Source: an uncultured Candidatus Saccharibacteria bacterium
Lineage (GTDB): Bacteria; Patescibacteriota; Minisyncoccia; Phycocordibacterales; UBA2100
DNA: 64,000 bases
Assembly (NCBI GenBank): GCA_964512835.1
Contig: CAZELA010000003.1
Location: 15,516-79,515 of the forward strand
Reading direction: 5' to 3'
Numbering within the stretch: the first letter of the stretch is position 1; each line of letters starts with the position of its first letter. Below the pieces are notes generated by a model. That model was given only the letters and a program-made list of their open reading frames with translations. It ran no database searches and had not been told where the DNA came from. Positions 1 through 64,000 of the stretch are shown here, piece after piece. The translations under genes were made by a program, and so were the position numbers.

Positions 1-2712
1 GTTTGCAACGTTAGCCTTGATCGTGAGGGTGACATCCGTGTCCTTCGGCAAGTTTACCGGCGTCGAGAGTGTCGACGTAGCAATCGTGCTGCCAGAAGTG
101 AACGTGGCTGTACCAACCTGTGTCGCACCGTTCCAGATCGTGACCTGGATGAAGTCTGCCGAGCTTGTTGCAGAACCCTGGAGACCGAGCTCAGTGAGCG
201 TCATGTCTTCAGAAGTACCGCGGAGCTGGAAGGCACCGATGGTAACGCCGGTCGAAGCGCCCGCAGCAAAAGCGTAGGACGGAGACGACGGAGACGTTGT
301 AACTACGAGCGAGCTGTTTCCAACAGTCTGTGTGCCACTGTTAGAGATCGAGATCGTGAGATTCGTTCCCTGTGTGAGGCTGTTGCCAGACTGTACGCCC
401 GTTGCAGAGAAGGTACCACCAACCGTCGTAACACCTGTGGTGTATGCACCAGAAGCGAGCGACGAAAGGTTGCACTTAACTCCGAGCGTGACTACCGTAC
501 CCTTTGCAATCGTCAACGAATTGTCGAACGTAAAGGTGTTCTGCCCTGCCGAGATGGAAGACGGAACATTGGAGCCCGTGTTAACCGCTGACGATCCGTT
601 CCAGAGCTGGCACGAGCTTACGCCAGTGTTGCTCGAGAAGTTGATCGGGAGCTGGTTAACTCGGATGTCTTCACCCGACTGCGAAGCATCCAACTGGATG
701 TTCGCAAGCAAGACCGCAGAACCACCAGCAACGATCGTCTGAGCTGCCGGCTGAGCCGCAGCAGAGATGTTGAGGGTAGCACCACGAACGGTCATCGTAT
801 TCAGCGAGAAGGATGCTGCCGGGACAACTACAGTATTACCCGTAGTCTGACCGGTTACACCCGTCCAGTTTGCCGTGTTGATTGAAGCAGCATAGGTTGC
901 ACCGTTCGGTACGCCCGTAGCTACCTTACCCTTGATCGTGTAGACGTGTCGACCAGACTTGAGTGTGATCGAGTTGTTGAACGTGACCAAAGTGTTTACA
1001 GCGTCAACCGGACCAGCAACAACGACACCTGCGTCATCGACGAGGGTGACGTTCGTAAGCTGACCGGAAGAGCTCGTTGCAGTACCGTAGATGTTAATCG
1101 CCATGGTCTGAACCGTAAGCGCTTCACCCTTGATGTCTGCTACGAAGCCGCCGAGAGGCTGGTTCGAAACATTGATTGCAATGTTCTGCGACGGAACTTC
1201 CGTTGCGCGAGCAACAGTCGTAACCGACGAGCCCTGGACCAACACGGTCGAGCCCTGGAAGAACGGCTGTGCGTTCGTCGAGCCGGAACCATAGAAGCCA
1301 GAACCGTGTGCCGAAGCAGTCGACGGTGTCGAGCCATTGTACGACGCAGTCGGCGTGATGCCGTAGCCGTAGGTCTGACCGACAACGTAGATGTCAGATG
1401 CACGATCGATGTCCAACTCGATAATTCGAGAGTTCGAGTTCGAACCGGTTACATCACCCTGTACGTAGACATCGAGCGAGTTGCCCTTCGTCATGAGAAC
1501 GCCACCAGCGATCGTAGTCGTGTAGTAGCGACCGTCAGCCGAGAGAACCGTCGGGTAGCTGGTGCCCTCAACTACAGTCATGACATTCGAGATGTCAGAT
1601 GCAGATGCGGAACCATTGAGGCGCCATCGGATCGAGAAGAGGCGTACATCCTCAGCAGCACCCGCAGTCAAGCGGATACCCGAGAACTTAACCGCAGTGT
1701 CACCGATGTTCTTGGTGAGACCAGCGTTCGGATCGAACGAAGATCGTTCCATTGTCGCAGTACCGACAGCCAACGAGTTGTTGATCGTCTGGTTAGCACC
1801 CGAGATCGGGAGAGAACCGGAGACCGTGCTCGTCGTCTGGATACCAGTGACCTGGAGAGCAGCGACCTGACCAGCGTAGTTGGTGAGATCAGATGCCATG
1901 TTGCCAGCGATCGTGAAAGTCATTGACTGACCCGGCTGGAGCATCATCGATTCACCGACAGTCGCCATGTGGTTCGTGTCGAACGTTCGCGGAGTTCCAA
2001 TCTGGAGTCCGTTCTGATCGAGGAGAACAACACCTGCGAATGCAGCGTCAGATGCGAGACCGGCGCGAGTGACCGTCACGCCCGTAACCGTAACTGCAGC
2101 ATTCGACGTGTTCGTCAAAGTGAAGTTCGTGAACGGAACGCGCGATGCGCCCTTCGGAGCAAGCGAGTTTGCCGGCTGAGCGCCTGCAGTAACCGCGAGC
2201 GTACCCGGAGTGGTGTTACCGCCAGTGTTGCCACCGGTGTTACCGCCAGTCGTCGTGCAGAGGGCGTTTGCCTTTGCGCGAGTTGCAGCGAACCAGTTAC
2301 CAGTACCCTTCGACAAGCCCGACGGAGTCAAGATGTCAGCTGCGTACTTCTCCTGGAACTTGATCACAGCTGCTTTCGTAGCCGGACCGAAGGTTGAAGT
2401 CTCGTTTCCTGCTGAACCAGCGCCGCTAGCTGCGACCATGGTGTCAGAAGATTTGTTAAGGAATTTCTGCAAGTTCATGACTTCAGTTCCCTTTGAACCC
2501 ATCTTGAGGTTCGCTGTGAACGTGAAGGAGCACGAGGAGCTCGAAGAGCTACCAGAAAGTGCAGAGATCTGTGCGAGCAATGCGTTGATCTGAGCCTGGA
2601 GGTCAGAAACGGTATCTGCCTTTGCCGGTGTGGCGAAAGCAAAAACCGAGAGGACCATACCAATACCCAAGAGCACTGCTGCAACATTCTTTGTTGCTAA
2701 AGCTTTACTCAT
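1..2712 (-). CDS. Large secreted cell-surface protein (signal peptide, PG_binding_1-like domain, long Thr/Ser/Gly-rich beta-repeat region). Start codon at 2712; 3' end lies beyond the window's left edge.
   Basis: I checked all 904 minus-strand codons (reverse complement of 1..2712) and found no in-frame stop. The N-terminus is MSKALATKNVAAVLLGIGMVLSVFAFATPAKA|DT, a classic signal peptide with an AxA cleavage site. The following 'KMGSKGTEVMNLQKFLN...FGPATKAAVIKFQEKYA' matches the peptidoglycan-binding-domain-1 pattern. The plus-strand ORFs in the track across this region are Arg-rich antisense artefacts. The ORF track omits this gene because it runs off the window. Confidence 0.78.
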   Translation of the reverse strand, partial: MSKALATKNVAAVLLGIGMVLSVFAFATPAKADTVSDLQAQINALLAQISALSGSSSSSSCSFTFTANLKMGSKGTEVMNLQKFLNKSSDTMVAASGAGSAGNETSTFGPATKAAVIKFQEKYAADILTPSGLSKGTGNWFAATRAKANALCTTTGGNTGGNTGGNTTPGTLAVTAGAQPANSLAPKGASRVPFTNFTLTNTSNAAVTVTGVTVTRAGLASDAAFAGVVLLDQNGLQIGTPRTFDTNHMATVGESMMLQPGQSMTFTIAGNMASDLTNYAGQVAALQVTGIQTTSTVSGSLPISGANQTINNSLAVGTATMERSSFDPNAGLTKNIGDTAVKFSGIRLTAGAAEDVRLFSIRWRLNGSASASDISNVMTVVEGTSYPTVLSADGRYYTTTIAGGVLMTKGNSLDVYVQGDVTGSNSNSRIIELDIDRASDIYVVGQTYGYGITPTASYNGSTPSTASAHGSGFYGSGSTNAQPFFQGSTVLVQGSSVTTVARATEVPSQNIAINVSNQPLGGFVADIKGEALTVQTMAINIYGTATSSSGQLTNVTLVDDAGVVVAGPVDAVNTLVTFNNSITLKSGRHVYTIKGKVATGVPNGATYAASINTANWTGVTGQTTGNTVVVPAASFSLNTMTVRGATLNISAAAQPAAQTIVAGGSAVLLANIQLDASQSGEDIRVNQLPINFSSNTGVSSCQLWNGSSAVNTGSNVPSSISAGQNTFTFDNSLTIAKGTVVTLGVKCNLSSLASGAYTTGVTTVGGTFSATGVQSGNSLTQGTNLTISISNSGTQTVGNSSLVVTTSPSSPSYAFAAGASTGVTIGAFQLRGTSEDMTLTELGLQGSATSSADFIQVTIWNGATQVGTATFTSGSTIATSTLSTPVNLPKDTDVTLTIKANVAN

Positions 2713-2818
2713 ATTTTAGTTTTGACCTTTGTATTACATGTTCCCTATTAAAAGGAGAACACGGAACCGTGCACGTATTCATTCGACGTGAATACCTGCC
2801 CGTTTTTTGCGAACACAC

Positions 2819-2835
2819 TGTCTATTAAATAGACA
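2819..2835. promoter_or_regulatory. Perfect 17-bp palindrome TGTCTATT-A-AATAGACA in the AT-rich region upstream of the surface-protein gene; candidate operator site.
   Basis: Read directly from the sequence. It sits in the ~620-bp AT-rich non-coding region 2713..3332, about 110 bp upstream of the ATG at 2712. Confidence 0.3.
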
Positions 2836-3332
2836 ACGTGTCCACTAATAATTTATTGCTAACCCGAGCTTCTTGTTAATAGTCGACGCGAAGCAACGGG
2901 AGTAGCAGCGAATGGGAATGTGCCGTAACTGAGTTTCTATCCTGTCGGAATAATCTGAGCGGCGTGAATTCATGAGCACTCGTACATACAAGTATTTGTA
3001 TGTTCATGCATCATGAAAACGTGGTGATGCGATCACCGTAACGTTGTTTCAATATGTAAATGTCAAAGATCGACACAGAGGGCTTTCGCTTCCCTGTGCA
3101 ACACATCCAATGGATGCGTCCGCACAATTATATACTGGAAGCACTTTTAGACCCGTCTGAGCAAAACTCCGTTTTGTGGATAACTTGTGAGTAAAAAGGC
3201 CTCATTTCAAGCCCCTTTTGCCCTCGCAAGTTACCGGGGCAGGATACTGCACCGCCACACTGGAGTCAATTAAGGAGACGTGCGTACCGACCATATATTT
3301 CACGCCAAAACAGCGCCGGAATTGCGGGTATT

Positions 3333-4121
3333 TTAAACGACCGAATAGCGGGACCATCGCTTCAGACCGCTCTTTGTGACCTTGCCATCCGCGACCAGGG
3401 TCAGGAGCTCACGCTGGATCATCTTTTCGCTGTATTCGGGCAAATTCGAGCAAATGTCCTTAATACCCATGGAGCCGCTGGATCGAAGAATTTCCAATAT
3501 GCTTTGAGTCCGCACGCTCATTTGTCCGTTATGTGTGACAGTCTTCACCGCCGAAGCAGCGACCTCCCGTGTATCCGTTGCCTCCCCCGCAACACGAACG
3601 TCTTTTATGTCCTTTACTGCATAGGTCGCAGCGCGAGCGGGCAATGTTCCGACATCCAATAGCTCATCCTTTGATATAACGACACTTTCTGAAAAGTTTG
3701 TTCGCTGCGATACATGCATAAAATTGCCAAGCTCATCGAGCGCTTCAACGATGGCGCTCACATTTTGGGTAGAAGCAAATCCGGATATCGCCAGCATCCG
3801 CACCAGTGATATGAGGTGGCGGATCGAAGATACAACAGACACAACTCCACCGGAGTTCGACGAACGCATATCATCTCGGACCGAAAGCACTGACGACAGC
3901 ATCTGCATGGATTCCCTCCGAACCAGCCCGCGCAACGGCTCATCCTGATCAACGTGGTTGGTCAACAAATGGACTGCTGCCGCGATTCGCTCAGCACGAC
4001 GATAGGCTCTATCGGCCGCTCGATTATCACCAAAAGGATTCAAACGGACATTCTGAGAGTCGAAGAATTTTCCGAGATTTTCCGTCTTTTGTATGTCCTT
4101 ATTGTCGTCCATTTTATGCAT
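3333..4121 (-). CDS. Hypothetical protein with a C-terminal winged-helix-like segment
   Basis: 262-aa ORF. The C-terminus 'SILEILRSSGSMGIKDICSNLPEYSEKMIQRELLTLVADGKVTKSGLKRW' looks like an HTH/wHTH domain. I recognise no family for the N-terminal part. Confidence 0.5.
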   Translation of the reverse strand: MHKMDDNKDIQKTENLGKFFDSQNVRLNPFGDNRAADRAYRRAERIAAAVHLLTNHVDQDEPLRGLVRRESMQMLSSVLSVRDDMRSSNSGGVVSVVSSIRHLISLVRMLAISGFASTQNVSAIVEALDELGNFMHVSQRTNFSESVVISKDELLDVGTLPARAATYAVKDIKDVRVAGEATDTREVAASAVKTVTHNGQMSVRTQSILEILRSSGSMGIKDICSNLPEYSEKMIQRELLTLVADGKVTKSGLKRWSRYSVV

Positions 4122-4298
4122 GAATATGTCCTTTATTTATATCGGACATATGTATTGCAGACGGATTATATAAAGGACGACCGAAAACGCAATGTTCTGA
4201 GTAACGGCCGATAATGTCAGTGCGGGAACCGCTAATGAATGGCTCAATGCCTGGGTTTTTTGCCGCTTGTCCGATGTAGCGCGTGCTATGATGTTGCC

Positions 4299-6542
4299 AT
4301 GAAAGACAAGGCAAAAGAGAAGCCGAAGAGGAACACAAGGAAGAAAGATCTCGATTCGTCAGACTCCGCGGGCGTGATTAGCAGCGAGGCGCTTCGCGGT
4401 GTGATCGCTATTTTTCTTTTTGCAGTTTCGGGCTTTCTGTTGCTGGCACTTCTTGGCGTAGGGGGTGCGGTTGGAGCCGCGCTCTATAACGGACTGACAT
4501 GGCTATTGGGCGTCGGGTATCTGCTCTTGCCGCTTTCTATGATCATGCTCGCGGTCTTAATATTCCGCTCGCTTGAACGCAGCGTCTCGTGGGTGCACGT
4601 GATATCGATGGTCATCTTTTTGCTTTCGGGCCTCGGATTAACCGCGCTTGCGTATCCGATGGCGGGCGGCGTTTTGGGTGACGCGATCGCACAACCGATC
4701 GTGGCTGCGGTCGACGTGTTTGCTACGGTCATATTCCTCCTCGCGTTCACCGTTATGGCACTTGTGGTCGCGTTCGATATCAACCTCGGCGAAGTCGTCC
4801 GCTGGTTCAAGAGCCTGGTGAGCCCGTCAGAATTCCCGAACGAGCTTGCGCCGGTTGCACTCGACGATGTACCGGTGACCGGACTTTCCGTCGAACCGGA
4901 CGACCACGATGAGCGCGCACCGGCACCGGAACCTGTCGCAAAAAAGGAGAAAGAGCCGGAAATCAAAAAATTCTCCGACAAGGTATCGGATGATGTCGGC
5001 GGATTCCCGATCACCGCAGCAACCGGTTCAACCTACACACCTCCCCCGGCAACACTCCTTGCCAAGAATAAAGGTAAGCCCGAAGTCGGCGATGTGAAGG
5101 CCAACATGAACATCATCAAGCGCACGCTTCAGAATTTCGGTATCCAAGTAGAAATGGACGAAGCGAACATCGGACCGACCGTCACGCGCTACTCAATGAA
5201 ACCCGCAGAAGGCGTGCGTCTTGCAAAGATTGTGGCCCTGCAGTCGAACCTGGAACTCGCGCTCGCGGCATCCCCTGTTCGTATCGAGGCTCCCATTCCG
5301 GGTAAGTCGCTCGTCGGTATCGAAGTGCCGAACATATCGCGAACAACACTCGGTATGGGCCCGCTCGTATCAGACGACGGATTCACCGGCTCCGAAAAAT
5401 CTCTTTTGATGGCCCTTGGTCGCACCATTACCGGTGCGCCGCAATACGCGGATCTTGCCCGCATGCCCCACCTGCTTGTAGCGGGCACCACCGGCGCCGG
5501 TAAATCCGCCACGATCAACGACATGATCGTATCGCTCTTGTACCGATGCGGACCGGAGCGCCTTCGGTTCATCATGGTTGACCCGAAACGCGTTGAACTC
5601 ACGCTCTACAACCCGATCCCCCACCTGCTTACCCCCGTCATCACCGATGCCAAAAAAGCGATCCTTGCGCTCAAGTGGCTCGGAAAGGAAATGGAACGAC
5701 GCTATAACATCCTTGAAACGGAGCGTGTCCGCGATATCGGCTCATACCACGAGACCGTGCTCAAGCCGGCGCTCGAAAAAGGTCCGCAAGACGGCAAGCC
5801 GATGCCGGAAGCGATGCCCTATATCGTGCTCATCATCGACGAATTGGCCGATATCATGACGTCGTACCCGCGCGAACTCGAGGGCGGCATCGTTCGACTT
5901 GCTCAAATGAGCCGCGCTGTGGGTATTCACCTCATTCTCTCGACTCAGCGACCGTCGGTAAAAGTGATCACCGGCCTCATCAAGGCGAACATCCCCGCCC
6001 GACTGGCGCTCCAAGTGTCATCGCAAATCGATTCGCGCACTATTCTCGACATGGGCGGGGCAGAATCGCTGCTCGGCGCCGGCGATATGCTCTTTTTGTC
6101 GGGTGAAATGTCAAAGCCGAACCGCGTACAGGCGCCGTATATATCGGAGGCCGAAGTAAAAAGCGTGGTGGCATATATCGAAAAGCACAACGAACCGACA
6201 CTTGCTACCAGCATGGACATGGGTGAACACAATATGGGAGGCAAAGACGCCATATTCTCGTCGATGATCGGGGGTGACGGAGACGAGGAAGGCGACGAAC
6301 TGTACCCGGAAGCGAAGAAGACCGTAATAGAGGCCGGCAAGGCATCAACCTCGTACCTGCAGCGCAAGCTCGGTGTGGGCTACGCACGCGCTGCCAAACT
6401 CATGGACCTGTTGGAAGAGCGAGGCGTGATCGGCCCGGCAGACGGCGCGAAGCCTCGCGAGATCATAGGCGCGGGAAATGCCGATGAGCTCGCTGCGGAG
6501 CCGACTGGAGAAGATTACGCGGAAGATCCGCGAGAGAACTAA
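4299..6542 (+). CDS. ftsK: DNA translocase FtsK/SpoIIIE
   Basis: N-terminal multi-TM region, Walker A 'GTTGAGKS', FtsK motor conservation and a C-terminal gamma (wHTH) domain 'TSYLQRKLGVGYARAAKLMDLLEERGVI'. Start moved to MKDKAKEK (ATG 4299); the track start at 4239 is probably upstream read-through. Confidence 0.95.
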   Translation: MKDKAKEKPKRNTRKKDLDSSDSAGVISSEALRGVIAIFLFAVSGFLLLALLGVGGAVGAALYNGLTWLLGVGYLLLPLSMIMLAVLIFRSLERSVSWVHVISMVIFLLSGLGLTALAYPMAGGVLGDAIAQPIVAAVDVFATVIFLLAFTVMALVVAFDINLGEVVRWFKSLVSPSEFPNELAPVALDDVPVTGLSVEPDDHDERAPAPEPVAKKEKEPEIKKFSDKVSDDVGGFPITAATGSTYTPPPATLLAKNKGKPEVGDVKANMNIIKRTLQNFGIQVEMDEANIGPTVTRYSMKPAEGVRLAKIVALQSNLELALAASPVRIEAPIPGKSLVGIEVPNISRTTLGMGPLVSDDGFTGSEKSLLMALGRTITGAPQYADLARMPHLLVAGTTGAGKSATINDMIVSLLYRCGPERLRFIMVDPKRVELTLYNPIPHLLTPVITDAKKAILALKWLGKEMERRYNILETERVRDIGSYHETVLKPALEKGPQDGKPMPEAMPYIVLIIDELADIMTSYPRELEGGIVRLAQMSRAVGIHLILSTQRPSVKVITGLIKANIPARLALQVSSQIDSRTILDMGGAESLLGAGDMLFLSGEMSKPNRVQAPYISEAEVKSVVAYIEKHNEPTLATSMDMGEHNMGGKDAIFSSMIGGDGDEEGDELYPEAKKTVIEAGKASTSYLQRKLGVGYARAAKLMDLLEERGVIGPADGAKPREIIGAGNADELAAEPTGEDYAEDPREN

Positions 6543-6555
6543 CGTACCCGCTCGT

Positions 6556-6975
6556 ATGCTTCCCTACCGCGATGGCCGTCTTACCCGCATCGCTCTCGTC
6601 GTGTTCTTTTTGCTTATCGTGGGATACGCGTACTACGAGGCGCGGGGCGTTTTGTACGGACCGAACATTCAGCTCTCATCCGATATCCAAGAGGTGCACG
6701 ACCCGTTCATTGCAATTCAGGGAAAAGCTGACCGCATAGCGGAGCTATCCATGAACGGACGGCCTATTTCGGTCACGGAAGACGGCGCATTCGATGAGCC
6801 CTACCTGCTCTCTCCGGGATTGAACCGTATTATGCTCGATGCAACCGACCGATACGGCAGAAAGACGCAGCAGATTGTAGAGGTGGTGTACACCCCTGAT
6901 CCCAACGCCCCGACAGGCTCGCTCCGAGCAACATCCACCCCTCCGGAGGCGTCCACAACCCCTGAAACACCGTAA
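6556..6975 (+). CDS. Hypothetical membrane-anchored protein
   Basis: The track ORF 6478..6975 overlaps the ftsK 3' end. The internal Met (MLPYRDGRLTRIALVVFFLLIVGYAYY) begins just after the ftsK stop, followed by a TM anchor. No family recognised. Confidence 0.55.
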   Translation: MLPYRDGRLTRIALVVFFLLIVGYAYYEARGVLYGPNIQLSSDIQEVHDPFIAIQGKADRIAELSMNGRPISVTEDGAFDEPYLLSPGLNRIMLDATDRYGRKTQQIVEVVYTPDPNAPTGSLRATSTPPEASTTPETP

Positions 6976-6999
6976 GGTATACTGAATTTATTACCCGCA

Positions 7000-8088
7000 T
7001 TGAACCAACACGATATGGCACTCGGAACGAAAAAAGCGAAAGCAGCACCGAAAGAAACAGGTACCGGTACGGATAAAGACATCGAACGGGCACTCTCTGA
7101 TATCAAAACTAAATTTGGCGACGACTCGATCATGATGCTCGGCGCCACCCCGAAGGTGGATGTGAACGCGATCCCGACGGGATCTATCGGCGTTGACTGG
7201 GCACTCGGCATCGGGGGCATCCCCCGCGGTCGCATCGTCGAAATATTCGGCCCCGAATCGTCCGGCAAAACTACGCTGTCGCTGCATGCAATTGCCGAAG
7301 CACAGAAAAAAGGCGGCATCTGTGCATTCATCGACGCAGAACATGCGCTTGATCCGGAATATGCCAAAAAGATCGGCGTCGACATCGCTTCACTCCTGGT
7401 TTCTCAGCCTGATACCGGTGAGCAGGCGCTCGAGATCGTGGAATCGCTCGTTCGCTCCGGAAAGATCGATATCATCGTCGTTGACTCGGTTGCAGCCCTC
7501 ACCCCAAAAGATGAGATCGAGGGCGATATGGGTCAGTCACACGTCGGCAAGCAAGCGCGCCTCATGTCGCAGGCGCTGCGCAAATTGACCGCCATCGTCT
7601 CCAAAACGAAGACCGTTGTTATATTCATCAACCAGATCCGTATGCAGATCGGTGTGATGTTCGGTAATCCCGAAACGACGACCGGCGGCAAGGCACTCAA
7701 ATTCTATACATCGGTCCGCATCGACATCCGACGTATCGCGCAGATCAAAAAAGGCGACGAAACAATGGGCGGACGTCACCGTGTGAAGATCGTAAAGAAT
7801 AAGGTGGCAGCTCCCTTCCGTGCGGTTGAGTTCGACATGATGTACGGCGAAGGCATCTCGCGCGAAGGCGAAGCGCTCGCGCTCGGCGAAAAGCTGGGCC
7901 TCGTTCAAAAGTCGTCCGGCGGTTCATACACTATCGGCGACATCAAACTCGGTCGCGGCTACGATGCGGCCCGTACATTTCTCCGCGAGAACAAGCCGAT
8001 CATCAACGACCTCCTGAAAAACATCAAAAAACAGCTTGCCGAGAACGGCATGAGCTCCAAAAGCTCCGGCAGTAGCAGCGACGAGTAA
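7000..8088 (+). CDS. recA: Recombinase RecA
   Basis: '[10 protein letters not shown]' Walker A and end-to-end RecA conservation ([36 protein letters not shown]). Confidence 0.97.
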
Positions 8089-8108
8089 GTCAGGTTCAGC
8101 AAAACAAG

Positions 8109-8138
8109 AAACCCTCGTGGATGCACGAGGGTTTTTGG
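8109..8138. terminator. Rho-independent terminator after recA (ACCCTCGTG-gatg-CACGAGGGT plus T-run)
   Basis: Hairpin and U-tract read from the sequence. Confidence 0.7.
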
Positions 8139-8488
8139 TATGGGTACCGGCTCACCTCCCCCGGGACCGGGAAAGAAGCGCACGACGCGGGGGCACAGGA
8201 GCATGTAGAGCACAAACACCTGCATGCCGGTGGCAATGACGCACCATTCCGTCGCAACGAGCAGGAGCAAACGCTCGAGCGACTGATCCGGCGACGTGAA
8301 CGTGAGCGCGAGCGCCACAGAAAGCGTGGCCCACGATACGGTCGTCATGATCCAGGCTCGAAAGAGCTCGGACGAGTCGCAAACCATCGATGATCGCATC
8401 GGTCTCTCCTGTGTTGTTCCGCAGGCAGCCTATCACCCCGATCGCTCGGTGGACAAGGGCCCGATTTTGGCTACAATGCTTCAAATTT

Positions 8489-9055
8489 ATGGCAATGCTC
8501 GCATACAACGAAGTCCTCCCGAAAAGGATCATCATTATCGACGACGAACCGTACGAAGTGCTTTCTGCGTGGGTATTCCGCAAGCAGCAGCGCAAGCCGG
8601 TAAATCAGGTAAAGCTCCGAAACCTCAAGTCCGGATCGATGGCGGAACACACGTTCCATGTGTCCGATAAGGTTGAAGAGGCCGACATTGAGAACCGTAC
8701 CGCCATGTTCATTTATGAGCGCAACGGCGAATGGTTCTTTCACGAATCAAAGGACAAGTCGAAGCGCTTTACGCTCACCCAGGAGCGCATCGGAGACGAA
8801 AGCAAATGGCTCAAACCAAATACCGAAGTTGATGTGAAGTGGTTCGACGAGAAGCCGATTCAGGTTACGATACCGATCAAAGTAGAGCTCAAAGTAACCG
8901 AAGCGCCGCCGAACACGCGCGGAAACACCGCACAGGGCGGCAACAAACTTGTGCAGCTTGAAACAGGCGCAGCGATCACAGTCCCGATGTTCGTAGAGAC
9001 CGGTGACATCATCCGCATCAATACACAGACCGGCGAATACGTGGAGCGCGTGTAA
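8489..9055 (+). CDS. efp: Elongation factor P
   Basis: 'MAMLAYNEV...KLRNLKSGSMAEHTF...' EF-P KOW/OB domains. Start moved to the internal ATG at 8489; the track start at 8390 is upstream read-through. Confidence 0.93.
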   Translation: MAMLAYNEVLPKRIIIIDDEPYEVLSAWVFRKQQRKPVNQVKLRNLKSGSMAEHTFHVSDKVEEADIENRTAMFIYERNGEWFFHESKDKSKRFTLTQERIGDESKWLKPNTEVDVKWFDEKPIQVTIPIKVELKVTEAPPNTRGNTAQGGNKLVQLETGAAITVPMFVETGDIIRINTQTGEYVERV

Positions 9056-9074
9056 AACACTCACTATAAACAAC

Positions 9075-9108
9075 ACAAACGGGACCCGATGGGTCCCGTT
9101 TGTGTTTT
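9075..9108. terminator. Terminator after efp (ACAAACGGGACCC-gat-GGGTCCCGTTTGT plus TTTT)
   Basis: Read from the sequence. Confidence 0.7.
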
Positions 9109-9118
9109 AATTGCATCA

Positions 9119-9691
9119 ATGCCCCCGACACCGGTACAGGAGACCTATCAAAAGGGCTCGATATGGCCGACGATCGGCACGATCGTGCTGCTAATTGTGA
9201 TCCTCCTGCTCGGAGCCGCGATGTACATATCATACGGACACAATAAGCAGCTCGCTCACGAAAATTCTGACTTGAAGGTTCAGGTGCAGGCCATAACAGC
9301 GGACAAAGAAGCGCTAACCCTTCAGGTGAACGACCTTGCAAAGAAGCTTGCAGAGATCGAGTGTGACGGCGTGTGGAACGGCACATCGTGTGACCCCTAC
9401 CCCGTGACGATCGAAGCTAAGGCTGCGTCGGGCACATCGCCGTTCGCCGCAAGCTTTACGGTTAAAGCCAAGAGCTCGAGGTACGAAGTAGATTACTCGG
9501 ACGGCTCGGCGGTTTCGCCGCTTTCAGCAGCGACCGGTGACTGCGTACCGAAAGCCGACGGTTTGTGCGAATTCAAACTATCGCACGTATTCAAAAACAC
9601 GACCGAGAACGACGCCACATTTGAGGTAAAAATATCGAAGGGCGGTAAGGCATCGGCTTCGATGGTCGTTACAGTGTCGGGGAAGAAATAA
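9119..9691 (+). CDS. Hypothetical membrane protein with a coiled-coil segment
   Basis: Probable start MPPTPVQ. One TM helix (IGTIVLLIVILLLGAAMYI), then 'ENSDLKVQVQAITADKEALTLQVNDLAKKLAE' coiled coil and a Cys-containing C-terminal domain. A terminator follows. Confidence 0.55.
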   Translation: MPPTPVQETYQKGSIWPTIGTIVLLIVILLLGAAMYISYGHNKQLAHENSDLKVQVQAITADKEALTLQVNDLAKKLAEIECDGVWNGTSCDPYPVTIEAKAASGTSPFAASFTVKAKSSRYEVDYSDGSAVSPLSAATGDCVPKADGLCEFKLSHVFKNTTENDATFEVKISKGGKASASMVVTVSGKK

Positions 9692-9702
9692 TGTCCCCCA
9701 CA

Positions 9703-9768
9703 GTAAAAACCCGACTTTCGGCGGGGTTTTGAATTTTGTGGTTACTTCTGGATGTACGGGAGACCCCA
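9703..9768. repeat. Degenerate copy A of a ~65-bp unit (terminator hairpin plus pseudo-copy of the rpsR 3' end)
   Basis: 'gtaaaaacccgactttcggcggggttttgaattttgtggttacttctggatgtacgggagacccca' aligns to 9889..9950, which carries the genuine rpsR stop and terminator. Confidence 0.55.
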
Positions 9769-9888
9769 CATGTCTCGCCGCTGCTGCAGGTCGCGCCCAG
9801 GGCCGGCCTCGCGACCCCAAACACCGTCGTGTTTGGGTCCCCCGCTGCGGCTCCTCTTGCCCTCATTCAAACGCTGCGCGTTTACAAA

Positions 9889-9950
9889 GTAAAAACCCGG
9901 CTTTCGCCGGGTTGTTTTTACTTTTGAATGTAGGGCAAGAGGCCCATGAA
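9889..9950. repeat. Copy B of the same unit: bidirectional terminator CCCGGC-tttc-GCCGGG overlapping the rpsR 3' end
   Basis: Read from the sequence. Confidence 0.6.
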
Positions 9951-10115
9951 CCGTGCGCGTTTGACGGCTGCTTCAACTGCTCGCTGCTGCTTTGCGGTGA
10001 GTCCGGTTCGCTTGCGGCCCATAACGCGACCGTGAGGATTTACGAACTGCTTGAGCAAGTCGATGTCCTTGTAGTCGACGTGCTGGATGTCATTCTGTGT
10101 GAGGATGTTTGTCAT
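9918..10115 (-). CDS. rpsR: 30S ribosomal protein S18
   Basis: '...RKRTGLTAKQQRAVEAAVKRARFMGLLPY' S18 signature; 65 aa. Confidence 0.95.
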   Translation of the reverse strand: MTNILTQNDIQHVDYKDIDLLKQFVNPHGRVMGRKRTGLTAKQQRAVEAAVKRARFMGLLPYIQK

Positions 10116-10135
10116 ACTGCTGTTTTTTCTTTTGC

Positions 10136-10591
10136 TTAGAACGGAATGTCGTCGGGGTTAATATCGTCTTTCGGGTAATCGATACCGGGGCCTGTGGACG
10201 GTGCCGGAGCATCATCCATATCATCGGCTTGGCTTCGAGACGAACCGCCTCCTCCGCCACCGCCGGACGATCGGGGTCCGAACTGGACCGTATCTGCTAT
10301 TACCTCGGTTCGGTATTTCTTTTCGCCGTTCTGCTCCCAGCTGCGTGTCTGCATGCGACCTTCTACGTACACTGAGCTTCCCTTCTTGAGATACTGATTG
10401 ACCGTGTCTGCTGTTCGGCCGAATACGACAACGTTATGAAAATCCGTCTGTTCCTGCTTCTTGCCGTCGCGATCCTTGTAGGTGCGGTTCGTCGCTACAG
10501 AAAAATTGCACACATTCATGCCGCTCGGAAGCGCGCGCAATTCGGGATCGCGCGTCAGATTGCCGAAGAGCATTGCCTTATTGAGATACAT
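10136..10591 (-). CDS. ssb: Single-stranded DNA-binding protein
   Basis: OB-fold 'MLFGNLTRDPELR...FHNVVVFGRTAD', Gly-rich linker and acidic C-terminal tip 'DDIPF'. Confidence 0.95.
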   Translation of the reverse strand: MYLNKAMLFGNLTRDPELRALPSGMNVCNFSVATNRTYKDRDGKKQEQTDFHNVVVFGRTADTVNQYLKKGSSVYVEGRMQTRSWEQNGEKKYRTEVIADTVQFGPRSSGGGGGGGSSRSQADDMDDAPAPSTGPGIDYPKDDINPDDIPF

Positions 10592-10593
10592 AG

Positions 10594-11109
10594 TTAGTCG
10601 TTCGTGATGTCCGAGAGAGCCTTGTCGAGGTCCTCTTCAGAAACCGGGGCGCTCTCCTCGTCGGGGCGCTTTGCTGTCGTCTTGATGGTGTCGGTTCGCT
10701 TTACCTCACGCAAGGTCGGTGCCTTCAGTCGTGCGCGAGTCTCCTCGCGTACGGTGCGGAATACGATGTGTCGGAGAATGCTCTTGTGTGCCTTGAGGAA
10801 GTTCTCTAGCGCCTCTGCTGTGCCCACCACAGCCTCGAACTTGAGCCAGCCGAAGTAGCCGCGGTCCTGTGTAGCCCACTTGTCGCCCTCGCGGGAGTCC
10901 ATGTCGTATGCAAGCTTGGTAAGAACCGGAGCCCCTTCTGCAATGAATGAGCCGCCTGCGTTCTCGATAACCGCACGGATCTCTCCGACAACCTTCTCTA
11001 CGTTCTCTTCTGCAACAGACGAAAGGATGTGATAGCCCGTCTCGTAAATACGGGTTGTCGCCGCGTCTTCTGCGGTTGTATCAACGGTCTGTACTGTATC
11101 TTCTGACAT
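10594..11109 (-). CDS. rpsF: 30S ribosomal protein S6 with a long C-terminal extension
   Basis: 'YETGYHILSS...' S6 fold in the conserved rpsF-ssb-rpsR arrangement. Start set at MSEDTVQ. Confidence 0.85.
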   Translation of the reverse strand: MSEDTVQTVDTTAEDAATTRIYETGYHILSSVAEENVEKVVGEIRAVIENAGGSFIAEGAPVLTKLAYDMDSREGDKWATQDRGYFGWLKFEAVVGTAEALENFLKAHKSILRHIVFRTVREETRARLKAPTLREVKRTDTIKTTAKRPDEESAPVSEEDLDKALSDITND

Positions 11110-11177
11110 ATCTTGTTTGTGGGGGCACTCTAACACAGGCCCCCTCATGAGGCAAGAATTAGGGCCAAGATCAGGCT

Positions 11178-11690
11178 CTAGAGGCTGAGCAGGGTCTTAA
11201 AGTTGCCGCGAAAACCCTCTCCCTCCCCTGAGGGCTCCTGCTGTTCGCCGTGCTTGAGTACAAACGCACCACTCTCTGAGAACACGCCGATTTCGTCGCC
11301 CGCGCCTGCGAACCAGCAGAGAGCGCCCGAAACCTCGCCGTCAGAGAGCGAACCGTTTGACCCGTCGATCTCAGCGCAACTGCCTTCGTAGGTACCCGCG
11401 TCATGGCTTGTACCGTCCCATGTTACGGTAACCTTCGTTTTCTGCGGCGTGCCGTCGTCCTTCGCTTCTGCAACAGTTTCGAACTTCCAACTCACCGCAT
11501 GCTTGCCAATCGAGTCACCGGGAGTGCCCTGTGGAGTGCCCTCAGAGGCACCATCAATCCCCTGCGGGGCCTCCTCTCCCGCGAAGCGCGGCGCCTGCTG
11601 CGCCCGGAACATAGGGTCGCCCGAATAGTAGGCAAATGCTCCGCCTGCAGCCAAAATAAGGACACACACGATCACGAGGTTTTTATTCAT
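11178..11690 (-). CDS. Hypothetical secreted protein
   Basis: N-terminal signal peptide MNKNLVIVCVLILAAGGAFA. No family recognised. Confidence 0.55.
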   Translation of the reverse strand: MNKNLVIVCVLILAAGGAFAYYSGDPMFRAQQAPRFAGEEAPQGIDGASEGTPQGTPGDSIGKHAVSWKFETVAEAKDDGTPQKTKVTVTWDGTSHDAGTYEGSCAEIDGSNGSLSDGEVSGALCWFAGAGDEIGVFSESGAFVLKHGEQQEPSGEGEGFRGNFKTLLSL

Positions 11691-11776
11691 ACCCGAATAC
11701 TAAAGCGCGTCCCGCAATTAGCAAGCAAAACAAACGGCGGCTGCCTGAGAAGCAACCGCCGGAATTGTGGAACGAA

Positions 11777-13048
11777 CTAACGCTTCATGGTTTGCGGATG
11801 CGCCTCACGATGCGCAATCTCTGCACACAGACAGAGGAGCTGTGATGCTTTTCGCACATCAGCAAGACTCGGATACGTGGGTGCGATACGGATATGGGAA
11901 TCCTCCGGATCCCCCTTCACGAACGCCGCGCCGGCGGGTGTCAGCAGGAGTCCGAGTCCCCGAGCGAGCTCGACGACGCGCCGAGCACTCCCTGTCTCCA
12001 TATAGAACGAGATAAAGTAGCCGCCATCGGGCATTTCCCACCGAGCAATCCCCTTTTTTCCGATCGCGCGTTCGAGCTCGTCACACACCACCTTGAACTT
12101 CGGCCGGATGATACGGGCGTGCTTGCGCATGTGTGCCCGGATTCCGCTGAGGTTCTTCAGGAACAGGACGTGACGAAGCTGTGTGAGCTTGTCGGGACCG
12201 ATCGTTTGAGCAGCCAGCCGTTTGCGGAACCACTCCAACGAACGCGGACTCGCCGCCAGCATTGAGATGCCGGCACTTGCGAACGTGACCTTCGAGAACG
12301 AGCCGAAGATCCAAAAACGGTCTTCGGTCTTTGCCTCGCGTGCCAGCTTCATGATGTCGATGTCAGGCCGCGTGAGCGCACCAAGATGGTGCTCACGATA
12401 CGCGTCATCCCACATCACGATGAATCGGCCGTTCTTCGGCTTTAGTTCTGCAATCGCGCGCGAGACCGAGCGCGAATACGAAACTCCGGTCGGATTTGAA
12501 TACCGCGGCATGCACCACATACCGACAACGTCCGGATCCTGGATGCGATCCCTCACGATGTCCATGTCCGGACCGTTCTCGTTCATCGGTACCGGCACCA
12601 TGCCGATTCCGAGATTCCGCAAGATCTGAAAGTGCCGATCGTATCCCGGCTCCGGACAGATGAACTTCGGACTCCCCGCAGACCATCCGCCACGGAGCAT
12701 GTGCTCGGTTATCACCGAATACATGAGTTGCAGGCTCGAATTGCCGGTCACCAGCGTATTCTCCGGTCGCGTACCCAGGTATGCCGCGCAGAGCTTCCGT
12801 GCTTCCGGCAAACCGTCGAGGTGCGGACTGTAATTGCGACAGTCGAAACCGTCCTTCGACCGGAACTCGCCGATGGCGAGCATTGCGTTCGAGAGGCTCA
12901 ACTGTTCCTCGCTCGGTTTGCCCCGAGTCATATCAAGACTCAGTCCTTCGCGCTTGTGCGCGTCGTACCGTGCCCACAGGTCGTCCAGGTGGAGCCTGGC
13001 AGCACTCGGTGAATCCAACATCGTTCGCCCTTTCTGTTTGTTGACCAT
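11777..13048 (-). CDS. PLP-dependent aminotransferase, class I/II fold
   Basis: Length and motifs ('GSFSKVTFASAGISM' around the PLP lysine, 'SNPTG'). Specific substrate not determinable from sequence. Confidence 0.8.
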   Translation of the reverse strand: MVNKQKGRTMLDSPSAARLHLDDLWARYDAHKREGLSLDMTRGKPSEEQLSLSNAMLAIGEFRSKDGFDCRNYSPHLDGLPEARKLCAAYLGTRPENTLVTGNSSLQLMYSVITEHMLRGGWSAGSPKFICPEPGYDRHFQILRNLGIGMVPVPMNENGPDMDIVRDRIQDPDVVGMWCMPRYSNPTGVSYSRSVSRAIAELKPKNGRFIVMWDDAYREHHLGALTRPDIDIMKLAREAKTEDRFWIFGSFSKVTFASAGISMLAASPRSLEWFRKRLAAQTIGPDKLTQLRHVLFLKNLSGIRAHMRKHARIIRPKFKVVCDELERAIGKKGIARWEMPDGGYFISFYMETGSARRVVELARGLGLLLTPAGAAFVKGDPEDSHIRIAPTYPSLADVRKASQLLCLCAEIAHREAHPQTMKR

Positions 13049-13094
13049 TTGGTTCTATTTTGACTAAACCATAGGCCTCCTACCGAGTAAAGGT

Positions 13095-13904
13095 TCAGAT
13101 CTTGAACACGCGGTTCGCGTTTTTGAGCAACTGCTGCCGTACGAATTCCTCGTCCTCGCCGCGAATACCGGCAATCGCTTGTACGATGTACGGGATATAC
13201 GACGATTCATTGCGCTTGCCCCGAAACGGTACGGGCGTGATGTACGGCGCATCGGTTTCGGAGAGGATCATGTCGAGCGGCGCGTTCTTCACAACCTCGT
13301 CGTAGTCGTGTGTAAACGTGAGTACGCCGGTGAACGAAAGCGTGAATCCGATATCGAGGAACTTTTTTGCCATGTCCCAATCCCCTGCGAAGAAATGAAC
13401 GTCGCCCGTTACTTTCGTATGGGCTTTTAATACTTCGAGTGCGTCTTCGTACGCGTTACGGATATGAAGCATGAGCGGTTTACCCGTCTTGTTTGCAAGC
13501 TCTATGTGCTCGATAAACGCTTTTGTCTGGACGTCCTTGGTCGTTTCTTCGACGCGATAGTAATCCAACCCGCACTCACCAATGGCAATGACCTTTGGCG
13601 ACGCAGCCAATGCCTCATATGCCGCGGCATCAAACTGTTCACCACGTGAGGTGAACTCCTTTCCGCCCTCCCCCAACTCCTTTTCATCGTGGTAGGACTT
13701 GGCCGTATGCACCGGATGCAAACCGATCGTCGCATATATGCCGTCATGTTTCTCGGCGAGCTCCACAGCTTCACGAGATGTGTCGATCTGTGTACCCACA
13801 ACATTCATGCCGACACCTGCGTCGAACGCGCGCTTGATGACCTCGTCGCGGTCGTCTTTGTACGCCACGAAGTTGACGTGGGTATGAGCGTCGAAATATT
13901 TCAT
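13095..13904 (-). CDS. tatD: TatD-family metal-dependent hydrolase/DNase
   Basis: 'MKYFDAHTHVNF...' TatD signature. Start moved to MKYFDAH, 2 nt downstream of the metG stop. Confidence 0.88.
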   Translation of the reverse strand: MKYFDAHTHVNFVAYKDDRDEVIKRAFDAGVGMNVVGTQIDTSREAVELAEKHDGIYATIGLHPVHTAKSYHDEKELGEGGKEFTSRGEQFDAAAYEALAASPKVIAIGECGLDYYRVEETTKDVQTKAFIEHIELANKTGKPLMLHIRNAYEDALEVLKAHTKVTGDVHFFAGDWDMAKKFLDIGFTLSFTGVLTFTHDYDEVVKNAPLDMILSETDAPYITPVPFRGKRNESSYIPYIVQAIAGIRGEDEEFVRQQLLKNANRVFKI

Positions 13905-13906
13905 GG

Positions 13907-15355
13907 CTAGTCTTTGCGCTGAAACAGGTTCTCGGGTTTTTTGTTTGCAAGGATCGCATCCTTTATCGCGTCTGCGGTTTTGGGCATGAGCGGGCGCATA
14001 AGAAGCGAAATATCCCACAGATCGCTCACTAGGCTCGCAATCATGTTTTTGCCTTCTTCCACATCGGCCTTTATGACACTGAACGGTCTCGTGTTGGTGA
14101 TTTTTTCGTCGACAACGCGTACGGAACGCATGATCTCCATCGCTGCGGTCTGGAAATCGTATCTGTCCATTGCATCAGTAAATTCATTCGGTATGGGAAT
14201 ACTATTTCCACCGGAAACATCCACGGAATCCGGGCACGCGTCGAGATTCTTTTCTGCCAGATTCATAATGCGCGACGCAAGGTTGCCGATACCATTTGCG
14301 AGGTCGGCATTGTAGGCTTCTTTGAAGCGCTCCATCGTAAAATCGCTGTCATCGAACGGATGGATGTGTCGCAGCAGGAAATAGCGCACGGCATCGGTGC
14401 CGTACTCGTCAACGAGCGTATATGGCTCGATCACGTTACCGAGACTTTTTGACATCTTCTGCCCTCCGCTCGTGATGAACCCGTGATAGAGCACGCGATC
14501 GGTCGTCGGTAGCGACGCCGACATAAGCATCGCCTGCCACATAATCGACTGAAAACGCACCTGATCCTTGCCCGCGATTTGCAGCGTGAAGCCCTTTTCC
14601 CAGAAATTCTTGTAGAACCCTTCGCTATCATCCGGCCACCCGAGCGTAGAAATGTAATTCGTGAGCGCATCGAACCACACATACATAACCTGTGATTCAT
14701 CGCCCGGAACCGGAATTCCCCAATCCATGCGCGAGGTTTCGCGAGAAATGCTGAAATCCTCAAGACCCTTCTGTACAAAATTCACCGCCTCCTGACGGCG
14801 CCACTCCGGAACGATCACTCCCTCTTTTTGCAGATACTGCAGGATCGATTCCTGATAGCGACTGAGACGGAAGAAATAGTTTTCTTCCTCGATCTCCTGC
14901 AATTCCATGTTGGGATGATTGGGGCACTTTCCGTCCACAATGTCGCTCTCGGTCAGGAACGCTTCGTCACCCACACAATAGAGACCTTTGTACTTCTTTT
15001 TGTAGATATCCCCCGCCGCTTCGCAGCGTTTCCAGAGCTCCTGCGCGGCCTTGATATGTCGCTCGTCGGTGGTACGGATGAACGCGTCGTACGAGAGGTC
15101 GAGCGCTCTCTGCAATTTACGGAACTGGCCTGCAAAGTGATCGACATATTCTTGTACGTCGCGACCCTCTTCTTTCGCCTTTTGGTAGATCTTTTGACCG
15201 TGCTCGTCGGTACCGGTCGTGAAGAAGACCGTGTCCCCCATGAGACGGCGGTATCGTACGATCGCATCGGCCTGCACACTCTCAAGCGCGAAGCCGATGT
15301 GCGGATCCGCGTTCACGTACGGAAGCGTGGTTGTGAGATAAAAGTTTTTGCTCAT
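13907..15355 (-). CDS. metG: Methionyl-tRNA synthetase, minimal form (482 aa, no C-terminal tRNA-binding domain)
   Basis: 'PYVNADPHIGFA' (HIGH) and 'KMSKSLGNV' (KMSKS) motifs and MetRS-wide conservation. It ends right after the anticodon-binding domain. Confidence 0.95.
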   Translation of the reverse strand: MSKNFYLTTTLPYVNADPHIGFALESVQADAIVRYRRLMGDTVFFTTGTDEHGQKIYQKAKEEGRDVQEYVDHFAGQFRKLQRALDLSYDAFIRTTDERHIKAAQELWKRCEAAGDIYKKKYKGLYCVGDEAFLTESDIVDGKCPNHPNMELQEIEEENYFFRLSRYQESILQYLQKEGVIVPEWRRQEAVNFVQKGLEDFSISRETSRMDWGIPVPGDESQVMYVWFDALTNYISTLGWPDDSEGFYKNFWEKGFTLQIAGKDQVRFQSIMWQAMLMSASLPTTDRVLYHGFITSGGQKMSKSLGNVIEPYTLVDEYGTDAVRYFLLRHIHPFDDSDFTMERFKEAYNADLANGIGNLASRIMNLAEKNLDACPDSVDVSGGNSIPIPNEFTDAMDRYDFQTAAMEIMRSVRVVDEKITNTRPFSVIKADVEEGKNMIASLVSDLWDISLLMRPLMPKTADAIKDAILANKKPENLFQRKD

Positions 15356-15364
15356 ACCCCACGA

Positions 15365-16429
15365 CTATGCAACCTCATGCTCGTGTTTGGCAAGCCGACC
15401 CGTTTCGATGTCTTTAACAAGCTCCTGGAGCGTTGCTGCAACCGGCACCGAGAGGATAACGCCGAGGAACCCTGCGAGTTCTGCGCCGATGATGAGCGCG
15501 AGGATCACAAGCAGCGGCGGCACTCCCACCACCCGCGTAACCACGAGCGGATAGATCAGGTGGTTTTCAAATTGCTGGATAACGATGAATATCACAACGA
15601 CCGTGATGCCGAGTGCGGGACCGCCGGAGACGAATCCGATAATCACCGCCGGCGTCGCAGCAAGAATCGGACCGAAGACGGGAATGATTTCAAAGAACGC
15701 CGCGATGACCGCGAGCACGAGCGCATTCGGTACGCCCAAGAATTCGAGCGCCAAATACACGAAAATGCCGATAAGCAACCCAAGGATCACCTGCCCCTGC
15801 ATCCAGAGCCCGATCTTGTGCTGTGACCGCTTCCAGAGACCGAGCATATAATCGCGATGTGATTTCGGCGTAACGATGCGGATGAAGTCATCGACTCCGG
15901 TCTCAACGACGGCAAAGTAGAACGAGAATACGACGATGAGCACGAATGAGAACACGCCGCCGAATATCTTTGTGGCAGTCGCGAACGTATTGTCATCGAG
16001 TCCGAAGTCGAATGCACTGCGGAAACTCATGATCACATCGCTCCCGGAAAGACTTGCCGCCGAGGGCAGGCCCAGGATATTGGAGTACGCAATGTAGGCG
16101 CTCGTCTGTGTGAATGAGTCAAGGTACCCGGGAAGCGACGCGGCAAATTTTCCGAAGTCTTTCAATATCGACGGGAAGAAGAAATAAAACAGCAGGAAAA
16201 ACAACCCGAACATGAACAGATAGATGAGAAGCACGGCAAGTACACGAGGTATTTTGCGTCGGGATAGCTGCCGTACCGCAGGTTCAACCGCCGACGAAAT
16301 GACGACCGCCGTGAGCACCACCAATACAAGGTGGCGCAACACAAACAGGAGCCACGCGAGCGCGAGGACGACGATGGTCTTGAGGAGTGTGCCGGTCGAG
16401 ATCGTAACGTGCAGTGAACGGTCTTCCAT
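15365..16429 (-). CDS. AI-2E family transporter (PerM/YdiK/UPF0118)
   Basis: 8-TM architecture and family conservation throughout. Confidence 0.8.
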   Translation of the reverse strand: MEDRSLHVTISTGTLLKTIVVLALAWLLFVLRHLVLVVLTAVVISSAVEPAVRQLSRRKIPRVLAVLLIYLFMFGLFFLLFYFFFPSILKDFGKFAASLPGYLDSFTQTSAYIAYSNILGLPSAASLSGSDVIMSFRSAFDFGLDDNTFATATKIFGGVFSFVLIVVFSFYFAVVETGVDDFIRIVTPKSHRDYMLGLWKRSQHKIGLWMQGQVILGLLIGIFVYLALEFLGVPNALVLAVIAAFFEIIPVFGPILAATPAVIIGFVSGGPALGITVVVIFIVIQQFENHLIYPLVVTRVVGVPPLLVILALIIGAELAGFLGVILSVPVAATLQELVKDIETGRLAKHEHEVA

Positions 16430-16458
16430 GCACGCATCCTAGCACGCACGTACGATTT

Positions 16459-17832
16459 TTAGGCGATCTTTGCCTTGAGATCAGCGATAGAGATGCGCTC
16501 CTGGGCACCGGTATCGCGGTCACGGACCGTAACCGTATCTTTCAGATCCGGAGTCTCACCAAGGGTGTCGAAATCGATCGTAATGCAGTACGGGGTGCCG
16601 ATCTCATCCTGTCGTCGGTACCGCTTGCCGATGTTGCCGTTGTCGTCCCACATGATCTGCGGAACCTCCTTTTTGAGCATCAAGAACACCTCGCGCGCCT
16701 TTGTGACGAGTTCGGGCTTATTTTTGAGAAGCGGAAATACCGCAGCCTTTACCGGAGCGACCGCCTTGTTGAACCTGAGGAATACGCGCGTCTCGCCGTT
16801 CTGTTCGTCTTCCGAATATGCGTCTGAAAGGACCGCGAGCAGGAGGCGTCCGACGCCGAACGTCGGCTCGATGACATGCGGAATTAGTTTGTCCCCCGCC
16901 ACGTCATCCTGAAACTCAAGGTTCTGACTCGAACCCTCTTGGTGCGCAGACAGGTCGTAGTCGGTTCGGTACGCAAGCCCGAGCAACTCCTTCTGACCGA
17001 ACGGAAAATCAAACTCCGTATCGACGCTGTGTTTTGAATAGTGCGCACGGTCCTCAGCCGGAACGTCCACCGGATGGATCTTCGACGGCGTAAGTCCGAG
17101 ATCATCCTGCAGGAACGACATTTGTTCCGCTTCGAAGGCCTTGAAGTGTTTCTCCCAGTCCTCCGGTCGGACGAAATACTCGATCTCCATTTGTTCGAGC
17201 TCCCGCACACGAAAAATAAAGTCACGCGGAGCAATCTCGTTTCGGAACGCCTTGCCGATCTGGGCGATACCGAACGGCAGTTTCGGATGGAACGAGTCGA
17301 CGACATTCTTGAAGTTAACAAAGATCCCCTGCGCGGTTTCCGGACGGAGGTACGATACCGACGATTCGTCTTCTGTCGCACCGATGTGCGTTTTGAACAT
17401 CATATTGAACTGACGCACGTCACCGAGCTGATTACCCTCAGGACTCTTGATCCCCTTCTCTTTGATCGCCGCATCCATCTGCGACAGATTCATTCCTTTC
17501 GGATCAATACCTGCATCCTCAAGTAAGTGATCGGCCCGGTAGCGGCGCTTCGTCTTTTGGTCTTCGACGAGCGGATCATTGAATCCTCCTACATGACCCG
17601 AGGACTTCCACACCTCTTGGTTCATGAGAATCGCCGCGTCGAGACCGTACATATCCTCGCGATCGAGAACGAATTTCTTCCACCAGAGGTTTTCGATATT
17701 TTTCTTGAGCGCGACACCAAGCGGACCGTAGTCCCATGTTCCGGCAAGACCGCCGTAGATCTCGGAGCCCTGGTAGATAAAGCCGCGACGCTTCGCGAGC
17801 GAGATGATTTTTTCCATTGAAACGTCAGCCAT
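16459..17832 (-). CDS. glyQS: Glycyl-tRNA synthetase (alpha2 dimeric type)
   Basis: 'SMEKIISLAKRRGFIYQGSEIYGGLAGTWDYGPLG' canonical GlyRS N-terminus and class II motifs. Start set at MADVSMEK. Confidence 0.95.
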   Translation of the reverse strand: MADVSMEKIISLAKRRGFIYQGSEIYGGLAGTWDYGPLGVALKKNIENLWWKKFVLDREDMYGLDAAILMNQEVWKSSGHVGGFNDPLVEDQKTKRRYRADHLLEDAGIDPKGMNLSQMDAAIKEKGIKSPEGNQLGDVRQFNMMFKTHIGATEDESSVSYLRPETAQGIFVNFKNVVDSFHPKLPFGIAQIGKAFRNEIAPRDFIFRVRELEQMEIEYFVRPEDWEKHFKAFEAEQMSFLQDDLGLTPSKIHPVDVPAEDRAHYSKHSVDTEFDFPFGQKELLGLAYRTDYDLSAHQEGSSQNLEFQDDVAGDKLIPHVIEPTFGVGRLLLAVLSDAYSEDEQNGETRVFLRFNKAVAPVKAAVFPLLKNKPELVTKAREVFLMLKKEVPQIMWDDNGNIGKRYRRQDEIGTPYCITIDFDTLGETPDLKDTVTVRDRDTGAQERISIADLKAKIA

Positions 17833-17868
17833 ATCCAGAGAGTCTACCCAAGCGCCGCCGTTTAACAA

Positions 17869-19908
17869 CTACTTAACGACGGTTGCCTGCGCGGGCAGGA
17901 AGCCCGCATCCGGACGCACGGTTTGACTGGTCGATGTCTTACCGATCTGACCCAGATTCGTGGTGACATCCGGCTCGGTCTTTCGGGTGACTGCTGCACC
18001 CGTCGCTTCGTCGATACCGGTCAGGGTGACGTCCTGCACCAGCACCGGCTGATCCCCGATCTGACTTGTCGAAGGCGTGAGTCCGACCGAAATCGCTATC
18101 TGTCGCGGCTGCGTACCGTTCACGCCCACCCCCGGCTCAACCGATCCGAGGTCCCATGTGAATGTGCCGTTGTATTGGTTAAACGTCAGGTTCTCGCTAC
18201 GCGGCGCATGTGAGCCGATCCACCGAACGTACGTCGGCAATTTCGCCGTAAGTTTTGCATTCGTCAGTTTACTGGTCGTGTTGGTAACGGTGAATACGAG
18301 CGCGTAGGCAGTCTCCTCCCCGGCCTTCGGAGGCAACGGTCCGGCGACCCCGAACGGATTCTGCGCATACAACGCCTGAGAAGCGAGCTGCAAGTCTGAC
18401 GCAAGACGCACCTGTGCACGCGCGGTCGACTGCAGATTCTGCGGCACGCCCGTTTCCGAAAGACGCTTTCCGGCAGCGTTGACACTGATGTCGATCTTCG
18501 GATCGCTCGATGATGTATTCGGCGCAGGCATAGTAAACGAGAATGAGACGATACCGCGTGCTCCGGGAATCAATGCCTTGAGCGTTCCGTTGGTCGTACT
18601 CTTGTCCCAGATGACCGTGTCATCGGACGAGCGGTAGAATCCGTCGTTCACGCGGACTTTTTCTCCGTCGATCCCGAGCCCAGAAAGTCGCGCAACGATT
18701 ACCGCGTCGTCGATCTCGACTGAAAGATTGTTTTTATATTCGATGGAAACCGTCACGGTAGAGCCGGGTGCCGCAATCGGTACGCTTTTTGTCGGCTGTG
18801 TCTCGAAGTCGCTCGCTGCTTCGGCGGCCTGCGAAGTATTCGTCGAGATCGCGAGCCCGAGGAATGCCTGTGCGATACGCATCTCGTACGAATTCGACGC
18901 CAGTTTTGTGGTGACGGCGGTCGACGTAGAGTTTCGCGAACCCGCGGTCACGCGGAACACGCGTTTATCTCCCTGTTCCCCGGAGAGCGTCCCCTGCACG
19001 AGAATCGACTTCCGTTGACCGGGGGTGAAGTCGCCCAAAAGCCAGGTACTCCCTTTCGACGGACCGGGAGACGCGCTGGAGAATTTAAATCCGAACGGGT
19101 ACGTCATATCGACGACCACGTCGCGCAGCGGCGCGCTCGCATTCGACGCAACACTGACCGTGAACTGTACCGGCTGACCGGAGGTCGTCTGATTGTTACC
19201 GTCGATGGAAATCGACAGCGGCGACGATGTGAATGTGAGCGCATAATCGCGGTCGGCAACGAAAATGGCGCTCGATCCCTGAACACGGTATTCGAGCTCT
19301 ACTTTTACATTACCGCTTTGACCGCCTGAGCCTGAAAAGACCGCAGATATCGTTCCCTGTCTCCTGCCGCCCGGCTCGATGGTACCGAGCGACTGACGCA
19401 GGCTCGGTAGGTCGGTGGAGAAATCCGCGACCGAACGTGTGCCGGGCGGAAACGTAACAAGCAGGTCGGCGAGCTCGAGCGGGACCCGGTTCCTGTTCAC
19501 GACCGTGATCTGAAGTTCAACCGGCTCACCTCCCGCCACCTGCGGCGGTCCGGAGACGCTGATATCGATATTGCCGGGGTTCGCCGGATGCGACCCGCCG
19601 CCGAGCAAAAAGTAATACCCGAAGAACAGCGCCGCGCCGATGAAAAAGACCATGGATGCCACCAAGAGCCATCGGAGTATTGCGCGCGTGGTACCGATGA
19701 ACGGCGGAGCGACTTTCATTTTATCCATCTTCGGCTCCGGCATTTTCCAGTCGTCGGAAACGAGCTCTCGGTCATGTTCCAATTCGCGGCGTGGCCGTTC
19801 ATGCAGCTGTTCGGAGATCTTGCGTGAGTACATCGCTCGTCGCAGCTGCTCGATCCGTTCCTGTTCATGATCGGGAGGATTCATCGGGTCCATTCTACCA
19901 TCGGACAT
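17869..19908 (-). CDS. Large membrane-anchored protein: cytoplasmic Glu/Arg-rich N-terminus, one TM helix, ~570-aa extracellular beta-rich repeat region
   Basis: Start moved to MSDGRMDP (ATG with rc 'cat' at 19906-19908). The TM segment is 'ILRWLLVASMVFFIGAALFFGYYFLL'. The extracellular part is Ser/Thr/Gly/Val-rich, resembling DUF11/CARDB-type repeats (family call uncertain). Confidence 0.65.
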   Translation of the reverse strand: MSDGRMDPMNPPDHEQERIEQLRRAMYSRKISEQLHERPRRELEHDRELVSDDWKMPEPKMDKMKVAPPFIGTTRAILRWLLVASMVFFIGAALFFGYYFLLGGGSHPANPGNIDISVSGPPQVAGGEPVELQITVVNRNRVPLELADLLVTFPPGTRSVADFSTDLPSLRQSLGTIEPGGRRQGTISAVFSGSGGQSGNVKVELEYRVQGSSAIFVADRDYALTFTSSPLSISIDGNNQTTSGQPVQFTVSVASNASAPLRDVVVDMTYPFGFKFSSASPGPSKGSTWLLGDFTPGQRKSILVQGTLSGEQGDKRVFRVTAGSRNSTSTAVTTKLASNSYEMRIAQAFLGLAISTNTSQAAEAASDFETQPTKSVPIAAPGSTVTVSIEYKNNLSVEIDDAVIVARLSGLGIDGEKVRVNDGFYRSSDDTVIWDKSTTNGTLKALIPGARGIVSFSFTMPAPNTSSSDPKIDISVNAAGKRLSETGVPQNLQSTARAQVRLASDLQLASQALYAQNPFGVAGPLPPKAGEETAYALVFTVTNTTSKLTNAKLTAKLPTYVRWIGSHAPRSENLTFNQYNGTFTWDLGSVEPGVGVNGTQPRQIAISVGLTPSTSQIGDQPVLVQDVTLTGIDEATGAAVTRKTEPDVTTNLGQIGKTSTSQTVRPDAGFLPAQATVVK

Positions 19909-20014
19909 GCTTGACGGTTCCTCATTATCGCGTTTTGATGGACAGCGGCGTATCGAGTATCGATAAATGATTTTTGGTGAACGAATGTGGGAACACGCGA
20001 CATGGGAGCAGTGA

Positions 20015-20242
20015 GTGAAGATCACAGTGCGGCTGGCAATGTTGGGATCATCATCCCGAAAACCTATCAAGGGTGAGCTGGAAGTAATGGGGCCGTGTGA
20101 CACCGGAAGTATCGTGACAACGGTGACCGGTGCCATTATAGGTAAAATGAGTCGCGTTCTCGCCGTCGGCGGGATCGAGATCGAAGTAGAACCGTCGGTG
20201 TACGAACACTATCAAAAACAAGGCTGGAAGGACGCGTACTGA
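20015..20242 (+). CDS. Small hypothetical protein (75 aa)
   Basis: Sits in the 376-bp aclA/upstream intergenic region with a GGGAGCAG-type RBS and a strong terminator after the stop (GCCGCCGGA-gat-TCCGGCGGC plus TTTTATTTTT, 20257..20283). Codon usage matches neighbouring genes. Confidence 0.5.
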   Translation: MKITVRLAMLGSSSRKPIKGELEVMGPCDTGSIVTTVTGAIIGKMSRVLAVGGIEIEVEPSVYEHYQKQGWKDAY

Positions 20243-20256
20243 ACGCGAGCACCGCC

Positions 20257-20283
20257 GCAAAGGCCGCCGGAGATCCGGCGGCT
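20257..20283 (+). terminator. Rho-independent terminator after the small ORF
   Basis: Perfect 9-bp stem plus T-run, read from the sequence. Confidence 0.65.
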
Positions 20284-20284
20284 T

Positions 20285-22072
20285 TTATTTTTGGTCGTCC
20301 TCGCGCTCAAAGAGCAGTTCGTCCGGAAGACGGAACAGTCCTTCGTCGTTTCGTTTTTGCTCTATGAAGTGAGAAATGAATCCGACGGTACGCGGGATCA
20401 CGAAGAGCGCGTTAAAAAATTCGGCCTCGATGAGCTCCCCGATCTCGGAATCGGTGTATCCTTCTTTTTCCTGCAGCAGATCCAAAAGCAATGCCGCCAT
20501 CACCCCGTCCACGTTCAGTATCAAATTACCGTTTTTGCCGGTCGTGACCGCTTCGATCGCACGAGCAAAGTCATAGTGAGGATGATTCGAGAGCAGTGAA
20601 GCGAACTCTGAGAGCGCCGCGACGCGCGGATCAGGAATGCCGACACGATATTTCCGGTGCCCGATACCGGAAAGCAGCACGCCGGATTTATTTTTTGCCT
20701 CCACATATGCAGCGGCGTCGTGAGCGCCTGTCACCCCTTCGTGCCAGCTCCGGGCGGCCTCATTTACTGCACCGCCGAAACGCGGACCGACGGTAAGGAG
20801 TCCCGCTGCGAGCGACGCAACCATGTCTTTACCTGCCCGCGCCGTCACCATCGTGTTGACCGCGCCGGAGACATGACCGCCATGATCGATCAGGAGCTCA
20901 AAAATATTTTCCACGAATGCGGCCGTCTCAGCGGAAACCCGTTTACCGAGGAGTGCATGCAGCGCGGCGGACGCAAACGCATTCTGCGGCTGTTGCACGA
21001 GCGTACCGTCTTTCACGAAGCGCGGAACCTCGTCGAGGTCCACAATCTTGCGCGATGAGAGAATGCTGTGTTTCCGGTTCATGAACAGGGCTGTATCAAT
21101 GACGGTATCACGAACGGACGGGAGCGGAAGGTCGCGAAGTGCCTGCAAAAAAAGCGGAAACGACTCCGGGGCAACAGCGCCCGCGGCATTCAGCGCGTCG
21201 CGCTTCGCACGCGCACTTTCATCTTTGCGTGCAACGAGCGCCTTCGCATGACCGAACTGCATACGCTCGTCGAACGCTTCGTCGATGACGCCCGCAACAT
21301 AACAGATGATAGGCTTCGTCAGTTTTTTTGTCCGCATGAGATCGACGATCTCGTACTCGTCAGAACCGCCGAGCTCACCGAAATACACGATCGCTTTTGT
21401 GGCCACATCCCCTTCTGCGAGCGCAAGCACCTGCGAGAGCGCAGTGACCGGGAACCGATCTCCACCGATTGAGAGCGAGAAGGAAACGCGCTTGCCCGCA
21501 TGTGACACGGCGCGGATCAGCTCGTTGGTCATGCCGCCTGAGGTAGAGACGACCGCGACCGACCCTTCGGTCGCCAGATGCCCCGCCTCGATCTGCGCTG
21601 CGTCGGTGCCGCCGATCGCACCAAGCTTCAGATAATGCGGCACAAGCAGCCCGACACCCGAAGGTCCGGCGATAAGATATCGCTCACCATAGCGGGCAAT
21701 GAGTTCGGTCGCGTGACGCTCAGGCACGTTTTCTGCGAACAAGTGTGCTCCGAGCGCATCCGGAAACGCATCGAAAAAACCGCAGGTCGTTTGGAACGTG
21801 CGTCTACCCGACTGCGCATTGAGGAGCCACTGTATTCGCGCCCGCATACGCTCCGGTATTGCAGCGTAGTCCCGGTAGCATGGGATCAAAATTTCGCGTG
21901 CTCCAAAAAAGAATTTTTGAGCCTTTCTCGTACCGGCGATGATACCGACGACCGATGGGGCAGATTTACCGGACAAAGCGTCGAAATCCAGAATCGACTG
22001 CACGATGCCGGCATGATTACCGACGACCAATATGCCGTCCCCTCCCGTGCGTATGTGTTCGAGTATCGTCAT
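20285..22072 (-). CDS. aclA: ATP-citrate lyase alpha subunit (CoA-binding/phosphohistidine domain plus citrate-synthase-like domain)
   Basis: Motif-level match to the C-terminal half of eukaryotic ACLY: 'MQFGHAKA' vs 'VQFGHAGA' catalytic His; 'HGGHVSGAVNTMVTARAGKDMVASLAAGLLTVGPRFGGA'; 'GIGHRKYRVGIPDPRV'; 'NLILNVDGVMAALLLDLL'; 'ALFVIPRTVGFISHFIEQKR'. 595 aa, typical of bacterial AclA. Confidence 0.88.
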   Translation of the reverse strand: MTILEHIRTGGDGILVVGNHAGIVQSILDFDALSGKSAPSVVGIIAGTRKAQKFFFGAREILIPCYRDYAAIPERMRARIQWLLNAQSGRRTFQTTCGFFDAFPDALGAHLFAENVPERHATELIARYGERYLIAGPSGVGLLVPHYLKLGAIGGTDAAQIEAGHLATEGSVAVVSTSGGMTNELIRAVSHAGKRVSFSLSIGGDRFPVTALSQVLALAEGDVATKAIVYFGELGGSDEYEIVDLMRTKKLTKPIICYVAGVIDEAFDERMQFGHAKALVARKDESARAKRDALNAAGAVAPESFPLFLQALRDLPLPSVRDTVIDTALFMNRKHSILSSRKIVDLDEVPRFVKDGTLVQQPQNAFASAALHALLGKRVSAETAAFVENIFELLIDHGGHVSGAVNTMVTARAGKDMVASLAAGLLTVGPRFGGAVNEAARSWHEGVTGAHDAAAYVEAKNKSGVLLSGIGHRKYRVGIPDPRVAALSEFASLLSNHPHYDFARAIEAVTTGKNGNLILNVDGVMAALLLDLLQEKEGYTDSEIGELIEAEFFNALFVIPRTVGFISHFIEQKRNDEGLFRLPDELLFEREDDQK

Positions 22073-23220
22073 GAGTGTATGTAGTGTATTGCCTCTTCGA
22101 CCGCGCGCGTGATTACCTCGTTCGAGCCATATACCGCACCGAGCAGCGATTCTCGTTCCAGAAAGTCATACATGAGTGAGAGCCCCGCGGCTTCGTTCGG
22201 ACCGCCGCGTCGGACGAATACTTTGATCCCCTGCTCACGCATACGCGGAGCGACCTCGGTAAGGGCGTCAATGATTCCAAGAAAGGTCTTTTTTACATCA
22301 GTGAAATTCGCGACGCCGCCCGCGATCACGAGTGCCTTTTTCGGTGCAGTTGAACCGAGCATGAGTGCAGCGATCTGCCGGGCATACAGAAATGTTTCCT
22401 CGCGTGTCGGGCCGCCGCTGTATTCGCCGTAATTCGCGAGCGCTCCGCCAAGTCCCTGCACCTGCACTTCATCGGCGATGACGATCGAGCCCCCGCCGCC
22501 TGAGAGCAGAAAGAATAGTGCCCCGTTCGGGTTGATGACCGAAAGCTTAAGGGAGGCCGGTGTCGTCGCGGCGAGTGCTTCTACCGCGTCCTCTGCCGGA
22601 TGTTTCGAGCGTGCGGTTATTACATCGTCACCCTTCCACGAATCACGTACAAAAAACTCGCCCGCACTGTCCACCAGCGCAGCAGCATCAAGGAGTTCCG
22701 CCATACCGTCTTGAACCACAAGCGGATTGATCTCGAGGAACGCAAAGAATTCTTTGTCGAACGCGACGAACACGCGCTCAAGAAATGGAGCGGGCACACC
22801 GGTCGTCTCGGCGATCTGCGCAACATCATTCGCGGTACGGATCAGAAATGTCTGCACGGCCTCCGGGTGCGCCTCGATGTCGACGCCGCCGTCCCGTGCG
22901 TACAGCACGCGGACACCTTCGCGCACGCGTTCGAATGAAATATAGCGGTCGTTCTGTGCATCGTGTTCAAAATACGGGTCGAGGATGAACTGAGAAAACC
23001 CTTTGGCTTCCCACGAGGCGATCGCGGCCCTGATGTCCGCCTCGCCCTTGTCCACAACGACAAGCCCCTGCTTAAAACGCTTCTTGATTCCCTGATCGAC
23101 TTTTGCGACCCACCGACCGGCCGGTATCGATATAGCACCCGAGCGGAGCTGTACGCCTGAATAGCGCTCGCCGAGCAAGATCTTTTTTGCTGTATATTCG
23201 CTCAGTTTTACGCGCGCCAT
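22069..23220 (-). CDS. aclB: ATP-citrate lyase beta subunit (ATP-grasp, succinyl-CoA-synthetase-beta-like)
   Basis: 'LEINPLVV', 'SLKLSVINPNG', 'GGGGSIVIADE...LANYGEYSGGP', 'VIAGGVANFTDV', 'VFVRRGGPNE' match the ACLY N-terminal region. Its stop overlaps the aclA start (ATGA coupling). Confidence 0.88.
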   Translation of the reverse strand: MARVKLSEYTAKKILLGERYSGVQLRSGAISIPAGRWVAKVDQGIKKRFKQGLVVVDKGEADIRAAIASWEAKGFSQFILDPYFEHDAQNDRYISFERVREGVRVLYARDGGVDIEAHPEAVQTFLIRTANDVAQIAETTGVPAPFLERVFVAFDKEFFAFLEINPLVVQDGMAELLDAAALVDSAGEFFVRDSWKGDDVITARSKHPAEDAVEALAATTPASLKLSVINPNGALFFLLSGGGGSIVIADEVQVQGLGGALANYGEYSGGPTREETFLYARQIAALMLGSTAPKKALVIAGGVANFTDVKKTFLGIIDALTEVAPRMREQGIKVFVRRGGPNEAAGLSLMYDFLERESLLGAVYGSNEVITRAVEEAIHYIHS

Positions 23221-23816
23221 GTATCGTTTTCAAACATTGCACTCCAGTCGTTGTCAGGATCGGAGTACTCCTCAGAATAAATAAAACCAAGCTTATTTGC
23301 GAGCGCGACACTTGCCTCGTTATGTGAACTGACGCCGGCCCACAGCTTTGCATCAGGATGTCGAGCCTTGTAATCATCGATCACATACCGCATAAATCCC
23401 GTCATAAGACCCTGACCGCGGAAGCGCCCGTAGGACCGGTACACGACCGTGTGTGCGTCACCCTTCGCCTGTGCATACTCCTCTTTCAGTTCGGCCTCGG
23501 TTAGATAGCGAAGCGACTTACGCCCGATAGGTTTCGGACCGAACCATGCAAGCGCCGCCAAGCTACCTTCGGAACTGACGAGCGCATATGGTGTACGTTC
23601 CTTTCCGAACCACTCTTCGTAGGAGCCTTCGACGAATCGCTTCCGGTCGGATGTATGTGCATGGAGGTCGTGATCGCCGTCATCGGATGAATACGATATC
23701 AATTGCCTGACGAGCGCATGATCGAGTCCGATGACGATATCGAACTGCTCACCCGCCTTCGACTGCATTGAACCGATCGATGCGCGTTCAAAAATGGGCG
23801 GGATTTGAATCATCAT
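23208..23816 (-). CDS. GNAT-family N-acetyltransferase (putative)
   Basis: 'RGQGLMTGFMRYVID' looks like motif A; size ~200 aa. Weak call. Confidence 0.5.
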   Translation of the reverse strand: MMIQIPPIFERASIGSMQSKAGEQFDIVIGLDHALVRQLISYSSDDGDHDLHAHTSDRKRFVEGSYEEWFGKERTPYALVSSEGSLAALAWFGPKPIGRKSLRYLTEAELKEEYAQAKGDAHTVVYRSYGRFRGQGLMTGFMRYVIDDYKARHPDAKLWAGVSSHNEASVALANKLGFIYSEEYSDPDNDWSAMFENDTWRA

Positions 23817-23828
23817 GAGAGACTACCG

Positions 23829-24398
23829 CTACAAATGAGTCTCCGCAATCGCGCGGTTGATTGATTTGAGCATTGTTTCCCGCATGATCTCCGCTTCCTG
23901 CAAGTGGGCGCTCTCGAACGATGTATGTGAAAAGAGCGTCGTGCGCAGTGCTTCCTGCGAGATGTACCCGAGCGCAAACAGCACGCGTGCGACCGAGACG
24001 ATCTCGATCGTCGGGAGCGCATCATCGCTCGCACTCATGCACGCGCGGTGTGATTCCGCGAGCACATCAAAAAGATACTCGTTCTTCTCCTCGCCGGCGA
24101 CGAGCCGTTGTGTGAGCTCACACACGCGCACGAATGCATACAGTCCGGCACCGCTTTTCGGGAGCGAGCGGGCGGTCGCACCCGCTAATCGCCAGCCCCG
24201 CTTACCTTTTACGAGGGACGCATTCGCATAACTGTAATTCTGCGTCGCGTAGCGCATCTTTGAATGCTCGGAACGTATCGCACTTGCGCGTGCACGCACA
24301 AGCCCGAAATCGCGGGTCATGAGCGAAACAACACGGTCTGCTTCGCCGCGGGCATCTCCCCCCAATACGATCACATCGGTGTGGTACTTCTGGTACAT
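23829..24398 (-). CDS. Possible DNA repair protein RecO-like (short)
   Basis: N-terminal OB-like 'DVIVLGGDARGEADRVVSLMTRDFGLVRARA' resembles RecO. Only 189 aa, so weak. Confidence 0.4.
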   Translation of the reverse strand: MYQKYHTDVIVLGGDARGEADRVVSLMTRDFGLVRARASAIRSEHSKMRYATQNYSYANASLVKGKRGWRLAGATARSLPKSGAGLYAFVRVCELTQRLVAGEEKNEYLFDVLAESHRACMSASDDALPTIEIVSVARVLFALGYISQEALRTTLFSHTSFESAHLQEAEIMRETMLKSINRAIAETHL

Positions 24399-24400
24399 CG

Positions 24401-27283
24401 TTAGATCTCCAACGTAACACGCTTCTTCGGTGCTTCGACAAAATCGATCGCGAGCACCCTGGTCGCGCCGGAGAGTTCACCCACGAATTGCTTGAGGATC
24501 GCAATCTCGTCGCTCGGCGCTTCGATGACCGCGCGTGTAACGGAGTCTGCCGGTGCGAGATTCGCATCCTTGCGAGCACCCTGCAACAGGCGTCGTACTT
24601 CGCGCACCAGTCCTTCCTGCAACAACTCTTCCGTGACGGTGGTATCGAGCGATACGCCGACACCGCTCTCAAACCGGACCTCTTTGACGTTCACCTCATC
24701 CTTAATGAGTTCAAGAAACTCATTGATGCCCGGTGTCTCGGCGCCATACACATCGGTCGTGCCGATCGCGAGCATGCGCAGCGGCTGACGGACATTCAAC
24801 TTCTTGTCCTCTCGCTCTTTGAGCGCCTGGGACACAATGAGACGCGTCGCGAACATGCGTGTAAGCAGCTGCGCAGCATCGGTGTCATGCGCCAGCATTT
24901 CCGGCCACGTAGAAAGGTGGACGCTTTCTTCGTCCTCTCCTTCGCGTACGGCTTGGAACAGGTACTCAGCATAGAACGGCATGGTCGGAGCCATCACGCG
25001 CGAGAGCGTATGCAGCACATAGCGCAGCGTCGCCAGCGCCGCTTTTTTATCCGAACCCTCCTCTTTGAATCGCTCACGGGAACGGCGCAGGTACCACACG
25101 GACAGGTCGTCGATGAACTGCGGAAGCGGCCGCACTGCCTCGTCGAGCTCGTACGCCTCGAACCCTTCGGTTGCTTCACCGACCAGGGCATTTACACGAG
25201 CGATGATCCACCTGTCCAGAACGTGTGCACTCTTGAAGTCTCGGACCGTACCGTCTTCATAGAGTTTGTAGAATTCGAGCACGTTATTGAGGCGACCGAT
25301 GTTCTTCTTGAGCGTTTCGTCGACTCCGTTTTCCGAGAAGTTCAGGTTCTCTGCTTTCAAGAGCGGCGACGAAAGCATGTACAAACGCAACGCGTCGGCT
25401 CCGTACTTGTTGATCACATGCATCGGGTCGGGATAATTGTTGAGACGTTTCGACATCTTCTTGCCGTCTTCGGCGAGCACGATCCCGTGCGCCACGACGT
25501 TCTGAAACGCGTTCACATTGAACGTTGCTCCTGCGAGCACGTGCAGGTAGTAGAACCATGCACGGAACTGACCCGTGTATTCGGTTATAAACTGGGCCGG
25601 GAATGTTTTCTCGAACCGGTCTTTGTTCTCGAAGGGATAGTGCACCTGGCCGTACGGCATCGATCCTGAATCGAACCATGTGTCGAGCACATCGGGAATG
25701 CGGCGCATGGTTTTGCCGCAGGTGCACGGTACGGTTACCTCGTCGATGATGTGTTTGTGGAGGTCGTCGACGGTGGTTCCGCTCGCCGCTTCGAGCTCTG
25801 CGACCGATCCGAATACACGCTGGGTTTTGCACGATTCGCACACCCACATCGGAATGACGCTCGCCCAGAATCGCTGACGGCTGATGCCCCAATCCTTGGC
25901 ACCTTCGAGCCATTTACCGAATAACCCCTCCTTTATATGCGACGGTGACCAGTTCACGTTCTGTGCGGTTCGGAGTAACTCTTCTTTCAGTTTTGAGACC
26001 GAAACGAACCACGACGATGTCGCGTAGTTCAACAGCGGAGTGTCGCAACGCCAGCAATGCGGATACGAGTGCGTGATGTTCTCTTTTGAAAAGAAGGTAC
26101 CGTGGCCCTGAAGATATTTGAGTACCGCGATGTCCATCGCCATGCGCACGCGATCCTCGGCGTTCGGCTTAACTTCCATGCCGGCAAAGTCCGTAACCTC
26201 GGACTTAACCGTCCCGTCAAAGTTCACATGCTGCACGAACGGCAGATTCACCTGCTTCAGCAGCTCCCAGTCTTCGGCACCGAATGCGGGCGCTTCGTGT
26301 GCGATACCGGTACCGCTATCAGCCGTGATGAAATCCGCTGCGTAGATTTTCCAACCGTTCTCGCGATTCTTGAGCGTTTCGTCTTTGGCGTAGTAATCAA
26401 AAAGCGGCACATACTGTTTGCCGACGAGTTCACTACCCTTCTGCGTTCGAACGACGCCATACTCCTGTCCGCCAAAAATACTATCGAGCCGATCTTTGGC
26501 GAGAACGAATCGAACCGTCTCCCCCGTCCCGTCGTCCTTTTTCTCGACAGTCACGTAGTCGATATCCTTGTTGACCGCGAGTGCGACATTTCCCGGGAGC
26601 GTCCACGGGGTTGTGGTCCAGGCGAGGTATGACAACTTCGGGTCCTCAACGGAGCGAAATTCGGCGGTCACCGAAATATCCTTGATCTCTTTGTAACCCT
26701 CACTCACCTCTTGTTGGGAGAGCGTAGTCTCGCAGCGCGTGCAGATGTGCATCGAGCGGTAGTCCTCATACACGAGACCCTTGTCGTAGATATTCTTGAA
26801 CACCCACCACACGCTTTCCATGTAGGGCTTATCCATCGTGCGGTACGCGTTCTGCATATCCACCCAGCGGCCCGTACGCGGAATGATCTGTTCCCACTCG
26901 TGCGCATACGTCATCACTTGATCACGGCACGCCTCGTTGAACTTCGCGATACCGAAGTCCTTGATGTCTTTTTTGTGTTTAAAGCCGAGCTGTTTTTCGA
27001 CGATGTTCTCGATAGGCAGTCCGTGACAGTCCCACCCCCACACACGAGGGACCGAGTAGCCGCGCATGGTTTTGTATCGCGGTACGACGTCTTTGATCAT
27101 GCCGGTCACGAGGTGGCCGTAGTGCGGCAGACCGGTTGCAAACGGCGGTCCGTCGTAGAAAACAAATTCACCGTTCGGCGCGTCCTGCGCAACCGATTTC
27201 TCGAAAATCTTGTGCTCGTTCCAAAACGCCAGGATCTCCTCCTCGCGCTTGGCAACCCCTGATTTGTCGGCGTTTTCAGCCAT
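24401..27283 (-). CDS. ileS: Isoleucyl-tRNA synthetase (type 2, eukaryote-like)
   Basis: 'PPFATGLPHYGHL' (HIGH), 'KMSKRLNNYPDP' (KMSKS), CP1 editing domain and zinc-binding Cys cluster; 960 aa. Confidence 0.97.
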   Translation of the reverse strand: MAENADKSGVAKREEEILAFWNEHKIFEKSVAQDAPNGEFVFYDGPPFATGLPHYGHLVTGMIKDVVPRYKTMRGYSVPRVWGWDCHGLPIENIVEKQLGFKHKKDIKDFGIAKFNEACRDQVMTYAHEWEQIIPRTGRWVDMQNAYRTMDKPYMESVWWVFKNIYDKGLVYEDYRSMHICTRCETTLSQQEVSEGYKEIKDISVTAEFRSVEDPKLSYLAWTTTPWTLPGNVALAVNKDIDYVTVEKKDDGTGETVRFVLAKDRLDSIFGGQEYGVVRTQKGSELVGKQYVPLFDYYAKDETLKNRENGWKIYAADFITADSGTGIAHEAPAFGAEDWELLKQVNLPFVQHVNFDGTVKSEVTDFAGMEVKPNAEDRVRMAMDIAVLKYLQGHGTFFSKENITHSYPHCWRCDTPLLNYATSSWFVSVSKLKEELLRTAQNVNWSPSHIKEGLFGKWLEGAKDWGISRQRFWASVIPMWVCESCKTQRVFGSVAELEAASGTTVDDLHKHIIDEVTVPCTCGKTMRRIPDVLDTWFDSGSMPYGQVHYPFENKDRFEKTFPAQFITEYTGQFRAWFYYLHVLAGATFNVNAFQNVVAHGIVLAEDGKKMSKRLNNYPDPMHVINKYGADALRLYMLSSPLLKAENLNFSENGVDETLKKNIGRLNNVLEFYKLYEDGTVRDFKSAHVLDRWIIARVNALVGEATEGFEAYELDEAVRPLPQFIDDLSVWYLRRSRERFKEEGSDKKAALATLRYVLHTLSRVMAPTMPFYAEYLFQAVREGEDEESVHLSTWPEMLAHDTDAAQLLTRMFATRLIVSQALKEREDKKLNVRQPLRMLAIGTTDVYGAETPGINEFLELIKDEVNVKEVRFESGVGVSLDTTVTEELLQEGLVREVRRLLQGARKDANLAPADSVTRAVIEAPSDEIAILKQFVGELSGATRVLAIDFVEAPKKRVTLEI

Positions 27284-27300
27284 ATTCGATGAATCCTATC

Positions 27301-27337
27301 AAAAATCAAAGACCGGCGCGAAAAGCGAGCGCCGGTC
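27301..27337 (-). terminator. Rho-independent terminator (GACCGGCGC-loop-GCGCCGGTC plus TTTGATTTTT on the minus strand), ending 17 nt upstream of the ileS ATG
   Basis: Read from the sequence. The position suggests an attenuator or leader for ileS as well as a terminator for the upstream small ORF. Confidence 0.65.
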
Positions 27338-27359
27338 TTGATATGAGGAACGGATTGCT

Positions 27360-27563
27360 CTACCCCGAAACGAGACGGGGCCTGAACGGGGGTTCGACGA
27401 AGTGCTTGCTGTGAATGGCAGCCGGCATGTGTGGACCGGCGGCGCCGGTGAGCCTGGCCAGGTCGGTCGAGTTGTTGCAGATCCCCTGCACGTAGGTGCC
27501 GTTGACGACAACACCGCAGAGCTTGGGATAACTACCGTCGGTCACCTGAGACACATTGTCCAT
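27360..27563 (-). CDS. Small hypothetical protein (67 aa) or part of an ileS leader RNA
   Basis: GGAGGA RBS 8 nt upstream of the ATG and a terminator after the stop. No homologue recognised; may be non-coding leader instead. Confidence 0.4.
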   Translation of the reverse strand: MDNVSQVTDGSYPKLCGVVVNGTYVQGICNNSTDLARLTGAAGPHMPAAIHSKHFVEPPFRPRLVSG

Positions 27564-27662
27564 TCTCGTGTTCCTCCGCTTTTGAGCACAGGAAGCTGAT
27601 CTTCCCTTGCCATGATTAAGCGTACCAACCTCTTGATTTGGAGCAAGCGTTGTATGTGATGT

Positions 27663-27688
27663 AAAAGCCGGCGTTCATGCCGGCTTTT
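27663..27688. terminator. Bidirectional terminator AAAAGCCGGC-gttcat-GCCGGCTTTT
   Basis: Perfect hairpin with A/T runs on both sides. Confidence 0.7.
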
Positions 27689-27705
27689 GTCTTGCGTCGA
27701 GTGCT

Positions 27706-28014
27706 TCAAGGTATCGGTACCGCAACGATTAGGCCGCCCTGGTCGACGGTCTCGGCGAGCCATTCGGCCTCGCCATCATGCGAGCATCGCATAACGCGCG
27801 AGCGACGCGAAGGATCATGTCGATTCTGCAGAAACTGATACCAGAACAGTCCGCGCGCGAACAATTGCTTCACCGCCTCGCCGGAAGCAACAGTCTCTCC
27901 CTCGAGGTCCTGATTCCAATCAATGACGGACTCGGGAGCCACCGGCGGAGCCGAGTACACGGCTACCGGAGCGGATAGTTGCACGATGGGAACCTGGACT
28001 TTCGGATGTCGCAT
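27706..28014 (-). CDS. Hypothetical protein (102 aa)
   Basis: AGGAGG RBS 6 nt upstream of the ATG, terminator immediately downstream. No family recognised. Confidence 0.5.
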   Translation of the reverse strand: MRHPKVQVPIVQLSAPVAVYSAPPVAPESVIDWNQDLEGETVASGEAVKQLFARGLFWYQFLQNRHDPSRRSRVMRCSHDGEAEWLAETVDQGGLIVAVPIP

Positions 28015-28083
28015 GTCGTCCTCCTGCCTATTTCCACAGCCAGACTATGCAAACTATAGAAAAAAGCAATTTCGGAATACAGG

Positions 28084-28110
28084 AAAGTCCGGCGCGGGCG
28101 CCGGACTTTG
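28084..28110. terminator. Terminator after the HAD hydrolase gene (AGTCCGGCGC-ggg-GCGCCGGACT)
   Basis: Read from the sequence. Confidence 0.6.
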
Positions 28111-28120
28111 AAAAACCCTG

Positions 28121-28753
28121 CTACTGCAGGAAATACTCTTTGGGAAGCTCGCGCAAGTCGCGAACGATTGCGTCGGCCGGATAGTCCGTGCGGTCGTCAG
28201 AGACCAGCGCAACGCATCGCATACCTGCGGCGCGTGCACCGATCATACCGCTCACACCATCCTCGACGACGATGCAGTCGCGCGGATTCACTCCCATGCG
28301 CGCCGCAGCGAGCAGAAACACATCCGGCGCAGGTTTCCCTTGTGCAACCTCTTTTGAACTTGCAAAGGCGTCGAAGCGCCATTTGATACCGATCGTGCGC
28401 AAGACCAAATCGACGACCGGAGGCCGCGACGCGGATGCGACACCGAGCGGCGTCAGGCCCCAGAGCGACTCCAGTCGTTTGACCGTACCTTCAATCGGCG
28501 TGAACTCATCGACACACGCCATGAACCGCTCCGCTTTCCTGTCGGAGAGCGCCGGATCGTGCGTATACGGCAACCCGCGATCGGCGTGAAGCTCTGCGAA
28601 CTGGTCGCGAAGCGACCTTCCCGAAAAGCGTCGGGTGATCTCTTCGGGCGTGATCTCGATTCCGAACAACTCCTTCAGCATTTCGGATTCGATACGCGAG
28701 TGAATTCGCTGCGAATCGGCAAGCACGCCGTCCATATCGAAAATAACAGGCAC
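28121..28753 (-). CDS. HAD-superfamily hydrolase (beta-phosphoglucomutase-like subfamily IA)
   Basis: 'VIFDMDGVLADS' motif I and downstream HAD motifs. Likely GTG start (M)PVIFDMDG preceded by a GGGAGG RBS; the track ATG at 28852 overlaps argS. Confidence 0.85.
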   Translation of the reverse strand: MPVIFDMDGVLADSQRIHSRIESEMLKELFGIEITPEEITRRFSGRSLRDQFAELHADRGLPYTHDPALSDRKAERFMACVDEFTPIEGTVKRLESLWGLTPLGVASASRPPVVDLVLRTIGIKWRFDAFASSKEVAQGKPAPDVFLLAAARMGVNPRDCIVVEDGVSGMIGARAAGMRCVALVSDDRTDYPADAIVRDLRELPKEYFLQ

Positions 28754-28815
28754 GTTTCTACCTCCCTTGTTGTCCGTATTCGAGACTACCCTACCGTGCG
28801 CAGCTATGCACGCGC

Positions 28816-30495
28816 TTACATCTTTTCGGGCGCCGGGATACCGAGTATCCAAAGACCGTTCGTGAGTGTCCGCCTGACAGCATTCACCACTGCGACTTTA
28901 TGTGCAGCTGCCGGAGTACCGTCGAGAATCTGCTCCTGCGCATACCAACTGTTGTAGGCTGCGGCGAGTTGGGTCAGATACGTCGTTACGATATGCGGCT
29001 CCATAAGCGCCGCAGCCTGTTCGATGACTTCCGGAAAACGATGTACAAGTCGCGTCACCTCTGTCGGCACGACGCTCGGATCAACCGCTATCGCAACACC
29101 CTCGTTTGCAGCACGCTCGACTATCTGGTGAGCTCGCGCGTGGGCATACTGCAGGTACGGACCGGAATCCCCCTCGAGCGAGAGCGCCTGTTCGCGGTCA
29201 AAGATAATATCTTTGTTCGTAGCCTGTTTGAGTATCTGGAATTTAATTGCCGCAACCGCGACGTGCTCTGCAAGTAACTCTTTATTATCGGCGCGGCTTT
29301 CGGTGGCACGCGCGGTCGCCGCGTCTTTAAGATCATTAATGAGCGATTCACCGGTCACAACCGAACCCGTACGCGATGACATCTTCCCTTCCGGTAACCG
29401 CATCATGCCGTGTGCGACGTGCAGCAACTTTGCAGCAACCTCCGGGTACACGACCTCCATGGCCTTTTTGAGGACGCGAAAATACTCTGTTATCTCGTTT
29501 GCGGTGACGATCACAAACATGCGCGAAGTCGGAAACTCATCCTGCTTCAGTTTTTCGAGCCCCAGCTCTTTTGCCTCGTATGTCGGCAACCCTTTGCTAT
29601 TAATAAATACACGCGTATGCAGTCCGTACTCCTCGCCCTTGAATACCCGGGCGCCGTCGGACTCGGGAAAGGCCTCAGGATGCGAAAGTACGATCTCTTT
29701 CCCTATTGGACCTGTCTCACTTTCGAAATAGTAGCGGTCGAATTTCGTTCCGAGGATTGTATACAACTTTTCGAACGCCGCGAGAGAACCCGCACGACCC
29801 GTGTCGTAAAGCTCATTGAGCGCAGCATCACTTCGCTCATACAGTTTTCGATTGATGTCGTCGATCTCCGCCTTGGCAGACTCCGCTTCTTTGTATGCGG
29901 TCGCACCTTCAGCATATGCCCGACCGAATTCGTCAGCGGATTCGGGATGAATGCCAAGCTTGCGTATGCCCCAGATCGCACACGCGACATGTACACCGAG
30001 GTCGCCCTGGTAGTTGGCGCGCGAGACCGATGTGCCCGAAAAGTCGGTAAGTCGCGCGAGCGACTCGCCGATGGTGTTACTCATGAGGTGGCCGATATGG
30101 AACGCTTTAAACGGATTCGGGTCCGTGTATTCAAACAGAATATGTGTGCCGGTCGGGAGGTTGCGTCCCCACCCCTCACCTGCGGCCTCTGCGACGGACG
30201 CAGCTATTTCGGAGGCAGACAGCACAAAATTAATGAACCCCGGGCCTGCAATCTCGATCCTGTCGACGCCGGCAATATCCCCGAGCGATGCGACCAGCTT
30301 TTCCGCAAGCTCCCGCGGCGGTATTCCGGCCTGTTTTGCATAGCGCATCGCCGTGCCGGTTGCGTAATCGCCATGCTCGAGAGCGAGCGGGTATTCAAGC
30401 TTGATATCACTCTCCGACACCTCTATACCCTGTAGGGTAAGCGCCGCTGCAAGCGCAGCGCGAAGTCGGTTCGATACCGCGTCAGGATTCAACAT
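28816..30495 (-). CDS. argS: Arginyl-tRNA synthetase
   Basis: ArgRS N-terminal add-1 domain, catalytic core and DALR anticodon-binding domain ('...MEPHIVTTYLTQLAAAYNSWY'). Start set at MLNPDAV. Confidence 0.95.
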   Translation of the reverse strand: MLNPDAVSNRLRAALAAALTLQGIEVSESDIKLEYPLALEHGDYATGTAMRYAKQAGIPPRELAEKLVASLGDIAGVDRIEIAGPGFINFVLSASEIAASVAEAAGEGWGRNLPTGTHILFEYTDPNPFKAFHIGHLMSNTIGESLARLTDFSGTSVSRANYQGDLGVHVACAIWGIRKLGIHPESADEFGRAYAEGATAYKEAESAKAEIDDINRKLYERSDAALNELYDTGRAGSLAAFEKLYTILGTKFDRYYFESETGPIGKEIVLSHPEAFPESDGARVFKGEEYGLHTRVFINSKGLPTYEAKELGLEKLKQDEFPTSRMFVIVTANEITEYFRVLKKAMEVVYPEVAAKLLHVAHGMMRLPEGKMSSRTGSVVTGESLINDLKDAATARATESRADNKELLAEHVAVAAIKFQILKQATNKDIIFDREQALSLEGDSGPYLQYAHARAHQIVERAANEGVAIAVDPSVVPTEVTRLVHRFPEVIEQAAALMEPHIVTTYLTQLAAAYNSWYAQEQILDGTPAAAHKVAVVNAVRRTLTNGLWILGIPAPEKM

Positions 30496-30509
30496 GCGCA
30501 GATTGTACC

Positions 30510-31145
30510 TTAGCTGGCAGAGATCGCGTCCCAGACACGTTCGTGGATCACCTTCGGCGACTCGCCCGCTTTGCATTCGATGGTTCGCCACGTCCGGTCT
30601 TTTGAGAGCTTGCCGTACACTTCGGCAACCGCTCGCTGGTATTCGGCATCTGATTCGTGTTGATCAAGCTCCCGGCCGGAATCATCCATATGCTCCTTCG
30701 CTAATTTTTGTGACACCTTGAGGTAGATAACAAGATGCGGCTTCGGCAGGCCTGCTTCTCCATACATGAGATTCTGAACGAACGTGATGAATTTCCCGCG
30801 CGCCGCGCCCTCGAGCTTTGCACCATGAAATGCCATCGTTGAAGGAACGTAGCGATCAGCGACCACCATGCCCATTTTGAGCGCCGCCACGAGCGAGTCT
30901 TTTGTCGTCGCAAAATCCAACAGGTACGGGAGGCCGGAGAAATAGGGCGACAAATGGCGAAAGTCTCCGTGTTTGCCGTGGAGTGCGTCCTTGATGAGCT
31001 TACCGATCGGCTTTTCGTAGCGTGGTGAATGTGTCGAGGTCACATGGTGCCCCTGCTTCTTCAGACGATCCGCGAGCATCTTTGCCTGCGTTGCCTTGCC
31101 GGCACCGTCTATCCCCTCAAACACTATAAGAGTGTTCGTTCTCAT
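30510..31145 (-). CDS. tmk: Thymidylate kinase
   Basis: 'IVFEGIDGAGKAT' P-loop and dTMP kinase conservation. Confidence 0.95.
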   Translation of the reverse strand: MRTNTLIVFEGIDGAGKATQAKMLADRLKKQGHHVTSTHSPRYEKPIGKLIKDALHGKHGDFRHLSPYFSGLPYLLDFATTKDSLVAALKMGMVVADRYVPSTMAFHGAKLEGAARGKFITFVQNLMYGEAGLPKPHLVIYLKVSQKLAKEHMDDSGRELDQHESDAEYQRAVAEVYGKLSKDRTWRTIECKAGESPKVIHERVWDAISAS

Positions 31146-31221
31146 GCGGGCAGTATTCCCTTACAACCCTTAAAAAGCAACAGCCCCTCATATGAGGGGC
31201 TGTTGCGGTTTTTTGGTCGGA

Positions 31222-31650
31222 TTACTTGGAATCAACGTCGACTCCCATAGAGCGGGCAGTTCCGGCGATGATCTTCTTTGCGTGATCGAGATCAAGCGCA
31301 TTGAGGTCTTCCATCTTTTCGTTTGCGATATCCTCGAGCTGCTTCTGGGAGAGCTTCGCGATCTTGGTTGAGTGCGGCTTGTCAGAACCCTTCTCCTTGC
31401 CGATCGCCTTCAAGACGAGGCGCGAGGCCGGCGGCTTCTTGATGATGAACGAGAACGTTCGGTCCTTGTATACATTCATGACAACCGGGAGGATCGAGCC
31501 GGCCATAGCTCGGGTCTGGTTGTTGAACTGATTCACGAACTCGCCGATATTCACGCCGGCAGGGCCGAGCGCAGTACCGACAGGCGGAGCAGGCGTCGCA
31601 GCACCGGCTGCGATCTGCAATTTGATGATCTTTGTGATTTCCTTTGCCAT
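31222..31650 (-). CDS. rplK: 50S ribosomal protein L11
   Basis: '[35 protein letters not shown]' canonical L11. Confidence 0.97.
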
Positions 31651-31703
31651 ATCTAGTGACGCGGACTATACCCTTTTTATTTCTATATTTCAAGTTTTAT
31701 GGA

Positions 31704-31740
31704 AAATGCCCCGGACTCGTGTCCGGGGCACTGTTTTGGA
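31704..31740 (-). terminator. Terminator (GCCCCGGAC-acga-GTCCGGGGC plus TTTTCC on the minus strand) between the GC-rich membrane gene and rplK
   Basis: Read from the sequence. Confidence 0.6.
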
Positions 31741-31767
31741 AAGAACGGAACAGGATCGGGGGTGTGC

Positions 31768-32694
31768 TTACTGCGACCCCTCGAACTGCTTGGAGACCCC
31801 GCGACGAGCCCAGGCCCGGAGCGGCGCATCGAGGGCGACATTGAAGATGTCCTCGATGAACTTGCCGAACAGGTAGTTGATCGCGCGGAACGGCCAGTTG
31901 AAGACCCAGGCGACGTAGAGCGTAGTCACGTCGACATGCTCCTGGATGCTCGTGCCGATGCCGGCGTAGTACGTCTCGTGCTTGCGGACGAACTCCGCCC
32001 ACGGGGCGGCGAGTGCCTGGAGACGATAGTTCTTGAGATCGTCGTCGGACTTCGGCAAGGCGTCAGCCTCGGCACGCGCCGCGGCATCGAGCTTGGTCCA
32101 CACGTTGTCGTAGAGCTCGGACCGGCCGTACTTCTTCTTGTCACGCACCGACCTGAGCCAGTCGACGCGGGCATTGTTCCGGCGAACGACGCGCTCCTTG
32201 GCGAGCGCCACGGTCTTCGACTGCGCCGAAAACACGCCGACGATCAGACACGCGATGATGATCGCGCCGAACGCAGCGGCCTTGGCCCAGAATGAGACCA
32301 TGCCGAAGGCTTCGAGCCAGCGGAAGAAGCCGAGGGTGTACAGCATCGCACCGACAAAGGCGCAGATGCCGACGAGGTACGCGGCGACCTGCCAGATGGT
32401 CTCGCGGGTCCTGCCGGTGCGCTCGTCGTCTTCGACGAAGCATTTGCCCAGGCTGACGGCCACGAAGATGCTCGTCACGACGAGCGCGATGACTTCGATA
32501 GCGAACCAGAACCCGGTGGCCGCGAAGACCTTATCGGGACTCGGCGACAACGCGAAGCATGCGACCAGCACGATCGCGAGCCACAGAAATCCTTCCCTCA
32601 CGATCGAGATCGCCGAAACGACCACGAGCATCAAGAGAAAGATCGGAAGCGGAATCCACGCGAGCGGCGCGAGGACAAATTCGAACACCCACAT
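31768..32694 (-). CDS. Hypothetical 6-TM membrane protein with a soluble C-terminal domain; markedly GC-rich
   Basis: 308-aa ORF with ~65% GC codon usage (GCG/GGC/CGC-rich) against ~56% in flanking nusG and rplK. It carries its own terminator. No family recognised. Confidence 0.6.
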   Translation of the reverse strand: MWVFEFVLAPLAWIPLPIFLLMLVVVSAISIVREGFLWLAIVLVACFALSPSPDKVFAATGFWFAIEVIALVVTSIFVAVSLGKCFVEDDERTGRTRETIWQVAAYLVGICAFVGAMLYTLGFFRWLEAFGMVSFWAKAAAFGAIIIACLIVGVFSAQSKTVALAKERVVRRNNARVDWLRSVRDKKKYGRSELYDNVWTKLDAAARAEADALPKSDDDLKNYRLQALAAPWAEFVRKHETYYAGIGTSIQEHVDVTTLYVAWVFNWPFRAINYLFGKFIEDIFNVALDAPLRAWARRGVSKQFEGSQ

Positions 32695-32878
32695 CGTCTT
32701 CTCCTATAATGGAATGATCAGTCACAAACGAGGACCCCGCGAATACGGTGACCCTGCGTGACGGCTTAAAATGGCACGCCAACACGATGCTGTCAACGGA
32801 TACCACGCACCGTTTCTGCACCACATACACAAACGACCGGTCACGTGACCGGTCGTTCGTGTTTTATATACGTTCGGA

Positions 32879-33424
32879 TTATACGCGCTGTACCTGATCC
32901 GCCTCGAGCTCCACCGGAGTCTCTCGACCGAACATCGGGACGAGCACCTTCACCTTTCCGCGCTCTTCGTCGATCTCCCCCACCTTTCCTTCGAGGTCCT
33001 TGAACGGGCCGTCGATAATGACGACTGCGTCACCCTCACCGAGGTCGATCGCGTGTCGGACGACATCGCCGTCTGTTCGCTTGAGGATCTTTTCGACTTC
33101 TGACGGTTCGAGCGGAACTGCCTGGTTGGCGGTGCCGACAAAGCCGGTAACCTGCGGGGTATTTCGCACGACGCTCCAGGCATCGTCCGTGGCCACCATG
33201 TCCACGAGGACATAGCCCGGGAAAATCTTTTCCTTGGTCTCCGTGCGGCGACCGTTCTTGATCTTGATTTTCTTTTCGGTCGGAACAACCACATTAAAGA
33301 TGCGGTCACCCATGCCGAAAGATTCGACGCGCTGTCGGAGGTTTCGCGCAACCGCGTCCTCGTAACCGGAGTACGTGTGTACCGCGTACCACTGTCGCTC
33401 CGTTCCGTATGTCTGTTTTGCCAT
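32879..33424 (-). CDS. nusG: Transcription termination/antitermination factor NusG
   Basis: NGN domain 'WYAVHTYSGYE' and C-terminal KOW motif. Confidence 0.95.
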   Translation of the reverse strand: MAKQTYGTERQWYAVHTYSGYEDAVARNLRQRVESFGMGDRIFNVVVPTEKKIKIKNGRRTETKEKIFPGYVLVDMVATDDAWSVVRNTPQVTGFVGTANQAVPLEPSEVEKILKRTDGDVVRHAIDLGEGDAVVIIDGPFKDLEGKVGEIDEERGKVKVLVPMFGRETPVELEADQVQRV

Positions 33425-33464
33425 GACGAAAATGATTACTGATTAATATAGTGTAAGCCTTGTG

Positions 33465-33743
33465 TTAGTTGTCGCCCGGGAGATCAAGCTTGATCGTGGT
33501 CGATGTTGCGGTCGATGTAGCTGTTGGAGCTGCTTCCTGCTGTACTTCGATGGGAGCGCGCTGCACGCCGGCAAGACGAGCGAGCGTAGAGGTAAAGATG
33601 AAATCAAACAGACCCAAGTAGAGCGCAATGAAAAGCGAGATCGCGATCACGAGCACCGTATACACGATGGTCTGGGTTCGCGTCGGCCACGCAACATGAC
33701 GGAGTTCTGCCTGCGTTTCCTGAAAGTAGCTGAATACGGACAT
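33465..33743 (-). CDS. secE: Preprotein translocase subunit SecE
   Basis: Single C-terminal TM helix 'IVYTVLVIAISLFIALYLGLFDFIF' and position directly upstream of nusG. Confidence 0.8.
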   Translation of the reverse strand: MSVFSYFQETQAELRHVAWPTRTQTIVYTVLVIAISLFIALYLGLFDFIFTSTLARLAGVQRAPIEVQQEAAPTATSTATSTTIKLDLPGDN

Positions 33744-33863
33744 ACGGTTTTTGGCTTAAATAGTGTGCTTTTTAGGCATTTTTAAAACGCCGGGCGGCGT
33801 TTATTGAATAATACCTTTCAGAGACGTGAAGTCAAGGCGACCCTTTCGGGCCGCCTGAACCGT

Positions 33864-34154
33864 CTATTTGACCGTTGTGAGAAATTTCACGAGGGCTTTT
33901 GCCTGAGGATTCTTCGAAATCGCATAGCACATCATGCGCCCCGATTTCTGAGACACAACGATATCCGCGCCGGCGAGGACCGCCAACTGGTGACTTACCG
34001 CCGAGTGGGTCATGTCGAGCTCCCCTGCAATATCCTGCACAGCAAGCTGCTTGTGTCGGGATAGTACGAAGAGAATCGAAGCCCTCGTCGAGCTGGCGGC
34101 AAGTTTTAACAATCGCGCAGCCTGTGCAGCGCGCTTACGTTCTACAGTGCTCAT
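33864..34154 (-). CDS. ArsR/SmtB-family transcriptional regulator
   Basis: 'RASILFVLSRHKQLAVQDIAGELDMTHSAVSHQLAVL' HTH region; 96 aa. Confidence 0.85.
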   Translation of the reverse strand: MSTVERKRAAQAARLLKLAASSTRASILFVLSRHKQLAVQDIAGELDMTHSAVSHQLAVLAGADIVVSQKSGRMMCYAISKNPQAKALVKFLTTVK

Positions 34155-34158
34155 ATGT

Positions 34159-34974
34159 TTATCGGATCTCGTACGTGATGTTCACGTTAGAGGTTATTTT
34201 GTTCTGACCTACAGGAAGTTCAGGTGAAGGTGCGGCTTCTGCCTTTGCAAAGTTCCCCGCATCCATAGCCATCATCGCACCGCGCGCATAATAGGGCTGC
34301 GCGGTATTCTCGCTGAATCCGACGATGCGGACAATCGATACCCCGAGAGACGATGCGAGCTTATCCGCCTTTTCGCGCGCATCCGTGATCGCCTTGTCGC
34401 GAGCATCCGCTTCAAGCTGGTCCTGATCGTCGATGGTAAACGAAAGTCCGGAGACCGATGATGCCCCCTTTGAACCGACACCGGAGAGCAGATCGCCTGC
34501 CTTGTCGGTATCTTTCACTTTAACGGACAGCGTCTGGGTGACCTCGAACCCGACGAGTGTCTGCTTACCCGGCTGACAGTAGCCGGATGTGCACGATCCG
34601 TTTGTGTACTCGTATTGCGGGTTCACATTGTAATCAGCGGTCTGGATGTCCTTGTCCTCTACCCCCTCGCTCTTCAGATACGCGATAATGTCATTATTCT
34701 TCTTCGTTGCCGCAGTCTGTGCGGTCGCAACATCTTTAGCGCGCTCCTGGACTGTTACCGAGAAGGTTGCCGTGTCCGGAACTGCGAATACCTCACCCTC
34801 GCCGGTAATACTGATCGTATTGCTTGCGGAGACGCCGCTGCCCACATACCGCATACTCTTGAACACATACAGAGTCGACGCAATTAAAAACAGCGACAGC
34901 ATGATGAGTGCAAGGCCTCCTGCCATTTTCATCCGGTAAGTCGTTCGTGCGATGTCCTGTTCCGTGGGGTTCAT
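34159..34974 (-). CDS. SIMPL-domain (DUF541, BP26/OMP28-like) protein with an N-terminal membrane anchor
   Basis: 'ISITGEGEVFAVPDTATFSVTV...' start of the SIMPL domain and '...ITSNVNITYEI' end; one TM. Confidence 0.8.
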   Translation of the reverse strand: MNPTEQDIARTTYRMKMAGGLALIMLSLFLIASTLYVFKSMRYVGSGVSASNTISITGEGEVFAVPDTATFSVTVQERAKDVATAQTAATKKNNDIIAYLKSEGVEDKDIQTADYNVNPQYEYTNGSCTSGYCQPGKQTLVGFEVTQTLSVKVKDTDKAGDLLSGVGSKGASSVSGLSFTIDDQDQLEADARDKAITDAREKADKLASSLGVSIVRIVGFSENTAQPYYARGAMMAMDAGNFAKAEAAPSPELPVGQNKITSNVNITYEIR

Positions 34975-35037
34975 AACAATATGAAAAGTCGATTAATTGC
35001 ACACATAATATCATCAGACGCAGCGGAACTGCGCTCC

Positions 35038-35244
35038 TTACAGGTCGTACATCGCGGAGACGTCGCTATAACTCGACAGGAACGACGGTATCGCAAAGAA
35101 CAGCCCTATGAGCGGCAGTACGAATGCGATCGCGGAGACAATAAGAACCGTCAAGAAATATTTGCGGGTTTTTTCGACAGATACATACACAGCGTCGATT
35201 TTCTTCTCGATCGCATCGATCCTATTCTTGAGATCCTGATCCAT
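35038..35244 (-). CDS. Small membrane protein (68 aa)
   Basis: Single TM 'VLIVSAIAFVLPLIGLFFAI'. Coding status uncertain. Confidence 0.4.
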   Translation of the reverse strand: MDQDLKNRIDAIEKKIDAVYVSVEKTRKYFLTVLIVSAIAFVLPLIGLFFAIPSFLSSYSDVSAMYDL

Positions 35245-35257
35245 ACCAGCGAGTATA

Positions 35258-35953
35258 TCAGCCCGAGCGGGGTCCCCCGGTGTCGATCAGAAAGAGTTCG
35301 TACTCACGCTCGAATGCCCAGAGCGCAACACGATAAATACAGTACGTGATACAGAAAGCCGACGCGACATCGATCGAGTAATGAATGTGTCCCAGGAGCA
35401 CAATCACAACGAAGTACAGCGATGAAGCAAGGAAGAATGTTCGTATCCACGGGATCCGCCAGAACGCGAGCGCACCCAAAAAAGTCATCCCGGTGTGTCC
35501 GGAAAAGAACTGATCTGATCCGAAGAATGCATCGGTAATGGTGGCGCCGAAGTCGCTCGCATAACGCGCCTCCGGCGGTCCGAGGTGTGTGAGCAGCGTG
35601 AACCCGGAGCGGACGAGAATGAAGAGCGTCACCCCGTGCACGACGAACGGGATGCTCCGCGGTCGGGCAAGCACGATAAGGACAGCGATCACCAGGATCG
35701 TAAAGGTGCCGTTTACGAAGAGGCCGTCGACCTCGCGCGCGGGAAAGTTTGAAAGAATAAGATCGGTTACGCGCGCACCCGCTTCTGCCGTTGCCTGATC
35801 GATCGCCCAAAAATTCACATAGAGCGCCCCGCACAAAACCACGACCGATATCAGCAGAAGTGCAGAGTACCCCGGGGTACGAAATGCTGCGGCATATTCC
35901 GAACCGATGCGACGCAGATTGAACCACTCGCGTATGGTGGGCGACTCGTTCAT
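35258..35953 (-). CDS. PAP2-superfamily membrane phosphatase
   Basis: 'FFSGHTGMTF' and 'GHIHYSIDV' PAP2 motifs 2 and 3. Start set at MNESPTI. An alternative-frame ORF 35304..36041 was rejected. Confidence 0.75.
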   Translation of the reverse strand: MNESPTIREWFNLRRIGSEYAAAFRTPGYSALLLISVVVLCGALYVNFWAIDQATAEAGARVTDLILSNFPAREVDGLFVNGTFTILVIAVLIVLARPRSIPFVVHGVTLFILVRSGFTLLTHLGPPEARYASDFGATITDAFFGSDQFFSGHTGMTFLGALAFWRIPWIRTFFLASSLYFVVIVLLGHIHYSIDVASAFCITYCIYRVALWAFEREYELFLIDTGGPRSG

Positions 35954-36006
35954 GCGGTGAGTATACGCGCAGCGCCTTGCGCGCGGCAAATAGGTATACT
36001 GCCCCC

Positions 36007-36597
36007 ATGGATCCGGCTGCACTTATCGATATTCTTCTCACGTATCGTTACTGGGTACTTCTGCCGCTCGCTATCGTCGAAGGACCGATGCTCGCATTCG
36101 CATGCGGTGTTCTCATCTCGCTCGGATACCTGTCAGCGCCACTGACGCTGATCATCCTTGTCATCGGAGACATCATCCCCGACACCATCTTCTATACTCT
36201 CGGACGATTCTGGAGCGACCGGCCGTTCGTGAAGCGGTTGGCGGCACGCATCGGTGTTACCGACGGACATTTTACCGACGCACAGTCGCTCTGGCACGAA
36301 CATCCGGGCAAGACCATGCTCATGAGTAAGTTCGCCTACGGCATATCGTCGGCGTTCCTGTTTATGGCCGGACTCATGCGAATGTCTGCGAGTCGGTTCT
36401 ACGGGTACTCCGTCTCGATATCATTCGCTCATTACATAGTCATCATGACCGCAGGTTTCTACTTCGGGGCGTCACTCATCGCAGCCGGCGAGATCGTCCG
36501 CATCATTGAATACGGCATCGCGGGACTCGCGGTACTTATATCCGCATATGTCACGATCATGTGGTACATGCGAAAATCGTTCCCCTCGCTTCCCTAG
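36007..36597 (+). CDS. DedA/VTT-domain (SNARE-associated) membrane protein
   Basis: 'LPLAIVEGPMLAFACGVL' motif and ~200-aa 4-5 TM architecture. Start set at MDPAAL. Confidence 0.75.
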   Translation: MDPAALIDILLTYRYWVLLPLAIVEGPMLAFACGVLISLGYLSAPLTLIILVIGDIIPDTIFYTLGRFWSDRPFVKRLAARIGVTDGHFTDAQSLWHEHPGKTMLMSKFAYGISSAFLFMAGLMRMSASRFYGYSVSISFAHYIVIMTAGFYFGASLIAAGEIVRIIEYGIAGLAVLISAYVTIMWYMRKSFPSLP

Positions 36598-36611
36598 CAT
36601 TACGAACCCGT

Positions 36612-37742
36612 ATGAAAATTGCGATCTGTACCGATATGTATGCGCCCCAGCTCGGAGGCGTCGCGGATTCAGTGCTGCTTCAGGCGCGCGGTCTGCGCGC
36701 ACTCGGTCATGATGTACACATTTTCGCGGCGCATATGCGCGGCGAAACCCCCGACCCGGAGGTTACGCGATTCCGCTCGGTGGAACTCTTCGGCGGCACG
36801 TTTTGCATCGTCTCGCCGTTCGGGATACGCGGAGCGATACTCGAATACAAACCCGATGTAGTACACGCACACTCCTTCGGAACGATCGGATTGGTCGCCC
36901 GGTATACGGCCAAGAAACACACCATCCCGTCGGTCGCAACTATTCATGGTTCTCCGGTCGATTATTTACATTACTTCGGAATCGACCTAAAACCGTTCAG
37001 GTATCTGGCACTTCGTTTTGTTGCCTGGTTCTTCAGCGGCTTCACCGTTGTGACCGCGGTCTCGTCGCAGTCGATGGATCTCTTGCTGCACGCCGGCTTA
37101 CGCCGTGTACGTACGACCGTTATCTCAAACGCCGTCGACGACCGTTTATTCCGACACGTAGAAGACAAACAGGACCTCCGGGAGCGGATCGGTATAGACC
37201 ATAAGGCCGTGCTCGTATTCGGTCGGCTCGCAAAAGAAAAAAATCTGGACGCCGCTCTCACAATCTTTGCGGATGTGCACAAGCGGACGAACGCATCGCT
37301 CGTCATTGTCGGCGACGGACCGGAACGCGACCATCTGGAGTTACGTGCCCGCACGCTCGGTATCGCCGAACACACGTTCTTTATGGGCCGACTTTCGGGA
37401 GAGAATCTGGTAAGTACGATCAATGCGTGCAGCGTTATGCTCATCACCAGCCGTACCGAAGCTCAGCCGATGACGATTCTCCAGGCAAATTTATGCGGTG
37501 TGCCGGTGGTCGGCGCCCGCGCAGGCGGGATCCCCGAGAGCATCAATGACGAAGTGACCGGTTACGTGGTCGACGGCGACGACCATGGCGCGTTTTCTGA
37601 CCGAATATCTCGCCTCCTTTCAGACACAGAACTCAACGCTTCCATGAGCGCCGAGGCGATCGCGTTCGCTCGGCATCATGAACCTGCGGGGGTGGCACTC
37701 ACATGGGAGCGGCTCTATCGCACACTTCCCGGTGTTCTATAA
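36612..37742 (+). CDS. Glycosyltransferase family 4 (GT-B)
   Basis: N-terminal 'MKIAICTDMYAPQLGGV' and C-terminal 'E(x7)E'-region 'TSRTEAQPMTILQANLCGVPVVGARAGGIPE'. Confidence 0.88.
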   Translation: MKIAICTDMYAPQLGGVADSVLLQARGLRALGHDVHIFAAHMRGETPDPEVTRFRSVELFGGTFCIVSPFGIRGAILEYKPDVVHAHSFGTIGLVARYTAKKHTIPSVATIHGSPVDYLHYFGIDLKPFRYLALRFVAWFFSGFTVVTAVSSQSMDLLLHAGLRRVRTTVISNAVDDRLFRHVEDKQDLRERIGIDHKAVLVFGRLAKEKNLDAALTIFADVHKRTNASLVIVGDGPERDHLELRARTLGIAEHTFFMGRLSGENLVSTINACSVMLITSRTEAQPMTILQANLCGVPVVGARAGGIPESINDEVTGYVVDGDDHGAFSDRISRLLSDTELNASMSAEAIAFARHHEPAGVALTWERLYRTLPGVL

Positions 37743-37751
37743 GAGAGAAAC

Positions 37752-38261
37752 CTATTCGTGCCGATACATCGGTCGAACAAGCATAAGATAGACATTGGCG
37801 AGCAAGAAAAGTATTGCAAGTGTCCATGCCGACGCCTGTGCGCTACCCGTGAGCGCGATGCCGAGAACACAGACACCAAGGAGCGTTCCGGCCAGATCGA
37901 TTGCGATTTTTTTGCGTACCGTGCGATCGTACGGGGTCTTCCCCAGCATGTGCACGTATTTGATAGGTGCAAGTGTGAAAATGACGACCACACAGTACGG
38001 AAACAGAATCGATGTACCGAGCGATACCGCAAGCATCAGATACGAACAAAGGAGTACGCCATCAAGCGCACGCTGAAATAGCGATGCGGGAGTAAATGCA
38101 CTGAAGAAGCGTATTGAGAAATATGTATTCATACAGAGCACTGCGTAAAAGATCGTCTGTGGGACGATGAGGGCCGTATCGGTAGCATGAAAGAGAACGG
38201 ACCACGCACCGCAGGCCGCAAGGCAGTACGTTGCGATAAACGCGCGCATCGTGGGATTCAT
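37752..38261 (-). CDS. Hypothetical polytopic membrane protein (169 aa)
   Basis: 5 predicted TM helices; lies between two glycosyltransferase genes. Confidence 0.5.
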   Translation of the reverse strand: MNPTMRAFIATYCLAACGAWSVLFHATDTALIVPQTIFYAVLCMNTYFSIRFFSAFTPASLFQRALDGVLLCSYLMLAVSLGTSILFPYCVVVIFTLAPIKYVHMLGKTPYDRTVRKKIAIDLAGTLLGVCVLGIALTGSAQASAWTLAILFLLANVYLMLVRPMYRHE

Positions 38262-38270
38262 ACGGTTCGA

Positions 38271-38987
38271 TCAGCGAATATCGGTGTATTGCTGATGGTA
38301 TGGCCGGTCGAACAAAACCGGCCACGCGTAGTTCATAACGTAGTGCATATTCGTGCGGAAATACCCCTCCTTCACGAAACGTCGCGCCGAAGTCAGTCCG
38401 GAAAACCGCATGTTGAAAACCGTCTTTCCCTGTTCGCTCAGTCGTTTCGCCAACGTCATATCCTCACCGTAAAACTGCACGTTCGGATCAAACCCGCCGA
38501 TCGCATTGATCGCAGTTCGCGTGACAATGAAATTACCCCCGAGCACCATATACCCCACCATACGGTACATAACCGGCGCAGTGAGCCACCACCCGACCGC
38601 AAGTGTCGCGTTCCACGCGACATTCGGCGCATCGTAGTAGTACACCGGACCGCTCCACGAAACAGCATCCGGGTACTTTGCTATCAGCGCCGCCGCTTTT
38701 TCGCACCAGTCCGGATCGAGTCTGGAGTCGCCGTCCATGTATGCAACATATGCCGCAGTAGTTGATTCAAGGCCGGTCTGTCTCGCCCGTGTAAGACCCT
38801 TGCGATGTTCACTGACGACGCGCACCCCTGCGTACTGCGAAGCAATCGCGCCCGTACCGTCGGTGGATGCATTATCGACCACCACAATCTCCTTGAACCT
38901 CCCGCGCCCGTATGTAAGGACGGACTCTAGGCAGGGTCCGATGAACTCTTTTTCGTTGTGCGCCGGTATCACGAGTGCGATCTCCAT
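38271..38987 (-). CDS. Glycosyltransferase family 2 (polyprenyl-phosphate sugar synthase-like)
   Basis: 'VIPAHNE', 'VVDNASTDGT', 'MDGDS' (DxD) GT-A motifs. Confidence 0.88.
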   Translation of the reverse strand: MEIALVIPAHNEKEFIGPCLESVLTYGRGRFKEIVVVDNASTDGTGAIASQYAGVRVVSEHRKGLTRARQTGLESTTAAYVAYMDGDSRLDPDWCEKAAALIAKYPDAVSWSGPVYYYDAPNVAWNATLAVGWWLTAPVMYRMVGYMVLGGNFIVTRTAINAIGGFDPNVQFYGEDMTLAKRLSEQGKTVFNMRFSGLTSARRFVKEGYFRTNMHYVMNYAWPVLFDRPYHQQYTDIR

Positions 38988-39002
38988 ACCGTCATTCGAT
39001 AT

Positions 39003-41498
39003 TTAATAATCGTAGAAGTGGTCGATCTGTATTCCCTTGCGTGCAAGCGCTCGGTACACGTCGGCAAGATCCTGCACGTCAGCCTCGACCGTAACCCGGT
39101 CCTTGAGGACGTCTGTTCCATCGATGACCGATACAATCTCCGTGTCGCGCATGATTTCGCGCACCCGCTCGGGCGGCACTGCACCGACGGCATCTCGATA
39201 CGTGAACGTGATCGAATCGTTCCCGGATATGTCCTCGACGGCGAACCGTGCGTTCAGCCTCTCTTCGTCGAGGACCTCGAGAAGGCGTACGGTGAACGAA
39301 TGATAATGCGGGGCAGAGATGAGTTCGCTATGAACACCGTCTCGAGAAATGATTGCATAGACAACATCGTCCTGTACGCCGAACTTTGCATGGGTTGCTG
39401 CCCGGATGAGTGCCGCGTACACAGCCTTGATCCCATATTCGAGCGTCAGAAATGACTTTCGCTCGACGCGACGGATATTTTGTCCGACGGTGTAATCACG
39501 ATCTGCCTGCACGCGCCACAAGTCTTTCAGGTATCTTGCGTACGGGAAGTCGTACCACGGGTACGGATAAATGAAGTCCGCATACGCGCGTGCGGCATGT
39601 GCGGCAAACTCGTCTTCGGGCACACGGGTGTTCCCCGCCAGCCTTTCCGACAGTCGGCCGAGCGTACTCTCGTATAGATTCTTCACCGCATTCTCCACGC
39701 TGAAACTCCATCCGATGACTTGTAGGACGGTGATGTAATCGTCGTTGTTGTGCGGACTGTCAGCAACGAGAGCGGTTACCGCATTGAACTGCCGCCAATA
39801 CTCACGATTCGACGCGGAGTACGGGAAATGCGACGGCAGAGAATCACTGAGCACCGTGGCATATTCGTCTGCACTGTAGACGATGTACCACTCCGGTAAT
39901 GACAGGTACGCGTTGTCGTACGGACGATAGTACTCCGGCGTTGTGCTCGCGACCGATCGGATGCGCTGCTTGTCTTTGTAGTAGCGAAGTTTTTCCGGAC
40001 TGTAGTATTTATCCCACAACGAGTTGGTGAACTTATCCGTCGGATCGTACGCGTTCTTAATTTCAAAGTACTGCACCGCATTCGGGTACGCGCGATGCAA
40101 CTGATCGTCGGTCGCCCATGGCTGATACGGCAGGTAATATGTTCCTCCGACCGACAGTACCTCGTCGATCATCTGACGCGTCCACTTCCCTACGTGTTGT
40201 CGCGCAGCTTCGTCGGTCCCTTGCTTGTAATACACGACGAACGCAAAACTTTCGGTGCGCGCCCACGCGAGCTTTGCTCCCGGATCAGGCAACGCGTGAC
40301 GGATTGAGACGTTGAGAATGTTCACGTCGTTGTCTACAAAGACTTTTTTCATTTTGGGTACCCACTCGTCGAACCGCTCAACCGGTACGAAATATTCCTG
40401 GAGCACATACGAGCTGCCTCCACGATCCTTCGGCTCAAGCTCGGCAATATCGTAACTCGCCTCGTAATTGCGGGTATGTATCAGATGTTCCGCATAGATA
40501 TACGGCTCGAGTATGTATTCGCGAATAAGGTTCCCGAACGGCCACTCACTCATAACAACCCACGCAACACGCTCTTTCCAGTAATCCTGTTTACGCGGAA
40601 TGAGTCGGCCGGGAACGGTCGGCGGTCGGTCGGTTTTTGACCAGGTGACGACGGACACGTGTTTGAAGGCCGGCGGATACATGTCGCCGTTCTCGAACAG
40701 AACATCGGGGTTTGAGCGGACGTGGTCATTGAAGTACGCGAGATAGTCTTCGGTATTGATCTTGGTCTGTGCTCGTTCGACATTCACGTTGTCGGCAAGC
40801 TTGAGCGTGACGTCCGTAATGACGCCGATCCCTCCCATGCCGCCGATCGCGCTGTAAAAAATATCCGCATGACTGGTGGGTGAAGCCTCGATCACCGATC
40901 CGTCGGCGAGAACTATTTTGAAACTCTTTACACTGAGAATGATCGGCCCGAGACCGATGTAACGCCCGTGCACATTAACCGAAAGCGACCCGCCGACCGT
41001 GAAATTCGAATACGTCTGCATGATCATGATCGATAATCCGTACGGATCGATCGCGTCCTGGATGTCTCGCCACCGGGCGCCCGCCTGTACAGTCACCTCT
41101 TTGCTCGTCGTAGAGATGTTCAGGATCTTGTTGAACTCGCGCATGTCGATTTGCACCGCTCGGGGCGATGCGGTCTCGCCGCCCATGGAGTTTCGTCCGC
41201 CGCCGATGGAGACGTGGTCATGTGTCCTGACCGCCTCGACGATCTCTTCCGTTGTATGCGGCACGATGATCCCCTGTACATGCACCGGGTACAGCTCCGT
41301 TACGTCGGTGACGATATTCTGCTTTGTGTTTTCTGCTTCGCGCGCAAGTTTATCCGGTGTCGGGTCACCATGCACGCTGACTATCAGAAAAAGCAGTGCC
41401 ACGAACGGAAGCGCCAGGAGCACAGAGACCGCGCTGAGTACGCGCGTTCGGGTTATGTGTCGCGATACGGCGTGCAGGTATGAGCGCAGCCGCGTCAT
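39003..41498 (-). CDS. Membrane-anchored FAD-linked oxidoreductase (PCMH-type FAD_binding_4/ALO-like, ~480 aa) fused to a ~340-aa C-terminal domain of unknown function
   Basis: N-terminal TM; 'HVSIGGGRNSMGGETASP...VQAGARWRDIQDAIDPYGLSIMIMQTYSNFTVGGSLSVNVHGR' FAD-binding domain. I recognise no family for the C-terminal half. Confidence 0.8.
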   Translation of the reverse strand: MTRLRSYLHAVSRHITRTRVLSAVSVLLALPFVALLFLIVSVHGDPTPDKLAREAENTKQNIVTDVTELYPVHVQGIIVPHTTEEIVEAVRTHDHVSIGGGRNSMGGETASPRAVQIDMREFNKILNISTTSKEVTVQAGARWRDIQDAIDPYGLSIMIMQTYSNFTVGGSLSVNVHGRYIGLGPIILSVKSFKIVLADGSVIEASPTSHADIFYSAIGGMGGIGVITDVTLKLADNVNVERAQTKINTEDYLAYFNDHVRSNPDVLFENGDMYPPAFKHVSVVTWSKTDRPPTVPGRLIPRKQDYWKERVAWVVMSEWPFGNLIREYILEPYIYAEHLIHTRNYEASYDIAELEPKDRGGSSYVLQEYFVPVERFDEWVPKMKKVFVDNDVNILNVSIRHALPDPGAKLAWARTESFAFVVYYKQGTDEAARQHVGKWTRQMIDEVLSVGGTYYLPYQPWATDDQLHRAYPNAVQYFEIKNAYDPTDKFTNSLWDKYYSPEKLRYYKDKQRIRSVASTTPEYYRPYDNAYLSLPEWYIVYSADEYATVLSDSLPSHFPYSASNREYWRQFNAVTALVADSPHNNDDYITVLQVIGWSFSVENAVKNLYESTLGRLSERLAGNTRVPEDEFAAHAARAYADFIYPYPWYDFPYARYLKDLWRVQADRDYTVGQNIRRVERKSFLTLEYGIKAVYAALIRAATHAKFGVQDDVVYAIISRDGVHSELISAPHYHSFTVRLLEVLDEERLNARFAVEDISGNDSITFTYRDAVGAVPPERVREIMRDTEIVSVIDGTDVLKDRVTVEADVQDLADVYRALARKGIQIDHFYDY

Positions 41499-41499
41499 G

Positions 41500-41901
41500 C
41501 TATTCGTTCGAAAGCGCGATCTTTTTCACGGAGTAATGAAGCGCGATGGCGACCAGTACGGTAATGCCGATGTGCGGACCGTTGAGGAGAATATTTTGGA
41601 CAATTCCCTGCCCGATCAATACTCCGTATACCACCGTGAACAGCGCATCGAGCGCATAGTACCCGCCGATCGTCATGATGTATTTCACCGTCCATCGCGG
41701 CCCGGCGATGAGCGCAATGACGCCCGCGATACCAGAGATGCCGTGCGTTACATCGTCGATGAGCGAGATTTTGAACAGCCCGAACATGAGCCACTCGTGA
41801 GCAACCGACGTGTCTACGAGCACTCCCGGAACGCGTTCGATCAATACGATTCCGATAAAAAGGGCACTGAGGAATGCGGCCACATATTGTGCGATCTTCA
41901 T
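41500..41901 (-). CDS. Small 4-TM membrane protein (GtrA-like size and topology; family uncertain)
   Basis: 133 aa, four hydrophobic helices, immediately downstream of the FAD oxidase gene. Confidence 0.5.
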   Translation of the reverse strand: MKIAQYVAAFLSALFIGIVLIERVPGVLVDTSVAHEWLMFGLFKISLIDDVTHGISGIAGVIALIAGPRWTVKYIMTIGGYYALDALFTVVYGVLIGQGIVQNILLNGPHIGITVLVAIALHYSVKKIALSNE

Positions 41902-41915
41902 ACAAGTATTCTAGC

Positions 41916-42887
41916 CTACTTATCGAGCGCCTCGGAGAGCGCTGCGTCGAACGCCGTGTAGTCTTCGATCATTGGTATATGGCCGACGTTTTTGAGTGCT
42001 GTGAGTCGGATATCGGGAGTGACCGGTAACAGTGCCTGTGCGCCGGATATGGGAGTCAGCGTGTCTTCCTCGCCCCAGATTACGCGGACCGGGAACGGCA
42101 GTTTCGTATACGATGCGATGTCTGTGCTTTTGTAAACGAGCGGGTCGAGCGTGTAATCGCGAACCCAGTCGGACAACCGCTCCGTCACGTAACGCAGGTT
42201 GAGGTATCGCGTGTAGAGATGTGCGAGATCAGTATCGACATGGTCGGTCAGGTGGACGAACGACCTCAGACGCGAGAGCACGAGCGAGTCGTTGTGAATC
42301 AGAAGCCCGACAACAAACACACGAAGCGGTCCTATCGTAACCGGCGAGAATATCGGGACGTGTTTTTCTTCGCCGATGTTCAATACGGCGTCAATCAGGA
42401 TAAGTTTTTGTACCCGTTCGGGGTAACGCATCGCATACTCGGTCACCGGTCCCCCGCCGTATGAGTGGCCGACAAGAATGACTCGGTCGAATTGTTTTGC
42501 ATCTATAAACGCCTTGATACGGACGGCTTGTGTATCACGAAAATAGTTCCGGTCGGGCGCCGGCGTACTGTAGCCGAACGGAGGAAGGTCGAGTGCAACA
42601 TAATTGTATTGTGTACTTCGAGTATTTTGCACATCGACGACTCGCTGCCAGGTGCCGTTCCACGATGAAAGACCGCCGACGAAAACGACGGTGGTGTCTG
42701 AACCGTTATTGATCTCGCTATACGCATATCGCTCGTCGCCGACCGGAATGAACCGGGTCGTTTGCGGCGCACTGAGGCGCGCAAATTTAGATTCTGTGTA
42801 CGAAACATTATAGGTATACACACACAGGAGTCCGATATACGTCGCAATCAGTATGAACAATGCTGCCCGTATGGCTTTCTTGATCAT
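41916..42887 (-). CDS. Alpha/beta-fold hydrolase with an N-terminal membrane anchor
   Basis: 'ILVGHSYGGG' nucleophile elbow. Start set at MIKKAIRAALFILIA. Confidence 0.8.
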   Translation of the reverse strand: MIKKAIRAALFILIATYIGLLCVYTYNVSYTESKFARLSAPQTTRFIPVGDERYAYSEINNGSDTTVVFVGGLSSWNGTWQRVVDVQNTRSTQYNYVALDLPPFGYSTPAPDRNYFRDTQAVRIKAFIDAKQFDRVILVGHSYGGGPVTEYAMRYPERVQKLILIDAVLNIGEEKHVPIFSPVTIGPLRVFVVGLLIHNDSLVLSRLRSFVHLTDHVDTDLAHLYTRYLNLRYVTERLSDWVRDYTLDPLVYKSTDIASYTKLPFPVRVIWGEEDTLTPISGAQALLPVTPDIRLTALKNVGHIPMIEDYTAFDAALSEALDK

Positions 42888-42923
42888 GCTGCTACAGCGT
42901 AGCACTTTATGGAATTCGGCATG

Positions 42924-42979
42924 AGTCGTCCGCAAAAATAGAATTTGCAGACGCTGCGCGTCTTTAATTATTTTTGGGC
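42924..42979. repeat. 56-bp direct repeat, copy 1 (contains AGACGC-tgc-GCGTCT hairpin plus T-rich tract)
   Basis: Near-identical to 43117..43172 over the first ~50 nt ('agtcgtccgcaaaaatagaatttgcagacgctgcgcgtctttaattatttttggg'); the two copies diverge at the final ~6 positions ('...gggcagcgc' vs '...gggcgactat'). Confidence 0.85.
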
Positions 42980-43116
42980 AGCGCGGGTAAGGAGTCTAGC
43001 GAGCGGGAATCGGTCAAGCGCTCGATTCTGCGCCGTCGCGCAGAACCTCCGCCTGACCACGCTTAGGCATCCCCATCTGCTGATGGGGGCCCCAGCCTTC
43101 GCCTTCGATTCCCGAT

Positions 43117-43172
43117 AGTCGTCCGCAAAAATAGAATTTGCAGACGCTGCGCGTCTTTAATTATTTTTGGGC
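43117..43172. repeat. 56-bp direct repeat, copy 2, abutting/overlapping the 3' end of tRNA-His
   Basis: As above. It is also flanked by inverted 11-mers cccgatagtcg / cgactatcggg, the latter being the tRNA-His acceptor/T-stem. Confidence 0.85.
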
Positions 43173-43242
43173 GACTATCGGGAATCGAACCCGAATCGAG
43201 GGCTCCACAAACCCTAGTGTTAACCGTTACACCATAGCCGCC
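43169..43242 (-). tRNA. tRNA-His (anticodon GTG) with an encoded G-1
   Basis: Hand-folded cloverleaf: G-1 opposite C73; acceptor GCGGCTA/TAGTCGC; D-stem GTGT/ACAC; anticodon stem AGGGT/GCCCT; loop TTGTGGA; T-arm TCGGG-TTCGATT-CCCGA. Confidence 0.85.
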
Positions 43243-43294
43243 ATCGGCAAACAGAATGAGTTATAGCAGAATAGCGGCGTATTGGCGAGATTTG

Positions 43295-44395
43295 CTAGCG
43301 CGCTTCCTCTGTCAGCAGCACCCCTCCCTGTGACCGCACGACCGTAAATCGGATGCGACCGACAATCTGGCCGTGCTCCGTCAACACATTCACACGCCAT
43401 GAGCCGGGCTCGGGGTCATACTTTTCGGAGTACCCGCGGAATCCCCCATCCCGCCCTCCGTGGATAGTGAACCGCACATCAGAACGAGTCTCCCATACAT
43501 TCGTCGCATCGTTAAAGTATTGCCACTGATGGCGCAACAATGTCGAGAGACCGGACGGCGCGAACACGGCCGCAAACACATACACCTTCTCACCCTGAGC
43601 AAGGTGTACTGTGGCAGGTGTGCTGAGGTATCGTACCGGCCAGGTTTTTCGCTCACCCTCCAACGTGTATGTTCCTTCCGTGCGGGAAACCGCGTGGTAT
43701 ACCCCTCCCTCCTTTAACGCGAGCGGAAGCGGCGGAATCAAATTGGTGAAATACAACAGGTTAAACACGATGACGAGCGTGCCGAGCGAACGACGCAGTG
43801 TCGGGCGCGCACCCTGCACACGCTCAGGCACCAGTGCCTGCATGAGACCGAGGATCAAAACGATGATCAGCACACTGAGCACCCCCGAAAAAAGAAACAT
43901 ATACGGACCGATCACTTTGAACACGAGGGGCAAGAAAAAAATCAGAAACGAATAGAGCGCCGTAAAGTAGATTGATATTTGGAACGGCAGCTTTTGGTAT
44001 AGCGAACGAAAACGCTCGTTTCCGATTAATAGAAAAGCAAGAACAAGTACGAAGACCCACGACAGCGCAATACCTGCACTGCGGCTGTACAGACTCAGAT
44101 AGCCGGAGAAGAGCGCGCCGAAGAACAGCTGAATCACGACGGGTAAAAACGGTGCCACCCACAGCAGCAGACGATTTTGGGCCCTGCCGGATTCGATGTA
44201 GTTAATCGCGACAATCGCCACGAGCGCGAACACCAGGTACGAAAGCAATAAAATATTGCCGAAGATCACATCGACCCGATTGAGAAAGACGTAGTTATCG
44301 AGCAAGAATCCGACCACAAGGGCGACCGGAGACAGGTAGCGTTCGTACCAATGAATGAGTTCTTCGGTGCTCTTCGGCAGGTATTTGCGGATCAT
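43295..44395 (-). CDS. Hypothetical polytopic membrane protein (~8 TM) with a C-terminal extracytoplasmic beta-rich domain
   Basis: Start set at MIRKYLPK. The C-terminal ~130 aa are soluble ('...RVNVLTEHGQIVGRIRFTVV'). No family recognised. Confidence 0.55.
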   Translation of the reverse strand: MIRKYLPKSTEELIHWYERYLSPVALVVGFLLDNYVFLNRVDVIFGNILLLSYLVFALVAIVAINYIESGRAQNRLLLWVAPFLPVVIQLFFGALFSGYLSLYSRSAGIALSWVFVLVLAFLLIGNERFRSLYQKLPFQISIYFTALYSFLIFFLPLVFKVIGPYMFLFSGVLSVLIIVLILGLMQALVPERVQGARPTLRRSLGTLVIVFNLLYFTNLIPPLPLALKEGGVYHAVSRTEGTYTLEGERKTWPVRYLSTPATVHLAQGEKVYVFAAVFAPSGLSTLLRHQWQYFNDATNVWETRSDVRFTIHGGRDGGFRGYSEKYDPEPGSWRVNVLTEHGQIVGRIRFTVVRSQGGVLLTEEAR

Positions 44396-44420
44396 GTGTA
44401 CCGAGATGATAGCAAACGCA

Positions 44421-45008
44421 TCAACGAGTCGGCGCGTAGCCGTCGGGGTCGAACGATGCAGGATCAAGTCCGGTGAGCGGGTTGTATCCGCAGGCATACG
44501 TTAGACAGTCACGGAAGTACACGCCGTTTTTGTCCCTGGCGTACGAACCGGACGGCGTGACCTCGAGCGTTTCCGTATCGGCACCGTGCGGCAAGTACGT
44601 GAGTTTCGGAGAACGCGTAAGTGCGGTGAGCTTCATATCGGGCCACGTAGGACCGGCGGGAAGTTCGGTGCGGATAAGTCCGGGCGGCGGCACTCCGTCG
44701 TAGGTGATGACTGTGGTTTCTCCGCAGTCGGATTCACCGCACTCCGTGTACACACCCATACCCGCGGGGACGGTCATATCCGCATAGCGAATCCATTTCG
44801 GTGCAGCCTGTGCAACCGCTTGTATAGACGTCGAAAAACGTTCTGCCGGTTTCCGGGGAGCACTTATACGTCGTTCGTTCCGAACGATACCGAACACTCC
44901 TGCCGCAAACAGAAGGATGCCGACTGCAACCACAGCGAACACATAGTTCGGCAACGTATGCAGAGGCGAAGGAGAAGACGGCTCCCCGGCGGGGTCGAGC
45001 GGATTCAT
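44421..45008 (-). CDS. Hypothetical membrane-anchored protein (195 aa)
   Basis: One N-terminal TM (YVFAVVAVGILLFAAGVFGIV) and a Cys-containing extracytoplasmic domain. Confidence 0.5.
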   Translation of the reverse strand: MNPLDPAGEPSSPSPLHTLPNYVFAVVAVGILLFAAGVFGIVRNERRISAPRKPAERFSTSIQAVAQAAPKWIRYADMTVPAGMGVYTECGESDCGETTVITYDGVPPPGLIRTELPAGPTWPDMKLTALTRSPKLTYLPHGADTETLEVTPSGSYARDKNGVYFRDCLTYACGYNPLTGLDPASFDPDGYAPTR

Positions 45009-45075
45009 ACAAGAATGATAGCAAGGGAAAGCCTGTACTCGCGATTTTTTGCGGCTCTGCTATGATGCACGCGTC

Positions 45076-45160
45076 GCGCAGGTGGCGAAATTGGTAGACG
45101 TACTACCTTGAGGTGGTAGCGCCCGTTAAGGGCATGGGAGTTCGAGTCTCCCCCTGCGCA
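45076..45160 (+). tRNA. tRNA-Leu (anticodon GAG)
   Basis: Acceptor GCGCAGG/CCTGCGC; anticodon stem CTACC/GGTAG; loop TTGAGGT; long variable arm; T-arm GGGAG-TTCGAGT-CTCCC. Confidence 0.88.
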
Positions 45161-45204
45161 CACATAACAAAAAACTGGGGCATGCCCCAGTTTTTTGTTA
45201 TGTG
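45161..45204 (+). terminator. Long perfect hairpin immediately after tRNA-Leu (cacataacaaaaaactgggg-cat-gccccagttttttgttatgtg)
   Basis: ~20-bp stem with a T-run in the 3' arm. Confidence 0.7.
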
Positions 45205-45217
45205 GCAGCAGAGGGAG

Positions 45218-45320
45218 ACGAGAAAGCGAGGACTGGGGACCCGCGAACACGCGGGGATGTCCGAGCAGGGCCGAGTGGAGAAAAGTTCTGACGAGAACTT
45301 TTCGAGCGCTTGGCCGAGTC
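45218..45320. repeat. Copy 1 of a ~104-nt structured repeat element (candidate ncRNA or MITE-like element)
   Basis: ~88% identical to 48024..48127. Internal hairpins CCCGCG-aaca-CGCGGG and GAAAAGTTC-tgacga-GAACTTTTC. A second 'cgagagcttgaccgagtc' half-site follows at ~45378. Confidence 0.7.
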
Positions 45321-45458
45321 TCCTGAGCGACGGCGAGCCGAGAGTTGTGGGTCACATTAGACGACGGCGCAAAATCGAGAGCTTGACCGAGTCGCCCCTT
45401 GTGCAATCGAAGGACGCAGCGGCGCGTCGCCGCTGCGAGCGCAGGGTATTATCCCTCT

Positions 45459-46466
45459 ATGCGCCGACTACCGTTCGCACTCGCACTGTGCGCAACGACA
45501 CTCTTTCTATTTTTTACATTTCAGACTGATCCGGTACCGCGCGCGCCCGCACGAGAGCTATCACGCTCCGAGTACGATATAGCCCGAGACACATACCTGA
45601 CAATTCAAAAGACCGCGGGGTCGCGCACTGCACTCGACACCCTCCGTTCAGATATAAACAAAAACGACCCCCTTGCACGCTCATGCCACTCGATCGCCCA
45701 CGAAATAGGACAGCGCGCATTTATCCGCGACCCGGACTTCGGCAGAGCAATGGCAGTACAGAGTGATGTCTGTAACTCCGGGTACATGCACGGCCTCATA
45801 GAGATGTACTTCGTGGAACACGGCAATGCGACATCAACCATGCAGGCCGCATGCGCCGCCTATTCGGGCGGCGACTACCTGAGCTGGGAGTGTTACCACG
45901 GAGTCGGTCACGGACTCATGTTCGCCTCGAGTAACGATCTGCCCCATGCAGTCGTTCAGTGTGACGCCTACAACAACGAGTTCGCGGCGACCGCCTGCCG
46001 CAATGGTGCCTTTATGGAAAACTTCAATACTGATCCGACCGCACATCCTACCGAGTATGTCAGTAGCACCGACCTTTTTTACCCATGCAGCATGTTTGAT
46101 CAACGCGTAGCCGGTGACTGTTACCTCTACGCACCCGTACGCTACCTGAGCGTCCACGAAAATGACTACACAGGCGCACTCACCTGGTGCGGGTCAGCAC
46201 CCGGGAGGTTCAAGGACTTGTGCGTGCGCGGCGTCGGGACTGAAACCATGAAGCGAAACATTTCCGATCCGTCGTTCACGGAAAACGTCTGCTCGGGCGG
46301 AGATTTGTACGAACGATGGGCGTGCATCAGGGGTATGGCGGGCTTATACCTGAATCACGCCGGGTCTATGACTGCGGCGCGAGCGATGTGCAACGCATTA
46401 CAGCTTGTCGACCAACCTGCGTGCTACTACGAGCTCGATCAAGACGCTCCTATGTTCGACCATTAA
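45459..46466 (+). CDS. Hypothetical secreted Cys/His-rich protein
   Basis: Start set at MRRLPFALALCATTLFLFF (signal peptide). Recurrent C..(A/Y)H(E/G)(I/V)G motifs ('CHSIAHEIG', 'CYHGVGHG') suggest metal binding. No family recognised. Confidence 0.65.
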   Translation: MRRLPFALALCATTLFLFFTFQTDPVPRAPARELSRSEYDIARDTYLTIQKTAGSRTALDTLRSDINKNDPLARSCHSIAHEIGQRAFIRDPDFGRAMAVQSDVCNSGYMHGLIEMYFVEHGNATSTMQAACAAYSGGDYLSWECYHGVGHGLMFASSNDLPHAVVQCDAYNNEFAATACRNGAFMENFNTDPTAHPTEYVSSTDLFYPCSMFDQRVAGDCYLYAPVRYLSVHENDYTGALTWCGSAPGRFKDLCVRGVGTETMKRNISDPSFTENVCSGGDLYERWACIRGMAGLYLNHAGSMTAARAMCNALQLVDQPACYYELDQDAPMFDH

Positions 46467-46496
46467 AAAACACCCCATTCGGGGTGTTTTTTATTT
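46465..46496. terminator. Bidirectional terminator AAAAAACACCCC-attc-GGGGTGTTTTTT between convergent genes
   Basis: Read from the sequence. Confidence 0.75.
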
Positions 46497-46507
46497 TGAG
46501 TTTGAAT

Positions 46508-46963
46508 TTATGCCTGCTCTGCGGCTGCGCTCTCTTCTGCGGTCGGAGCTGCTGCTTCGATTGGTGTCTGGTCCTCTTCGATACCCGTAACAACCGGAGC
46601 CGACGACTTGTTTACCAACACAGTTCGGCGGAGTACGCGGCGAGCTTCGCGCGCAACCTTTTCGCGGATGAAGTAGAGCTTTGCGCGGCGCATGGTAGCG
46701 CGCTTTACGATCTCGATCTTGTCGATCATCGGCGAGTACAACGGGAAAATCTTCTCGACTCCCACACCGCTTGATACGCGACGAACAGTGAACGTACCGC
46801 CGGCCTCTGTGCCGTGCTTGCGCGCAAGTACCAAACCTTCAAAGGTCTGAATGCGGGTCTTACCCTTTTCTTCGATCTTCTGGTGAACACGCACCGTATC
46901 CCCCGATCGGAGATCGAGTTCTTTGCGCGCCTTCACGTCTACCGGTGAAATTACGAATGCCAT
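46508..46963 (-). CDS. rplS: 50S ribosomal protein L19 with a C-terminal extension
   Basis: '[72 protein letters not shown]' L19 core. Start set at MAFVISP. Confidence 0.88.
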
Positions 46964-47086
46964 AACGTCGCGGCACTGTAACATGACACCCCGCGGAGGG
47001 CAAATGCACCCTATCGCGCGCTCCTGTTGCACTCCTCCCCCTCCTCTATTAAGGTGCCCGCGGGACCAAACAGAAGGAGGGCACCC

Positions 47087-47644
47087 ATGACTGAGACTCT
47101 ATTGAAGATCGGCGTCGCCGGTAACCGCGACACATTGAACCGCATCGAATCCTGGCTGACCTCGGCAATGCAGCAGTACCTGCCGCCGAGGCGTTTCACC
47201 ATCTCGAATCACGATCCGTTCCCGCCGGGACAGAGCAACACCGAAATGTCGACGCTGGTGCGTCCACCCAAGGGCCTCGGCGCGATCCAGTCGCTACATC
47301 ATCGCTCGGGCACGATTGCGCGCGTGATGCTCGAGCGCAATCCCGACATCGACGTGATGATCCGGATCGACTCCGGCGGCCTGCAGATGGACATCCCGAA
47401 GCCGAGCAGCGTCTACCACGACAGCCAGTACGGCGTTGTTGCAACGCTCGCGACGCGACTGAAGGGCGCCGGCGCGATCATGCTGTACTCCAGCTTGAGC
47501 TCGCAGGGCTATCTGGGCGGAAGCGGCGTCGGCCATCGCCAGGAGACGGCAATGTCGGAGGTCGCGATGCAGGGAGTGCTCCCCCGCTGGTGGATGGAAC
47601 TCAGTCGCGGCGTCCACCGGGCGAGCACCGCGCTCGCTGCCTGA
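47087..47644 (+). CDS. Hypothetical protein; GC-rich, probably horizontally acquired
   Basis: ATG preceded by a GAAGGAGG RBS. ~66% GC with CTG/GGC/CGC-dominated codon usage, unlike neighbours. No family recognised. Long antisense ORFs on the minus strand here are a GC artefact. Confidence 0.55.
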
Positions 47645-47791
47645 ACTGCCTGATTGCACACGTGTTGAGCGGGTCGCCATGCGACCCGCTCTTTCAATAA
47701 TTGGTTTTATTGGGGAAATACGCTAAGGTGATGCAGAAGTAATTCACGGGTCACAAGCTCCGAAGACGACACTCTTCGCGGCGCGGTACCC

Positions 47792-47821
47792 CCGATTGCT
47801 TTCGTATCGTAGTTCATGGGC
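47792..47821. repeat. Duplicate of the tRNA-Val upstream region plus its first ~12 nt (ttcgtatcgtagttcatgggcgattagctc); second copy at 47874..47903
   Basis: Exact 30-mer repeat read from the sequence. Confidence 0.7.
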
Positions 47822-47891
47822 GATTAGCTCCAGAGGACGATGCCGTCGTTCGCGGAGCGGTGCCTTGAAAAGAGTTCGTATCGTAGTTCAT

Positions 47892-47964
47892 GGGCGATTA
47901 GCTCAGTTGGTAGAGCAACGCTTTTACACAGCGAAGGTCACAGGTTCGAGTCCTGTATCGCCCA
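47892..47964 (+). tRNA. tRNA-Val (anticodon TAC)
   Basis: Acceptor GGGCGAT/ATCGCCC; D-arm GCTC-AGTTGGTA-GAGC; anticodon loop TTTACAC; T-arm ACAGG-TTCGAGT-CCTGT. Confidence 0.85.
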
Positions 47965-48012
47965 CACAAATACAAAGGACCGACAGATTCTGTCGGTTCT
48001 TTGTATTTGGTG
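47965..48012 (+). terminator. Long hairpin immediately after tRNA-Val (caaatacaaaggaccgaca-gattc-tgtcggttctttgtatttg)
   Basis: Read from the sequence. Analogous in position and form to the hairpin after tRNA-Leu. Confidence 0.65.
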
Positions 48013-48023
48013 TTGCGCATCAG

Positions 48024-48127
48024 GACGAGAAAGCGAAGGCCGGGTACCCGCGAGCACGCGGGGATGCCTGAGCAGGGCCGAGCGGAGAAACGTTTTGACG
48101 AAAACGTTTCGAGCGCTTGGCCGAGTC
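48024..48127. repeat. Copy 2 of the ~104-nt structured repeat element, followed by a 30-nt duplicate of the tRNA-Val 3' end
   Basis: Aligns to 45218..45320. Hairpin GAAACGTTTT-gacg-AAAACGTTTC preserves the copy-1 stem through compensatory changes. 'cgagtcctgtatcgcccacacaaatacaaa' appears at both 47948..47975 and 48121..48150. Confidence 0.7.
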
Positions 48128-48182
48128 CTGTATCGCCCACACAAATACAAAACCCGCAGCAGTGCGGGTTTTGTGCATTTTG

Positions 48183-48254
48183 TGTCCCCGGTTGGAATCG
48201 AACCAACATAACCGGCTTAGAAGTCCGGTGTTCTATCCATTGAACTACAGGGAC
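48183..48254 (-). tRNA. tRNA-Arg (anticodon TCT)
   Basis: Reverse complement folds as acceptor GTCCCTG/CGGGGAC (one G-U); D-arm GTTC-AATGGATA-GAAC; anticodon loop CTTCTAA (A31-G39 mismatch); T-arm GTTGG-TTCGATT-CCAAC. Confidence 0.75.
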
Positions 48255-48292
48255 GTGCGCTGAATCGTAGCCGCGTACCCTACTCGGGTCAA

Positions 48293-48622
48293 TCAGTTAC
48301 TTTTCGACGGATCACTTACGGCAGGCGGAGTTGCGCGGCCGAGCTCGTAGTTTTCTCTGCGCTCATAGAATTGCGTTAATGTACCCTCGAGCTGTGTCCT
48401 ATCGATTGCGGGAGCAGCCTGTGATCCCCCTCCCGAAGTGGACGTCGATATGGTCTTCATGACCGCAGAGAATTCCCACACACCGAACAGAATGATCCCC
48501 ATCGCGGCGACTATTGCCGTCAGCAGTACGACACGCCAATACACTTCTGCGATCGGTCGCAGGTTTTCCGGCTCGTGACGAGCCTCGTAGAGCTCTTTGA
48601 AGGAATCGTGTGCGTCCGTCAT
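48293..48622 (-). CDS. Hypothetical single-TM protein co-transcribed with pilMNO (possible PilP-like accessory)
   Basis: Its ATG overlaps the upstream gene's stop (ATGA). TM 'VVLLTAIVAAMGIILFGVWEF'. Functional call is inference from context. Confidence 0.5.
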   Translation of the reverse strand: MTDAHDSFKELYEARHEPENLRPIAEVYWRVVLLTAIVAAMGIILFGVWEFSAVMKTISTSTSGGGSQAAPAIDRTQLEGTLTQFYERRENYELGRATPPAVSDPSKSN

Positions 48623-49170
48623 ATAGAAACTTGAATGAGCGTGAGTACCTTGATGCGCGCCGTAATGTGCCACGCGGGCTGCTTCGGGTCACTCGTATTG
48701 TTGCGCACGATTTCGATCTGATCCACTGACGACAAAAGAGGAAGTCGCTCGTAGAGTTGGGCAGCGTGCATAACCTGCGCCATCGATCCGTCTCCCTGCA
48801 CACTGAACATAACGGCGCGCAGTGTGTCACCCGATTTACCAAGCGGGAGCGTACCCGCGACCGACGCGTCACTTACCTTTGCCTCGATACCCGCACTTCT
48901 TCCCGCTGCGTCGATTGTGTCGATAACGGTCACCACATCAGCAGCAGCAAGCAGTGCCAGTTCCTCGCGTTTTTCTTTTGTCACCTCCGCAAGCGCCTGC
49001 ACCTTCTGGTTCATCGCCGACTGGTTCGCTTTAGTCATCGCTAGCTGCGTATCATTTGAACGCTGAAGCGCCGTTGCGCGGATCATCTGCGCCGCATACC
49101 CCACACCCGCGCACGATGCAATCGCGAAAACGAGCAATATCCACGACATGAGTTTGATGCGCTCCGACAT
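48619..49170 (-). CDS. pilO: Type IV pilus assembly protein PilO-like
   Basis: N-terminal TM plus coiled coil and periplasmic domain; position after pilM-pilN. Weak homology call. Confidence 0.55.
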   Translation of the reverse strand: MSERIKLMSWILLVFAIASCAGVGYAAQMIRATALQRSNDTQLAMTKANQSAMNQKVQALAEVTKEKREELALLAAADVVTVIDTIDAAGRSAGIEAKVSDASVAGTLPLGKSGDTLRAVMFSVQGDGSMAQVMHAAQLYERLPLLSSVDQIEIVRNNTSDPKQPAWHITARIKVLTLIQVSI

Positions 49171-49171
49171 A

Positions 49172-49681
49172 TCAAAAGTTTCCTTGCAGTGTTATGGAGA
49201 ACTGTCCGCTCGAACCGACGAGCGCCGCCACCGGTACCGACACCGTGGTAAATGTCCCGTCACCCTCGAGCGCCGTGCGGTACGCCGTCAGCTGTTCACG
49301 AGTCGCTTTCCCCCCGAGCTGAATCGATTTCGATGCACCGATATAACGGATATGATCGACCGTTACACCCTTGGGGCGCAGCTCAAGCGCCTTGATGACC
49401 GCTCTCGACGGCGACGACGTTGCGCTCACGACCGGCGCAACTGCAGTTAAGAGCGCTTGCGATCGAACCATGCTTTTCAGACTGTCTGCAGCGCCGGAGC
49501 CCTGGGCATTCACCTCTTCCGCGGAAAGCGTATTAACCTCGAGCGCCGCGAAGCTCGGTATGAGCGCAATCAGCGCGAACACCGACAACGCAATAAGCGT
49601 AAGCGACAAGACAATGATGAATCGTGCGCGATGCATTGCCCAGAGCGATCGTTGCGCAGGTACCGGTAGAACGTTCGACAT
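49172..49681 (-). CDS. pilN: Type IV pilus assembly protein PilN-like
   Basis: Single N-terminal TM (FIIVLSLTLIALSVFALIALIP) and periplasmic domain, directly after pilM. Confidence 0.55.
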   Translation of the reverse strand: MSNVLPVPAQRSLWAMHRARFIIVLSLTLIALSVFALIALIPSFAALEVNTLSAEEVNAQGSGAADSLKSMVRSQALLTAVAPVVSATSSPSRAVIKALELRPKGVTVDHIRYIGASKSIQLGGKATREQLTAYRTALEGDGTFTTVSVPVAALVGSSGQFSITLQGNF

Positions 49682-49684
49682 AAT

Positions 49685-50743
49685 TTATAGACCACGCAGC
49701 GCGAGTCCGACCGCGGTGGCAAATTGCAGCGACACATGTTTATCGATCGGCGGTACATAGTCTTCAAACGTTGTGACATGCCGCCACACATTACCCCGCA
49801 ACGCCTTTGCCTGTACGCGTCCCGAAATGTAGTCAGAAAGTCCGCGAAGATTTGCATTACCGCCGACCAGAATGACACGGCCGACCGGAGTCATGCGCTC
49901 CCCGTGCTCATTGCGCCTCGTATCCCAGTAGTGGTAGTGACGCGCAACCTCGTCGGCAAGCGCGGCGGCCGCTCCGCTCACGGCGTCCAGTTCCGGAGAC
50001 TTGGTTCCGTTACGCGTAGCAAGCAGGCCCTCGTCGTTCTTGAACCGTTCGGCGTCTTCGTGCGTCATATTGAGCTTTCCGACGAGCATCCGATCGATCA
50101 GGTCACCGCCCACCTCCACGGTCGACGTAAAGATCGGCACGCCCCGCTTCACGACGGCAAAACCCGTGCGTGCACGACCGAAATCCACCAATAACGTTAT
50201 CGGCTCTTCAGCGTCCGACGATGAAACGGCGCGCGCGATTGAACGCGCCTCAACCTCCAGCGAAAGCAGTGTAATACCGGCGGCAGAAAATGCGTCGACG
50301 TACGCCTGTGCCACGTCTTTCGGGAATACGACAACGCTTATTTCTTCGCTGCCGCCGTCGTCCCGCGAAAGCGTGTTGTAGTCGTACACAGCTGCGCTGG
50401 GTGGAATAGGAACACGGCCTTCAAATTCGAATTCGATCATCCCGAGCACCTGGGCACGCGGCGTGCCGCTCGGGACCTGCATGCTGAATACGTAAGCCGC
50501 CTCTTCGGGTAGTGCCGCATGAGCACAGTAGATACCCTTCAACTCTTTGCGTACGCCCTTGAGCACGTCCGCGAGCGCCGGCACATCATGAATAACCCCG
50601 TTCATTACAATGCCTGAACGGAGCGGAATATCGCCGTACGTCTGTACACGCAGACCGTTCTCTGCTGAAACGAGCGTCAGCCACTTGATCGACGAGTCCG
50701 AAATATCGACACCGGCGGCACGCGGCATCAGGAGACGCGGCAT
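49685..50743 (-). CDS. pilM: Type IV pilus assembly ATPase-like protein PilM (actin/FtsA fold)
   Basis: 'AGVDISDSSIKWLTL' start of the actin-like fold and overall PilM conservation. Start set at MPRLLMPR. Confidence 0.8.
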   Translation of the reverse strand: MPRLLMPRAAGVDISDSSIKWLTLVSAENGLRVQTYGDIPLRSGIVMNGVIHDVPALADVLKGVRKELKGIYCAHAALPEEAAYVFSMQVPSGTPRAQVLGMIEFEFEGRVPIPPSAAVYDYNTLSRDDGGSEEISVVVFPKDVAQAYVDAFSAAGITLLSLEVEARSIARAVSSSDAEEPITLLVDFGRARTGFAVVKRGVPIFTSTVEVGGDLIDRMLVGKLNMTHEDAERFKNDEGLLATRNGTKSPELDAVSGAAAALADEVARHYHYWDTRRNEHGERMTPVGRVILVGGNANLRGLSDYISGRVQAKALRGNVWRHVTTFEDYVPPIDKHVSLQFATAVGLALRGL

Positions 50744-50839
50744 CGGAAACCACCGCGTGAGGCGTCGCGAGAATGTTTCTTTCGCAGCAGAAAGAGCGGT
50801 GGGATCAGAAGACCACATCGCTCAATTATATCAGCATTG

Positions 50840-51235
50840 CTACTTCAATTTCGTTCCCTGTGGAACTTCTCGCTCCGGTTGTATGAGTGCGACACCCTTT
50901 TCGTCTGATGCAGCAATCAGCATGCCCTGACTCTCAACACCGCGAAGCATACGCGGCGCCAGATTTACGATGTACGGCAACTGACGACCGACCAGATCTT
51001 CAGGCTGTTTCCATTCTGCAATCCCGGAAACGATGGTGCGTGTGCCCATCGCTCCGAAATCGATCGTGCACTTGAGAAGCTTGTCGGCGTTCTCCACCTT
51101 TTCAACGGCCACGACGGTGCCGATACGTATATCAAGCTTGGCAAAATCATCGTACGAGATCTCAGCCTTCTTCTCGGGAACCGGAGTCTGTACTTCGACG
51201 GGGGCGATATTATCTGCGGGGGTTTGTTCTGACAT
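50840..51235 (-). CDS. Stand-alone tRNA-binding protein (Trbp111/CsaA/EMAP-II-like OB fold)
   Basis: 'FAKLDIRIGTVVAVEKVENADKLLKCTIDFG...RTIVSGIAEW...IVNLAPRMLRGVESQGMLIAAS' matches the MetRS C-terminal/Trbp111 domain. Confidence 0.82.
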   Translation of the reverse strand: MSEQTPADNIAPVEVQTPVPEKKAEISYDDFAKLDIRIGTVVAVEKVENADKLLKCTIDFGAMGTRTIVSGIAEWKQPEDLVGRQLPYIVNLAPRMLRGVESQGMLIAASDEKGVALIQPEREVPQGTKLK

Positions 51236-51242
51236 AGTCTGC

Positions 51243-51632
51243 CTAGTCTACACTTCCGGTTTTGATATCCAAATAGCGCTGCAGAATGATCGCGGCCGCA
51301 GACGCGTCGTCATGACGGTCATCCGGCGCGTAGCGGTTGGCTTCGATGGAGCTCCCCGCTTCCCACGAGGACGCAATCGGCACGTCGAGCGTCTTTTTCA
51401 GATCCTCGACGAAATCTCGCACCTTCAACGTGATGGGGTTCGGTATCCCGCCGTAGCTTTGCGTATCACCTACCACAATGAACCCGATCTTTTCGTCTTC
51501 GACGATCTTTTGGATCACACCGATGACTCCCCGCATGTTTGCGATGGTCTCACGCGGAAACGCGATCGTGCCCCCCTCGTCCGAGACAGCGAGTCCGATG
51601 CGCTTACCGCCGTAATCGATGCCCAAAAACTT
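51243..51632 (-). CDS. ruvX: Holliday junction resolvase-like RuvX/YqgF
   Basis: 'MKFLGIDYGGKRIGLAVSD' canonical N-terminus. Confidence 0.9.
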   Translation of the reverse strand, partial: KFLGIDYGGKRIGLAVSDEGGTIAFPRETIANMRGVIGVIQKIVEDEKIGFIVVGDTQSYGGIPNPITLKVRDFVEDLKKTLDVPIASSWEAGSSIEANRYAPDDRHDDASAAAIILQRYLDIKTGSVD

Positions 51633-51636
51633 CATG

Positions 51637-52278
51637 TCAGTAATCGTACGCTGTTCCGGTCTCGATTGCATCAAACGCGATGTTGTGGGATTTAAGGATG
51701 CCGCCGACCATTGCCGGAATAAACGCGGCGAATTGCGGGTGCAGGATCATATCGTGCACCGGGAACGCACGCTGCGGTTTGAGCATGATTGCGTAATCGA
51801 TTGCCTGGGACACCTTCATCCATGGACCGGCAACCGGAAGCGCCACGATTTCCACCGGCTCTCCCGGCTCAATAAACGCATCCCCCGGATACCAGAGGCG
51901 ACCCGCGATAAGAAATCCCGTATTTTGGATGCGCGGAATGGACGAGTGGATCTCTTCGTGCACGCCGGATACGCCGGTAAACGCAACGCCGCCGTGCTCG
52001 TGTGTCCCGTCCGTCATGGTGATGTGTTCGATGTGTTCGCGTGTGAGCAACGCAGACACCCCTTCGTTGCAGATAATCACAACCCTCGGGTTTGTAGCCA
52101 CAAGATGTTTTAACGATTCAAGGTGATAGTGGTCAGCGTGTTCGTGCGTGTAGAGAATAACGTCGATACCCGTGAGGGAGGAGTGGATGTTTGCAGTGAA
52201 TGCACCGGGGTCGGTCAGGATGCGGATCCCCCGCTCTTCAATCAGCAGACAACAATGTCCGTATTTCGTTATTTTCAT
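51637..52278 (-). CDS. Metallo-beta-lactamase-fold hydrolase
   Basis: 'YTHEHADH' (HxHxDH) motif. Confidence 0.85.
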   Translation of the reverse strand: MKITKYGHCCLLIEERGIRILTDPGAFTANIHSSLTGIDVILYTHEHADHYHLESLKHLVATNPRVVIICNEGVSALLTREHIEHITMTDGTHEHGGVAFTGVSGVHEEIHSSIPRIQNTGFLIAGRLWYPGDAFIEPGEPVEIVALPVAGPWMKVSQAIDYAIMLKPQRAFPVHDMILHPQFAAFIPAMVGGILKSHNIAFDAIETGTAYDY

Positions 52279-52293
52279 GCGCGTAGTATAGCC

Positions 52294-52707
52294 CTATCGT
52301 TCCTGAAGTTTCGATGTTTTGTAGATTTCGGGCTGAAAGGGTTTCAATCGGACGACACGGGTGTGCAATCCTGCACGGTCGAGCTCGGCCTGCAATTCGT
52401 TTACATAAAAGCTGTGCTGATCGTAGCCGAGCCCTATCACCTCGGGATCAGCCAAAACAATATGTCCGATGAAACCCTCACGATCTCCGAGAACCACCTC
52501 ATCCACAAGATTGCAGGCCTCGACCGTCTTGAGCCGTTCAAGCTCCGTATGTTTCGGCTTCATGCCTTTTATGCGTTCGGTCGATTGATCTCTCGCTATC
52601 GAAACAATGAGCTGCGGATCCTCTACGAGCGCGCGGGCCTGACGGAACATATCGAGATGTCCCTCGTGGAGCATGTCGAACGTACCGAATACCATTACCC
52701 GCCTCAT
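52294..52707 (-). CDS. Cytidylyltransferase-fold nucleotidyltransferase, RibL-like (putative FMN adenylyltransferase, archaeal type)
   Basis: '[22 protein letters not shown]...[18 protein letters not shown]' matches the (H/T)xGH nucleotidyltransferase core and resembles archaeal RibL/TagD. Start set at MRRVMVFG; it overlaps the upstream gene's stop by 4 nt. Confidence 0.7.
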
Positions 52708-53657
52708 GATGCGACTTCCTCCTGATTCTCCCGACTGAGCATATAGAGCGCAAACAGAAGCAGTGCGGTGCCTGCCCACTGCCCCACAAACAGGCCAAAG
52801 TAGGTGCCCGGAGCGTTATTCCCTGCGATGAAATATGCGTTCACAAATACAGCCGCGAGCGGAAACCCGAGCTCTGCGAGCGTTGCGATGGATGCTTTCG
52901 TGAACTGCAGTCCGTAGTAGTAGATAGAGAGCGAAAAGACTCCGGAAACCATTGCCACGATTGCGATAAAGAGCCAGTCCGTGGGAGTAATCGAAGCGAA
53001 CGGAGGCAACTGGTCTTGCGCCGCGGAAAGCATCATCAGAAACACAAAAGCAATACCGAAACGCAGCGCGGTGAGGGTTTGGAATGAACTTGTGCGCAGT
53101 GCGTACTTGCCCAGTACCGTTGATGCTCCCCACAAGAGCGCCGCAGCGAGCGCGAACAACACCCCGAGCATGTTCGGGTTGAACACTTCCCCTTCGTACA
53201 TTTGCGGGCGTATGTCCGGAAAGCTGATGAGGTACGCTCCCGCGATCGCAACGAGCGCCCATATCCAGAAATATTTATGCATGCGCTCTTTCAGAAAGAG
53301 AGCGGCGAGTGATATTGCGATCAACGGTTGCACCTTTTGCAGCAGGATCGCTACCGAGGGATTCACGTACGAGAACGACTGTGTGAATGCTATCGAGGCG
53401 AGCGCCGAACCACCCACTGCGATCACGATGATTGCCGCCCACTCGCGCTTGGTGAATGTCGCGAGCTCCCGCCAATTGAAGAACAGTACCGGGATTACGA
53501 ACAAAAGGTTTACCGCATGTTCGGCGAGCACGATAAAACTCGACGACAGATCCTTTGTAAGGTACGTGCGGAACGGCGCGTCGGTCGCCCACAGCATCGC
53601 CGCCGCGAAGACGAGCAAGGGGCCGAAAAATGCGAGGGATCGGGTTACCTGCTTCAT
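52704..53657 (-). CDS. DMT-superfamily (EamA) transporter; possible RibN-like riboflavin importer
   Basis: 10-TM EamA architecture, translationally coupled (4-nt overlaps) between the riboflavin kinase and RibL-like genes. The substrate is inferred from context only. Confidence 0.8.
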
Positions 53658-53998
53658 ATGTTCAGGAAGTATGCACGAACGAGCGCCACATCGGAAGCCA
53701 TGGCGGCTTTGAGGTCACCGTCGTTCTCAAACCGGCGGTTGTCCCGGATCTTTTCGTATACATCTATGCGCGCGGTCTTGCCGTACAGATTCCCCGACAT
53801 ATCGAGCAAGTGCGCTTCGAGCACCCCGCGTTTTGCATCGCGGAACGCCGCCGCCAAGAACTCCGCGCCGTCGATCACGACTTTCGCCGCGTAAATACCG
53901 TCAAGATCACAGTCGGCGCACTCGATGTTGATAGTGGGGTACCCGAGAAGGGCGGCTCGCTTCGAGCCGTGAACCACTTCACCGGTGAATGATTTCAT
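53654..53998 (-). CDS. Monofunctional riboflavin kinase (bacterial RibF C-terminal-domain type)
   Basis: 'GEVVHGSKRAALLGYPTINI...GIYAAKV...HLLDMSGNLYG' riboflavin kinase motifs; 114 aa. Confidence 0.8.
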   Translation of the reverse strand: MKSFTGEVVHGSKRAALLGYPTINIECADCDLDGIYAAKVVIDGAEFLAAAFRDAKRGVLEAHLLDMSGNLYGKTARIDVYEKIRDNRRFENDGDLKAAMASDVALVRAYFLNI

Positions 53999-54001
53999 AT
54001 A

Positions 54002-55051
54002 TCAGTTAATCTCGATATCTATGTATCGCACATGCGGACAGGCACTTTTCACGCGCCCCTCAATCTCGTCGATCTTCTTTCCGATCATGCGCGGTATACG
54101 ATCGGCATACCACACACAGAATCGCTTGAATGCTTCGTAGTCGTTGCTGATGTTATCGAATTCCGAGAGTAACGACTCCTGCTGGTACGCCTCGTTCATC
54201 AGCGCAGCGCCATTGAACTCGATCTCGAACTTCACACGGTAGACGCCGATGTCGAGGACCGTCGATTTGAAGTCGATCACGCGCTCGATCGCCGGTTCAC
54301 CGGCGAGCACGTCCATGATTGCATCCTGATCGTCTTCGGGAATCGCACGACCGATAAGGTACGAGCGGTTTTTTGCAATCAATGCAATCGCAACAATACC
54401 AAGCAGTGTTGCGATGATGATCGAACCTACTGCATCCCATCGGGGATTACTCGTCAGGTACGAGAGAATAATTGAGCTCGCTGCGATAATGACGCCGAAC
54501 ACGGCGACACCGTCCTCGAGACACACGGCAAGTGTTGACGGGTCCGCAAGGACAAACCGTTCGGTCCATGACTGTTTAGGGAACGAACGTGCGAGTGATC
54601 GCAGTGCTACCCAGAGCGTAAGCGCCTCGACTACGAATGCCACCAAAAGCACCGCAAACGTAAGCGCGCTGATCTCGATCGGCTTAGGGTGCTGCAGTGC
54701 CTCGATGCCGTGATACATGGTGACCCCTGCCCCGACAAAGAAGATGCCGCACGCCGAAATGAGCGCCCAAAAGAACCGCTCGTTGCCGAATCCGTACGCG
54801 AATTCACTCGTGGGCTTTTTATGCGAGCGGGTGACGCCCACTAAAAGCAATGCTTGATTACTGGTGTCAGCAAAGCTGTGAATGGCCTCTGAGAACATGG
54901 CGCTTGAACCTGAGGCAGAGGCAGCCAGTACTTTGAAGACAGTGACGAGTGCATTCCCTATCAGGGCCGCCAGCACCGGCCAAAACCCTTTCGACTTCGC
55001 GATAGCCATTCGGACCACTCTATCATTGTCGATCTGTGCGATTGCTTGCAT
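54002..55051 (-). CDS. Cation diffusion facilitator (CDF) family metal efflux transporter
   Basis: 6-TM core with 'SEAIHSFADTSNQ' and 'GIIIATLLGIVA' CDF signatures plus a C-terminal cytoplasmic domain. Confidence 0.88.
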   Translation of the reverse strand: MQAIAQIDNDRVVRMAIAKSKGFWPVLAALIGNALVTVFKVLAASASGSSAMFSEAIHSFADTSNQALLLVGVTRSHKKPTSEFAYGFGNERFFWALISACGIFFVGAGVTMYHGIEALQHPKPIEISALTFAVLLVAFVVEALTLWVALRSLARSFPKQSWTERFVLADPSTLAVCLEDGVAVFGVIIAASSIILSYLTSNPRWDAVGSIIIATLLGIVAIALIAKNRSYLIGRAIPEDDQDAIMDVLAGEPAIERVIDFKSTVLDIGVYRVKFEIEFNGAALMNEAYQQESLLSEFDNISNDYEAFKRFCVWYADRIPRMIGKKIDEIEGRVKSACPHVRYIDIEIN

Positions 55052-55276
55052 AGCTGCACGACACCGCTTTCATGTCGCGAACGATTTCCCCCAATCTCAT
55101 ATAGGGCTCTGTTGAGCCTCAATCGGAGGATATCCACTGACGGGCTTGACGTGATGTTAGTTAGTGTATAACCTACACTTAGTGATCGAAATAGCGGGTA
55201 CACCCCGCTCTCTCTCGATCATTACTTAGTGTACTAAATACACTATTTATGCTCTTTGAAATAACGGAGGAAAACT

Positions 55277-56173
55277 ATGAAAAAGCGCACACCGATCGGC
55301 GTGGTGGTCGGCCGATTCCAGGTCGCCACCCTCCACAAGGGACACAAGCATCTGCTCACGTACGCCGATACGCGAAATGAACACCTGCTGGTTGTTCTCG
55401 GTACACCGGAGTTCCCTACCCCACGCAACCCGCTCTCGTTCGAGATGCGGAAGCACATGATCGAAGAAGCGTACCCTGAAGCGATCGTCGTCGAACTTCG
55501 TGACACACCCAAGGATGCCGTCTGGAGCACACAGCTCGATTCGATCATTCGACGGAAGTTTCCGAACGCCGATGCGACACTCTACGGATCACGTGATTCG
55601 TTCCTGTCAGTGTACTGCGGCACCAACCGCACCGAGCTCGTTCCCGAGCTTGTGGGATATTCCGGAACCGTCGAGCGAGCGAAGTACACACCCTCGAAGA
55701 CGACGACTGCGGCATTCCGTGCCGGCGTCGTTCACGGATTCACGAGCAGACTCAAGATGACCCGACCGATGGTCGACATCGCGATCCTGAAACGTCGTGA
55801 AGGCTTGATACTCCTGGGCGGTAAACCTACAGACCCGAAGGGTCTGTGGCGTTTCCCCGGAGGCTTGGTGGATCCGACTGACCCGTCGCTCGAATTCGCC
55901 GCAAAACGCGAATCGTACGAAGAAGTTCGGAACATCGAGATCGACGACGTCACCTACATCGGTTCGACGTCGGTCAATGACAGCCGCTATCGCGGCACCG
56001 GTGAATACGCGATCACCGCACTGTGTATCGCGACCTACATCTTCGGCAGAGCAGAAGCGGGCGATGATCTCTCGCGAGTCGAGTGGTTCCCTGTCTCGCA
56101 ACTGCCGAAGGTGCTCATCCCCGAGCATCGTAAGCTCGGCGAGATGCTCACCAACTATCTCTCACGCGCGTAA
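55277..56173 (+). CDS. nadM: Bifunctional NMN adenylyltransferase / Nudix hydrolase (NadM-Nudix)
   Basis: N-terminal 'GVVVGRFQVATLHKGHKHLL' archaeal-type NMNAT (HxGH) and C-terminal Nudix box 'GGKPTDPKGLWRFPGGLVDPTDPSLEFAAKRESYEEV'. Confidence 0.88.
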   Translation: MKKRTPIGVVVGRFQVATLHKGHKHLLTYADTRNEHLLVVLGTPEFPTPRNPLSFEMRKHMIEEAYPEAIVVELRDTPKDAVWSTQLDSIIRRKFPNADATLYGSRDSFLSVYCGTNRTELVPELVGYSGTVERAKYTPSKTTTAAFRAGVVHGFTSRLKMTRPMVDIAILKRREGLILLGGKPTDPKGLWRFPGGLVDPTDPSLEFAAKRESYEEVRNIEIDDVTYIGSTSVNDSRYRGTGEYAITALCIATYIFGRAEAGDDLSRVEWFPVSQLPKVLIPEHRKLGEMLTNYLSRA

Positions 56174-56193
56174 GCGCTCCATAGGAGGACGTC

Positions 56194-57607
56194 ATGAACG
56201 CCCATGTAGGACCACTGACTTCGATCACAACGGCCGGCATCATCACGCTGACCGATAGCTACAAGCCGACGCACTGGCTGCAGACACCGTCGAGAACGAC
56301 GATGATCTATTCGTTCCTGGAAAGCCGCGGCGGCAAGTTCAATGCCGTTACGTTCTTCGGTCTGCAGTACTACCTGATGAAGTACTTCGCGGGAGTGGTG
56401 GTGAACGAACAGTTCATCAAGAAGGCCCGTCGACGTTTCAGGGCTCACTTCGGCAACGACGCGCTGTTCAACGAAGCCGGATGGCTACGACTGATCGAGA
56501 AACACGGCGGCAAGCTGCCGATCCGCATCAAGGCGGCCCGAAGGAACAACTGTTCCGACCGGCAACGTACTGATGACAATCGAGAACACCGACGAGGAAT
56601 TCGCCTGGATCACGAACTACCTCGAGACCTTGCTCTCGATGGTGTGGTACCCGTCGACCGTGGCGACGCAGAGCCGTGAAATGCGTCGGGTACTGCTCAA
56701 GTACCTGGTCATGACCGGCGATCCGTCGCTCATCGACTTCAAACTGCACGACTTCGGTTTCCGCGGTTCGACCTCGGTCGAAAGTGCGGGAATCGGCGGC
56801 GCTGCGCATCTGGTGAACTTTTTGGGCACCGATACGCTCGCCGCACTTGATGTCGCCGAAGACTACTACGACGAAGAAAGCGCCGGATTCTCAATTCCGG
56901 CAGCCGAACACTCCACGATTACCTCGTGGGGTCGCGAGAACGAGGCCGAAGCATTCGAAAACATGCTCACGCAGTTCCCGAGCGGACTCGTTGCCGTGGT
57001 GTCCGACAGCTACAACATCTACGAAGCGTGCAAGAAGATCTGGGGCGAACAGCTTCGGGAGAAAGTGCTCGCTCGTGATGGCGTGCTTGTCGTTCGACCG
57101 GATTCCGGCTACCCGCCGGACACGGTCGTCGTCGTGCTGAACATCCTGGGCGAGAAGTTCGGATACACCATGAACGACAAGGGCTACAAAGTCCTGAATC
57201 CGAAGGTTCGCGTCATCCAGGGTGACGGCATCGACTACGAGATGCTCGACAAGGTGCTGGTCGCGATGAAGATCGCCGGATGGTCGGCGGACAATGTCGC
57301 GTTCGGCTCGGGCGGCGGTCTCCTGCAGAAGGTCAACCGTGACACGCAGAAGTTCGCGATCAAGTGCTCGTATATGGAAGTCGCCGGCGAAGGTCGCGAC
57401 GTGATGAAGGACCCGATCACCGACCCGGGCAAGCGCTCGAAGGCGGGCCGACTCGCGCTCGTGAAGATCGATGGCGAGTTCAAGACCGTCCGCGAGGAAG
57501 AGGCAGCCCGCCTCGGACTCAAGGATGAGCTCGAGACCGTGTTCGAGAACGGCGAGATCCTGGTCAAGCACAGCTTCGCGGACATTCGTGCCCGCGCAGC
57601 AATCTGA
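56194..57607 (+). pseudogene. nadV: Nicotinamide phosphoribosyltransferase (NadV/NAMPT) interrupted by a -1 frameshift near 56535-56545
   Basis: Frame 1 (56194..~56540) encodes the NAMPT N-terminus ('...LPIRIKAA'). Frame 2 from ~56541 continues '(R)PEGTTVPTGNVLMTIENTDEEFAWITNYLETLLSMVWYP...', matching '[23 protein letters not shown]...' of known NAMPT. One missing C in the 'gcggcccg' run explains it. It is either a true pseudogene or an assembly error. Confidence 0.85.
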
Positions 57608-57693
57608 TTACTCCGTTTTCCCTCTTCCGCGCGCACTTCGGTGCGCGCGGTTCTTTGTTGCATGAACGTTCACAGAAAAGCTACTATGCTGCC

Positions 57694-58386
57694 ATGTCTC
57701 CCCTTCTCATACTTACCTGGACCGCGGCAGTCTCCCTGTGCGCGATCGGCGCCGCGTACTACGCACGAACATCCGGCCGCGCAGATGCGATCGTCGCACT
57801 CTATGTCACGCTCGTCGTGGCCTCGAATTTAGTCGCGTCAAAGATAGTCGGTTTTGACGTCGGTGCGACCACCCTTTTTGCTCCCGGTGCGACACTTCTG
57901 TTTTCGGTCACCTTTTTGCTGACCGACATCGTGAACGAGCGATTCGGCAGACAGGAAACCCAACGGATGATCTACATCGCCATGTTCGCACAACTCGCGT
58001 TTCTGCTCTTCGGTTACATCGCTGTGTCGGCTACGCCCGCGCCGTTCTTTTCGGGACAGGCTGCCTTTGAAACCGTGTTCGGAACGGTACCGCGCATCGC
58101 ACTCGCCGGACTCGTCACGTTTCTCATCAGCGAGTCACTCGATGCATATCTGTATCAGTGGTTTCGCCTGAAAACGCATGGCCGCAATTTGTGGCTGCGA
58201 AACGCGTTCAGCTCCATACCCGCGATGCTTTTGGACAGCGCGCTATTCGTCACGCTAGCGTTTTACGGAACGACGGCACTCCTACCGCTCATCATCGGAC
58301 TCACGATTGTGAAATGGATTGTCGCGGTGATCGACATTCCGTTCATGTACGCCGCCCGCTGGGTACTCGGTACGCGCAGTTCCTAG
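57694..58386 (+). CDS. YhhQ/VUT-family (DUF165) membrane transporter, queuosine-precursor-transporter family
   Basis: 6-TM 'vitamin uptake transporter'-like protein with conserved 'LLTDIVNERFG' region. Start set at MSPLLIL. Confidence 0.75.
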   Translation: MSPLLILTWTAAVSLCAIGAAYYARTSGRADAIVALYVTLVVASNLVASKIVGFDVGATTLFAPGATLLFSVTFLLTDIVNERFGRQETQRMIYIAMFAQLAFLLFGYIAVSATPAPFFSGQAAFETVFGTVPRIALAGLVTFLISESLDAYLYQWFRLKTHGRNLWLRNAFSSIPAMLLDSALFVTLAFYGTTALLPLIIGLTIVKWIVAVIDIPFMYAARWVLGTRSS

Positions 58387-58427
58387 CAATACCGAAAAAG
58401 CCCGCATTGTGTTACAAAGTGCAGCAC

Positions 58428-58512
58428 GGAGGGGTGGCAGAGTGGTCTATCGCACCTGTCTTGAAAACAGGAGTCTCGCAAGGGACCAAGAGTTCGAATC
58501 TCTTCCCCTCCG
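58428..58512 (+). tRNA. tRNA-Ser (anticodon TGA)
   Basis: Acceptor GGAGGGG/CCCCTCC; anticodon stem CCTGT/ACAGG; loop CTTGAAA; long variable arm; T-arm AAGAG-TTCGAAT-CTCTT; discriminator G. Confidence 0.88.
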
Positions 58513-58522
58513 CAATGATTCA

Positions 58523-58546
58523 AAGAAACGCCTTCGGGCGTTTTTT
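58523..58546 (+). terminator. Terminator after tRNA-Ser (AAACGCC-ttcg-GGCGTTT plus TTTTTT)
   Basis: Read from the sequence. Confidence 0.75.
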
Positions 58547-58663
58547 TGATTCATCATTTCGAGTAAGGGAAAAGATTCGAAGGCGAGCGGCGGAGGCTCC
58601 ATCAGCAGATGAAGCGACGCAAGCAGGGACGAACGAGCTCTTGGGCGAATCTCTCTACCCAAA

Positions 58664-58693
58664 TGAAGAACCGGTGCAGATAGCTGCACCGGT
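58664..58693. terminator. Hairpin CCGGTGCAG-atag-CTGCACCGG plus TTTTT just downstream of the DnaJ-domain gene stop
   Basis: Read from the sequence. Confidence 0.55.
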
Positions 58694-58710
58694 TTTTCGG
58701 TCGAAAGATC

Positions 58711-59868
58711 TCAGACGGTCGGCTCGTCATCCCGCCGCAACTTCTTCGCATGCAGGTCGGCAACACGGTTGAGCTGGCTCAGAAATTCGATGCCTTGCAC
58801 CGCCTTGAACCTCAGAACCGTGTAGCCGTCCTGAACGAAACGTTCAGCCGCACCTCGGTCGCGCAGGTCTTCAAGCGCATCGGCCCCTTCCGGCGGATCA
58901 GCAACGCGCACGCCGTCGCCGTCGAATTCCATTACAACCCATACCCACGTTCCGTCACCGAGCATCCCGAGGAGGACTTTGTCCGTGTACTCCACGGTAC
59001 CCTTGTCGTACTCAAGCTCCGCTGCAATCTCGAACCTTTTACCGAGGATGTCTTCCCGTTCCGCCGCGAGCGGCTCGAGCAACGCTTTCTGCCGTTCGAA
59101 ATGCTCATCCAATCGTGCGGTGTAGTGCGCGAGCACCGTACCCACATCGACGATCTCACTCACGCCTTCGGGCGCAGGCAGGAGTGCTTGTTCCCCTGCC
59201 GTGAGCAGAAACACCTGCTGCTCCACGTTCGTTCGAGCAAGCTCGCGCACGGCGATCAGGTGCTCTCCTACCTGTTCCCGGTATTCAAGTTTCGGCGTCG
59301 GTGAGTGATTCTTCTGTCCAAGATTGTCCCAGAGGAATCCTTCGCGAAGCGACAAATACAGGTCGCGACGTTCAAGCTGTTCCAGGTACGCCGGCTTCAA
59401 TGCATCCGGAATTCCCGTCGGCGACTCAGCCTGCGAACGGAAAAACTCGTACGTTGCCTTCTCGAACCCCGAGAACTGCAGCGCGAGCTTTTCCGCTTCG
59501 CGCTCTCGCACGACCGGATCTTCGTTGAGATGATCCATGAGTGTTGCAAACGAGAAATGCGGATCCGTAAGATCAATCACGATTTCCCCGCGGCGGCTGA
59601 GCGGGCGCTTCCAGTTCGCCAGCAGGTCGTCGTAGCCTGCTCGCCTTTCATGGTCGGACAGCACCGCATACGCAACATTGAGCAGGTTGGACTGGTGTTC
59701 GGCCTCCCGCAACAACTCGGGCGCGAGCCCCTGAAAGCGATCGGGGTGGTATTGCATCTGCTTTTTGTGGTACGCCGTCGTGATCGCGCTCTTATCTGCG
59801 TCACGCGGGACGTCGAGTAGTGCGTAGTAATCAATGACGAAATCTACGCCGAATGTTCCCGTGCTCAT
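58711..59868 (-). CDS. DnaJ (J-domain) protein with a ~310-aa C-terminal domain of unknown function
   Basis: 'DYYALLDVPRDADKSAITTAYHKKQMQYHPDR' J-domain with HPD motif. Start set at MSTGTFG, preceded by a GGAGGT RBS (coordinate +/-1, because my reading of this line disagrees with the ORF track by one base). Confidence 0.78.
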   Translation of the reverse strand: MSTGTFGVDFVIDYYALLDVPRDADKSAITTAYHKKQMQYHPDRFQGLAPELLREAEHQSNLLNVAYAVLSDHERRAGYDDLLANWKRPLSRRGEIVIDLTDPHFSFATLMDHLNEDPVVREREAEKLALQFSGFEKATYEFFRSQAESPTGIPDALKPAYLEQLERRDLYLSLREGFLWDNLGQKNHSPTPKLEYREQVGEHLIAVRELARTNVEQQVFLLTAGEQALLPAPEGVSEIVDVGTVLAHYTARLDEHFERQKALLEPLAAEREDILGKRFEIAAELEYDKGTVEYTDKVLLGMLGDGTWVWVVMEFDGDGVRVADPPEGADALEDLRDRGAAERFVQDGYTVLRFKAVQGIEFLSQLNRVADLHAKKLRRDDEPTV

Positions 59869-60030
59869 CGTCCTACCTCCGGAGTCAAAGGTCACACTCG
59901 CGCCAGTACACCCAAAACGCGAGCGTAAGTCAACCGAATCCACCTCTCTGTAACGTGCACTGCACACAGAGCAGTGCATTGCCGTATACGCTCAACAACA
60001 GACAACCGCGCAATGCGCGGTTGTTTTGTT

Positions 60031-60537
60031 TTAGGAGATCCAGACCAGGTTCTCCACTTCGTTCTCGACCTCCTTCATCGTGACGAACATCTGCTCAGTC
60101 TTTGTCATCTCGGTGTAGAGGTCCTTTACGGACTCTTTCAGTACGAGTAATGCAGTATCGGCCTCTTCGCGCGAGAGTGTACCGTGCTCGGCGAGTACCC
60201 GGAACACGAACTCGAGCATCGGACGGGATTGGATCGGCGTCTGCATGATCGCTGTACCGTCGTCACACACGAGAATCAAATGCCCGTGCGCTTCATGCGA
60301 CGTGTACGGACACACCACCGTACCGTCCGTATCCCACGGCGCCCGCATCTCCCACACCTCCACGCACGACCGACAAAATCCGACATGGAACGGAAACGGG
60401 TGACTCATCGGAATCTGAACCTCGCCGAGCACAAATGCCATACGAGGGTCCGCAACATTGATCGGATACATGCGCGTCTGCGCAAATACCCACGGGTAGT
60501 TGATCGTAAACATCTTCTCTTCCGACCGCGCACTCAT
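60031..60537 (-). CDS. Hypothetical protein (168 aa, Cys/His-containing)
   Basis: No family recognised. 'CRSCVEVWEMRAPWDTDGTVVCPYTSHEAHGH' is a possible metal site. Confidence 0.5.
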   Translation of the reverse strand: MSARSEEKMFTINYPWVFAQTRMYPINVADPRMAFVLGEVQIPMSHPFPFHVGFCRSCVEVWEMRAPWDTDGTVVCPYTSHEAHGHLILVCDDGTAIMQTPIQSRPMLEFVFRVLAEHGTLSREEADTALLVLKESVKDLYTEMTKTEQMFVTMKEVENEVENLVWIS

Positions 60538-60627
60538 GTGCGACTCCTCTTGCTGACTACTCTATCGACACTACTCCTCAGCCATCACACAGGCAAGCGC
60601 AGAGCCGATGCTACAATTGTCGTATCT

Positions 60628-61098
60628 ATGGAGGACCATACGGTCGTACTGAGGTGGAATGCGTACGAACACGAGCACATCGAGCGCGGAACGGAGTGGT
60701 TTTGGGCACTCGGCATTGCCGCCGTGTGTGCAGCCCTTACGGCCGTTCTTTTGAGTAATATCCTGTTCGGACTGGTGATACTCCTCGGCGCATTCACAAT
60801 CGCACTCATGGCGCGGCACGCGCCTGAAGTTGCCACATTCGAGATATCGGTCAAAGGCCTGCGCGTAAACAACACACTCCACCGCTACGACGAAATCATT
60901 TCCTTCTGGGTGGAAGACGAGCATGACGGCCACCCGATGCTTTTGATCGACACGGTGAAATTTCTCTCGCCCAACCTCATCATTCCTATTCACGATATCG
61001 ATCCGCAGCTCGTGCGGGCATACCTGAACGAACATGTGCACGAAGTGCCCATGAAAGAACCGATTGCACACAAAGTGCTTGAGTTCTTCGGTATTTAA
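60628..61098 (+). CDS. Hypothetical membrane protein: two TM helices followed by a small beta-domain (possibly bacterial PH-like, bPH_2/YdbS-like)
   Basis: Start set at MEDHTVVL. The track start at 60184 overlaps the convergent gene. Confidence 0.5.
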   Translation: MEDHTVVLRWNAYEHEHIERGTEWFWALGIAAVCAALTAVLLSNILFGLVILLGAFTIALMARHAPEVATFEISVKGLRVNNTLHRYDEIISFWVEDEHDGHPMLLIDTVKFLSPNLIIPIHDIDPQLVRAYLNEHVHEVPMKEPIAHKVLEFFGI

Positions 61099-61104
61099 AA
61101 CTGA

Positions 61105-62247
61105 TCAGTTCGCGCGAAGCGTGGTCTTTGCCTCTTTAACGTCGCCGTTCACGCTCGTGCACGTCAGAGATACTTCGGTATCTGATGTCATGCGAGGGAG
61201 TGCAATCGCACCGCTTTGCGGTACAGGATTCCCGAAGGACGCCGTCAGGTCGGCATTGCCGCTCGCATTGAGTTCACATATATCCATGCCGCGCGTCACC
61301 CACGCGAGCGCCTCGCCCGTGGGCGATGACTGCGACGTGAGCAGCATGAGCGGTTTTGCAACGGCAACCGCACAGGTTGCACTCACAACTTTTCTCCCGT
61401 CCGAACAGCGGAGACCGTAGATCATCGTCCCGTTCGGCAGCCCCGGATCGAGCCGAACTTCCGTTGCACCCCAAAGCCGTCCCCCGGTCGAAAATTCGTC
61501 GCTGGAACTCATAACAGAATTTGCGCATCCGAACGCCACGGCGACTTTCATACCCGACTGTGCGATCTTCGGTTGGCACGAGATCTGTGCAACCGGACCG
61601 GAAGCCTGTGCGACGGGGGCGCTCGCACTCAGTGTTTTAGAAATATCACGGATCGGAGCAGCATCGAGACCTCCCTCTTCGGCGGCATCGGCCGTTGCTT
61701 CGATGATACTTGTGATCGCGTCACGACCGCTCTGCGTGAGTGTGTCCTTGAGGAGTGGTGCGACATCCGCAGCAGTCTCTCCCTTGTCGTCTATCAAACG
61801 TGCCGCAAGAATGCTCGCCGCCTGCACGGGTTGTGTCGCGTTTTGAATTGCGGTACGAACACACATGTCCCCGTTGTCCGCCGGATCACACTCGGTGAGT
61901 TTGAAACACACACCGGCGCTCGCGTATGTCGACGGCGGACAGTATCGGATAACGCACTTTGACGGCACACCTGACACGCAGGCTCCGTTTTGAGAGCCTT
62001 CGGGACACTGCAGTGTGCGCACGGTCCCCGCACCCGACGACATGTTGACGGTATGCACGTCGCCTGCAATACACACGGACGGAAGCGCCGTTACAACAGT
62101 CGAAGCTGCGGCCGCGGACTGCGAGTCAGCGGGCTGCGATGCGATTTTGTAGCCCGATATGAACAGGACAAAGATCGCTACAAACACGAGCGCAGCAAGA
62201 ACAGAGGTGCCTGCCTGTGCAGTCGGGCCCGCCTGACGGTTGATCAT
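61105..62247 (-). CDS. Hypothetical membrane-anchored, Cys-rich extracytoplasmic protein (380 aa)
   Basis: N-terminal TM (SVLAALVFVAIFVLFISGY) and more than 20 Cys in the ectodomain. No family recognised. Confidence 0.55.
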   Translation of the reverse strand: MINRQAGPTAQAGTSVLAALVFVAIFVLFISGYKIASQPADSQSAAAASTVVTALPSVCIAGDVHTVNMSSGAGTVRTLQCPEGSQNGACVSGVPSKCVIRYCPPSTYASAGVCFKLTECDPADNGDMCVRTAIQNATQPVQAASILAARLIDDKGETAADVAPLLKDTLTQSGRDAITSIIEATADAAEEGGLDAAPIRDISKTLSASAPVAQASGPVAQISCQPKIAQSGMKVAVAFGCANSVMSSSDEFSTGGRLWGATEVRLDPGLPNGTMIYGLRCSDGRKVVSATCAVAVAKPLMLLTSQSSPTGEALAWVTRGMDICELNASGNADLTASFGNPVPQSGAIALPRMTSDTEVSLTCTSVNGDVKEAKTTLRAN

Positions 62248-62353
62248 GTATGTATCATCGCGTTGATGTGGCGACTCCGCAATGAGAATGCGGGGATATG
62301 AACCGACGACGCAACTGGATTTCGTGTCGACTCTACGCTAGACTCCTCTCCAA

Positions 62354-62425
62354 GCTCCCGTCGTTCAACGGATAGGATGCATCCTTGCGGAGGATGTGAT
62401 GTAGGTTCGATTCCTGCCGGGAGCA
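62354..62425 (+). tRNA. tRNA-Arg (anticodon read as GCG)
   Basis: Acceptor GCTCCCG/CGGGAGC; anticodon stem CATCC/GGATG; loop TTGCGGA; T-arm GTAGG-TTCGATT-CCTGC (one G-U). D-stem has two G-U pairs, so the anticodon call is moderate. Confidence 0.6.
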
Positions 62426-62432
62426 CAATGCA

Positions 62433-62460
62433 ACAAAATCTGCCGAAAGGCAGATTTTGT
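62433..62460 (+). terminator. Terminator after the tRNA (AAAATCTGCC-gaaa-GGCAGATTTT)
   Basis: Read from the sequence. Confidence 0.75.
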
Positions 62461-62608
62461 CGTTGTGCGACCAAGCAGAACACCTGCGTGCGCTATGCGC
62501 AGGAATCAAACGCCGGCGGAATGCGAGGCCGGTAGGCAGAGGCGCGAGGCGCGGTTGCGGAAATACGTTTGCGACGACACATGCAGTGCCCGTGACCGCA
62601 ATGCTTTC

Positions 62609-64000
62609 CTACTGCACCACTTTGAATGCCGCCGATATCGGGTTGTCGATGAATTTCGGTTCCGGCAACGAAGCATCCTTCACTTCGCCGAGATTCGCAT
62701 TCACCGGCTGGTACAGCGAAGCCAAAATCGCATACGTTGCGCCCGGGATGAGGTCAGTGCCGCATACAAGCGACGATGACATGTCGCACTCTTCGCCCTC
62801 GGTCGGAATGCTCCATGAGTACGTACCGGTTTTCGAGCGATGACCTGTTATGAGCGCGACGGTTTTCTTTTCTTCGACACTGTACAACCACAATGCAACA
62901 GCGGAGGCATCAGGTGCATCCGGGAAGTTCCAGCGTAGCGTCGCCTCGGATCCCCGCACTACATCAGTGCGGTTCTCGATTGACGCACTGATCGTCCCCG
63001 GTCGGTAGGCATCCAGCGTGATCTTTTCCTGCCGATTCTCGCCCGTCACCGTAACACAGTCCACATAAAAGTCGGACCGCTCAACTACCGGCGAGGTCGT
63101 CGCTATGCCTGCGGTGGCCGTTCGCGAAGCGTTTCGTGCCGTAAAGTCCTCCTGATCAGGGCTTGAGACCGTGCACGATTTCATACCGGTAGTCACCCAC
63201 CCGATCAGTGCACTGGTGCCCACTTTTACCGGATTAGGCTCAGCGCGAAGCGATATAGAAACTTTTGCGAGCTGTACCGAACACTGCGCGCCAGCAGTTA
63301 CGTTTCCGTCTTCACATTTAATCGCAAAATTCTTTCCGACAGCATTCTCCGGCGCGTCGTCGAGCGTAACCGTTGTTGCTCCTGCGGTCGCACCATTCGT
63401 GTCGAATCCGAGCCCGGTCGAACGTTGCGAATTCGTGCACGTGTATGAAATCGTCACGCGCGAACCCTTTTCGGCTACATCGGGGTTACACGCAATCTGC
63501 GCCGTCGGGGTTGTCGCATTGTTTGGTACACATTGCCAGACGGGGCAGACCATACCCGCACCGGATGCGGTCATTTGTCTCCATGTGCCGGTCGGACACG
63601 TTGCCGCAGACGGCTGTGCTGGAAGCTGCGGACACTGCCCGTTACCGTCCGTTCCGTACCTGGGTCGACACGGTTGCGGCGCTACCGGCGGCACAACGGT
63701 GTTTGTATACCCATACGAGGAGTTGTTTCGTACCTGGTAGTTATATTGTTCGAGCTGATAGTTGTATTGCTGCAATTGATAGTTGTATTGCTGCTGATAC
63801 TGCGCATACGCTTGCGGGTCGGTCGGGCATGATTGCGCCGGCCCCTGCTGCGGCTGCTGCGGCTGTCCTACGCCCAGCCCTTTCATGAGTCCTCCAAGGA
63901 ACGACATGAGTCCGCTTGCACCCGATCCTCCGAACGAACCGAGTCCGCCGGTCGTTTGTCGCGGCGCTGTCTGCGCGTCGGGGATTGTTGACGGCGGTTG
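62609..64000 (-). CDS. Hypothetical secreted/extracellular protein with N-terminal Gly-rich and QQYNYQ repeats; the reading frame stays open to the window's right edge, so the 5' end may lie beyond it
   Basis: The track lists 62609..63907, but there is no in-frame stop between 63908 and 64000 (translation ...GGLGSFGGSGASGLMSFLGGLMKGLG...). Triple 'QQYNYQL' repeat, then a Cys-containing Thr/Ser-rich domain. Confidence 0.55.
   Translation of the reverse strand, partial: QPPSTIPDAQTAPRQTTGGLGSFGGSGASGLMSFLGGLMKGLGVGQPQQPQQGPAQSCPTDPQAYAQYQQQYNYQLQQYNYQLEQYNYQVRNNSSYGYTNTVVPPVAPQPCRPRYGTDGNGQCPQLPAQPSAATCPTGTWRQMTASGAGMVCPVWQCVPNNATTPTAQIACNPDVAEKGSRVTISYTCTNSQRSTGLGFDTNGATAGATTVTLDDAPENAVGKNFAIKCEDGNVTAGAQCSVQLAKVSISLRAEPNPVKVGTSALIGWVTTGMKSCTVSSPDQEDFTARNASRTATAGIATTSPVVERSDFYVDCVTVTGENRQEKITLDAYRPGTISASIENRTDVVRGSEATLRWNFPDAPDASAVALWLYSVEEKKTVALITGHRSKTGTYSWSIPTEGEECDMSSSLVCGTDLIPGATYAILASLYQPVNANLGEVKDASLPEPKFIDNPISAAFKVVQ

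Follow-up and report, generated by a model that had tools for sequence, protein, structure and literature searches.

The fold predicted for the protein analysed here is that of the ITPase-like superfamily, whose described members are the YjjX, Ham1-RdgB-ITPA and Maf proteins. YjjX (UPF0244; Pfam NTPase_I-T) is the ITPase/XTPase of E. coli, with structures 1u5w and 1u14 in the PDB and the Vibrio protein VC0702 as 1zno/1zwy; an alignment of its family shows N10, K13, G54, R58, E76 and G78 (E. coli numbering) to be invariant. The Ham1, RdgB and ITPA proteins (e.g., TM0159, 1vp2; S. aureus, 4bnq; human ITPA, 2i5d) are non-canonical purine NTP pyrophosphatases, and the Maf pyrophosphatases are represented by B. 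subtilis 4heb, YceF 4jhc and T. brucei 2amh. Patescibacteria, the group to which the present locus belongs, are generally regarded as dependent on nucleotide salvage; much of their proteome has no assigned function. The second class of known systems that bears on the locus is that of genomic islands targeting tRNA genes, which lie 3' of the tRNA.

Within a window of 64 kb, the whole stretch of DNA that was analysed, a GC-rich ORF lies between rplS and a tRNA-Val gene whose ends are duplicated nearby. We refer to it as gene X. Our preferred reading, to which we give a probability of roughly 0.55, is that X is a genuine gene of a new ITPase-fold family, that its product binds and probably hydrolyses a nucleotide, and that it is an old resident of its clade, kept under selection and written in codons that the host itself prefers.

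A self-contained gene between rplS and tRNA-Val

The longest open frame at this position in the ORF list, 47027..47644, begins with TTG. The true start is the ATG at 47087, since a Shine-Dalgarno (SD) sequence stands ahead of it and all homologues align from there; gene X thus occupies 47087..47644 on the forward strand. Its product of 185 aa is predicted to be cytoplasmic and soluble and ends in ...TALAA, and a search for a paralogue within the 64-kb window returned none. The SD, GAAGGAGG at 47073-47080, places GGAGG 6 nt from the ATG. In a crude scan of 62 window ORFs, AAGGAGG was found upstream of X alone and no SD 4-mer was found before 38 of them, making this the strongest SD in the window and bearing out an earlier description of the site as a textbook ribosome-binding site, stronger than those of most native genes.

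The 41-nt leader that precedes the start codon (47046..47086, forward strand; CTCTATTAAGGTGCCCGCGGGACCAAACAGAAGGAGGGCACCC) is near-invariant in an alignment of four lineages despite saturated synonymous sites. A 7-bp stem is possible between GGTGCCC (47054-60) and GGGCACC (47080-86), and a regulatory hairpin occluding the SD was considered and rejected: the stem is no more stable than those of shuffled sequences (z -0.9) and, being invariant, displays no covariation. The conservation of the leader holds for sequence, not for a structure. Downstream of X, an intrinsic terminator read from the sequence (47667..47695, forward strand) consists of GAGCGGGTCGC-CAT-GCGACCCGCTC followed by TTTC. Its hairpin is kept by compensatory changes and followed by a T run in the aligned loci L005, L006 and L007; a consensus terminator scanner did not list the window copy, in which the T tract is short. 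A terminator of its own implies that X is monocistronic, and with its conserved leader and SD the gene is a self-contained monocistronic unit.

Coding status, distribution and age

A search of 5.8 billion proteins recovered only four clusters related to X, at 100, 73, 65 and 62% identity and all of 184-185 aa. Differences among the orthologs fall mainly at third codon positions (e.g., 37/28/84 across the three positions), ten pairwise Nei-Gojobori comparisons give dN/dS values of 0.14-0.24 and dS values no lower than 1.06, such that synonymous sites are saturated, and 90 residues are invariant among four orthologs. By this pattern of substitution, X is a real protein-coding gene under purifying selection. 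The contrary reading, a spurious ORF that is a chance frame in GC-rich DNA or overlaps a structured RNA, might be suggested by the long antisense ORFs that overlap X and by its failure to match any known domain. Long overlapping antisense ORFs are usual in GC-rich sequence, and the third-position substitutions together with dN/dS near 0.2 in ten comparisons already refute such a reading; the 90 invariant residues, the confident fold prediction described below and the absence of an Rfam match in the region of X argue the same way. We give it next to no credence.

The divergent neighbor of X is rplS (46508..46963, reverse strand), which encodes ribosomal protein L19 (TIGR01024 rplS_bact, E 1.4e-31) and for which some annotations use an in-frame ATG upstream at 46984. 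X diverges from rplS in all five lineages that carry it, at protein identities of 100, 73, 65, 62 and 56%, and at all homologous loci the gene beside X is recorded with PF01245. Five contigs, which come from four or five separate samples (four places shown), repeat the rplS-X junction and encode the same X protein without a difference; three of these contigs have 100% DNA identity to the window and one has 97%. Recurrence in independent samples indicates that the junction is not an assembly chimera.

Presence in relatives, raised in the first-pass annotation as a check on foreign origin, gave a divided answer: five lineages keep X beside rplS, but not all relatives do, and a profile HMM of the X family run over ~4 kb around related rplS genes, with some loci shorter on one side, found it in 0 of 80 species representatives (L008 and 79 others). 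In L008, whose L19/rplS is 93% identical, tRNA-Val stands ~180 nt from rplS with no trace of X, and the site is thus polymorphic for presence and absence, X being absent there and present in five other lineages. A neighbor-joining tree of rplS (~450 nt) places X-less L008 as sister to X-bearing L005, nested inside the X clade, which points to loss; the outgroup in that tree, L009, also has no X, and its tRNA-Val lies only 45 nt from rplS. The simplest history would be a gain of X at the base of the clade followed by loss in L008. Divergences of the two genes are not fully congruent (L006 and L092 differ by a dS of 0.47 for rplS but 3.1 for X), a mismatch that makes some exchange of X between lineages likely.

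The order tRNA-Arg/Val, rplS, tRNA-Leu, tRNA-His is conserved across relatives, and the gap between tRNA-Val and rplS varies from 45 nt to more than 3 kb. In L005 this gap holds two further ORFs of low GC (one 43%), including an HTH_23-like protein. X is therefore an accessory gene of very narrow phylogenetic range in a variable rplS-tRNA-Val slot. Synteny in five lineages combined with saturated synonymous sites means that its acquisition was not recent; X is an old, lineage-specific resident and not a fresh foreign cassette. Under our preferred reading, X would have entered the slot in the ancestor of a single genus-level clade of Kaiserbacteria-like bacteria, in which purifying selection has since kept it, with a later loss in at least one member.

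Instead of a nucleotide enzyme, X could be a factor associated with translation or the ribosome and regulated jointly with rplS from the divergent promoter region that both genes share. Distant X homologues do not lie near ribosomal genes, the close relative L008 lives without X, and fold matches to hibernation factors span only ~80-90 residues and rank far behind the matches to YjjX, Ham1 and Maf. We regard a ribosomal role as highly improbable.

Base composition and codon usage

All statistics of composition and codon usage come from the 64-kb window, not from a whole genome. The GC content of X is 64.0%, slightly below the ~66% given initially, and the ORF is GC-rich as described, the window having a GC content of 0.556 (55.6%). 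GC1, GC2 and GC3 are 0.597, 0.495 and 0.828. The GC3 of 82.8% compares with a mean of 63.5% (SD 0.076) over 62 non-overlapping ORFs of at least 100 aa, placing X ~2.5 SD above the mean and second in rank. Values of this order occur elsewhere in the window, in ORF 31768..32694 (0.87) and in the nicotinate phosphoribosyltransferase gene at 56573..57607 (0.80); the excess is genuine, though not unique. The codons of X are rich in CTG/CTC, GGC and CGC, with GGC used for 14 of 18 Gly and CGC for 8 of 14 Arg, and the reported CTG/GGC/CGC bias is borne out by these counts.

What did not survive is the view that these codons betray a foreign origin. When synonymous codons were resampled with the amino-acid sequence fixed, the likelihood of X against the pooled window was higher than expected (z +2.7, rank 7/62), and it uses the commonest synonym of the window at 59% of its codons, compared with 46% on average. 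The ORFs with atypical codons (z < -3) are others, including the neighboring 355-aa ORF at 45399..46466. X uses the host's own preferred codons more heavily; its pattern is not alien. In all five orthologs the GC3 of X exceeds that of the adjacent rplS, by 0.08-0.22, and distant homologues also have GC3 somewhat above that of their neighboring genes. An excess present in every ortholog despite saturated dS indicates a bias that is maintained and not the residue of a donor.

The high GC3 would then reflect heavier use of host-preferred G/C-ending codons, maintained by an ongoing process that may be codon selection, which fits the strong SD, or a local bias. Given that SD, selection for efficient expression is a reasonable candidate cause. 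A donor that was a related, more GC-rich genome or phage would give the same direction of codon bias, and codons alone leave room for such a source. Contig L094 (GC 62.5%) carries an X-like fragment of GC3 0.83. X is a clean example of a gene for which high GC3 and an adjacent tRNA are insufficient to call horizontal transfer.

Repeats around tRNA-Val

The tRNA-Val(TAC) gene (47892..47965, forward strand) is intact by ARAGORN and scores 71.7 bits against the Rfam tRNA model. It lies 248 nt from X, and both of its ends are duplicated nearby, just as had been observed. Upstream of it stand two tandem ~74-nt units (47745..47891, forward strand), identified by repeat search and direct reading and missed by Tandem Repeats Finder for want of copies. 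The complete 74-nt unit comprises the tRNA-Val upstream region plus the first 13 nt of the tRNA (GGGCGATTAGCTC at 47818-47830), and these 13 nt likewise fall within a 56-nt repeat (47775-47830 and 47849-47904). There are two units in the window, three in L001 and one in L008. On the other side, a 30-nt exact repeat (47947-47976 and 48122-48151) contains the tRNA-Val 3' end; it encloses 145 nt of non-coding DNA, not X. Beyond it follow a bidirectional, terminator-like hairpin (48146..48175) and tRNA-Arg(TCT) (48182..48254, reverse strand; ARAGORN and Rfam).

These duplications had been taken as signs of a horizontally acquired cassette at a tRNA integration hotspot. In its strongest form this model holds that X is a recent foreign cassette integrated at tRNA-Val by a site-specific recombinase, the duplicated tRNA ends being att scars. 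It could call on the GC3 of X, 2.5 SD above the window mean, on the absence of X from L008 and 79 other related species, on the duplicated ends themselves, and on the extra low-GC ORFs, one of them HTH_23-like, that occupy the slot in L005. Set against it are five syntenic lineages with saturated synonymous sites and a codon usage that follows host preference. X is alone between rplS and tRNA-Val, where the ORF list (44000-51000) includes no integrase or recombinase, and no recombinase domain was found in the ORFs neighboring it; moreover, X is located 5' of the tRNA, and the 30-nt direct repeat holds only the 145-nt non-coding element. Elements of the latter kind also occur after tRNA-His, tRNA-Leu and tRNA-Ser and in a genome that has no X. 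The model is largely refuted, and we consider recent integration very unlikely. The first-pass interpretation is supported in part: X is an accessory gene of narrow distribution in a variable slot, but a recent arrival, an integrase and repeats flanking X find no support.

One further feature of the neighborhood concerns strain variation. Over 45130-47904, L001 matches the window at 100% identity; over 48148-53639 its identity is only 92.8%, and its tRNA-Val trailer is a different one. The short-read contigs L002 and L003 both end at 47830, inside the repeat. The step in identity is due either to strain recombination at tRNA-Val or to one assembly joining two strains; in both cases the linkage of rplS and X is unaffected.

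A structured element downstream of tRNA genes

The second set of duplicated tRNA sequence belongs to an element of its own, which we term the tRNA-trailer element (47966..48151, forward strand). After tRNA-Val its parts are, in order, a palindromic hairpin (47977-48000), an antisense copy of the tRNA-Val 3' end, a conserved two-hairpin core, and the tRNA 3' end again in sense orientation (48122-48151, an exact match to 47947-47976). A second copy (45202..45331, forward strand) begins 40 nt after tRNA-Leu(GAG) (45076..45161), with a core 88% identical to that of the tRNA-Val copy. The two copies bracket a 2.8-kb segment that contains the 355-aa ORF, rplS and X.

From an alignment of five copies (four in the window, behind tRNA-Val, -Leu, -His and -Ser, and the one behind tRNA-Val in L008), RNAalifold folds the element as a three-way junction with compensatory changes in 22 of 40 pairs. 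The covariance model built from this alignment, R1, matches 48009-48138 with 136 bits; it detects four copies in the window, and 88 related loci yield 31. Of 33 copies, 29 follow a tRNA gene of the same orientation (Val, Leu, His, Arg or Ser) at a distance of 29-59 nt. The 5' arm is the reverse complement of the 3' end of that upstream tRNA, which the 3' arm repeats in sense orientation. In the alignment fitted to the model, 90.8% of cells are paired; sliding the partners lowers this to ~39%. Compensatory changes affect 39 of the 40 pairs, and the retention of a G-U pair by 21 of 31 sequences points to a function in the tRNA-sense strand.

An Rfam search at E <= 1 gave no match to the element, and a full-text literature search found no description of it. 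Group I introns are known in Patescibacteria tRNAs (PMC13011429); the size and motifs of the trailer misfit both a group I intron and a hammerhead or other small ribozyme, and Rfam matched neither. Identities as a tmRNA, a Y-RNA-like tRNA mimic or a REP/MITE were likewise dropped, given the Rfam and literature results. With its strong covariation support, the trailer may represent a new class of RNA or of mobile element, widespread in these reduced genomes, and it is probably a more novel object than X.

The trailer is present in L008, which has no X, and absent after tRNA-Val in L001, which carries an identical X. The duplicated tRNA ends are thus independent of X, and the claim that they mark its integration fails: they belong to a separate element that occurs without the gene. 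Indirectly, the two may still be connected. Trailers, which follow tRNA genes in many of the sampled Patescibacteria relatives, would form an undescribed structured class: three-way junctions of ~125 nt in which the closing stem repeats the acceptor/T-arm of a tRNA lying ~40 nt upstream. They would act as recombination-prone boundaries which, in place of an integrase, drive gain, loss and exchange of small cargo such as X around tRNA-Arg/Val, rplS, tRNA-Leu and tRNA-His. In this picture X would represent a new family with the ITPase fold, whose role, specific to Patescibacteria, would lie in salvaging nucleotides or ribose. Several observations fit trailers as boundaries: two copies bracket the 2.8-kb segment with X, independent contigs break at trailers or at the 74-nt repeats, the identity of L001 falls from 100% to 92.8% exactly at tRNA-Val, and the orientation of tRNA-Val flips among relatives. 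Taken as a whole, the proposal is speculative and we think it doubtful.

Protein family, predicted fold and putative function

The statement that X has no recognizable domain holds for the Pfam, NCBIfam and PADLOC scans: none of 11 family members matched Pfam, and the other two likewise gave nothing meaningful. An exhaustive profile search of 1.84 billion representatives recovered seven X-family clusters, of 180-193 aa, and all members whose organism can be identified are Patescibacteria. Ten of 11 aligned members end in Ala-Ala. Across this wider family the only invariant residues are L82, L121, R124, Q152, M156, W168 and R174; N13, D95 and H150-R151 are not conserved.

With the 11-sequence alignment, AlphaFold2 returned a model of X with pLDDT 86.8 and pTM 0.83; a model from four sequences was poor (pLDDT 53.7) and was set aside. 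The prediction supports X as the founder of a tiny, unannotated family with the ITPase-like superfamily fold (YjjX / Ham1-RdgB-ITPA / Maf). A PDB sequence-profile search returned nothing beyond marginal matches to the CARF region of Csm6 (E 0.3), and a CARF identity was rejected because neither fold search supports it. When X-family alignments were compared with a YjjX alignment by hhalign, the probability was 0.1% (E 0.5-0.7). The best local alignment, which is not significant, places X residues 73-80 and 93-97 on YjjX 52-59 (RAGARNRV) and 74-78 (AIEAG), pairing 'RSGTIARV...IRIDSG' with 'RAGARNRV...VAIEAG' and covering the YjjX-invariant G54, R58, E76 and G78. In the near clade of X, N13 (placed by eye), G75, R79, D95 and G97 occupy positions corresponding to those of YjjX, and the Lys is missing; the wider family varies at these places. 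The Lys found three residues after the conserved Asn in YjjX and Ham1 is Thr in X.

Two distant homologues, P0010 and P0011, are divergent from an rpiB-rpe-transketolase operon and stand beside GAPDH, a context that fits a link to ribose or nucleotide metabolism. From the predicted fold, X most likely binds a nucleotide and probably hydrolyses it, either as a YjjX-like non-canonical NTP pyrophosphatase or in a related step. A non-catalytic, ligand-binding role is possible as well, in view of the replacement of Lys by Thr and the variability of N13, D95 and H150-R151. On our preferred reading, X would add a small unannotated family, in Patescibacteria, to the nucleotide house-cleaning superfamily of YjjX, Ham1 and Maf, and the fold assignment points to a concrete activity to assay, that of a (d)NTP pyrophosphatase.

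The distribution of the family also brings in mobile elements. X could be a "moron" of phage or conjugative-element origin that has become fixed, with the family travelling on Patescibacteria mobile elements and the copy beside rplS domesticated. The family is extremely patchy, with its seven clusters among 1.84 billion representatives, and X is self-contained, with its own promoter region, SD and terminator. The distant member P0006 (L090) lies near T4SS_pilin/SLT and Phage_CRI genes. A metagenome profile scan yielded one partial locus, the GC-rich contig L094 noted above, on which an X-like fragment that lacks its 5' part (62-73% identity) adjoins genes for Mu Gam (PF07352, E 9e-17) and terminase-like proteins; that fragment is cut by the contig end, and L094 may instead be a phage inserted beside or into X, or a chimeric contig. 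No X homologue turned up in 2.9 million viral contigs, the window has no PHROG-type neighbors, and the setting of P0010 and P0011 is that of a core metabolic operon. We judge an origin as a moron unlikely, though well short of negligible.

Comparison with known systems

Relative to YjjX, X shares the predicted fold at a structural identity of 8%, and no profile method links the two. X lacks the 'TNPAK' lysine of YjjX, the conserved positions are lost in the wider X family, and the conserved C-terminal ...AA tail and 'DPFPPGQ' loop of X are without counterpart in YjjX. X has no HMM match to Ham1, RdgB or ITPA; the spacing of the N-terminal motif differs, and the motifs are lost in distant X members. 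The resemblance to Maf pyrophosphatases likewise lies in the fold, with no similarity of sequence. Finally, X resembles tRNA-targeting islands in its presence or absence next to a tRNA, in its position near direct repeats of a tRNA 3' end, and in a slot with variable cargo. It differs from them in having no recombinase, in lying 5' of the tRNA outside the repeats, and in being an old gene maintained by selection.

A structured element downstream of tRNA genes

A structured element of about 125 nt lies about 40 nt 3' of tRNA genes and is co-oriented with them. Copies follow tRNA-Val (window 47966-48151), tRNA-Leu (45162-45335), tRNA-Ser (58514-58662) and, on the minus strand, tRNA-His (43168 down to 42996); beyond the window, the element occurs at 31 places in the related loci L005-L087. 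Each copy opens with a palindromic hairpin. Then come an antisense copy of the 3' end of the cognate tRNA, a conserved core of two hairpins and, last, the same tRNA 3' end in the sense orientation. Because its arms are the antisense and sense copies, the closing stem resembles the acceptor/T-arm helix of the cognate tRNA. Covarying changes occur in 39 of the 40 pairs; a single G-U pair is conserved. The element has no matching family in Rfam, and a literature search found no description of it. It may encode an RNA, or it may be a mobile element at the DNA level.

At tRNA-His, a 56-nt perfect direct repeat (42924-42979 and 43117-43172; spacing 193 nt) takes in the last 4 nt of the tRNA, the terminator hairpin behind it and the beginning of the trailer element. 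The element appears to have been duplicated or inserted here very recently.

Repeats, strain differences and inversions at tRNA-Val

Upstream of tRNA-Val lie units of about 74 nt, each consisting of the region upstream of the tRNA plus the first 13 nt of the tRNA itself, such that the units break within the D-loop. Their number differs among relatives: two copies in the window (47745-47891), three in L001 (2620-2836; contig CAZWFX010000006, which carries an identical copy of X, the ORF between rplS and tRNA-Val) and one in L008 (about 830-885), a close relative without X in that slot. The ends of short-read contigs fall within this array.

Relative to L001, the window is 100% identical over 45130-47904 and 92.8% identical over 48148-53639, with the switch exactly at tRNA-Val, and the trailer of this tRNA is wholly different between the two. 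The identity switch and the differing trailer indicate either recombination between strains at tRNA-Val or a strain-chimeric assembly. Close relatives also differ in how tRNA-Val is oriented with respect to rplS; in L006 (about 1440-1527), L016, L018 and L028, for example, the orientation is opposite to that in the window. These flips suggest repeated small inversions around the tRNA gene.

Codon usage of other ORFs in the window

The tRNA-Leu gene is flanked on one side by a Cys-rich 355-aa ORF (45399-46466, plus strand) and on the other by a 195-aa ORF (44421-45008, minus strand). Neither has a Pfam match, and neither is present at the corresponding places in L008. Codon usage of the 355-aa ORF is atypical (z -3.2, where positive values of this synonymous-codon likelihood against the pooled window are more host-like), and by this measure it looks more foreign than X. 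The highest GC3 of the window (0.87) belongs to a 307-aa ORF (31768-32694, minus strand) that adjoins nusG (32879-33424) and has no family match in Pfam or NCBIfam. It exaggerates the host codon preference in the same way as X (z +5.5).

Distant members of the X family and a shared C-terminus

Two distant family members, in L088 (4276-4827) and L089 (4757-5338), come from two different genomes; their identities are 23-24% when taken from the family alignment and 25-27% when taken from BLASTP. Both are divergent from an rpiB-rpe-transketolaseN-PCC-transketolaseC operon, with GAPDH adjoining. On the metagenome contig OFQY01003691 (L094; GC 62.5%), an X-like fragment without the first ~17 codons (3767-3892) adjoins a Mu Gam-like gene and terminase-like ORFs. 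Possible readings are that a phage has inserted at the gene or within it, that the copy is carried by a phage, or that the contig is chimeric.

X ends in TALAA (47630-47641), and an Ala-Ala C-terminus is found in 10 of 11 family members in the alignment (X and P0002-P0011). The C-terminus may be a degron; the Ala-Ala end resembles the C-terminal residues of the SsrA/ClpXP degradation tag.

Follow-up and report, generated by a model that had tools for sequence, protein, structure and literature searches.

In ordinary bacteria, riboflavin is converted to FMN and then to FAD by the bifunctional RibF protein, in which an N-terminal FMN adenylyltransferase (FMNAT) domain of the PF06574 family is fused to a C-terminal riboflavin kinase (RFK) domain. 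Among the riboflavin transporters, RibN and ImpX belong to the DMT superfamily, as does the permease of the locus described here. ImpX is present in Firmicutes, Fusobacteria and Proteobacteria and RibN has been reported only in Proteobacteria; the uptake role of ImpX and RfnT was first predicted from their linkage to flavin genes (PMC4418817). The archaeal FAD synthase RibL of M. jannaschii (MjRibL; MJ1179, RIBL_METJA; Mashhadi et al. 2010, as presented in PMC11423594) is found alongside a CTP-dependent kinase, RibK, and two of its cysteine residues, Cys126 and Cys143, have been connected with its sensitivity to air and with the binding of metal. An archaeal-type FAD synthase, EhFADS, is also present in Entamoeba histolytica and is experimentally active without both of these cysteines (PMC11423594).

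RibL orthologues were reported in Archaea and not in Bacteria (Rodionov et al. 2017, PMC5397151). For Parcubacteria, reported to be without riboflavin synthesis (PMC4508563; PMC5220378), FAD synthase was listed among the near-universal functions that are missing and no riboflavin transporter was found, with the FAD-dependent MurB and TrxB present (Nelson & Stegen 2015, PMC4508563). In the literature on RibL, FMN adenylyltransferase and riboflavin transporters of Patescibacteria, Parcubacteria and CPR bacteria, we found no description of a module such as the one presented below.

Organization of the gene cluster

The locus is part of a 64-kb stretch of DNA (the window) from an uncultured, Paceibacteria/Kaiserbacteria-like bacterium of the Patescibacteria (CPR). 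Direct reading of the sequence confirmed the first-pass annotation in that three minus-strand open reading frames are joined by two ATGA overlaps. The features of the cluster and its direct neighbours, with the family model or the reading on which each of them is based, are the following:

54002..55051, minus strand, cation-diffusion-facilitator (CDF) transporter (PF01545, TIGR01297)
53654..53998, minus strand, riboflavin kinase of the RibF C-terminal-domain type, 114 aa (PF01687)
53654..53657, minus strand, ATGA overlap of the kinase stop codon with the DMT start codon (direct sequence reading)
52704..53657, minus strand, EamA/DMT-superfamily permease, 317 aa, 10 predicted TMS (PF00892 twice)
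52718..52723, minus strand, Shine-Dalgarno sequence AGGAGG (direct sequence reading)
52704..52707, minus strand, ATGA overlap of the DMT stop codon with the start codon of the RibL-type gene (direct sequence reading)
52294..52707, minus strand, predicted RibL-type FMN adenylyltransferase / FAD synthase, 137 aa (PF01467, similarity to MjRibL)
51637..52278, minus strand, MBL-fold hydrolase (PF13483)

The ATG of the DMT gene (53657-53655) overlaps the TGA of the kinase gene (53656-53654) and, in the same way, the ATG of the nucleotidyltransferase gene (52707-52705) overlaps the TGA of the DMT gene (52706-52704). The AGGAGG sequence (52723-52718) is located within the 3' end of the DMT gene, 10 nt before the start at 52707, and this internal Shine-Dalgarno sequence, together with the overlaps, suggests translational coupling of the three genes. 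As ATGA is the most frequent type of gene overlap in bacteria, the overlaps per se are unremarkable; the non-chance feature of the cluster is the recurrence of the same gene set across many genomes. A 161-aa reading of the RibL-type ORF, starting from a GTG at 52779, was also considered and dropped, the alignment of homologues and the position of the ribosome-binding site both favouring 137 aa; the homologues start at MxRIMVFGTFD, which supports the shorter reading.

The cluster belongs to a long string of co-directional genes, with 3 nt separating the upstream CDF gene from the kinase ATG and 15 nt separating the RibL-type gene from the MBL-fold gene downstream. The CDF transporter, a neighbour in just 4 of 65 related CPR loci, is probably co-transcribed with the kinase, though it is outside the conserved module. 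The MBL-fold hydrolase gene was found in 7 of these 65 loci, being a neighbour in the closest relatives only, and to our knowledge the hydrolase has no role in flavin metabolism. A consensus scan for promoters and terminators gave no signal above shuffle expectation. The FMN riboswitch model (RF00050) gave no match in the window, even when the cluster region was scanned to an E value of 5, nor in 12 related loci at the gathering threshold, nor (E up to 0.1) at three loci that carry DMT homologues of the L074 type, two of them from Bacteroidota and one from Woesearchaeota.

A kinase equivalent to the C-terminal domain of RibF

The 114-aa kinase scored 85 bits against the Flavokinase family (PF01687, cut-off 19.6). 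Its alignment to the RibF structures of S. pneumoniae and T. maritima showed that the GYPT(I)N motif (here GYPTIN) and the glutamate residue of the LEaHLLD motif are conserved. When a validated E. coli RibF reference sequence was used in tblastn searches, only residues 190-307 matched the window kinase, and the RibF N-terminal domain (PF06574) was detected neither in the 64-kb window nor in 150 related loci. Because the CDF gene ends so close to the kinase ATG, there is no space for an FMNAT domain on the kinase. The enzyme is homologous to the kinase domain of RibF and, as had been proposed, is of the monofunctional RibF-C type; the reaction predicted from its sequence is riboflavin + ATP to FMN.

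Similarity of the 137-aa nucleotidyltransferase to archaeal RibL

The 137-aa protein, which matched PF01467 (CTP_transf_like) with 59 bits, had been put forward as an archaeal RibL-like FMNAT, a proposal that clustering with TagD or CoaD would have refuted; it clustered with archaeal RibL instead. MjRibL, a reference confirmed through exact look-up, aligned over approximately the full length of the protein with 36% identity over 124 aa (E 2e-26) and a hhalign probability of 99.6; TagD aligned to its N-terminal 72 aa only. A profile search of the PDB gave a full-length match of 95 bits to the entry 3glv, TagD scored 45-47 bits, and CoaD/PPAT was not found among the matches of this search. The AF2 model of the protein (pLDDT 88) has a Rossmann-like beta-alpha pattern and its best PDB match by Foldseek was also 3glv (TM 0.80/0.89), so that this entry is the best match by both sequence (34% identity) and fold.

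In a neighbour-joining tree, the sequences of CPR bacteria, those of DPANN and Methanosarcinales, MjRibL and 3glv formed a monophyletic group with 96.5% bootstrap (99% for the CPR sequences alone), and the window enzyme was placed apart from TagD, CoaD, RibF-N and NMNAT; the E. coli CoaD sequence, for which no exact match was obtained, served solely as the outgroup of this tree. The closest relatives of the enzyme outside CPR are archaeal. The entry 3glv, deposited by structural genomics from Thermoplasma volcanium under the title 'lipopolysaccharide core biosynthesis protein', would from its position in the tree be the Thermoplasma orthologue of RibL.

MjRibL and the window enzyme share, besides their clade, the small single-domain nucleotidyltransferase fold, the HxGH motif and the ARDxxxxxxKGxKP and LG(Y/P)DQ blocks. 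In the window enzyme the (H/T)xGH motif is HEGH (residues 14-17), invariant in 34 homologues, and Lys130 and Ser132 are likewise invariant in the homologue alignment. MjRibL is an archaeal protein accompanied by a CTP-dependent RibK, whereas the window enzyme is found in a bacterium, where its partner is an ATP-type kinase of the bacterial kind. In addition, Cys126 and Cys143 of MjRibL are absent from the window enzyme, whose C-terminus is [13 protein letters not shown], with no cysteine in the aligned C-terminal region and a sole, non-conserved cysteine at residue 65. Since the active Entamoeba enzyme also lacks both cysteines, these residues are dispensable for activity, and the CPR enzyme, lacking the residues behind the air sensitivity of MjRibL, is probably oxygen-tolerant. 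EhFADS is, by its description, a parallel in another respect, being a RibL-type enzyme outside Archaea that occurs with a non-archaeal riboflavin kinase; it is however eukaryotic and a separate acquisition. On the basis of its sequence, the 137-aa nucleotidyltransferase is a RibL-type FAD synthase, with FMN + ATP to FAD + PPi as the predicted reaction.

Conservation of the cluster in related genomes

Linkage was counted in 52 CPR loci chosen via the RibL gene, each with at least 2.5 kb of upstream sequence, and in 41 of them a same-strand kinase gene was found upstream of the RibL gene. The architectures of the RibL-selected loci were RFK-DMT-NT (12 loci), RFK-NT (10), RFK-RibE-RibH-DMT-NT (7), RFK-RibE-RibH-NT (7) and RFK-DMT-RibE-RibH-NT (3), where NT is the nucleotidyltransferase, and in 10 loci NT was alone. 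The identity of RibE (riboflavin synthase) and RibH (lumazine synthase) was confirmed by Pfam, and both enzymes are encoded inside the cluster in about a third of the related genomes. Fused forms were also found: RFK::RibL in the relative P0415, with the kinase first and thus the reverse of the domain order of RibF, DMT::RibL in two independent assemblies, and NT::RuvX and RFK::NT::RuvX ORFs. At almost all loci the RibL gene is followed by genes for RuvX and a tRNA-binding protein, which are unrelated to flavins. Taken by themselves, synteny and fusions are weak functional evidence, since gene order is generally conserved in the clade and NT::RuvX fusions occur. The flavin theme of the cluster, as first suggested, gained strong support from the comparison of genomes. 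The names given to the RibL-type relatives vary, some pipelines already labelling them "FAD synthase" and other sources 'choline-phosphate cytidylyltransferase'.

We consider it likely, from the family assignments and the linkage, that the cluster serves this CPR bacterium as a compact module for the salvage of flavin cofactors. The DMT permease would take up riboflavin, the stand-alone bacterial-type kinase would convert it to FMN, also trapping it in the cell, and the RibL-type nucleotidyltransferase would adenylylate FMN to FAD. The kinase and the RibL-type enzyme, encoded by separate genes and with the FMNAT drawn from the RibL branch of the nucleotidyltransferase superfamily, would then stand in for RibF.

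The DMT permease as a candidate riboflavin importer

The DMT protein contains two EamA domains (PF00892, 124 bits). Its hydrophobic segments number ten, the loops that follow TM2, TM4, TM6 and TM8 are rich in K/R, and both termini are predicted to be cytoplasmic. Ten TMS and two EamA domains are expected of RibN and ImpX as well, a likeness at the level of the superfamily. The window permease differs from them in that an FMN riboswitch is located upstream of ImpX and of alpha-proteobacterial RibN and none was found here, and in that its clade is found in CPR bacteria and DPANN archaea, Bacteroidota also having homologues. No specific NCBIfam model matched it, and the choline transporter LicB was the sole sequence match in a profile search of the PDB.

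The gene context, on which the uptake role of ImpX and RfnT was also predicted, supports the DMT protein well as a candidate riboflavin importer. The kinase gene is upstream in 36 of 49 loci selected via the DMT gene, and divergent DMT loci without a RibL gene still hold the kinase or RibE/RibH. The association extends to DPANN archaea: a Nanobdellota archaeon encodes RibL, a wHTH + CTP-dependent riboflavin kinase and a DMT protein 34% identical to that of the window, and at one Woesearchaeota locus a CTP-dependent riboflavin kinase directly precedes the DMT gene. The kinase next to these DPANN genes is of the archaeal type and non-homologous to the window kinase. Bacteroidota commonly carry stand-alone genes for relatives 57-66% identical to the archaeal DMT protein; no flavin genes and no FMN riboswitch were found around them, their recurrent neighbours being DUF2007 and Aminotran_4, and therefore the substrate may differ inside the DMT subfamily.

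In another reading, the kinase and the RibL-type nucleotidyltransferase have the proposed activities, whereas the DMT protein carries another metabolite or is an exporter, kept in place by inherited gene order, with riboflavin entering by another route. The Bacteroidota homologues, with no flavin genes around them, speak for it. Such a reading would also agree with the annotation of the permease, which is 'DMT family transporter' and nothing more specific in all sources, with the lack of a detected FMN riboswitch, with the 10 related loci in which RFK and NT occur without an intervening DMT gene and the 10 in which NT is alone, and with the equal synteny of the unrelated RuvX and tRNA_bind genes. 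Inherited order does not easily account, however, for a DMT gene that shifts before or after RibE-RibH yet remains inside the cluster, that still adjoins the kinase or RibE/RibH when the RibL gene is elsewhere, that is linked to a non-homologous kinase in two DPANN lineages, and that is fused to RibL in two independent assemblies. We regard this reading as unlikely, although it keeps some weight. We lean, with limited confidence, to the broader proposal that the DMT clade is an unrecognised family of flavin importers common to CPR and DPANN, carrying riboflavin or possibly a late precursor in the genomes that bear RibE/RibH, and that this family, a stand-alone kinase and a RibL-type enzyme shared by lateral transfer make up a portable 'flavin salvage cassette', in some genomes welded into RFK::RibL or DMT::RibL.

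Riboflavin biosynthesis and other readings of the cluster

The claim that the organism has no riboflavin biosynthesis held within the 64-kb window, where RibA, RibB, RibE and RibH were not found, and it extends no further than this region. The organism might not be a pure riboflavin auxotroph: a canonical ribF or genes of riboflavin biosynthesis could be located beyond the window, and the cluster would be no more than the last section of a whole pathway. Two close relatives (L009 and L010), whose RibL-type enzymes are 74-76% identical to that of the window, do hold RibE and RibH in the cluster, and the region examined is 64 kb long. The window nonetheless gave no match to RibA, RibB, RibE, RibH or RibF-N, the published reports on Parcubacteria cited above speak for an absence of synthesis, and the presence of a transporter gene within the cluster points to uptake, so that a fuller pathway seems rather improbable. 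The window also encodes an 831-aa FAD_binding_4 protein, a possible FAD client.

A further possibility is that the DMT protein imports another compound of the flavin pathway, namely 6,7-dimethyl-8-ribityllumazine, 5-amino-6-ribitylaminouracil, or FMN/FAD. Lumazine synthase and riboflavin synthase are encoded in the cluster at no fewer than 23 RibL-selected loci, and RibA and RibB were not found nearby, which would suit the salvage of a late precursor, but RibA, RibB and RibD could sit outside the 12-kb loci. A precursor would be useless to the present bacterium, without RibE/RibH in the window, unless these genes are elsewhere in the genome, and import of FMN or FAD would make the kinase superfluous; we consider this quite improbable for the window permease.

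That the 137-aa protein is another small enzyme of the cytidylyltransferase fold, unrelated to flavins, might be read from its NCBIfam matches, in which only the generic TIGR00125 was above cut-off, followed by rfaE_dom_II and TagD, from the 'choline-phosphate cytidylyltransferase' name of some relatives and from the deposited title of 3glv, its nearest solved structure, but is highly improbable given scores far under the family cut-offs (TagD TIGR01518, 33.4 bits against an equivalog cut-off of 165.4; rfaE_dom_II, 51 against 181; CoaD TIGR01510, 22.7 against 103.3; archaeal PPAT NF001985, 28.8 against 104), the full-length match to a characterised RibL and the shared tree position, the linkage to RFK, RibE and RibH, and the RFK-fused forms.

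Significance for CPR bacteria

The chemistry of the salvage module would not be new, being a variant of known flavin biochemistry that fills a gap reported for CPR bacteria. By homology, the cluster and over 100 related ones indicate that a large CPR lineage would have a route to FAD in which a bacterial kinase is combined with an adenylyltransferase of archaeal type, and they supply a concrete candidate for the riboflavin uptake step. The result bears on gene sharing between CPR and DPANN and on how hundreds of genes labelled 'cytidyltransferase-like' or 'DMT family' should be annotated. It also bears on what these episymbionts need from their host or environment, including riboflavin supplementation for their cultivation. 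If true, the flavin salvage cassette would explain how MurB, TrxB and other flavoenzymes are supplied with flavin in Parcubacteria.

A probable split flavin pathway with an archaeal-type FMN adenylyltransferase

The flavin genes belong to a long co-directional string of ORFs, in which a CDF transporter gene ends 3 nt ahead of the trio and genes for an MBL-fold hydrolase, RuvX, a tRNA-binding protein and PilM lie downstream.

Genes of the flavin cluster
53654-53998, minus strand: riboflavin kinase (RFK), 114 aa, PF01687 Flavokinase
52704-53657, minus strand: DMT-superfamily permease (DMT), 317 aa, two EamA domains
52294-52707, minus strand: nucleotidyltransferase (NT), 137 aa, PF01467 cytidylyltransferase-like

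The ATGA overlaps described in the first-pass annotation were both read in the sequence exactly as claimed and are ordinary for bacterial operons; AGGAGG is found 10 nt 5' of the ATG of the NT gene. In alignment with RibF crystal structures, the kinase corresponds to their kinase domains and keeps both the PT(A/I)N motif and the catalytic glutamate. Using E. coli RibF as query (validated by exact look-up), the match in the window was confined to its residues 190-307, and its N-terminal (FMNAT) domain matched neither the window nor any of 150 related loci. The kinase is of the RibF C-terminal type, as had been proposed.

The NT exceeded the NCBIfam cut-off only for the generic TIGR00125 domain, the TagD, HldE domain II, CoaD and archaeal PPAT models scoring far under theirs. 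Its best solved structure, both by sequence and by fold, was 3glv from Thermoplasma volcanium, matched over the full length (95 bits with profiles, TM 0.80/0.89, 34% identity); TagD and CCT/ECT enzymes matched the N-terminal half only, or at about 45 bits. The characterised RibL of M. jannaschii (MjRibL; WP_010870692 / RIBL_METJA 'FAD synthase', sequence confirmed by exact look-up) shared 36% identity over 124 residues (E 2e-26; hhalign probability 99.6), and the stretch aligned with TagD_BACSU was only 72 residues. In a neighbour-joining tree with 200 bootstraps, the CPR sequences, five archaeal sequences, MjRibL and 3glv formed a clade (96.5%) outside which fell TagD, the N-terminal domain of E. 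coli RibF, the window's own NadM domain and CoaD. The CPR sequences were monophyletic (99%) and adjoined DPANN and Methanosarcinales sequences. The suggested RibL-type identity is therefore borne out, the protein grouping with RibL and not with CoaD or TagD. Two motifs were invariant among NT homologues: HxGH, in the form HEGH, and a KTS towards the C-terminus. The cysteines at positions 126 and 143 of MjRibL, to which its air sensitivity is due, are absent from the NT. Both are likewise lacking in the experimentally active Entamoeba homologue, which in 2024 showed a RibL-type enzyme working outside Archaea (PMC11423594). The combination of a split kinase with a putative archaeal-type FMNAT, the core of the first-pass interpretation, is well supported.

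Gene order and riboflavin biosynthesis genes in relatives

We fetched 70 loci carrying relatives of the RibL-type protein, 65 from CPR and 5 archaeal. Of the 52 CPR loci that reach 2.5 kb or more upstream, 41 had the kinase gene upstream of the NT gene on the same strand. A stretch of about 1 kb often present between the two encodes riboflavin synthase RibE (two Lum_binding domains) and lumazine synthase RibH (DMRL_synthase), as at L009 4932-5994, L018 4874-5932, L029 4940-5995, L157 3938-4996 and about 20 other loci.

Architectures of the flavin cluster
RFK-DMT-NT (as in the window): 12 loci
RFK-NT: 10 loci
NT alone: 10 loci
RFK-RibE-RibH-DMT-NT: 7 loci
RFK-RibE-RibH-NT: 7 loci
RFK-DMT-RibE-RibH-NT: 3 loci

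Up to four bona fide flavin-pathway families (kinase, RibE, RibH and RibL) therefore cluster. The position of DMT within the cluster varies among relatives; gene order is generally conserved within the window's clade, and RuvX and the tRNA-binding gene follow the NT gene in almost all related loci. Occasional extras are an inositol-monophosphatase-family protein, a SAM-dependent methyltransferase (three loci) and a TrmB-family regulator (extra genes at L045 5222-6001, L052 2513-3292, L060 5113-5898, L063 766-1551, and L041 and L044, 5249-6004). The TrmB-family regulator, immediately upstream of the NT gene in some relatives, is a possible protein-based control replacing the missing FMN riboswitch.

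Neither RibE and RibH (queries from the closest relatives) nor RibA and RibB (validated E. coli queries) matched the 64-kb window, and RibA/RibB matched nowhere in the 150 fetched loci. The initial claim of a pathway without biosynthesis stands for these four genes within the 64-kb window. RibE and RibH are kept in the cluster of relatives whose RibL-type proteins are 74-76% identical, and the cluster of the window's lineage appears to be a reduced form of it. The RibE/RibH-bearing relatives would either have the early pathway elsewhere in the genome or salvage a late precursor.

Linkage and fusions of the transporter

DMT is annotated in all sources only as 'DMT family transporter'. Among 80 metagenome loci picked via DMT (56-87% identity), the kinase was upstream in 36 of the 49 with enough upstream sequence and a RibL gene downstream in 23 of the 45 with enough downstream sequence. 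Several divergent loci without an adjacent RibL gene had the kinase upstream or RibE-RibH directly downstream. A Nanobdellota archaeon (L074 6001-8013) carries RibL, a winged-helix plus CTP-dependent riboflavin kinase (RbkR-like) and then a DMT 34% identical to that of the window; at a Woesearchaeota locus (L161 3-1010), a CTP-dependent kinase gene stands immediately before the gene for a homologous DMT. The best reason to believe that the DMT clade handles a flavin is that, across two domains of life, it is linked to two riboflavin kinases that are not homologous. Bacteroidota relatives of the archaeal DMT (57-66% identical; L159, L160, L163, L166) are stand-alone genes, and one Bacteroidota homologue is 32% identical to the window DMT. 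No flavin neighbours or FMN riboswitch were found at the Bacteroidota loci searched, where DUF2007 and an Aminotran_4 gene are frequent neighbours of the homologues.

An exhaustive search of 1.8 billion representatives with the profile of the CPR sequences gave as top match a 252-aa protein (P0415) with an N-terminal riboflavin kinase fused to a RibL-type domain, a non-homologous analogue of RibF with reversed domain order. Other fused ORFs were RFK::RibL::RuvX (384 aa) and RibL::RuvX (265 aa) (P0417, P0416). Since RuvX is unrelated and yet also fused to RibL, fused ORFs in genomes this compact may come from sequencing errors or from genes lying side by side, and not from function. An in-frame DMT::RibL of 448 aa was present in two independent assemblies (P0198; L157 and L158, 5001-6347), in the order RFK-RibE-RibH-DMT::RibL-ECF sigma-RuvX, and is topologically sensible because the 10-TMS DMT has a predicted cytoplasmic C-terminus. 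Riboflavin import by DMT, as first suggested, is supported by this context (kinase linkage, fusion and archaeal linkage), making it a candidate transporter; the label 'RibN-type' is an analogy.

Distant RibL-like domains were fused to Nudix, Ham1, HAD, 5-formyl-THF cyclo-ligase, TruB or AsnC-type HTH (P0428, P0458, P0480, P0439, P0477, P0421, P0471, P0493, P0441, P0495, P0502). In the Nudix and HAD cases, synthesis of FAD could be paired with hydrolysis of FAD or FMN, as in a plant enzyme (PMC9678776).

Other genes of the window and host

A NAD salvage set (55277-58386, plus strand), divergent from the flavin string, forms with the flavin genes a small vitamin-salvage island.

Genes of the NAD salvage set
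55277-56173, plus strand: NadM-Nudix
56194-56679 and 56573-57607, plus strand: nicotinamide/nicotinate phosphoribosyltransferase, two overlapping ORFs (161 + 344 aa)
57655-58386, plus strand: Vut_1/YhhQ-like 'vitamin uptake' transporter, passing the cut-off for the queuosine-precursor transporter model

The phosphoribosyltransferase, split in the window and in an identical Logan contig, is intact (471 aa) in an NCBI MAG (L001 5099-6514); the split is a frameshift, a pseudogene or an assembly error. An 831-aa protein (39003-41498, minus strand), whose N-terminal domain is FAD_binding_4 (PCMH-type), probably depends on FAD and would be a client of the flavin pathway. In its domains, an adjacent gene pair (20285-23220, minus strand) resembles the subunits of ATP-citrate lyase or citryl-CoA synthetase, with Citrate_bind and ATP-grasp in one gene and CoA-ligase and the citrate-synthase C-terminal domain in the other; such a pair seems out of place in a CPR genome with reduced metabolism.

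The nearest homologues of all three flavin proteins are from Candidatus Paceibacterota, Kaiserbacteria, Nomurabacteria and other Patescibacteria, and the host belongs to the CPR bacteria. A Logan contig from SRR23702483 matches the window at 100% identity, and relative to contig CAZWFX010000006.1 of MAG GCA_964633425.1 the window is a mosaic (88-100%). Between window 45130-62665 and L001, an NCBI MAG contig, some stretches at 100% identity lie beside stretches at 88-91%; identity is just 79% for the NadM-Nudix protein, against 100% for the RibL-type and MBL proteins. This pattern points to a chimeric assembly or to recombination among strains that co-exist.

Relation to known flavin pathways

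RibK and RibL orthologues were stated to be absent from Bacteria (Rodionov 2017, PMC5397151), and Parcubacteria to lack ribF/ribKL, riboflavin transporters and FMN riboswitches while keeping MurB and TrxB (Nelson & Stegen 2015, PMC4508563). In agreement with the latter, the search for an FMN riboswitch was negative for the window and for every locus covered. In the literature searched, neither a FAD synthase of the RibL type nor a riboflavin transporter of the DMT family was described for CPR. Some relatives already carry the names 'FAD synthetase' (JGI) or 'FAD synthase' (NCBI, Azambacteria) from annotation pipelines, so that at the database level the enzyme assignment is not new. The flavin cluster is a hybrid variant of a known pathway, and DMT is a credible new transporter candidate.

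Follow-up and report, generated by a model that had tools for sequence, protein, structure and literature searches.

A two-base deletion interrupts nadV in an apparent NrtR-type nicotinamide-salvage operon of a Patescibacteria strain

The route from nicotinamide to NAD through NMN by means of nadM and nadV was termed 'salvage II' by Rodionov et al. 2008 (PMC2330246), and the NrtR-regulated nadM–nadV operon of Synechocystis sp. PCC 6803 (PMC2330246) is the described system to which the locus analysed here can be most closely compared. Its individual proteins can be set beside the NadM-Nudix of Francisella tularensis (2qjt/2r5w; NMN adenylyltransferase / ADP-ribose pyrophosphatase), human NAMPT (2gvg and related structures) and E. 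coli YhhQ of COG1738 (Zallot et al. 2017, PMC5372724). A literature search for NAMPT in Patescibacteria retrieved no relevant paper.

The window, that is, the whole 64-kb stretch of DNA that was analysed, shares with Synechocystis the nadM–nadV gene pair, the order of the two genes, in which nadV comes after a bifunctional NadM-Nudix-like gene, and the presence of palindromic operators with a GT-N7-AC core upstream. It differs from the cyanobacterial system in its host (Patescibacteria/CPR), in its shorter NadM-Nudix (298 aa), remotely similar to the curated family, and in its nadV, apparently inactivated by a 2-bp deletion. The gene order nadM-Nudix (55277..56173), nadV (56194..57607) and YhhQ/VUT transporter (57694..58386) was confirmed. 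Indeed, ORF calls and domain search recovered the reading frames and domains described in an earlier note on this DNA, and that note had rightly recognized in nadM-Nudix and nadV the two steps of salvage II. No NAD genes besides these two were found among the ORFs scanned within the window. The features of the locus are listed below.

55161..55181, unstranded: NrtR-type operator box 1, TTAGTGTA-TAACC-TACACTTA; imperfect palindrome of 21 bp, core GT-N7-AC.
55226..55246, unstranded: NrtR-type operator box 2, TTAGTGTA-CTAAA-TACACTAT, 65 nt past box 1 and approx. 30 nt ahead of the nadM start.
55277..56173, + strand: nadM-Nudix; two fused domains, the first resembling NMN adenylyltransferase (GRFQVATLHKGH, SGTVER), the second Nudix; reading frame intact.
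56194..56535, + strand: 5' part of nadV, codons 1–114, NAMPT_N domain, frame 1.
56536..56536, + strand: nadV deletion site; orphan G, the remnant of a Val codon (GTN).
56537..57607, + strand: 3' part of nadV, codons 116–471, catalytic NAPRTase-family domain, frame 2.
57627..57660, + strand: intrinsic-terminator-like hairpin, CCGCGCGCAC-TTCG-GTGCGCGCGG, then TTCTTTGTTG; end of the nadM–nadV operon.
57694..58386, + strand: YhhQ/COG1738 (Vut_1) membrane transporter; a start at the ATG at 57694 gives 230 aa, the length also obtained in gene calls; reading frame open from a TTG at 57655.
58428..58513, + strand: tRNA-Ser(UGA), downstream boundary of the locus.

Two conserved palindromes, TAGTGTA-N5-TACACTA, lie upstream of nadM and had been missed at first reading. 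They are the only two matches to this pattern in the window, where 0.07 would be expected by chance; box 1 is identical in two relatives (L006 and L091), and 14 of 21 relatives have such boxes ahead of nadM, at a density of 5.4 per kb versus 0.12 per kb elsewhere (approx. 46-fold). Their core fits the published NrtR consensus, GT-N7-AC (PMC2330246). As in the Synechocystis system, a gene for NrtR (Nudix plus winged-helix, NrtR_WHD) adjoins nadM–nadV in approximately 20 relatives, the more distant ones; unlike in Synechocystis, nrtR is not adjacent to the operon of the window strain, and none was found within the 64 kb. By analogy, an NrtR protein would bind to these boxes and respond to ADP-ribose. 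A promoter scan of the locus gave no sigma-70-like site, a result that is uninformative for this phylum.

The first gene of the operon encodes an N-terminal nucleotidyltransferase with an HxGH motif and a C-terminal Nudix domain, the two-domain architecture of Francisella NadM-Nudix, in which the GRFQ…HKGH motif and the REx2EE core of the Nudix box can likewise be recognized. In the domain search, NUDIX was detected with E=2.7e-14, whereas the CTP_transf_like match was weak. The resemblance to the Francisella protein is nevertheless limited: alignment with 2qjt is significant over only approximately 60 N-terminal residues (E=7e-8, residues 6–65), the motif GRFQVATLHKGH carries a two-residue insertion relative to GRFQPFHKGH, and the Nudix box, read as G196-x5-D-x8-RESYEEVRN, keeps the REx2EE core with a spacing longer by one residue and with the last G of the canonical GX5EX7REUXEEXGU replaced. 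Scores on the curated NadM-Nudix equivalogs of NCBIfam are approximately 40 bits for cut-offs of 350–450, the best on the PRK05379 model being 43.6 bits versus 397. The window protein is a remote relative of the curated family that shares its architecture. GRFQVA(T/A)LHKGH is conserved between it and its orthologue in L006 (79% identity), and omega is approximately 0.2; as judged from its coding sequence, nadM-Nudix is intact and under purifying selection.

The two domains of NadV were identified in two different ORFs, NAMPT_N (PF18127, E=7.5e-33) in frame 1 and the NAPRTase catalytic domain (PF04095, E=2.6e-57) in frame 2. With a Val codon restored between them, NadV scores 620.4 bits on NF006629 (cut-off 405), a value that holds for the reconstruction only. 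The reconstruction can be aligned with human NAMPT over the full length (E ~1e-150), conserves the motifs HDFGFRG, GTDT, AAEHS, RPDSG, QGDG and GSGGG, and displays the whole set of active-site motifs sought (DSY, HDFGxRG, GTD, AEHS, RPDSG, GDG and GSGGG). We take the functional roles of these residues to be those known from NAMPT structures, the DSY motif presumably contributing to the nicotinamide site. Unlike human NAMPT, the window coding sequence is broken after residue 114 and is not contiguous as encoded; owing to the 2-bp deletion at 56536, no single frame holds both NAMPT domains.

The last codon of nadV in frame 1 is GCG at 56533..56535 (…LPIRIKA), the first in frame 2 is CCC at 56537..56539 (PEGTTVPTGNVLM…), and a single orphan base, G56536, separates the two homologous stretches. 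The earlier note had correctly seen the switch from frame 1 to frame 2, now placed at base 56536, and had explained it by a single-base frameshift, one C being missing from a CCC run. However, adding a C leads into the third frame (K-A-A-P-K-E-Q-L), and this CCC is an ordinary Pro codon, with no homopolymer at the break. A change from frame 1 to frame 2 implies that nadV has either gained one base or lost two. The column between IKA and PEG is ungapped in 111 of 111 nadV homologues (V 88, I 21, A 1, L 1), and the closest relatives read GCG GTG CCT, GCG GTA CCG, GCC GTT CCG and GCG GTG CCG at this site, so that AAG GCG G CCC GAA in the window stands against AAG GCG GTG CCN GAA in relatives. Since these relatives have a Val codon in a column that is never gapped, it is two bases, GT or TG, that the window nadV lacks: the lesion is a 2-bp deletion in the Val codon between IKA and PEG. 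All of the nearest full-length homologues have 471 aa, just as the reconstruction with two added nucleotides does. Past the break, the frame-1 ORF (56194..56679) reads 47 unrelated codons before a TGA at 56677..56679 ends it. Translation would thereby leave the NAMPT frame after residue 114 and stop 47 codons on; full-length nicotinamide phosphoribosyltransferase would not be made, and its activity would be lost with the broken gene.

Such a lesion could in principle be a sequencing or assembly artefact, nadV being intact in the genome and the 2-bp gap being an error repeated across assemblies. The surroundings of the break are GC-rich (GGCGGCCCG), some metagenome contigs bearing the locus are plainly chimeric at their ends (L007, L092 and L093), and L006, the nearest relative with an 'intact' gene, is likewise mosaic and perhaps a chimera of co-assembly. 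However, the same allele with an identical junction was retrieved in no fewer than 10 contigs, and these derive from several independent datasets, runs, projects and pipelines (Logan, NCBI and JGI). Contigs 99.85–100% identical to the window display the deleted junction (Logan SRR23702483, SRR23702481, SRR13208893 and SRR12404947; NCBI GCA_054403375.1), a contig of JGI 3300045377 is identical to the window across it, and further nadV fragment proteins from JGI samples also match the window allele. A variant, L003, differs from the window at 6 other sites and has kept the deletion. Moreover, a 2-bp deletion off a homopolymer is atypical as a platform error, and the protein collection held no intact allele of the window strain, its best full-length match being 92% identical and the sole member of its cluster. 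An artefact is accordingly extremely improbable. Between the two origins that the earlier note had considered, genuine gene decay is borne out by the occurrence of one allele in many independent assemblies, while an error in a homopolymer does not agree with a deletion lying outside any.

The deletion is restricted to one strain. In 82 of 82 loci from outside the window strain, nadV keeps to a single frame across its N and C parts, with one codon between the two, so the prospect of relatives sharing the frameshift, which had also been raised, did not materialize. A scan of JGI metagenome contigs with the pattern CGCATCAAGGCG-N{0,4}-CCCGAAGG… yielded no match, deleted or intact; since L007, a JGI contig retrieved by another path, does fit the pattern, this collection apparently lacks the samples concerned. 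A scan of GTDB genomes returned two related loci only, neither being the window's own genome, and a literature search on the sample accessions of the allele-bearing datasets gave no match. Three truncated variants (P0126, P0130 and P0010) were considered as instances of further decay and rejected as contig-end chimeras.

A real deletion might still be bypassed if ribosomes shifted by +1 (or −2) at GCG-G-CCC, producing a full-length NAMPT one residue shorter. Consistent with such recoding, nadV has no second lesion, its C part has been under normal purifying selection along the window branch, the allele persists in slightly diverged strains, the zero-frame codon AGG two positions downstream of the break is rare (2.7 per 1000), and the predicted fold of the region is somewhat more stable than that of shuffled sequence (z = −2.7). 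Yet the features of a prfB-like programmed +1 frameshift, namely a slippery codon, a stop or hungry A-site codon and conservation, were not found at the break. No slippery codon occurs there in the zero frame, and CCC belongs to the incoming frame alone; the codon in the A site is CGA, which is common (10.6 per 1000); there is neither a stop nor a spaced SD-like stimulator; and the shift site falls within the predicted stem, not upstream of it. The product would also be one residue short in a segment of invariant length across 111 homologues. Finally, this arrangement was detected in 0 of 82 relatives, and a recoding signal thus has no evolutionary conservation. We regard recoding as highly improbable, and consider it very likely that the deletion is a genuine mutation, neither a sequencing error nor a recoding signal, which has made nadV an ordinary young pseudogene.

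The remainder of the gene is well preserved. The 3' part (56537..57607) has no lesion of its own, and of the conserved columns, 1 of 33 deviates in the N part while none of the 146 in the C part does. As the rest of nadV is undamaged, these data point to a loss that is both recent and fixed.

The distribution of changes along nadV is uneven. On the window branch, private amino-acid changes affect 13 of 114 residues upstream of the break and 6 of 356 downstream, while the same split in the other three lineages gives 7 upstream and 25 downstream (Fisher p=0.0025); codon changes on this branch (synonymous to nonsynonymous) are 6:7 upstream and 25:5 downstream (p=0.024), both comparisons resting on small counts. 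This excess in the N part only is not predicted by a very recent knockout alone and counts against our main reading; neutral decay of the whole gene would have struck the C part too. Variants of nadV within the strain, with 2 synonymous changes and 1 nonsynonymous change (P0124), are too few to demonstrate relaxed selection. An origin of the N part in a distant lineage was rejected, since the synonymous divergence of this part equals that of other pairs, and so was a compensated double frameshift behind the clustered N-terminal changes, as the other frames contain no homologous peptide.

An older break would account for this asymmetry. In that case, the C-terminal ORF (from the ATG at 56573 or 56639) would still be selected, either by itself or paired with the N fragment in a split enzyme, or else the C part would have been overwritten by recent recombination with an intact relative, the N fragment being left to drift. 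The limitation of excess private and nonsynonymous change to the N fragment, together with its ordinary synonymous divergence, agrees with this scenario. So does the stretch 56700..57800, which is 100% identical to L006 except for approximately 10 differences clustered in 57000..57100, with flanks at 64–90%, the pattern expected of a recombination tract. On the other hand, neither internal ATG is preceded by a Shine–Dalgarno sequence or ribosome-binding site, and the 3' product would be without both the conserved PEGTTVPTGNVL strand and those residues of the N domain that align to the DSY motif of human NAMPT. The N fragment still fits 32 of 33 highly conserved columns, so that its 'drift' is mild, and the blocks of 100% identity may be mere co-assembly chimerism in L006 (SRP278252_co2_728); SRR12404947, a run of the window strain, presumably belongs to that same SRP278252 project, to judge from accession numbering. 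An older break seems decidedly unlikely. It is very unlikely, too, that the catalytic 3' part stays selected through low-level +1 recoding at GCG-G-CCC or in a two-piece enzyme, while constraint on the N fragment is relaxed or altered.

Downstream of nadV lies a GC-rich hairpin followed by a T-run, which had also been missed at first reading. It is conserved, L009 and L090 having compensatory changes in the stem, and distant relatives possess an equivalent hairpin 3' of nadV. Given this conserved terminator, the YhhQ/VUT gene is probably a separate transcription unit. Its product matches Vut_1 (PF02592, E=3.3e-43) and shares with E. coli YhhQ the Vut_1 fold family, a length of approximately 230 aa and the queuosine-precursor transporter model TIGR00697, on which it scores 135.9 bits (cut-off 50.95), whereas on PRK11212, the E. 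coli YhhQ equivalog, it reaches 41.7 bits for a cut-off of 252. No preQ1 riboswitch was detected in the window at gathering score, and no queuosine genes (e.g. tgt) were recognized among its scanned ORFs.

The earlier note had placed this transporter directly after nadV and proposed that it imports an NAD precursor. The two genes do stand side by side, both in the window and in its three nearest lineages (L006, L009 and L090), but the functional link was not confirmed, as a conserved terminator intervenes and the transporter is missing beside nadV in 80 of 80 more distant loci (L010–L089). A membership in the NAD module, in which import of nicotinamide, NMN or nicotinamide riboside would offset the loss of nadV, could draw on this adjacency and on the heterogeneity of COG1738, for subfamilies of which other substrates have been proposed (PMC5372724). 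Besides the terminator and the restriction to the closest clade, it is opposed by the lack of an NrtR box upstream of the transporter and by the queuosine-type score. Furthermore, relatives with an intact nadV also carry the transporter, which cannot therefore be a compensation for nadV loss. We find import of NAD precursors unlikely; from its sequence and surroundings, the gene would most simply encode a queuosine-precursor-type transporter outside the NAD module.

Overall, we hold with good confidence that this Patescibacteria genome carries an NrtR-type regulated nicotinamide-salvage operon, composed of two operator palindromes, nadM-Nudix, nadV and a terminator, whose nadV has been knocked out by the genuine and recent loss of GT or TG from one Val codon, and that the YhhQ/VUT gene downstream is independent of it. 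The deletion would be fixed in a widely sampled, near-clonal population, in which nadM-Nudix appears to be maintained. These findings are modest, and none should surprise a specialist. They do call for caution, as the substrate of a transporter is not to be inferred from adjacency alone. They also extend to Patescibacteria the NrtR-controlled nadM–nadV design known from cyanobacteria and others, and the well-conserved operator TAGTGTA-N5-TACACTA could seed the reconstruction of regulons in this group. The locus would offer a clean, population-level case of ongoing loss of a cofactor-salvage step in a genome of the episymbiont type that is minimal as it stands; if no other NAD route exists, the strain must get NMN or a riboside from a partner.

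The nadV gene of the window is followed directly by a hairpin and lies between a nadM-Nudix gene and a membrane transporter gene, with the following features:

55161..55181, palindrome box 1, TTAGTGTA-N5-TACACTAA, within the 225-nt region upstream of nadM
55226..55246, palindrome box 2, TTAGTGTA-N5-TACACTAA, within the same 225-nt region
55277..56173, + strand, nadM-Nudix (298 aa), GRFQVATLHKGH nucleotidyltransferase motif at the N-terminus, NUDIX domain (E=2.7e-14)
56194..57607, + strand, nadV, NAMPT_N (E=7.5e-33) and NAPRTase-family catalytic domain (E=2.6e-57), in two frames
57627..57660, terminator-like hairpin directly 3' of nadV, 10-bp GC-rich stem, TTCG loop, T-rich tail
57694..58386 (open from TTG 57655), + strand, Vut_1/YhhQ-type membrane protein (Vut_1 E=3.3e-43)
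58428..58513, tRNA-Ser, after the transporter gene

The N-terminal motif GRFQVATLHKGH of the nadM product aligns with Francisella NadM (2qjt, E=7e-8), and the starts of nadM and nadV are preceded by Shine-Dalgarno sequences (GGAGG and AGGAGG, respectively). The NAMPT_N domain of nadV is carried by a frame-1 ORF ending at TGA 56679, and the catalytic domain lies in frame 2, which ends at 57607. The best homologues are labelled as Parcubacteria-type candidate phyla (Kaiserbacteria, Campbellbacteria, Paceibacterota), one close MAG being labelled Saccharibacteria, and the remaining gene content of the window is that of a small Patescibacteria genome.

At the nadV break, frame 1 reads …G K L P I R I K A up to the final codon GCG (56533..56535), and frame 2 reads P E G T T V P T G N V L M T I E N T D… from the codon CCC (56537..56539); G56536 belongs to neither, and passing from one frame to the other requires one base removed or two added. 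An alignment of 111 full-length homologues shows a residue between IKA and PEG in every case (V 88, I 21, A 1, L 1), and the four closest homologues are all 471 aa long, the length of nadV with one codon restored. The closest relatives read AAG GCG GTG CCT GAA (L006), GCG GTA CCG (L009), GCC GTT CCG (L090) and GCG GTG CCG (L091) where the window reads AAG GCG G-- CCC GAA. Together, the occupied column, the homologue length and the relatives' codons indicate that a Val codon of the window gene has lost two bases (GT or TG), with no homopolymer involved. The earlier note was thus right about the switch of frame and wrong about its size, as it proposed a single C missing from a CCC run; adding a C yields the third frame.

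That note offered genuine decay and homopolymer sequencing error as alternatives; the nature of the site and the recurrence of the deletion in independent assemblies speak against the latter. The exact sequence of the C-terminal fragment protein (P0034) retrieved five contigs (Logan SRR23702483, SRR23702481, SRR13208893 and SRR12404947; NCBI GCA_054403375.1), all showing the same junction and 99.85-100% identity to the window across 3-7.7 kb. JGI contig 3300045377 (L007) is likewise the same as the window from 56505 onward, junction included, its first 594 nt being unrelated GC-rich DNA at a chimeric contig end. Exact-sequence look-ups placed the N fragment (56194..56535) on 5 contigs, and JGI and Logan contigs yielded further gene calls of the C fragment. 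L003, a variant of the window strain, departs from the window at six other positions, two of them synonymous within nadV, and retains the deletion. The protein search yielded no intact nadV allele of the strain; its best full-length match is 92% identical and forms a cluster of one. This consistency across pipelines and projects argues that the 2-bp deletion is a genuine, fixed mutation, as the first of the two alternatives had it.

Two odd truncated variant proteins are contig-end artefacts. Chimeric or inverted-duplicate ends occur in the JGI contigs L007:1-594, L092:1-177 (3300045378) and L093:2206-2262 (3300045372), and give rise to the spurious ‘variant’ proteins P0010 (484 aa), P0126 and P0130. 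Separately, L003 displays a within-strain Thr18Ala polymorphism at nadM codon 18 (55328), inside the GRFQVA(T/A)LHKGH motif; Ala18 is shared with L006 and L091, the relatives whose nadM spans that codon.

Sharing of the frameshift by relatives, which the earlier note had named as a refuting case, was not observed. In a set of 80 loci pulled from metagenomes with a NadV profile, plus the closest relatives, the N and C parts of nadV stand in one frame, exactly one codon apart, in 82/82 loci outside the strain, so that the shift is private to one strain. This privacy weighs against recoding, i.e. ribosomal frameshifting at the break, as do the local signals: neither a zero-frame slippery codon nor a stop codon is found there, CGA, which comes next in the zero frame, is a common codon (10.6 per 1000; only the subsequent AGG is rare), and the break sits within a stem of the predicted RNA fold (z=-2.7) rather than upstream of one. 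No Shine-Dalgarno sequence precedes the internal ATGs 56573 and 56639, in contrast to the nadM and nadV starts. Both recoding and a designed split are thus unlikely. The tRNA-Arg found by ARAGORN at 62354..62426 has the anticodon GCG where bacteria usually have ACG (inosine); CGA is nevertheless common.

What remains of nadV has the look of a young pseudogene. Its catalytic motifs align with human NAMPT, the codon-restored NadV scores 620 bits on NF006629 (cut-off 405), and, of the columns with 95% conservation or more, 1/33 is altered in the N fragment (Tyr31 to Thr) and 0/146 in the C part (56537..57607). For both parts, the pairwise dS of the window to L009, L090 or L091 is 0.5-0.65, equal to that among these relatives, and omega for the C part is normal (about 0.10-0.12).

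L006 (MAG SRP278252_co2_728, CAZWFX010000006.1) is a mosaic: it is 100% identical to the window over 50700..53100 and 56700..57800, barring about 10 clustered differences in 57000..57100, against about 85-90% outside these blocks and only 64-79% in nadM and the N part of nadV. Runs SRR12404947 (window strain) and SRR12404957 (a third related strain) are numbered close to the SRP278252 project, from which we infer a link. The mosaic could reflect true recent recombination between co-occurring strains or co-assembly chimerism, and L006 was therefore left out of the C-part rate tests.

The two parts differ in their private changes. On the window branch, 13 amino-acid changes fall in the 114 residues of the N fragment and 6 in the 356 of the C part, versus 7 and 25 for three relatives together (Fisher p=0.0025); synonymous to nonsynonymous codon changes are 6:7 in the N part against 25:5 in the C part (p=0.024), and 17:4 in the N parts of other lineages. 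N-part changes at well-conserved positions include Asn15Gly, Tyr31Thr and Leu65Phe. Import of the N part from a distant lineage was ruled out, because synonymous divergence is not raised, as was an alternative frame, no homologous peptide being found in other frames. The counts are small; constraint on the N domain may have relaxed before the break, or the break may be older, its 3' part being either maintained by selection or replaced through recombination.

Upstream of nadM, the two boxes are the sole matches to TTAGTGTA-N5-TACACTAA in 64 kb (0.07 expected), and they are (near-)identical in L006 and L091 despite a dS of about 0.6. Similar box pairs approximately 60-65 nt apart also precede nadM in relatives with nadV only 65-75% identical. 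Of the 21 loci in which nadV directly follows nadM, 14 carry a box at most 220 nt upstream, and box density is 5.4 per kb upstream of nadM versus 0.12 per kb elsewhere. The boxes resemble published NrtR operators in their 21-bp palindromic symmetry and their GT-N7-AC core (PMC2330246). In relatives, additional copies lie further upstream, ahead of a gene encoding about 230 aa, with NUDIX and NrtR winged-helix domains in 9/10 tested; nrtR adjoins the locus in relatives. By tblastn, a homologue (E<=1e-8) was detected in 25 fetched loci, about 20 being good enough to be called nrtR, and none in the 64-kb window. The hairpin after nadV recurs in L009 and L090, where the changes in its stem are compensatory, and distant relatives without an adjacent transporter have an equivalent hairpin and T-run. 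With boxes before nadM and a hairpin after nadV, the predicted transcription unit is NrtR boxes-nadM-nadV-terminator, a design shared with the #nadM-nadV operon described in Synechocystis (PMC2330246).

The transporter is indeed adjacent to nadV, as first described, with the terminator hairpin intervening. Only the window, L006, L009 and L090 show this adjacency, which is absent from all 80 more distant loci (L010-L089); the transporter is also present in relatives having intact nadV. No NrtR box was found at this gene in a motif scan of the 64-kb window. Its product exceeds the cut-off of TIGR00697 (queuosine-precursor transporter; 135.9 bits versus 50.95) and fails the E. coli YhhQ equivalog model; experiments support preQ0 transport for the YhhQ/COG1738 family, which is known to be heterogeneous (PMC5372724). 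The suggested supply of an NAD precursor thus finds nothing beyond adjacency in its favour. The dS of the transporter gene against L009/L090 (1.7-2.7) is far above that of neighbouring nadV in the same genomes (0.5-0.65), which suggests that nadV was exchanged more recently or is under stronger codon constraint.

Pfam scans of 48 further window ORFs, almost all 160 aa or longer, detected no NadD, NadE, PncA, PncB, NadR, PnuC or NiaP. A small cytidylyltransferase-like gene (52294..52779; possible FMN adenylyltransferase) apparently belongs to a compact flavin module (52294..53998, - strand) that adjoins the NAD module. The module's other members are an EamA-family transporter and a stand-alone riboflavin kinase, and its genes overlap by a few bases. 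Elsewhere, at 20285..23220 (- strand), lies a gene pair with ATP-citrate-lyase-like domains (Citrate_bind and ATP-grasp; CoA-ligase and citrate synthase C-terminal domain), unusual for a small Patescibacteria genome.

Overall, the nadV break first observed is real, its molecular description becoming a 2-bp deletion instead of a 1-base homopolymer slip. The best explanation is a recent, fixed, inactivating deletion in the nadV of one widely sampled Patescibacteria strain, set in an otherwise conventional NrtR-type nadM-nadV salvage operon. Beyond this, only two points merit further attention: the conservation of the operator motif and the contrast between the N and C parts.
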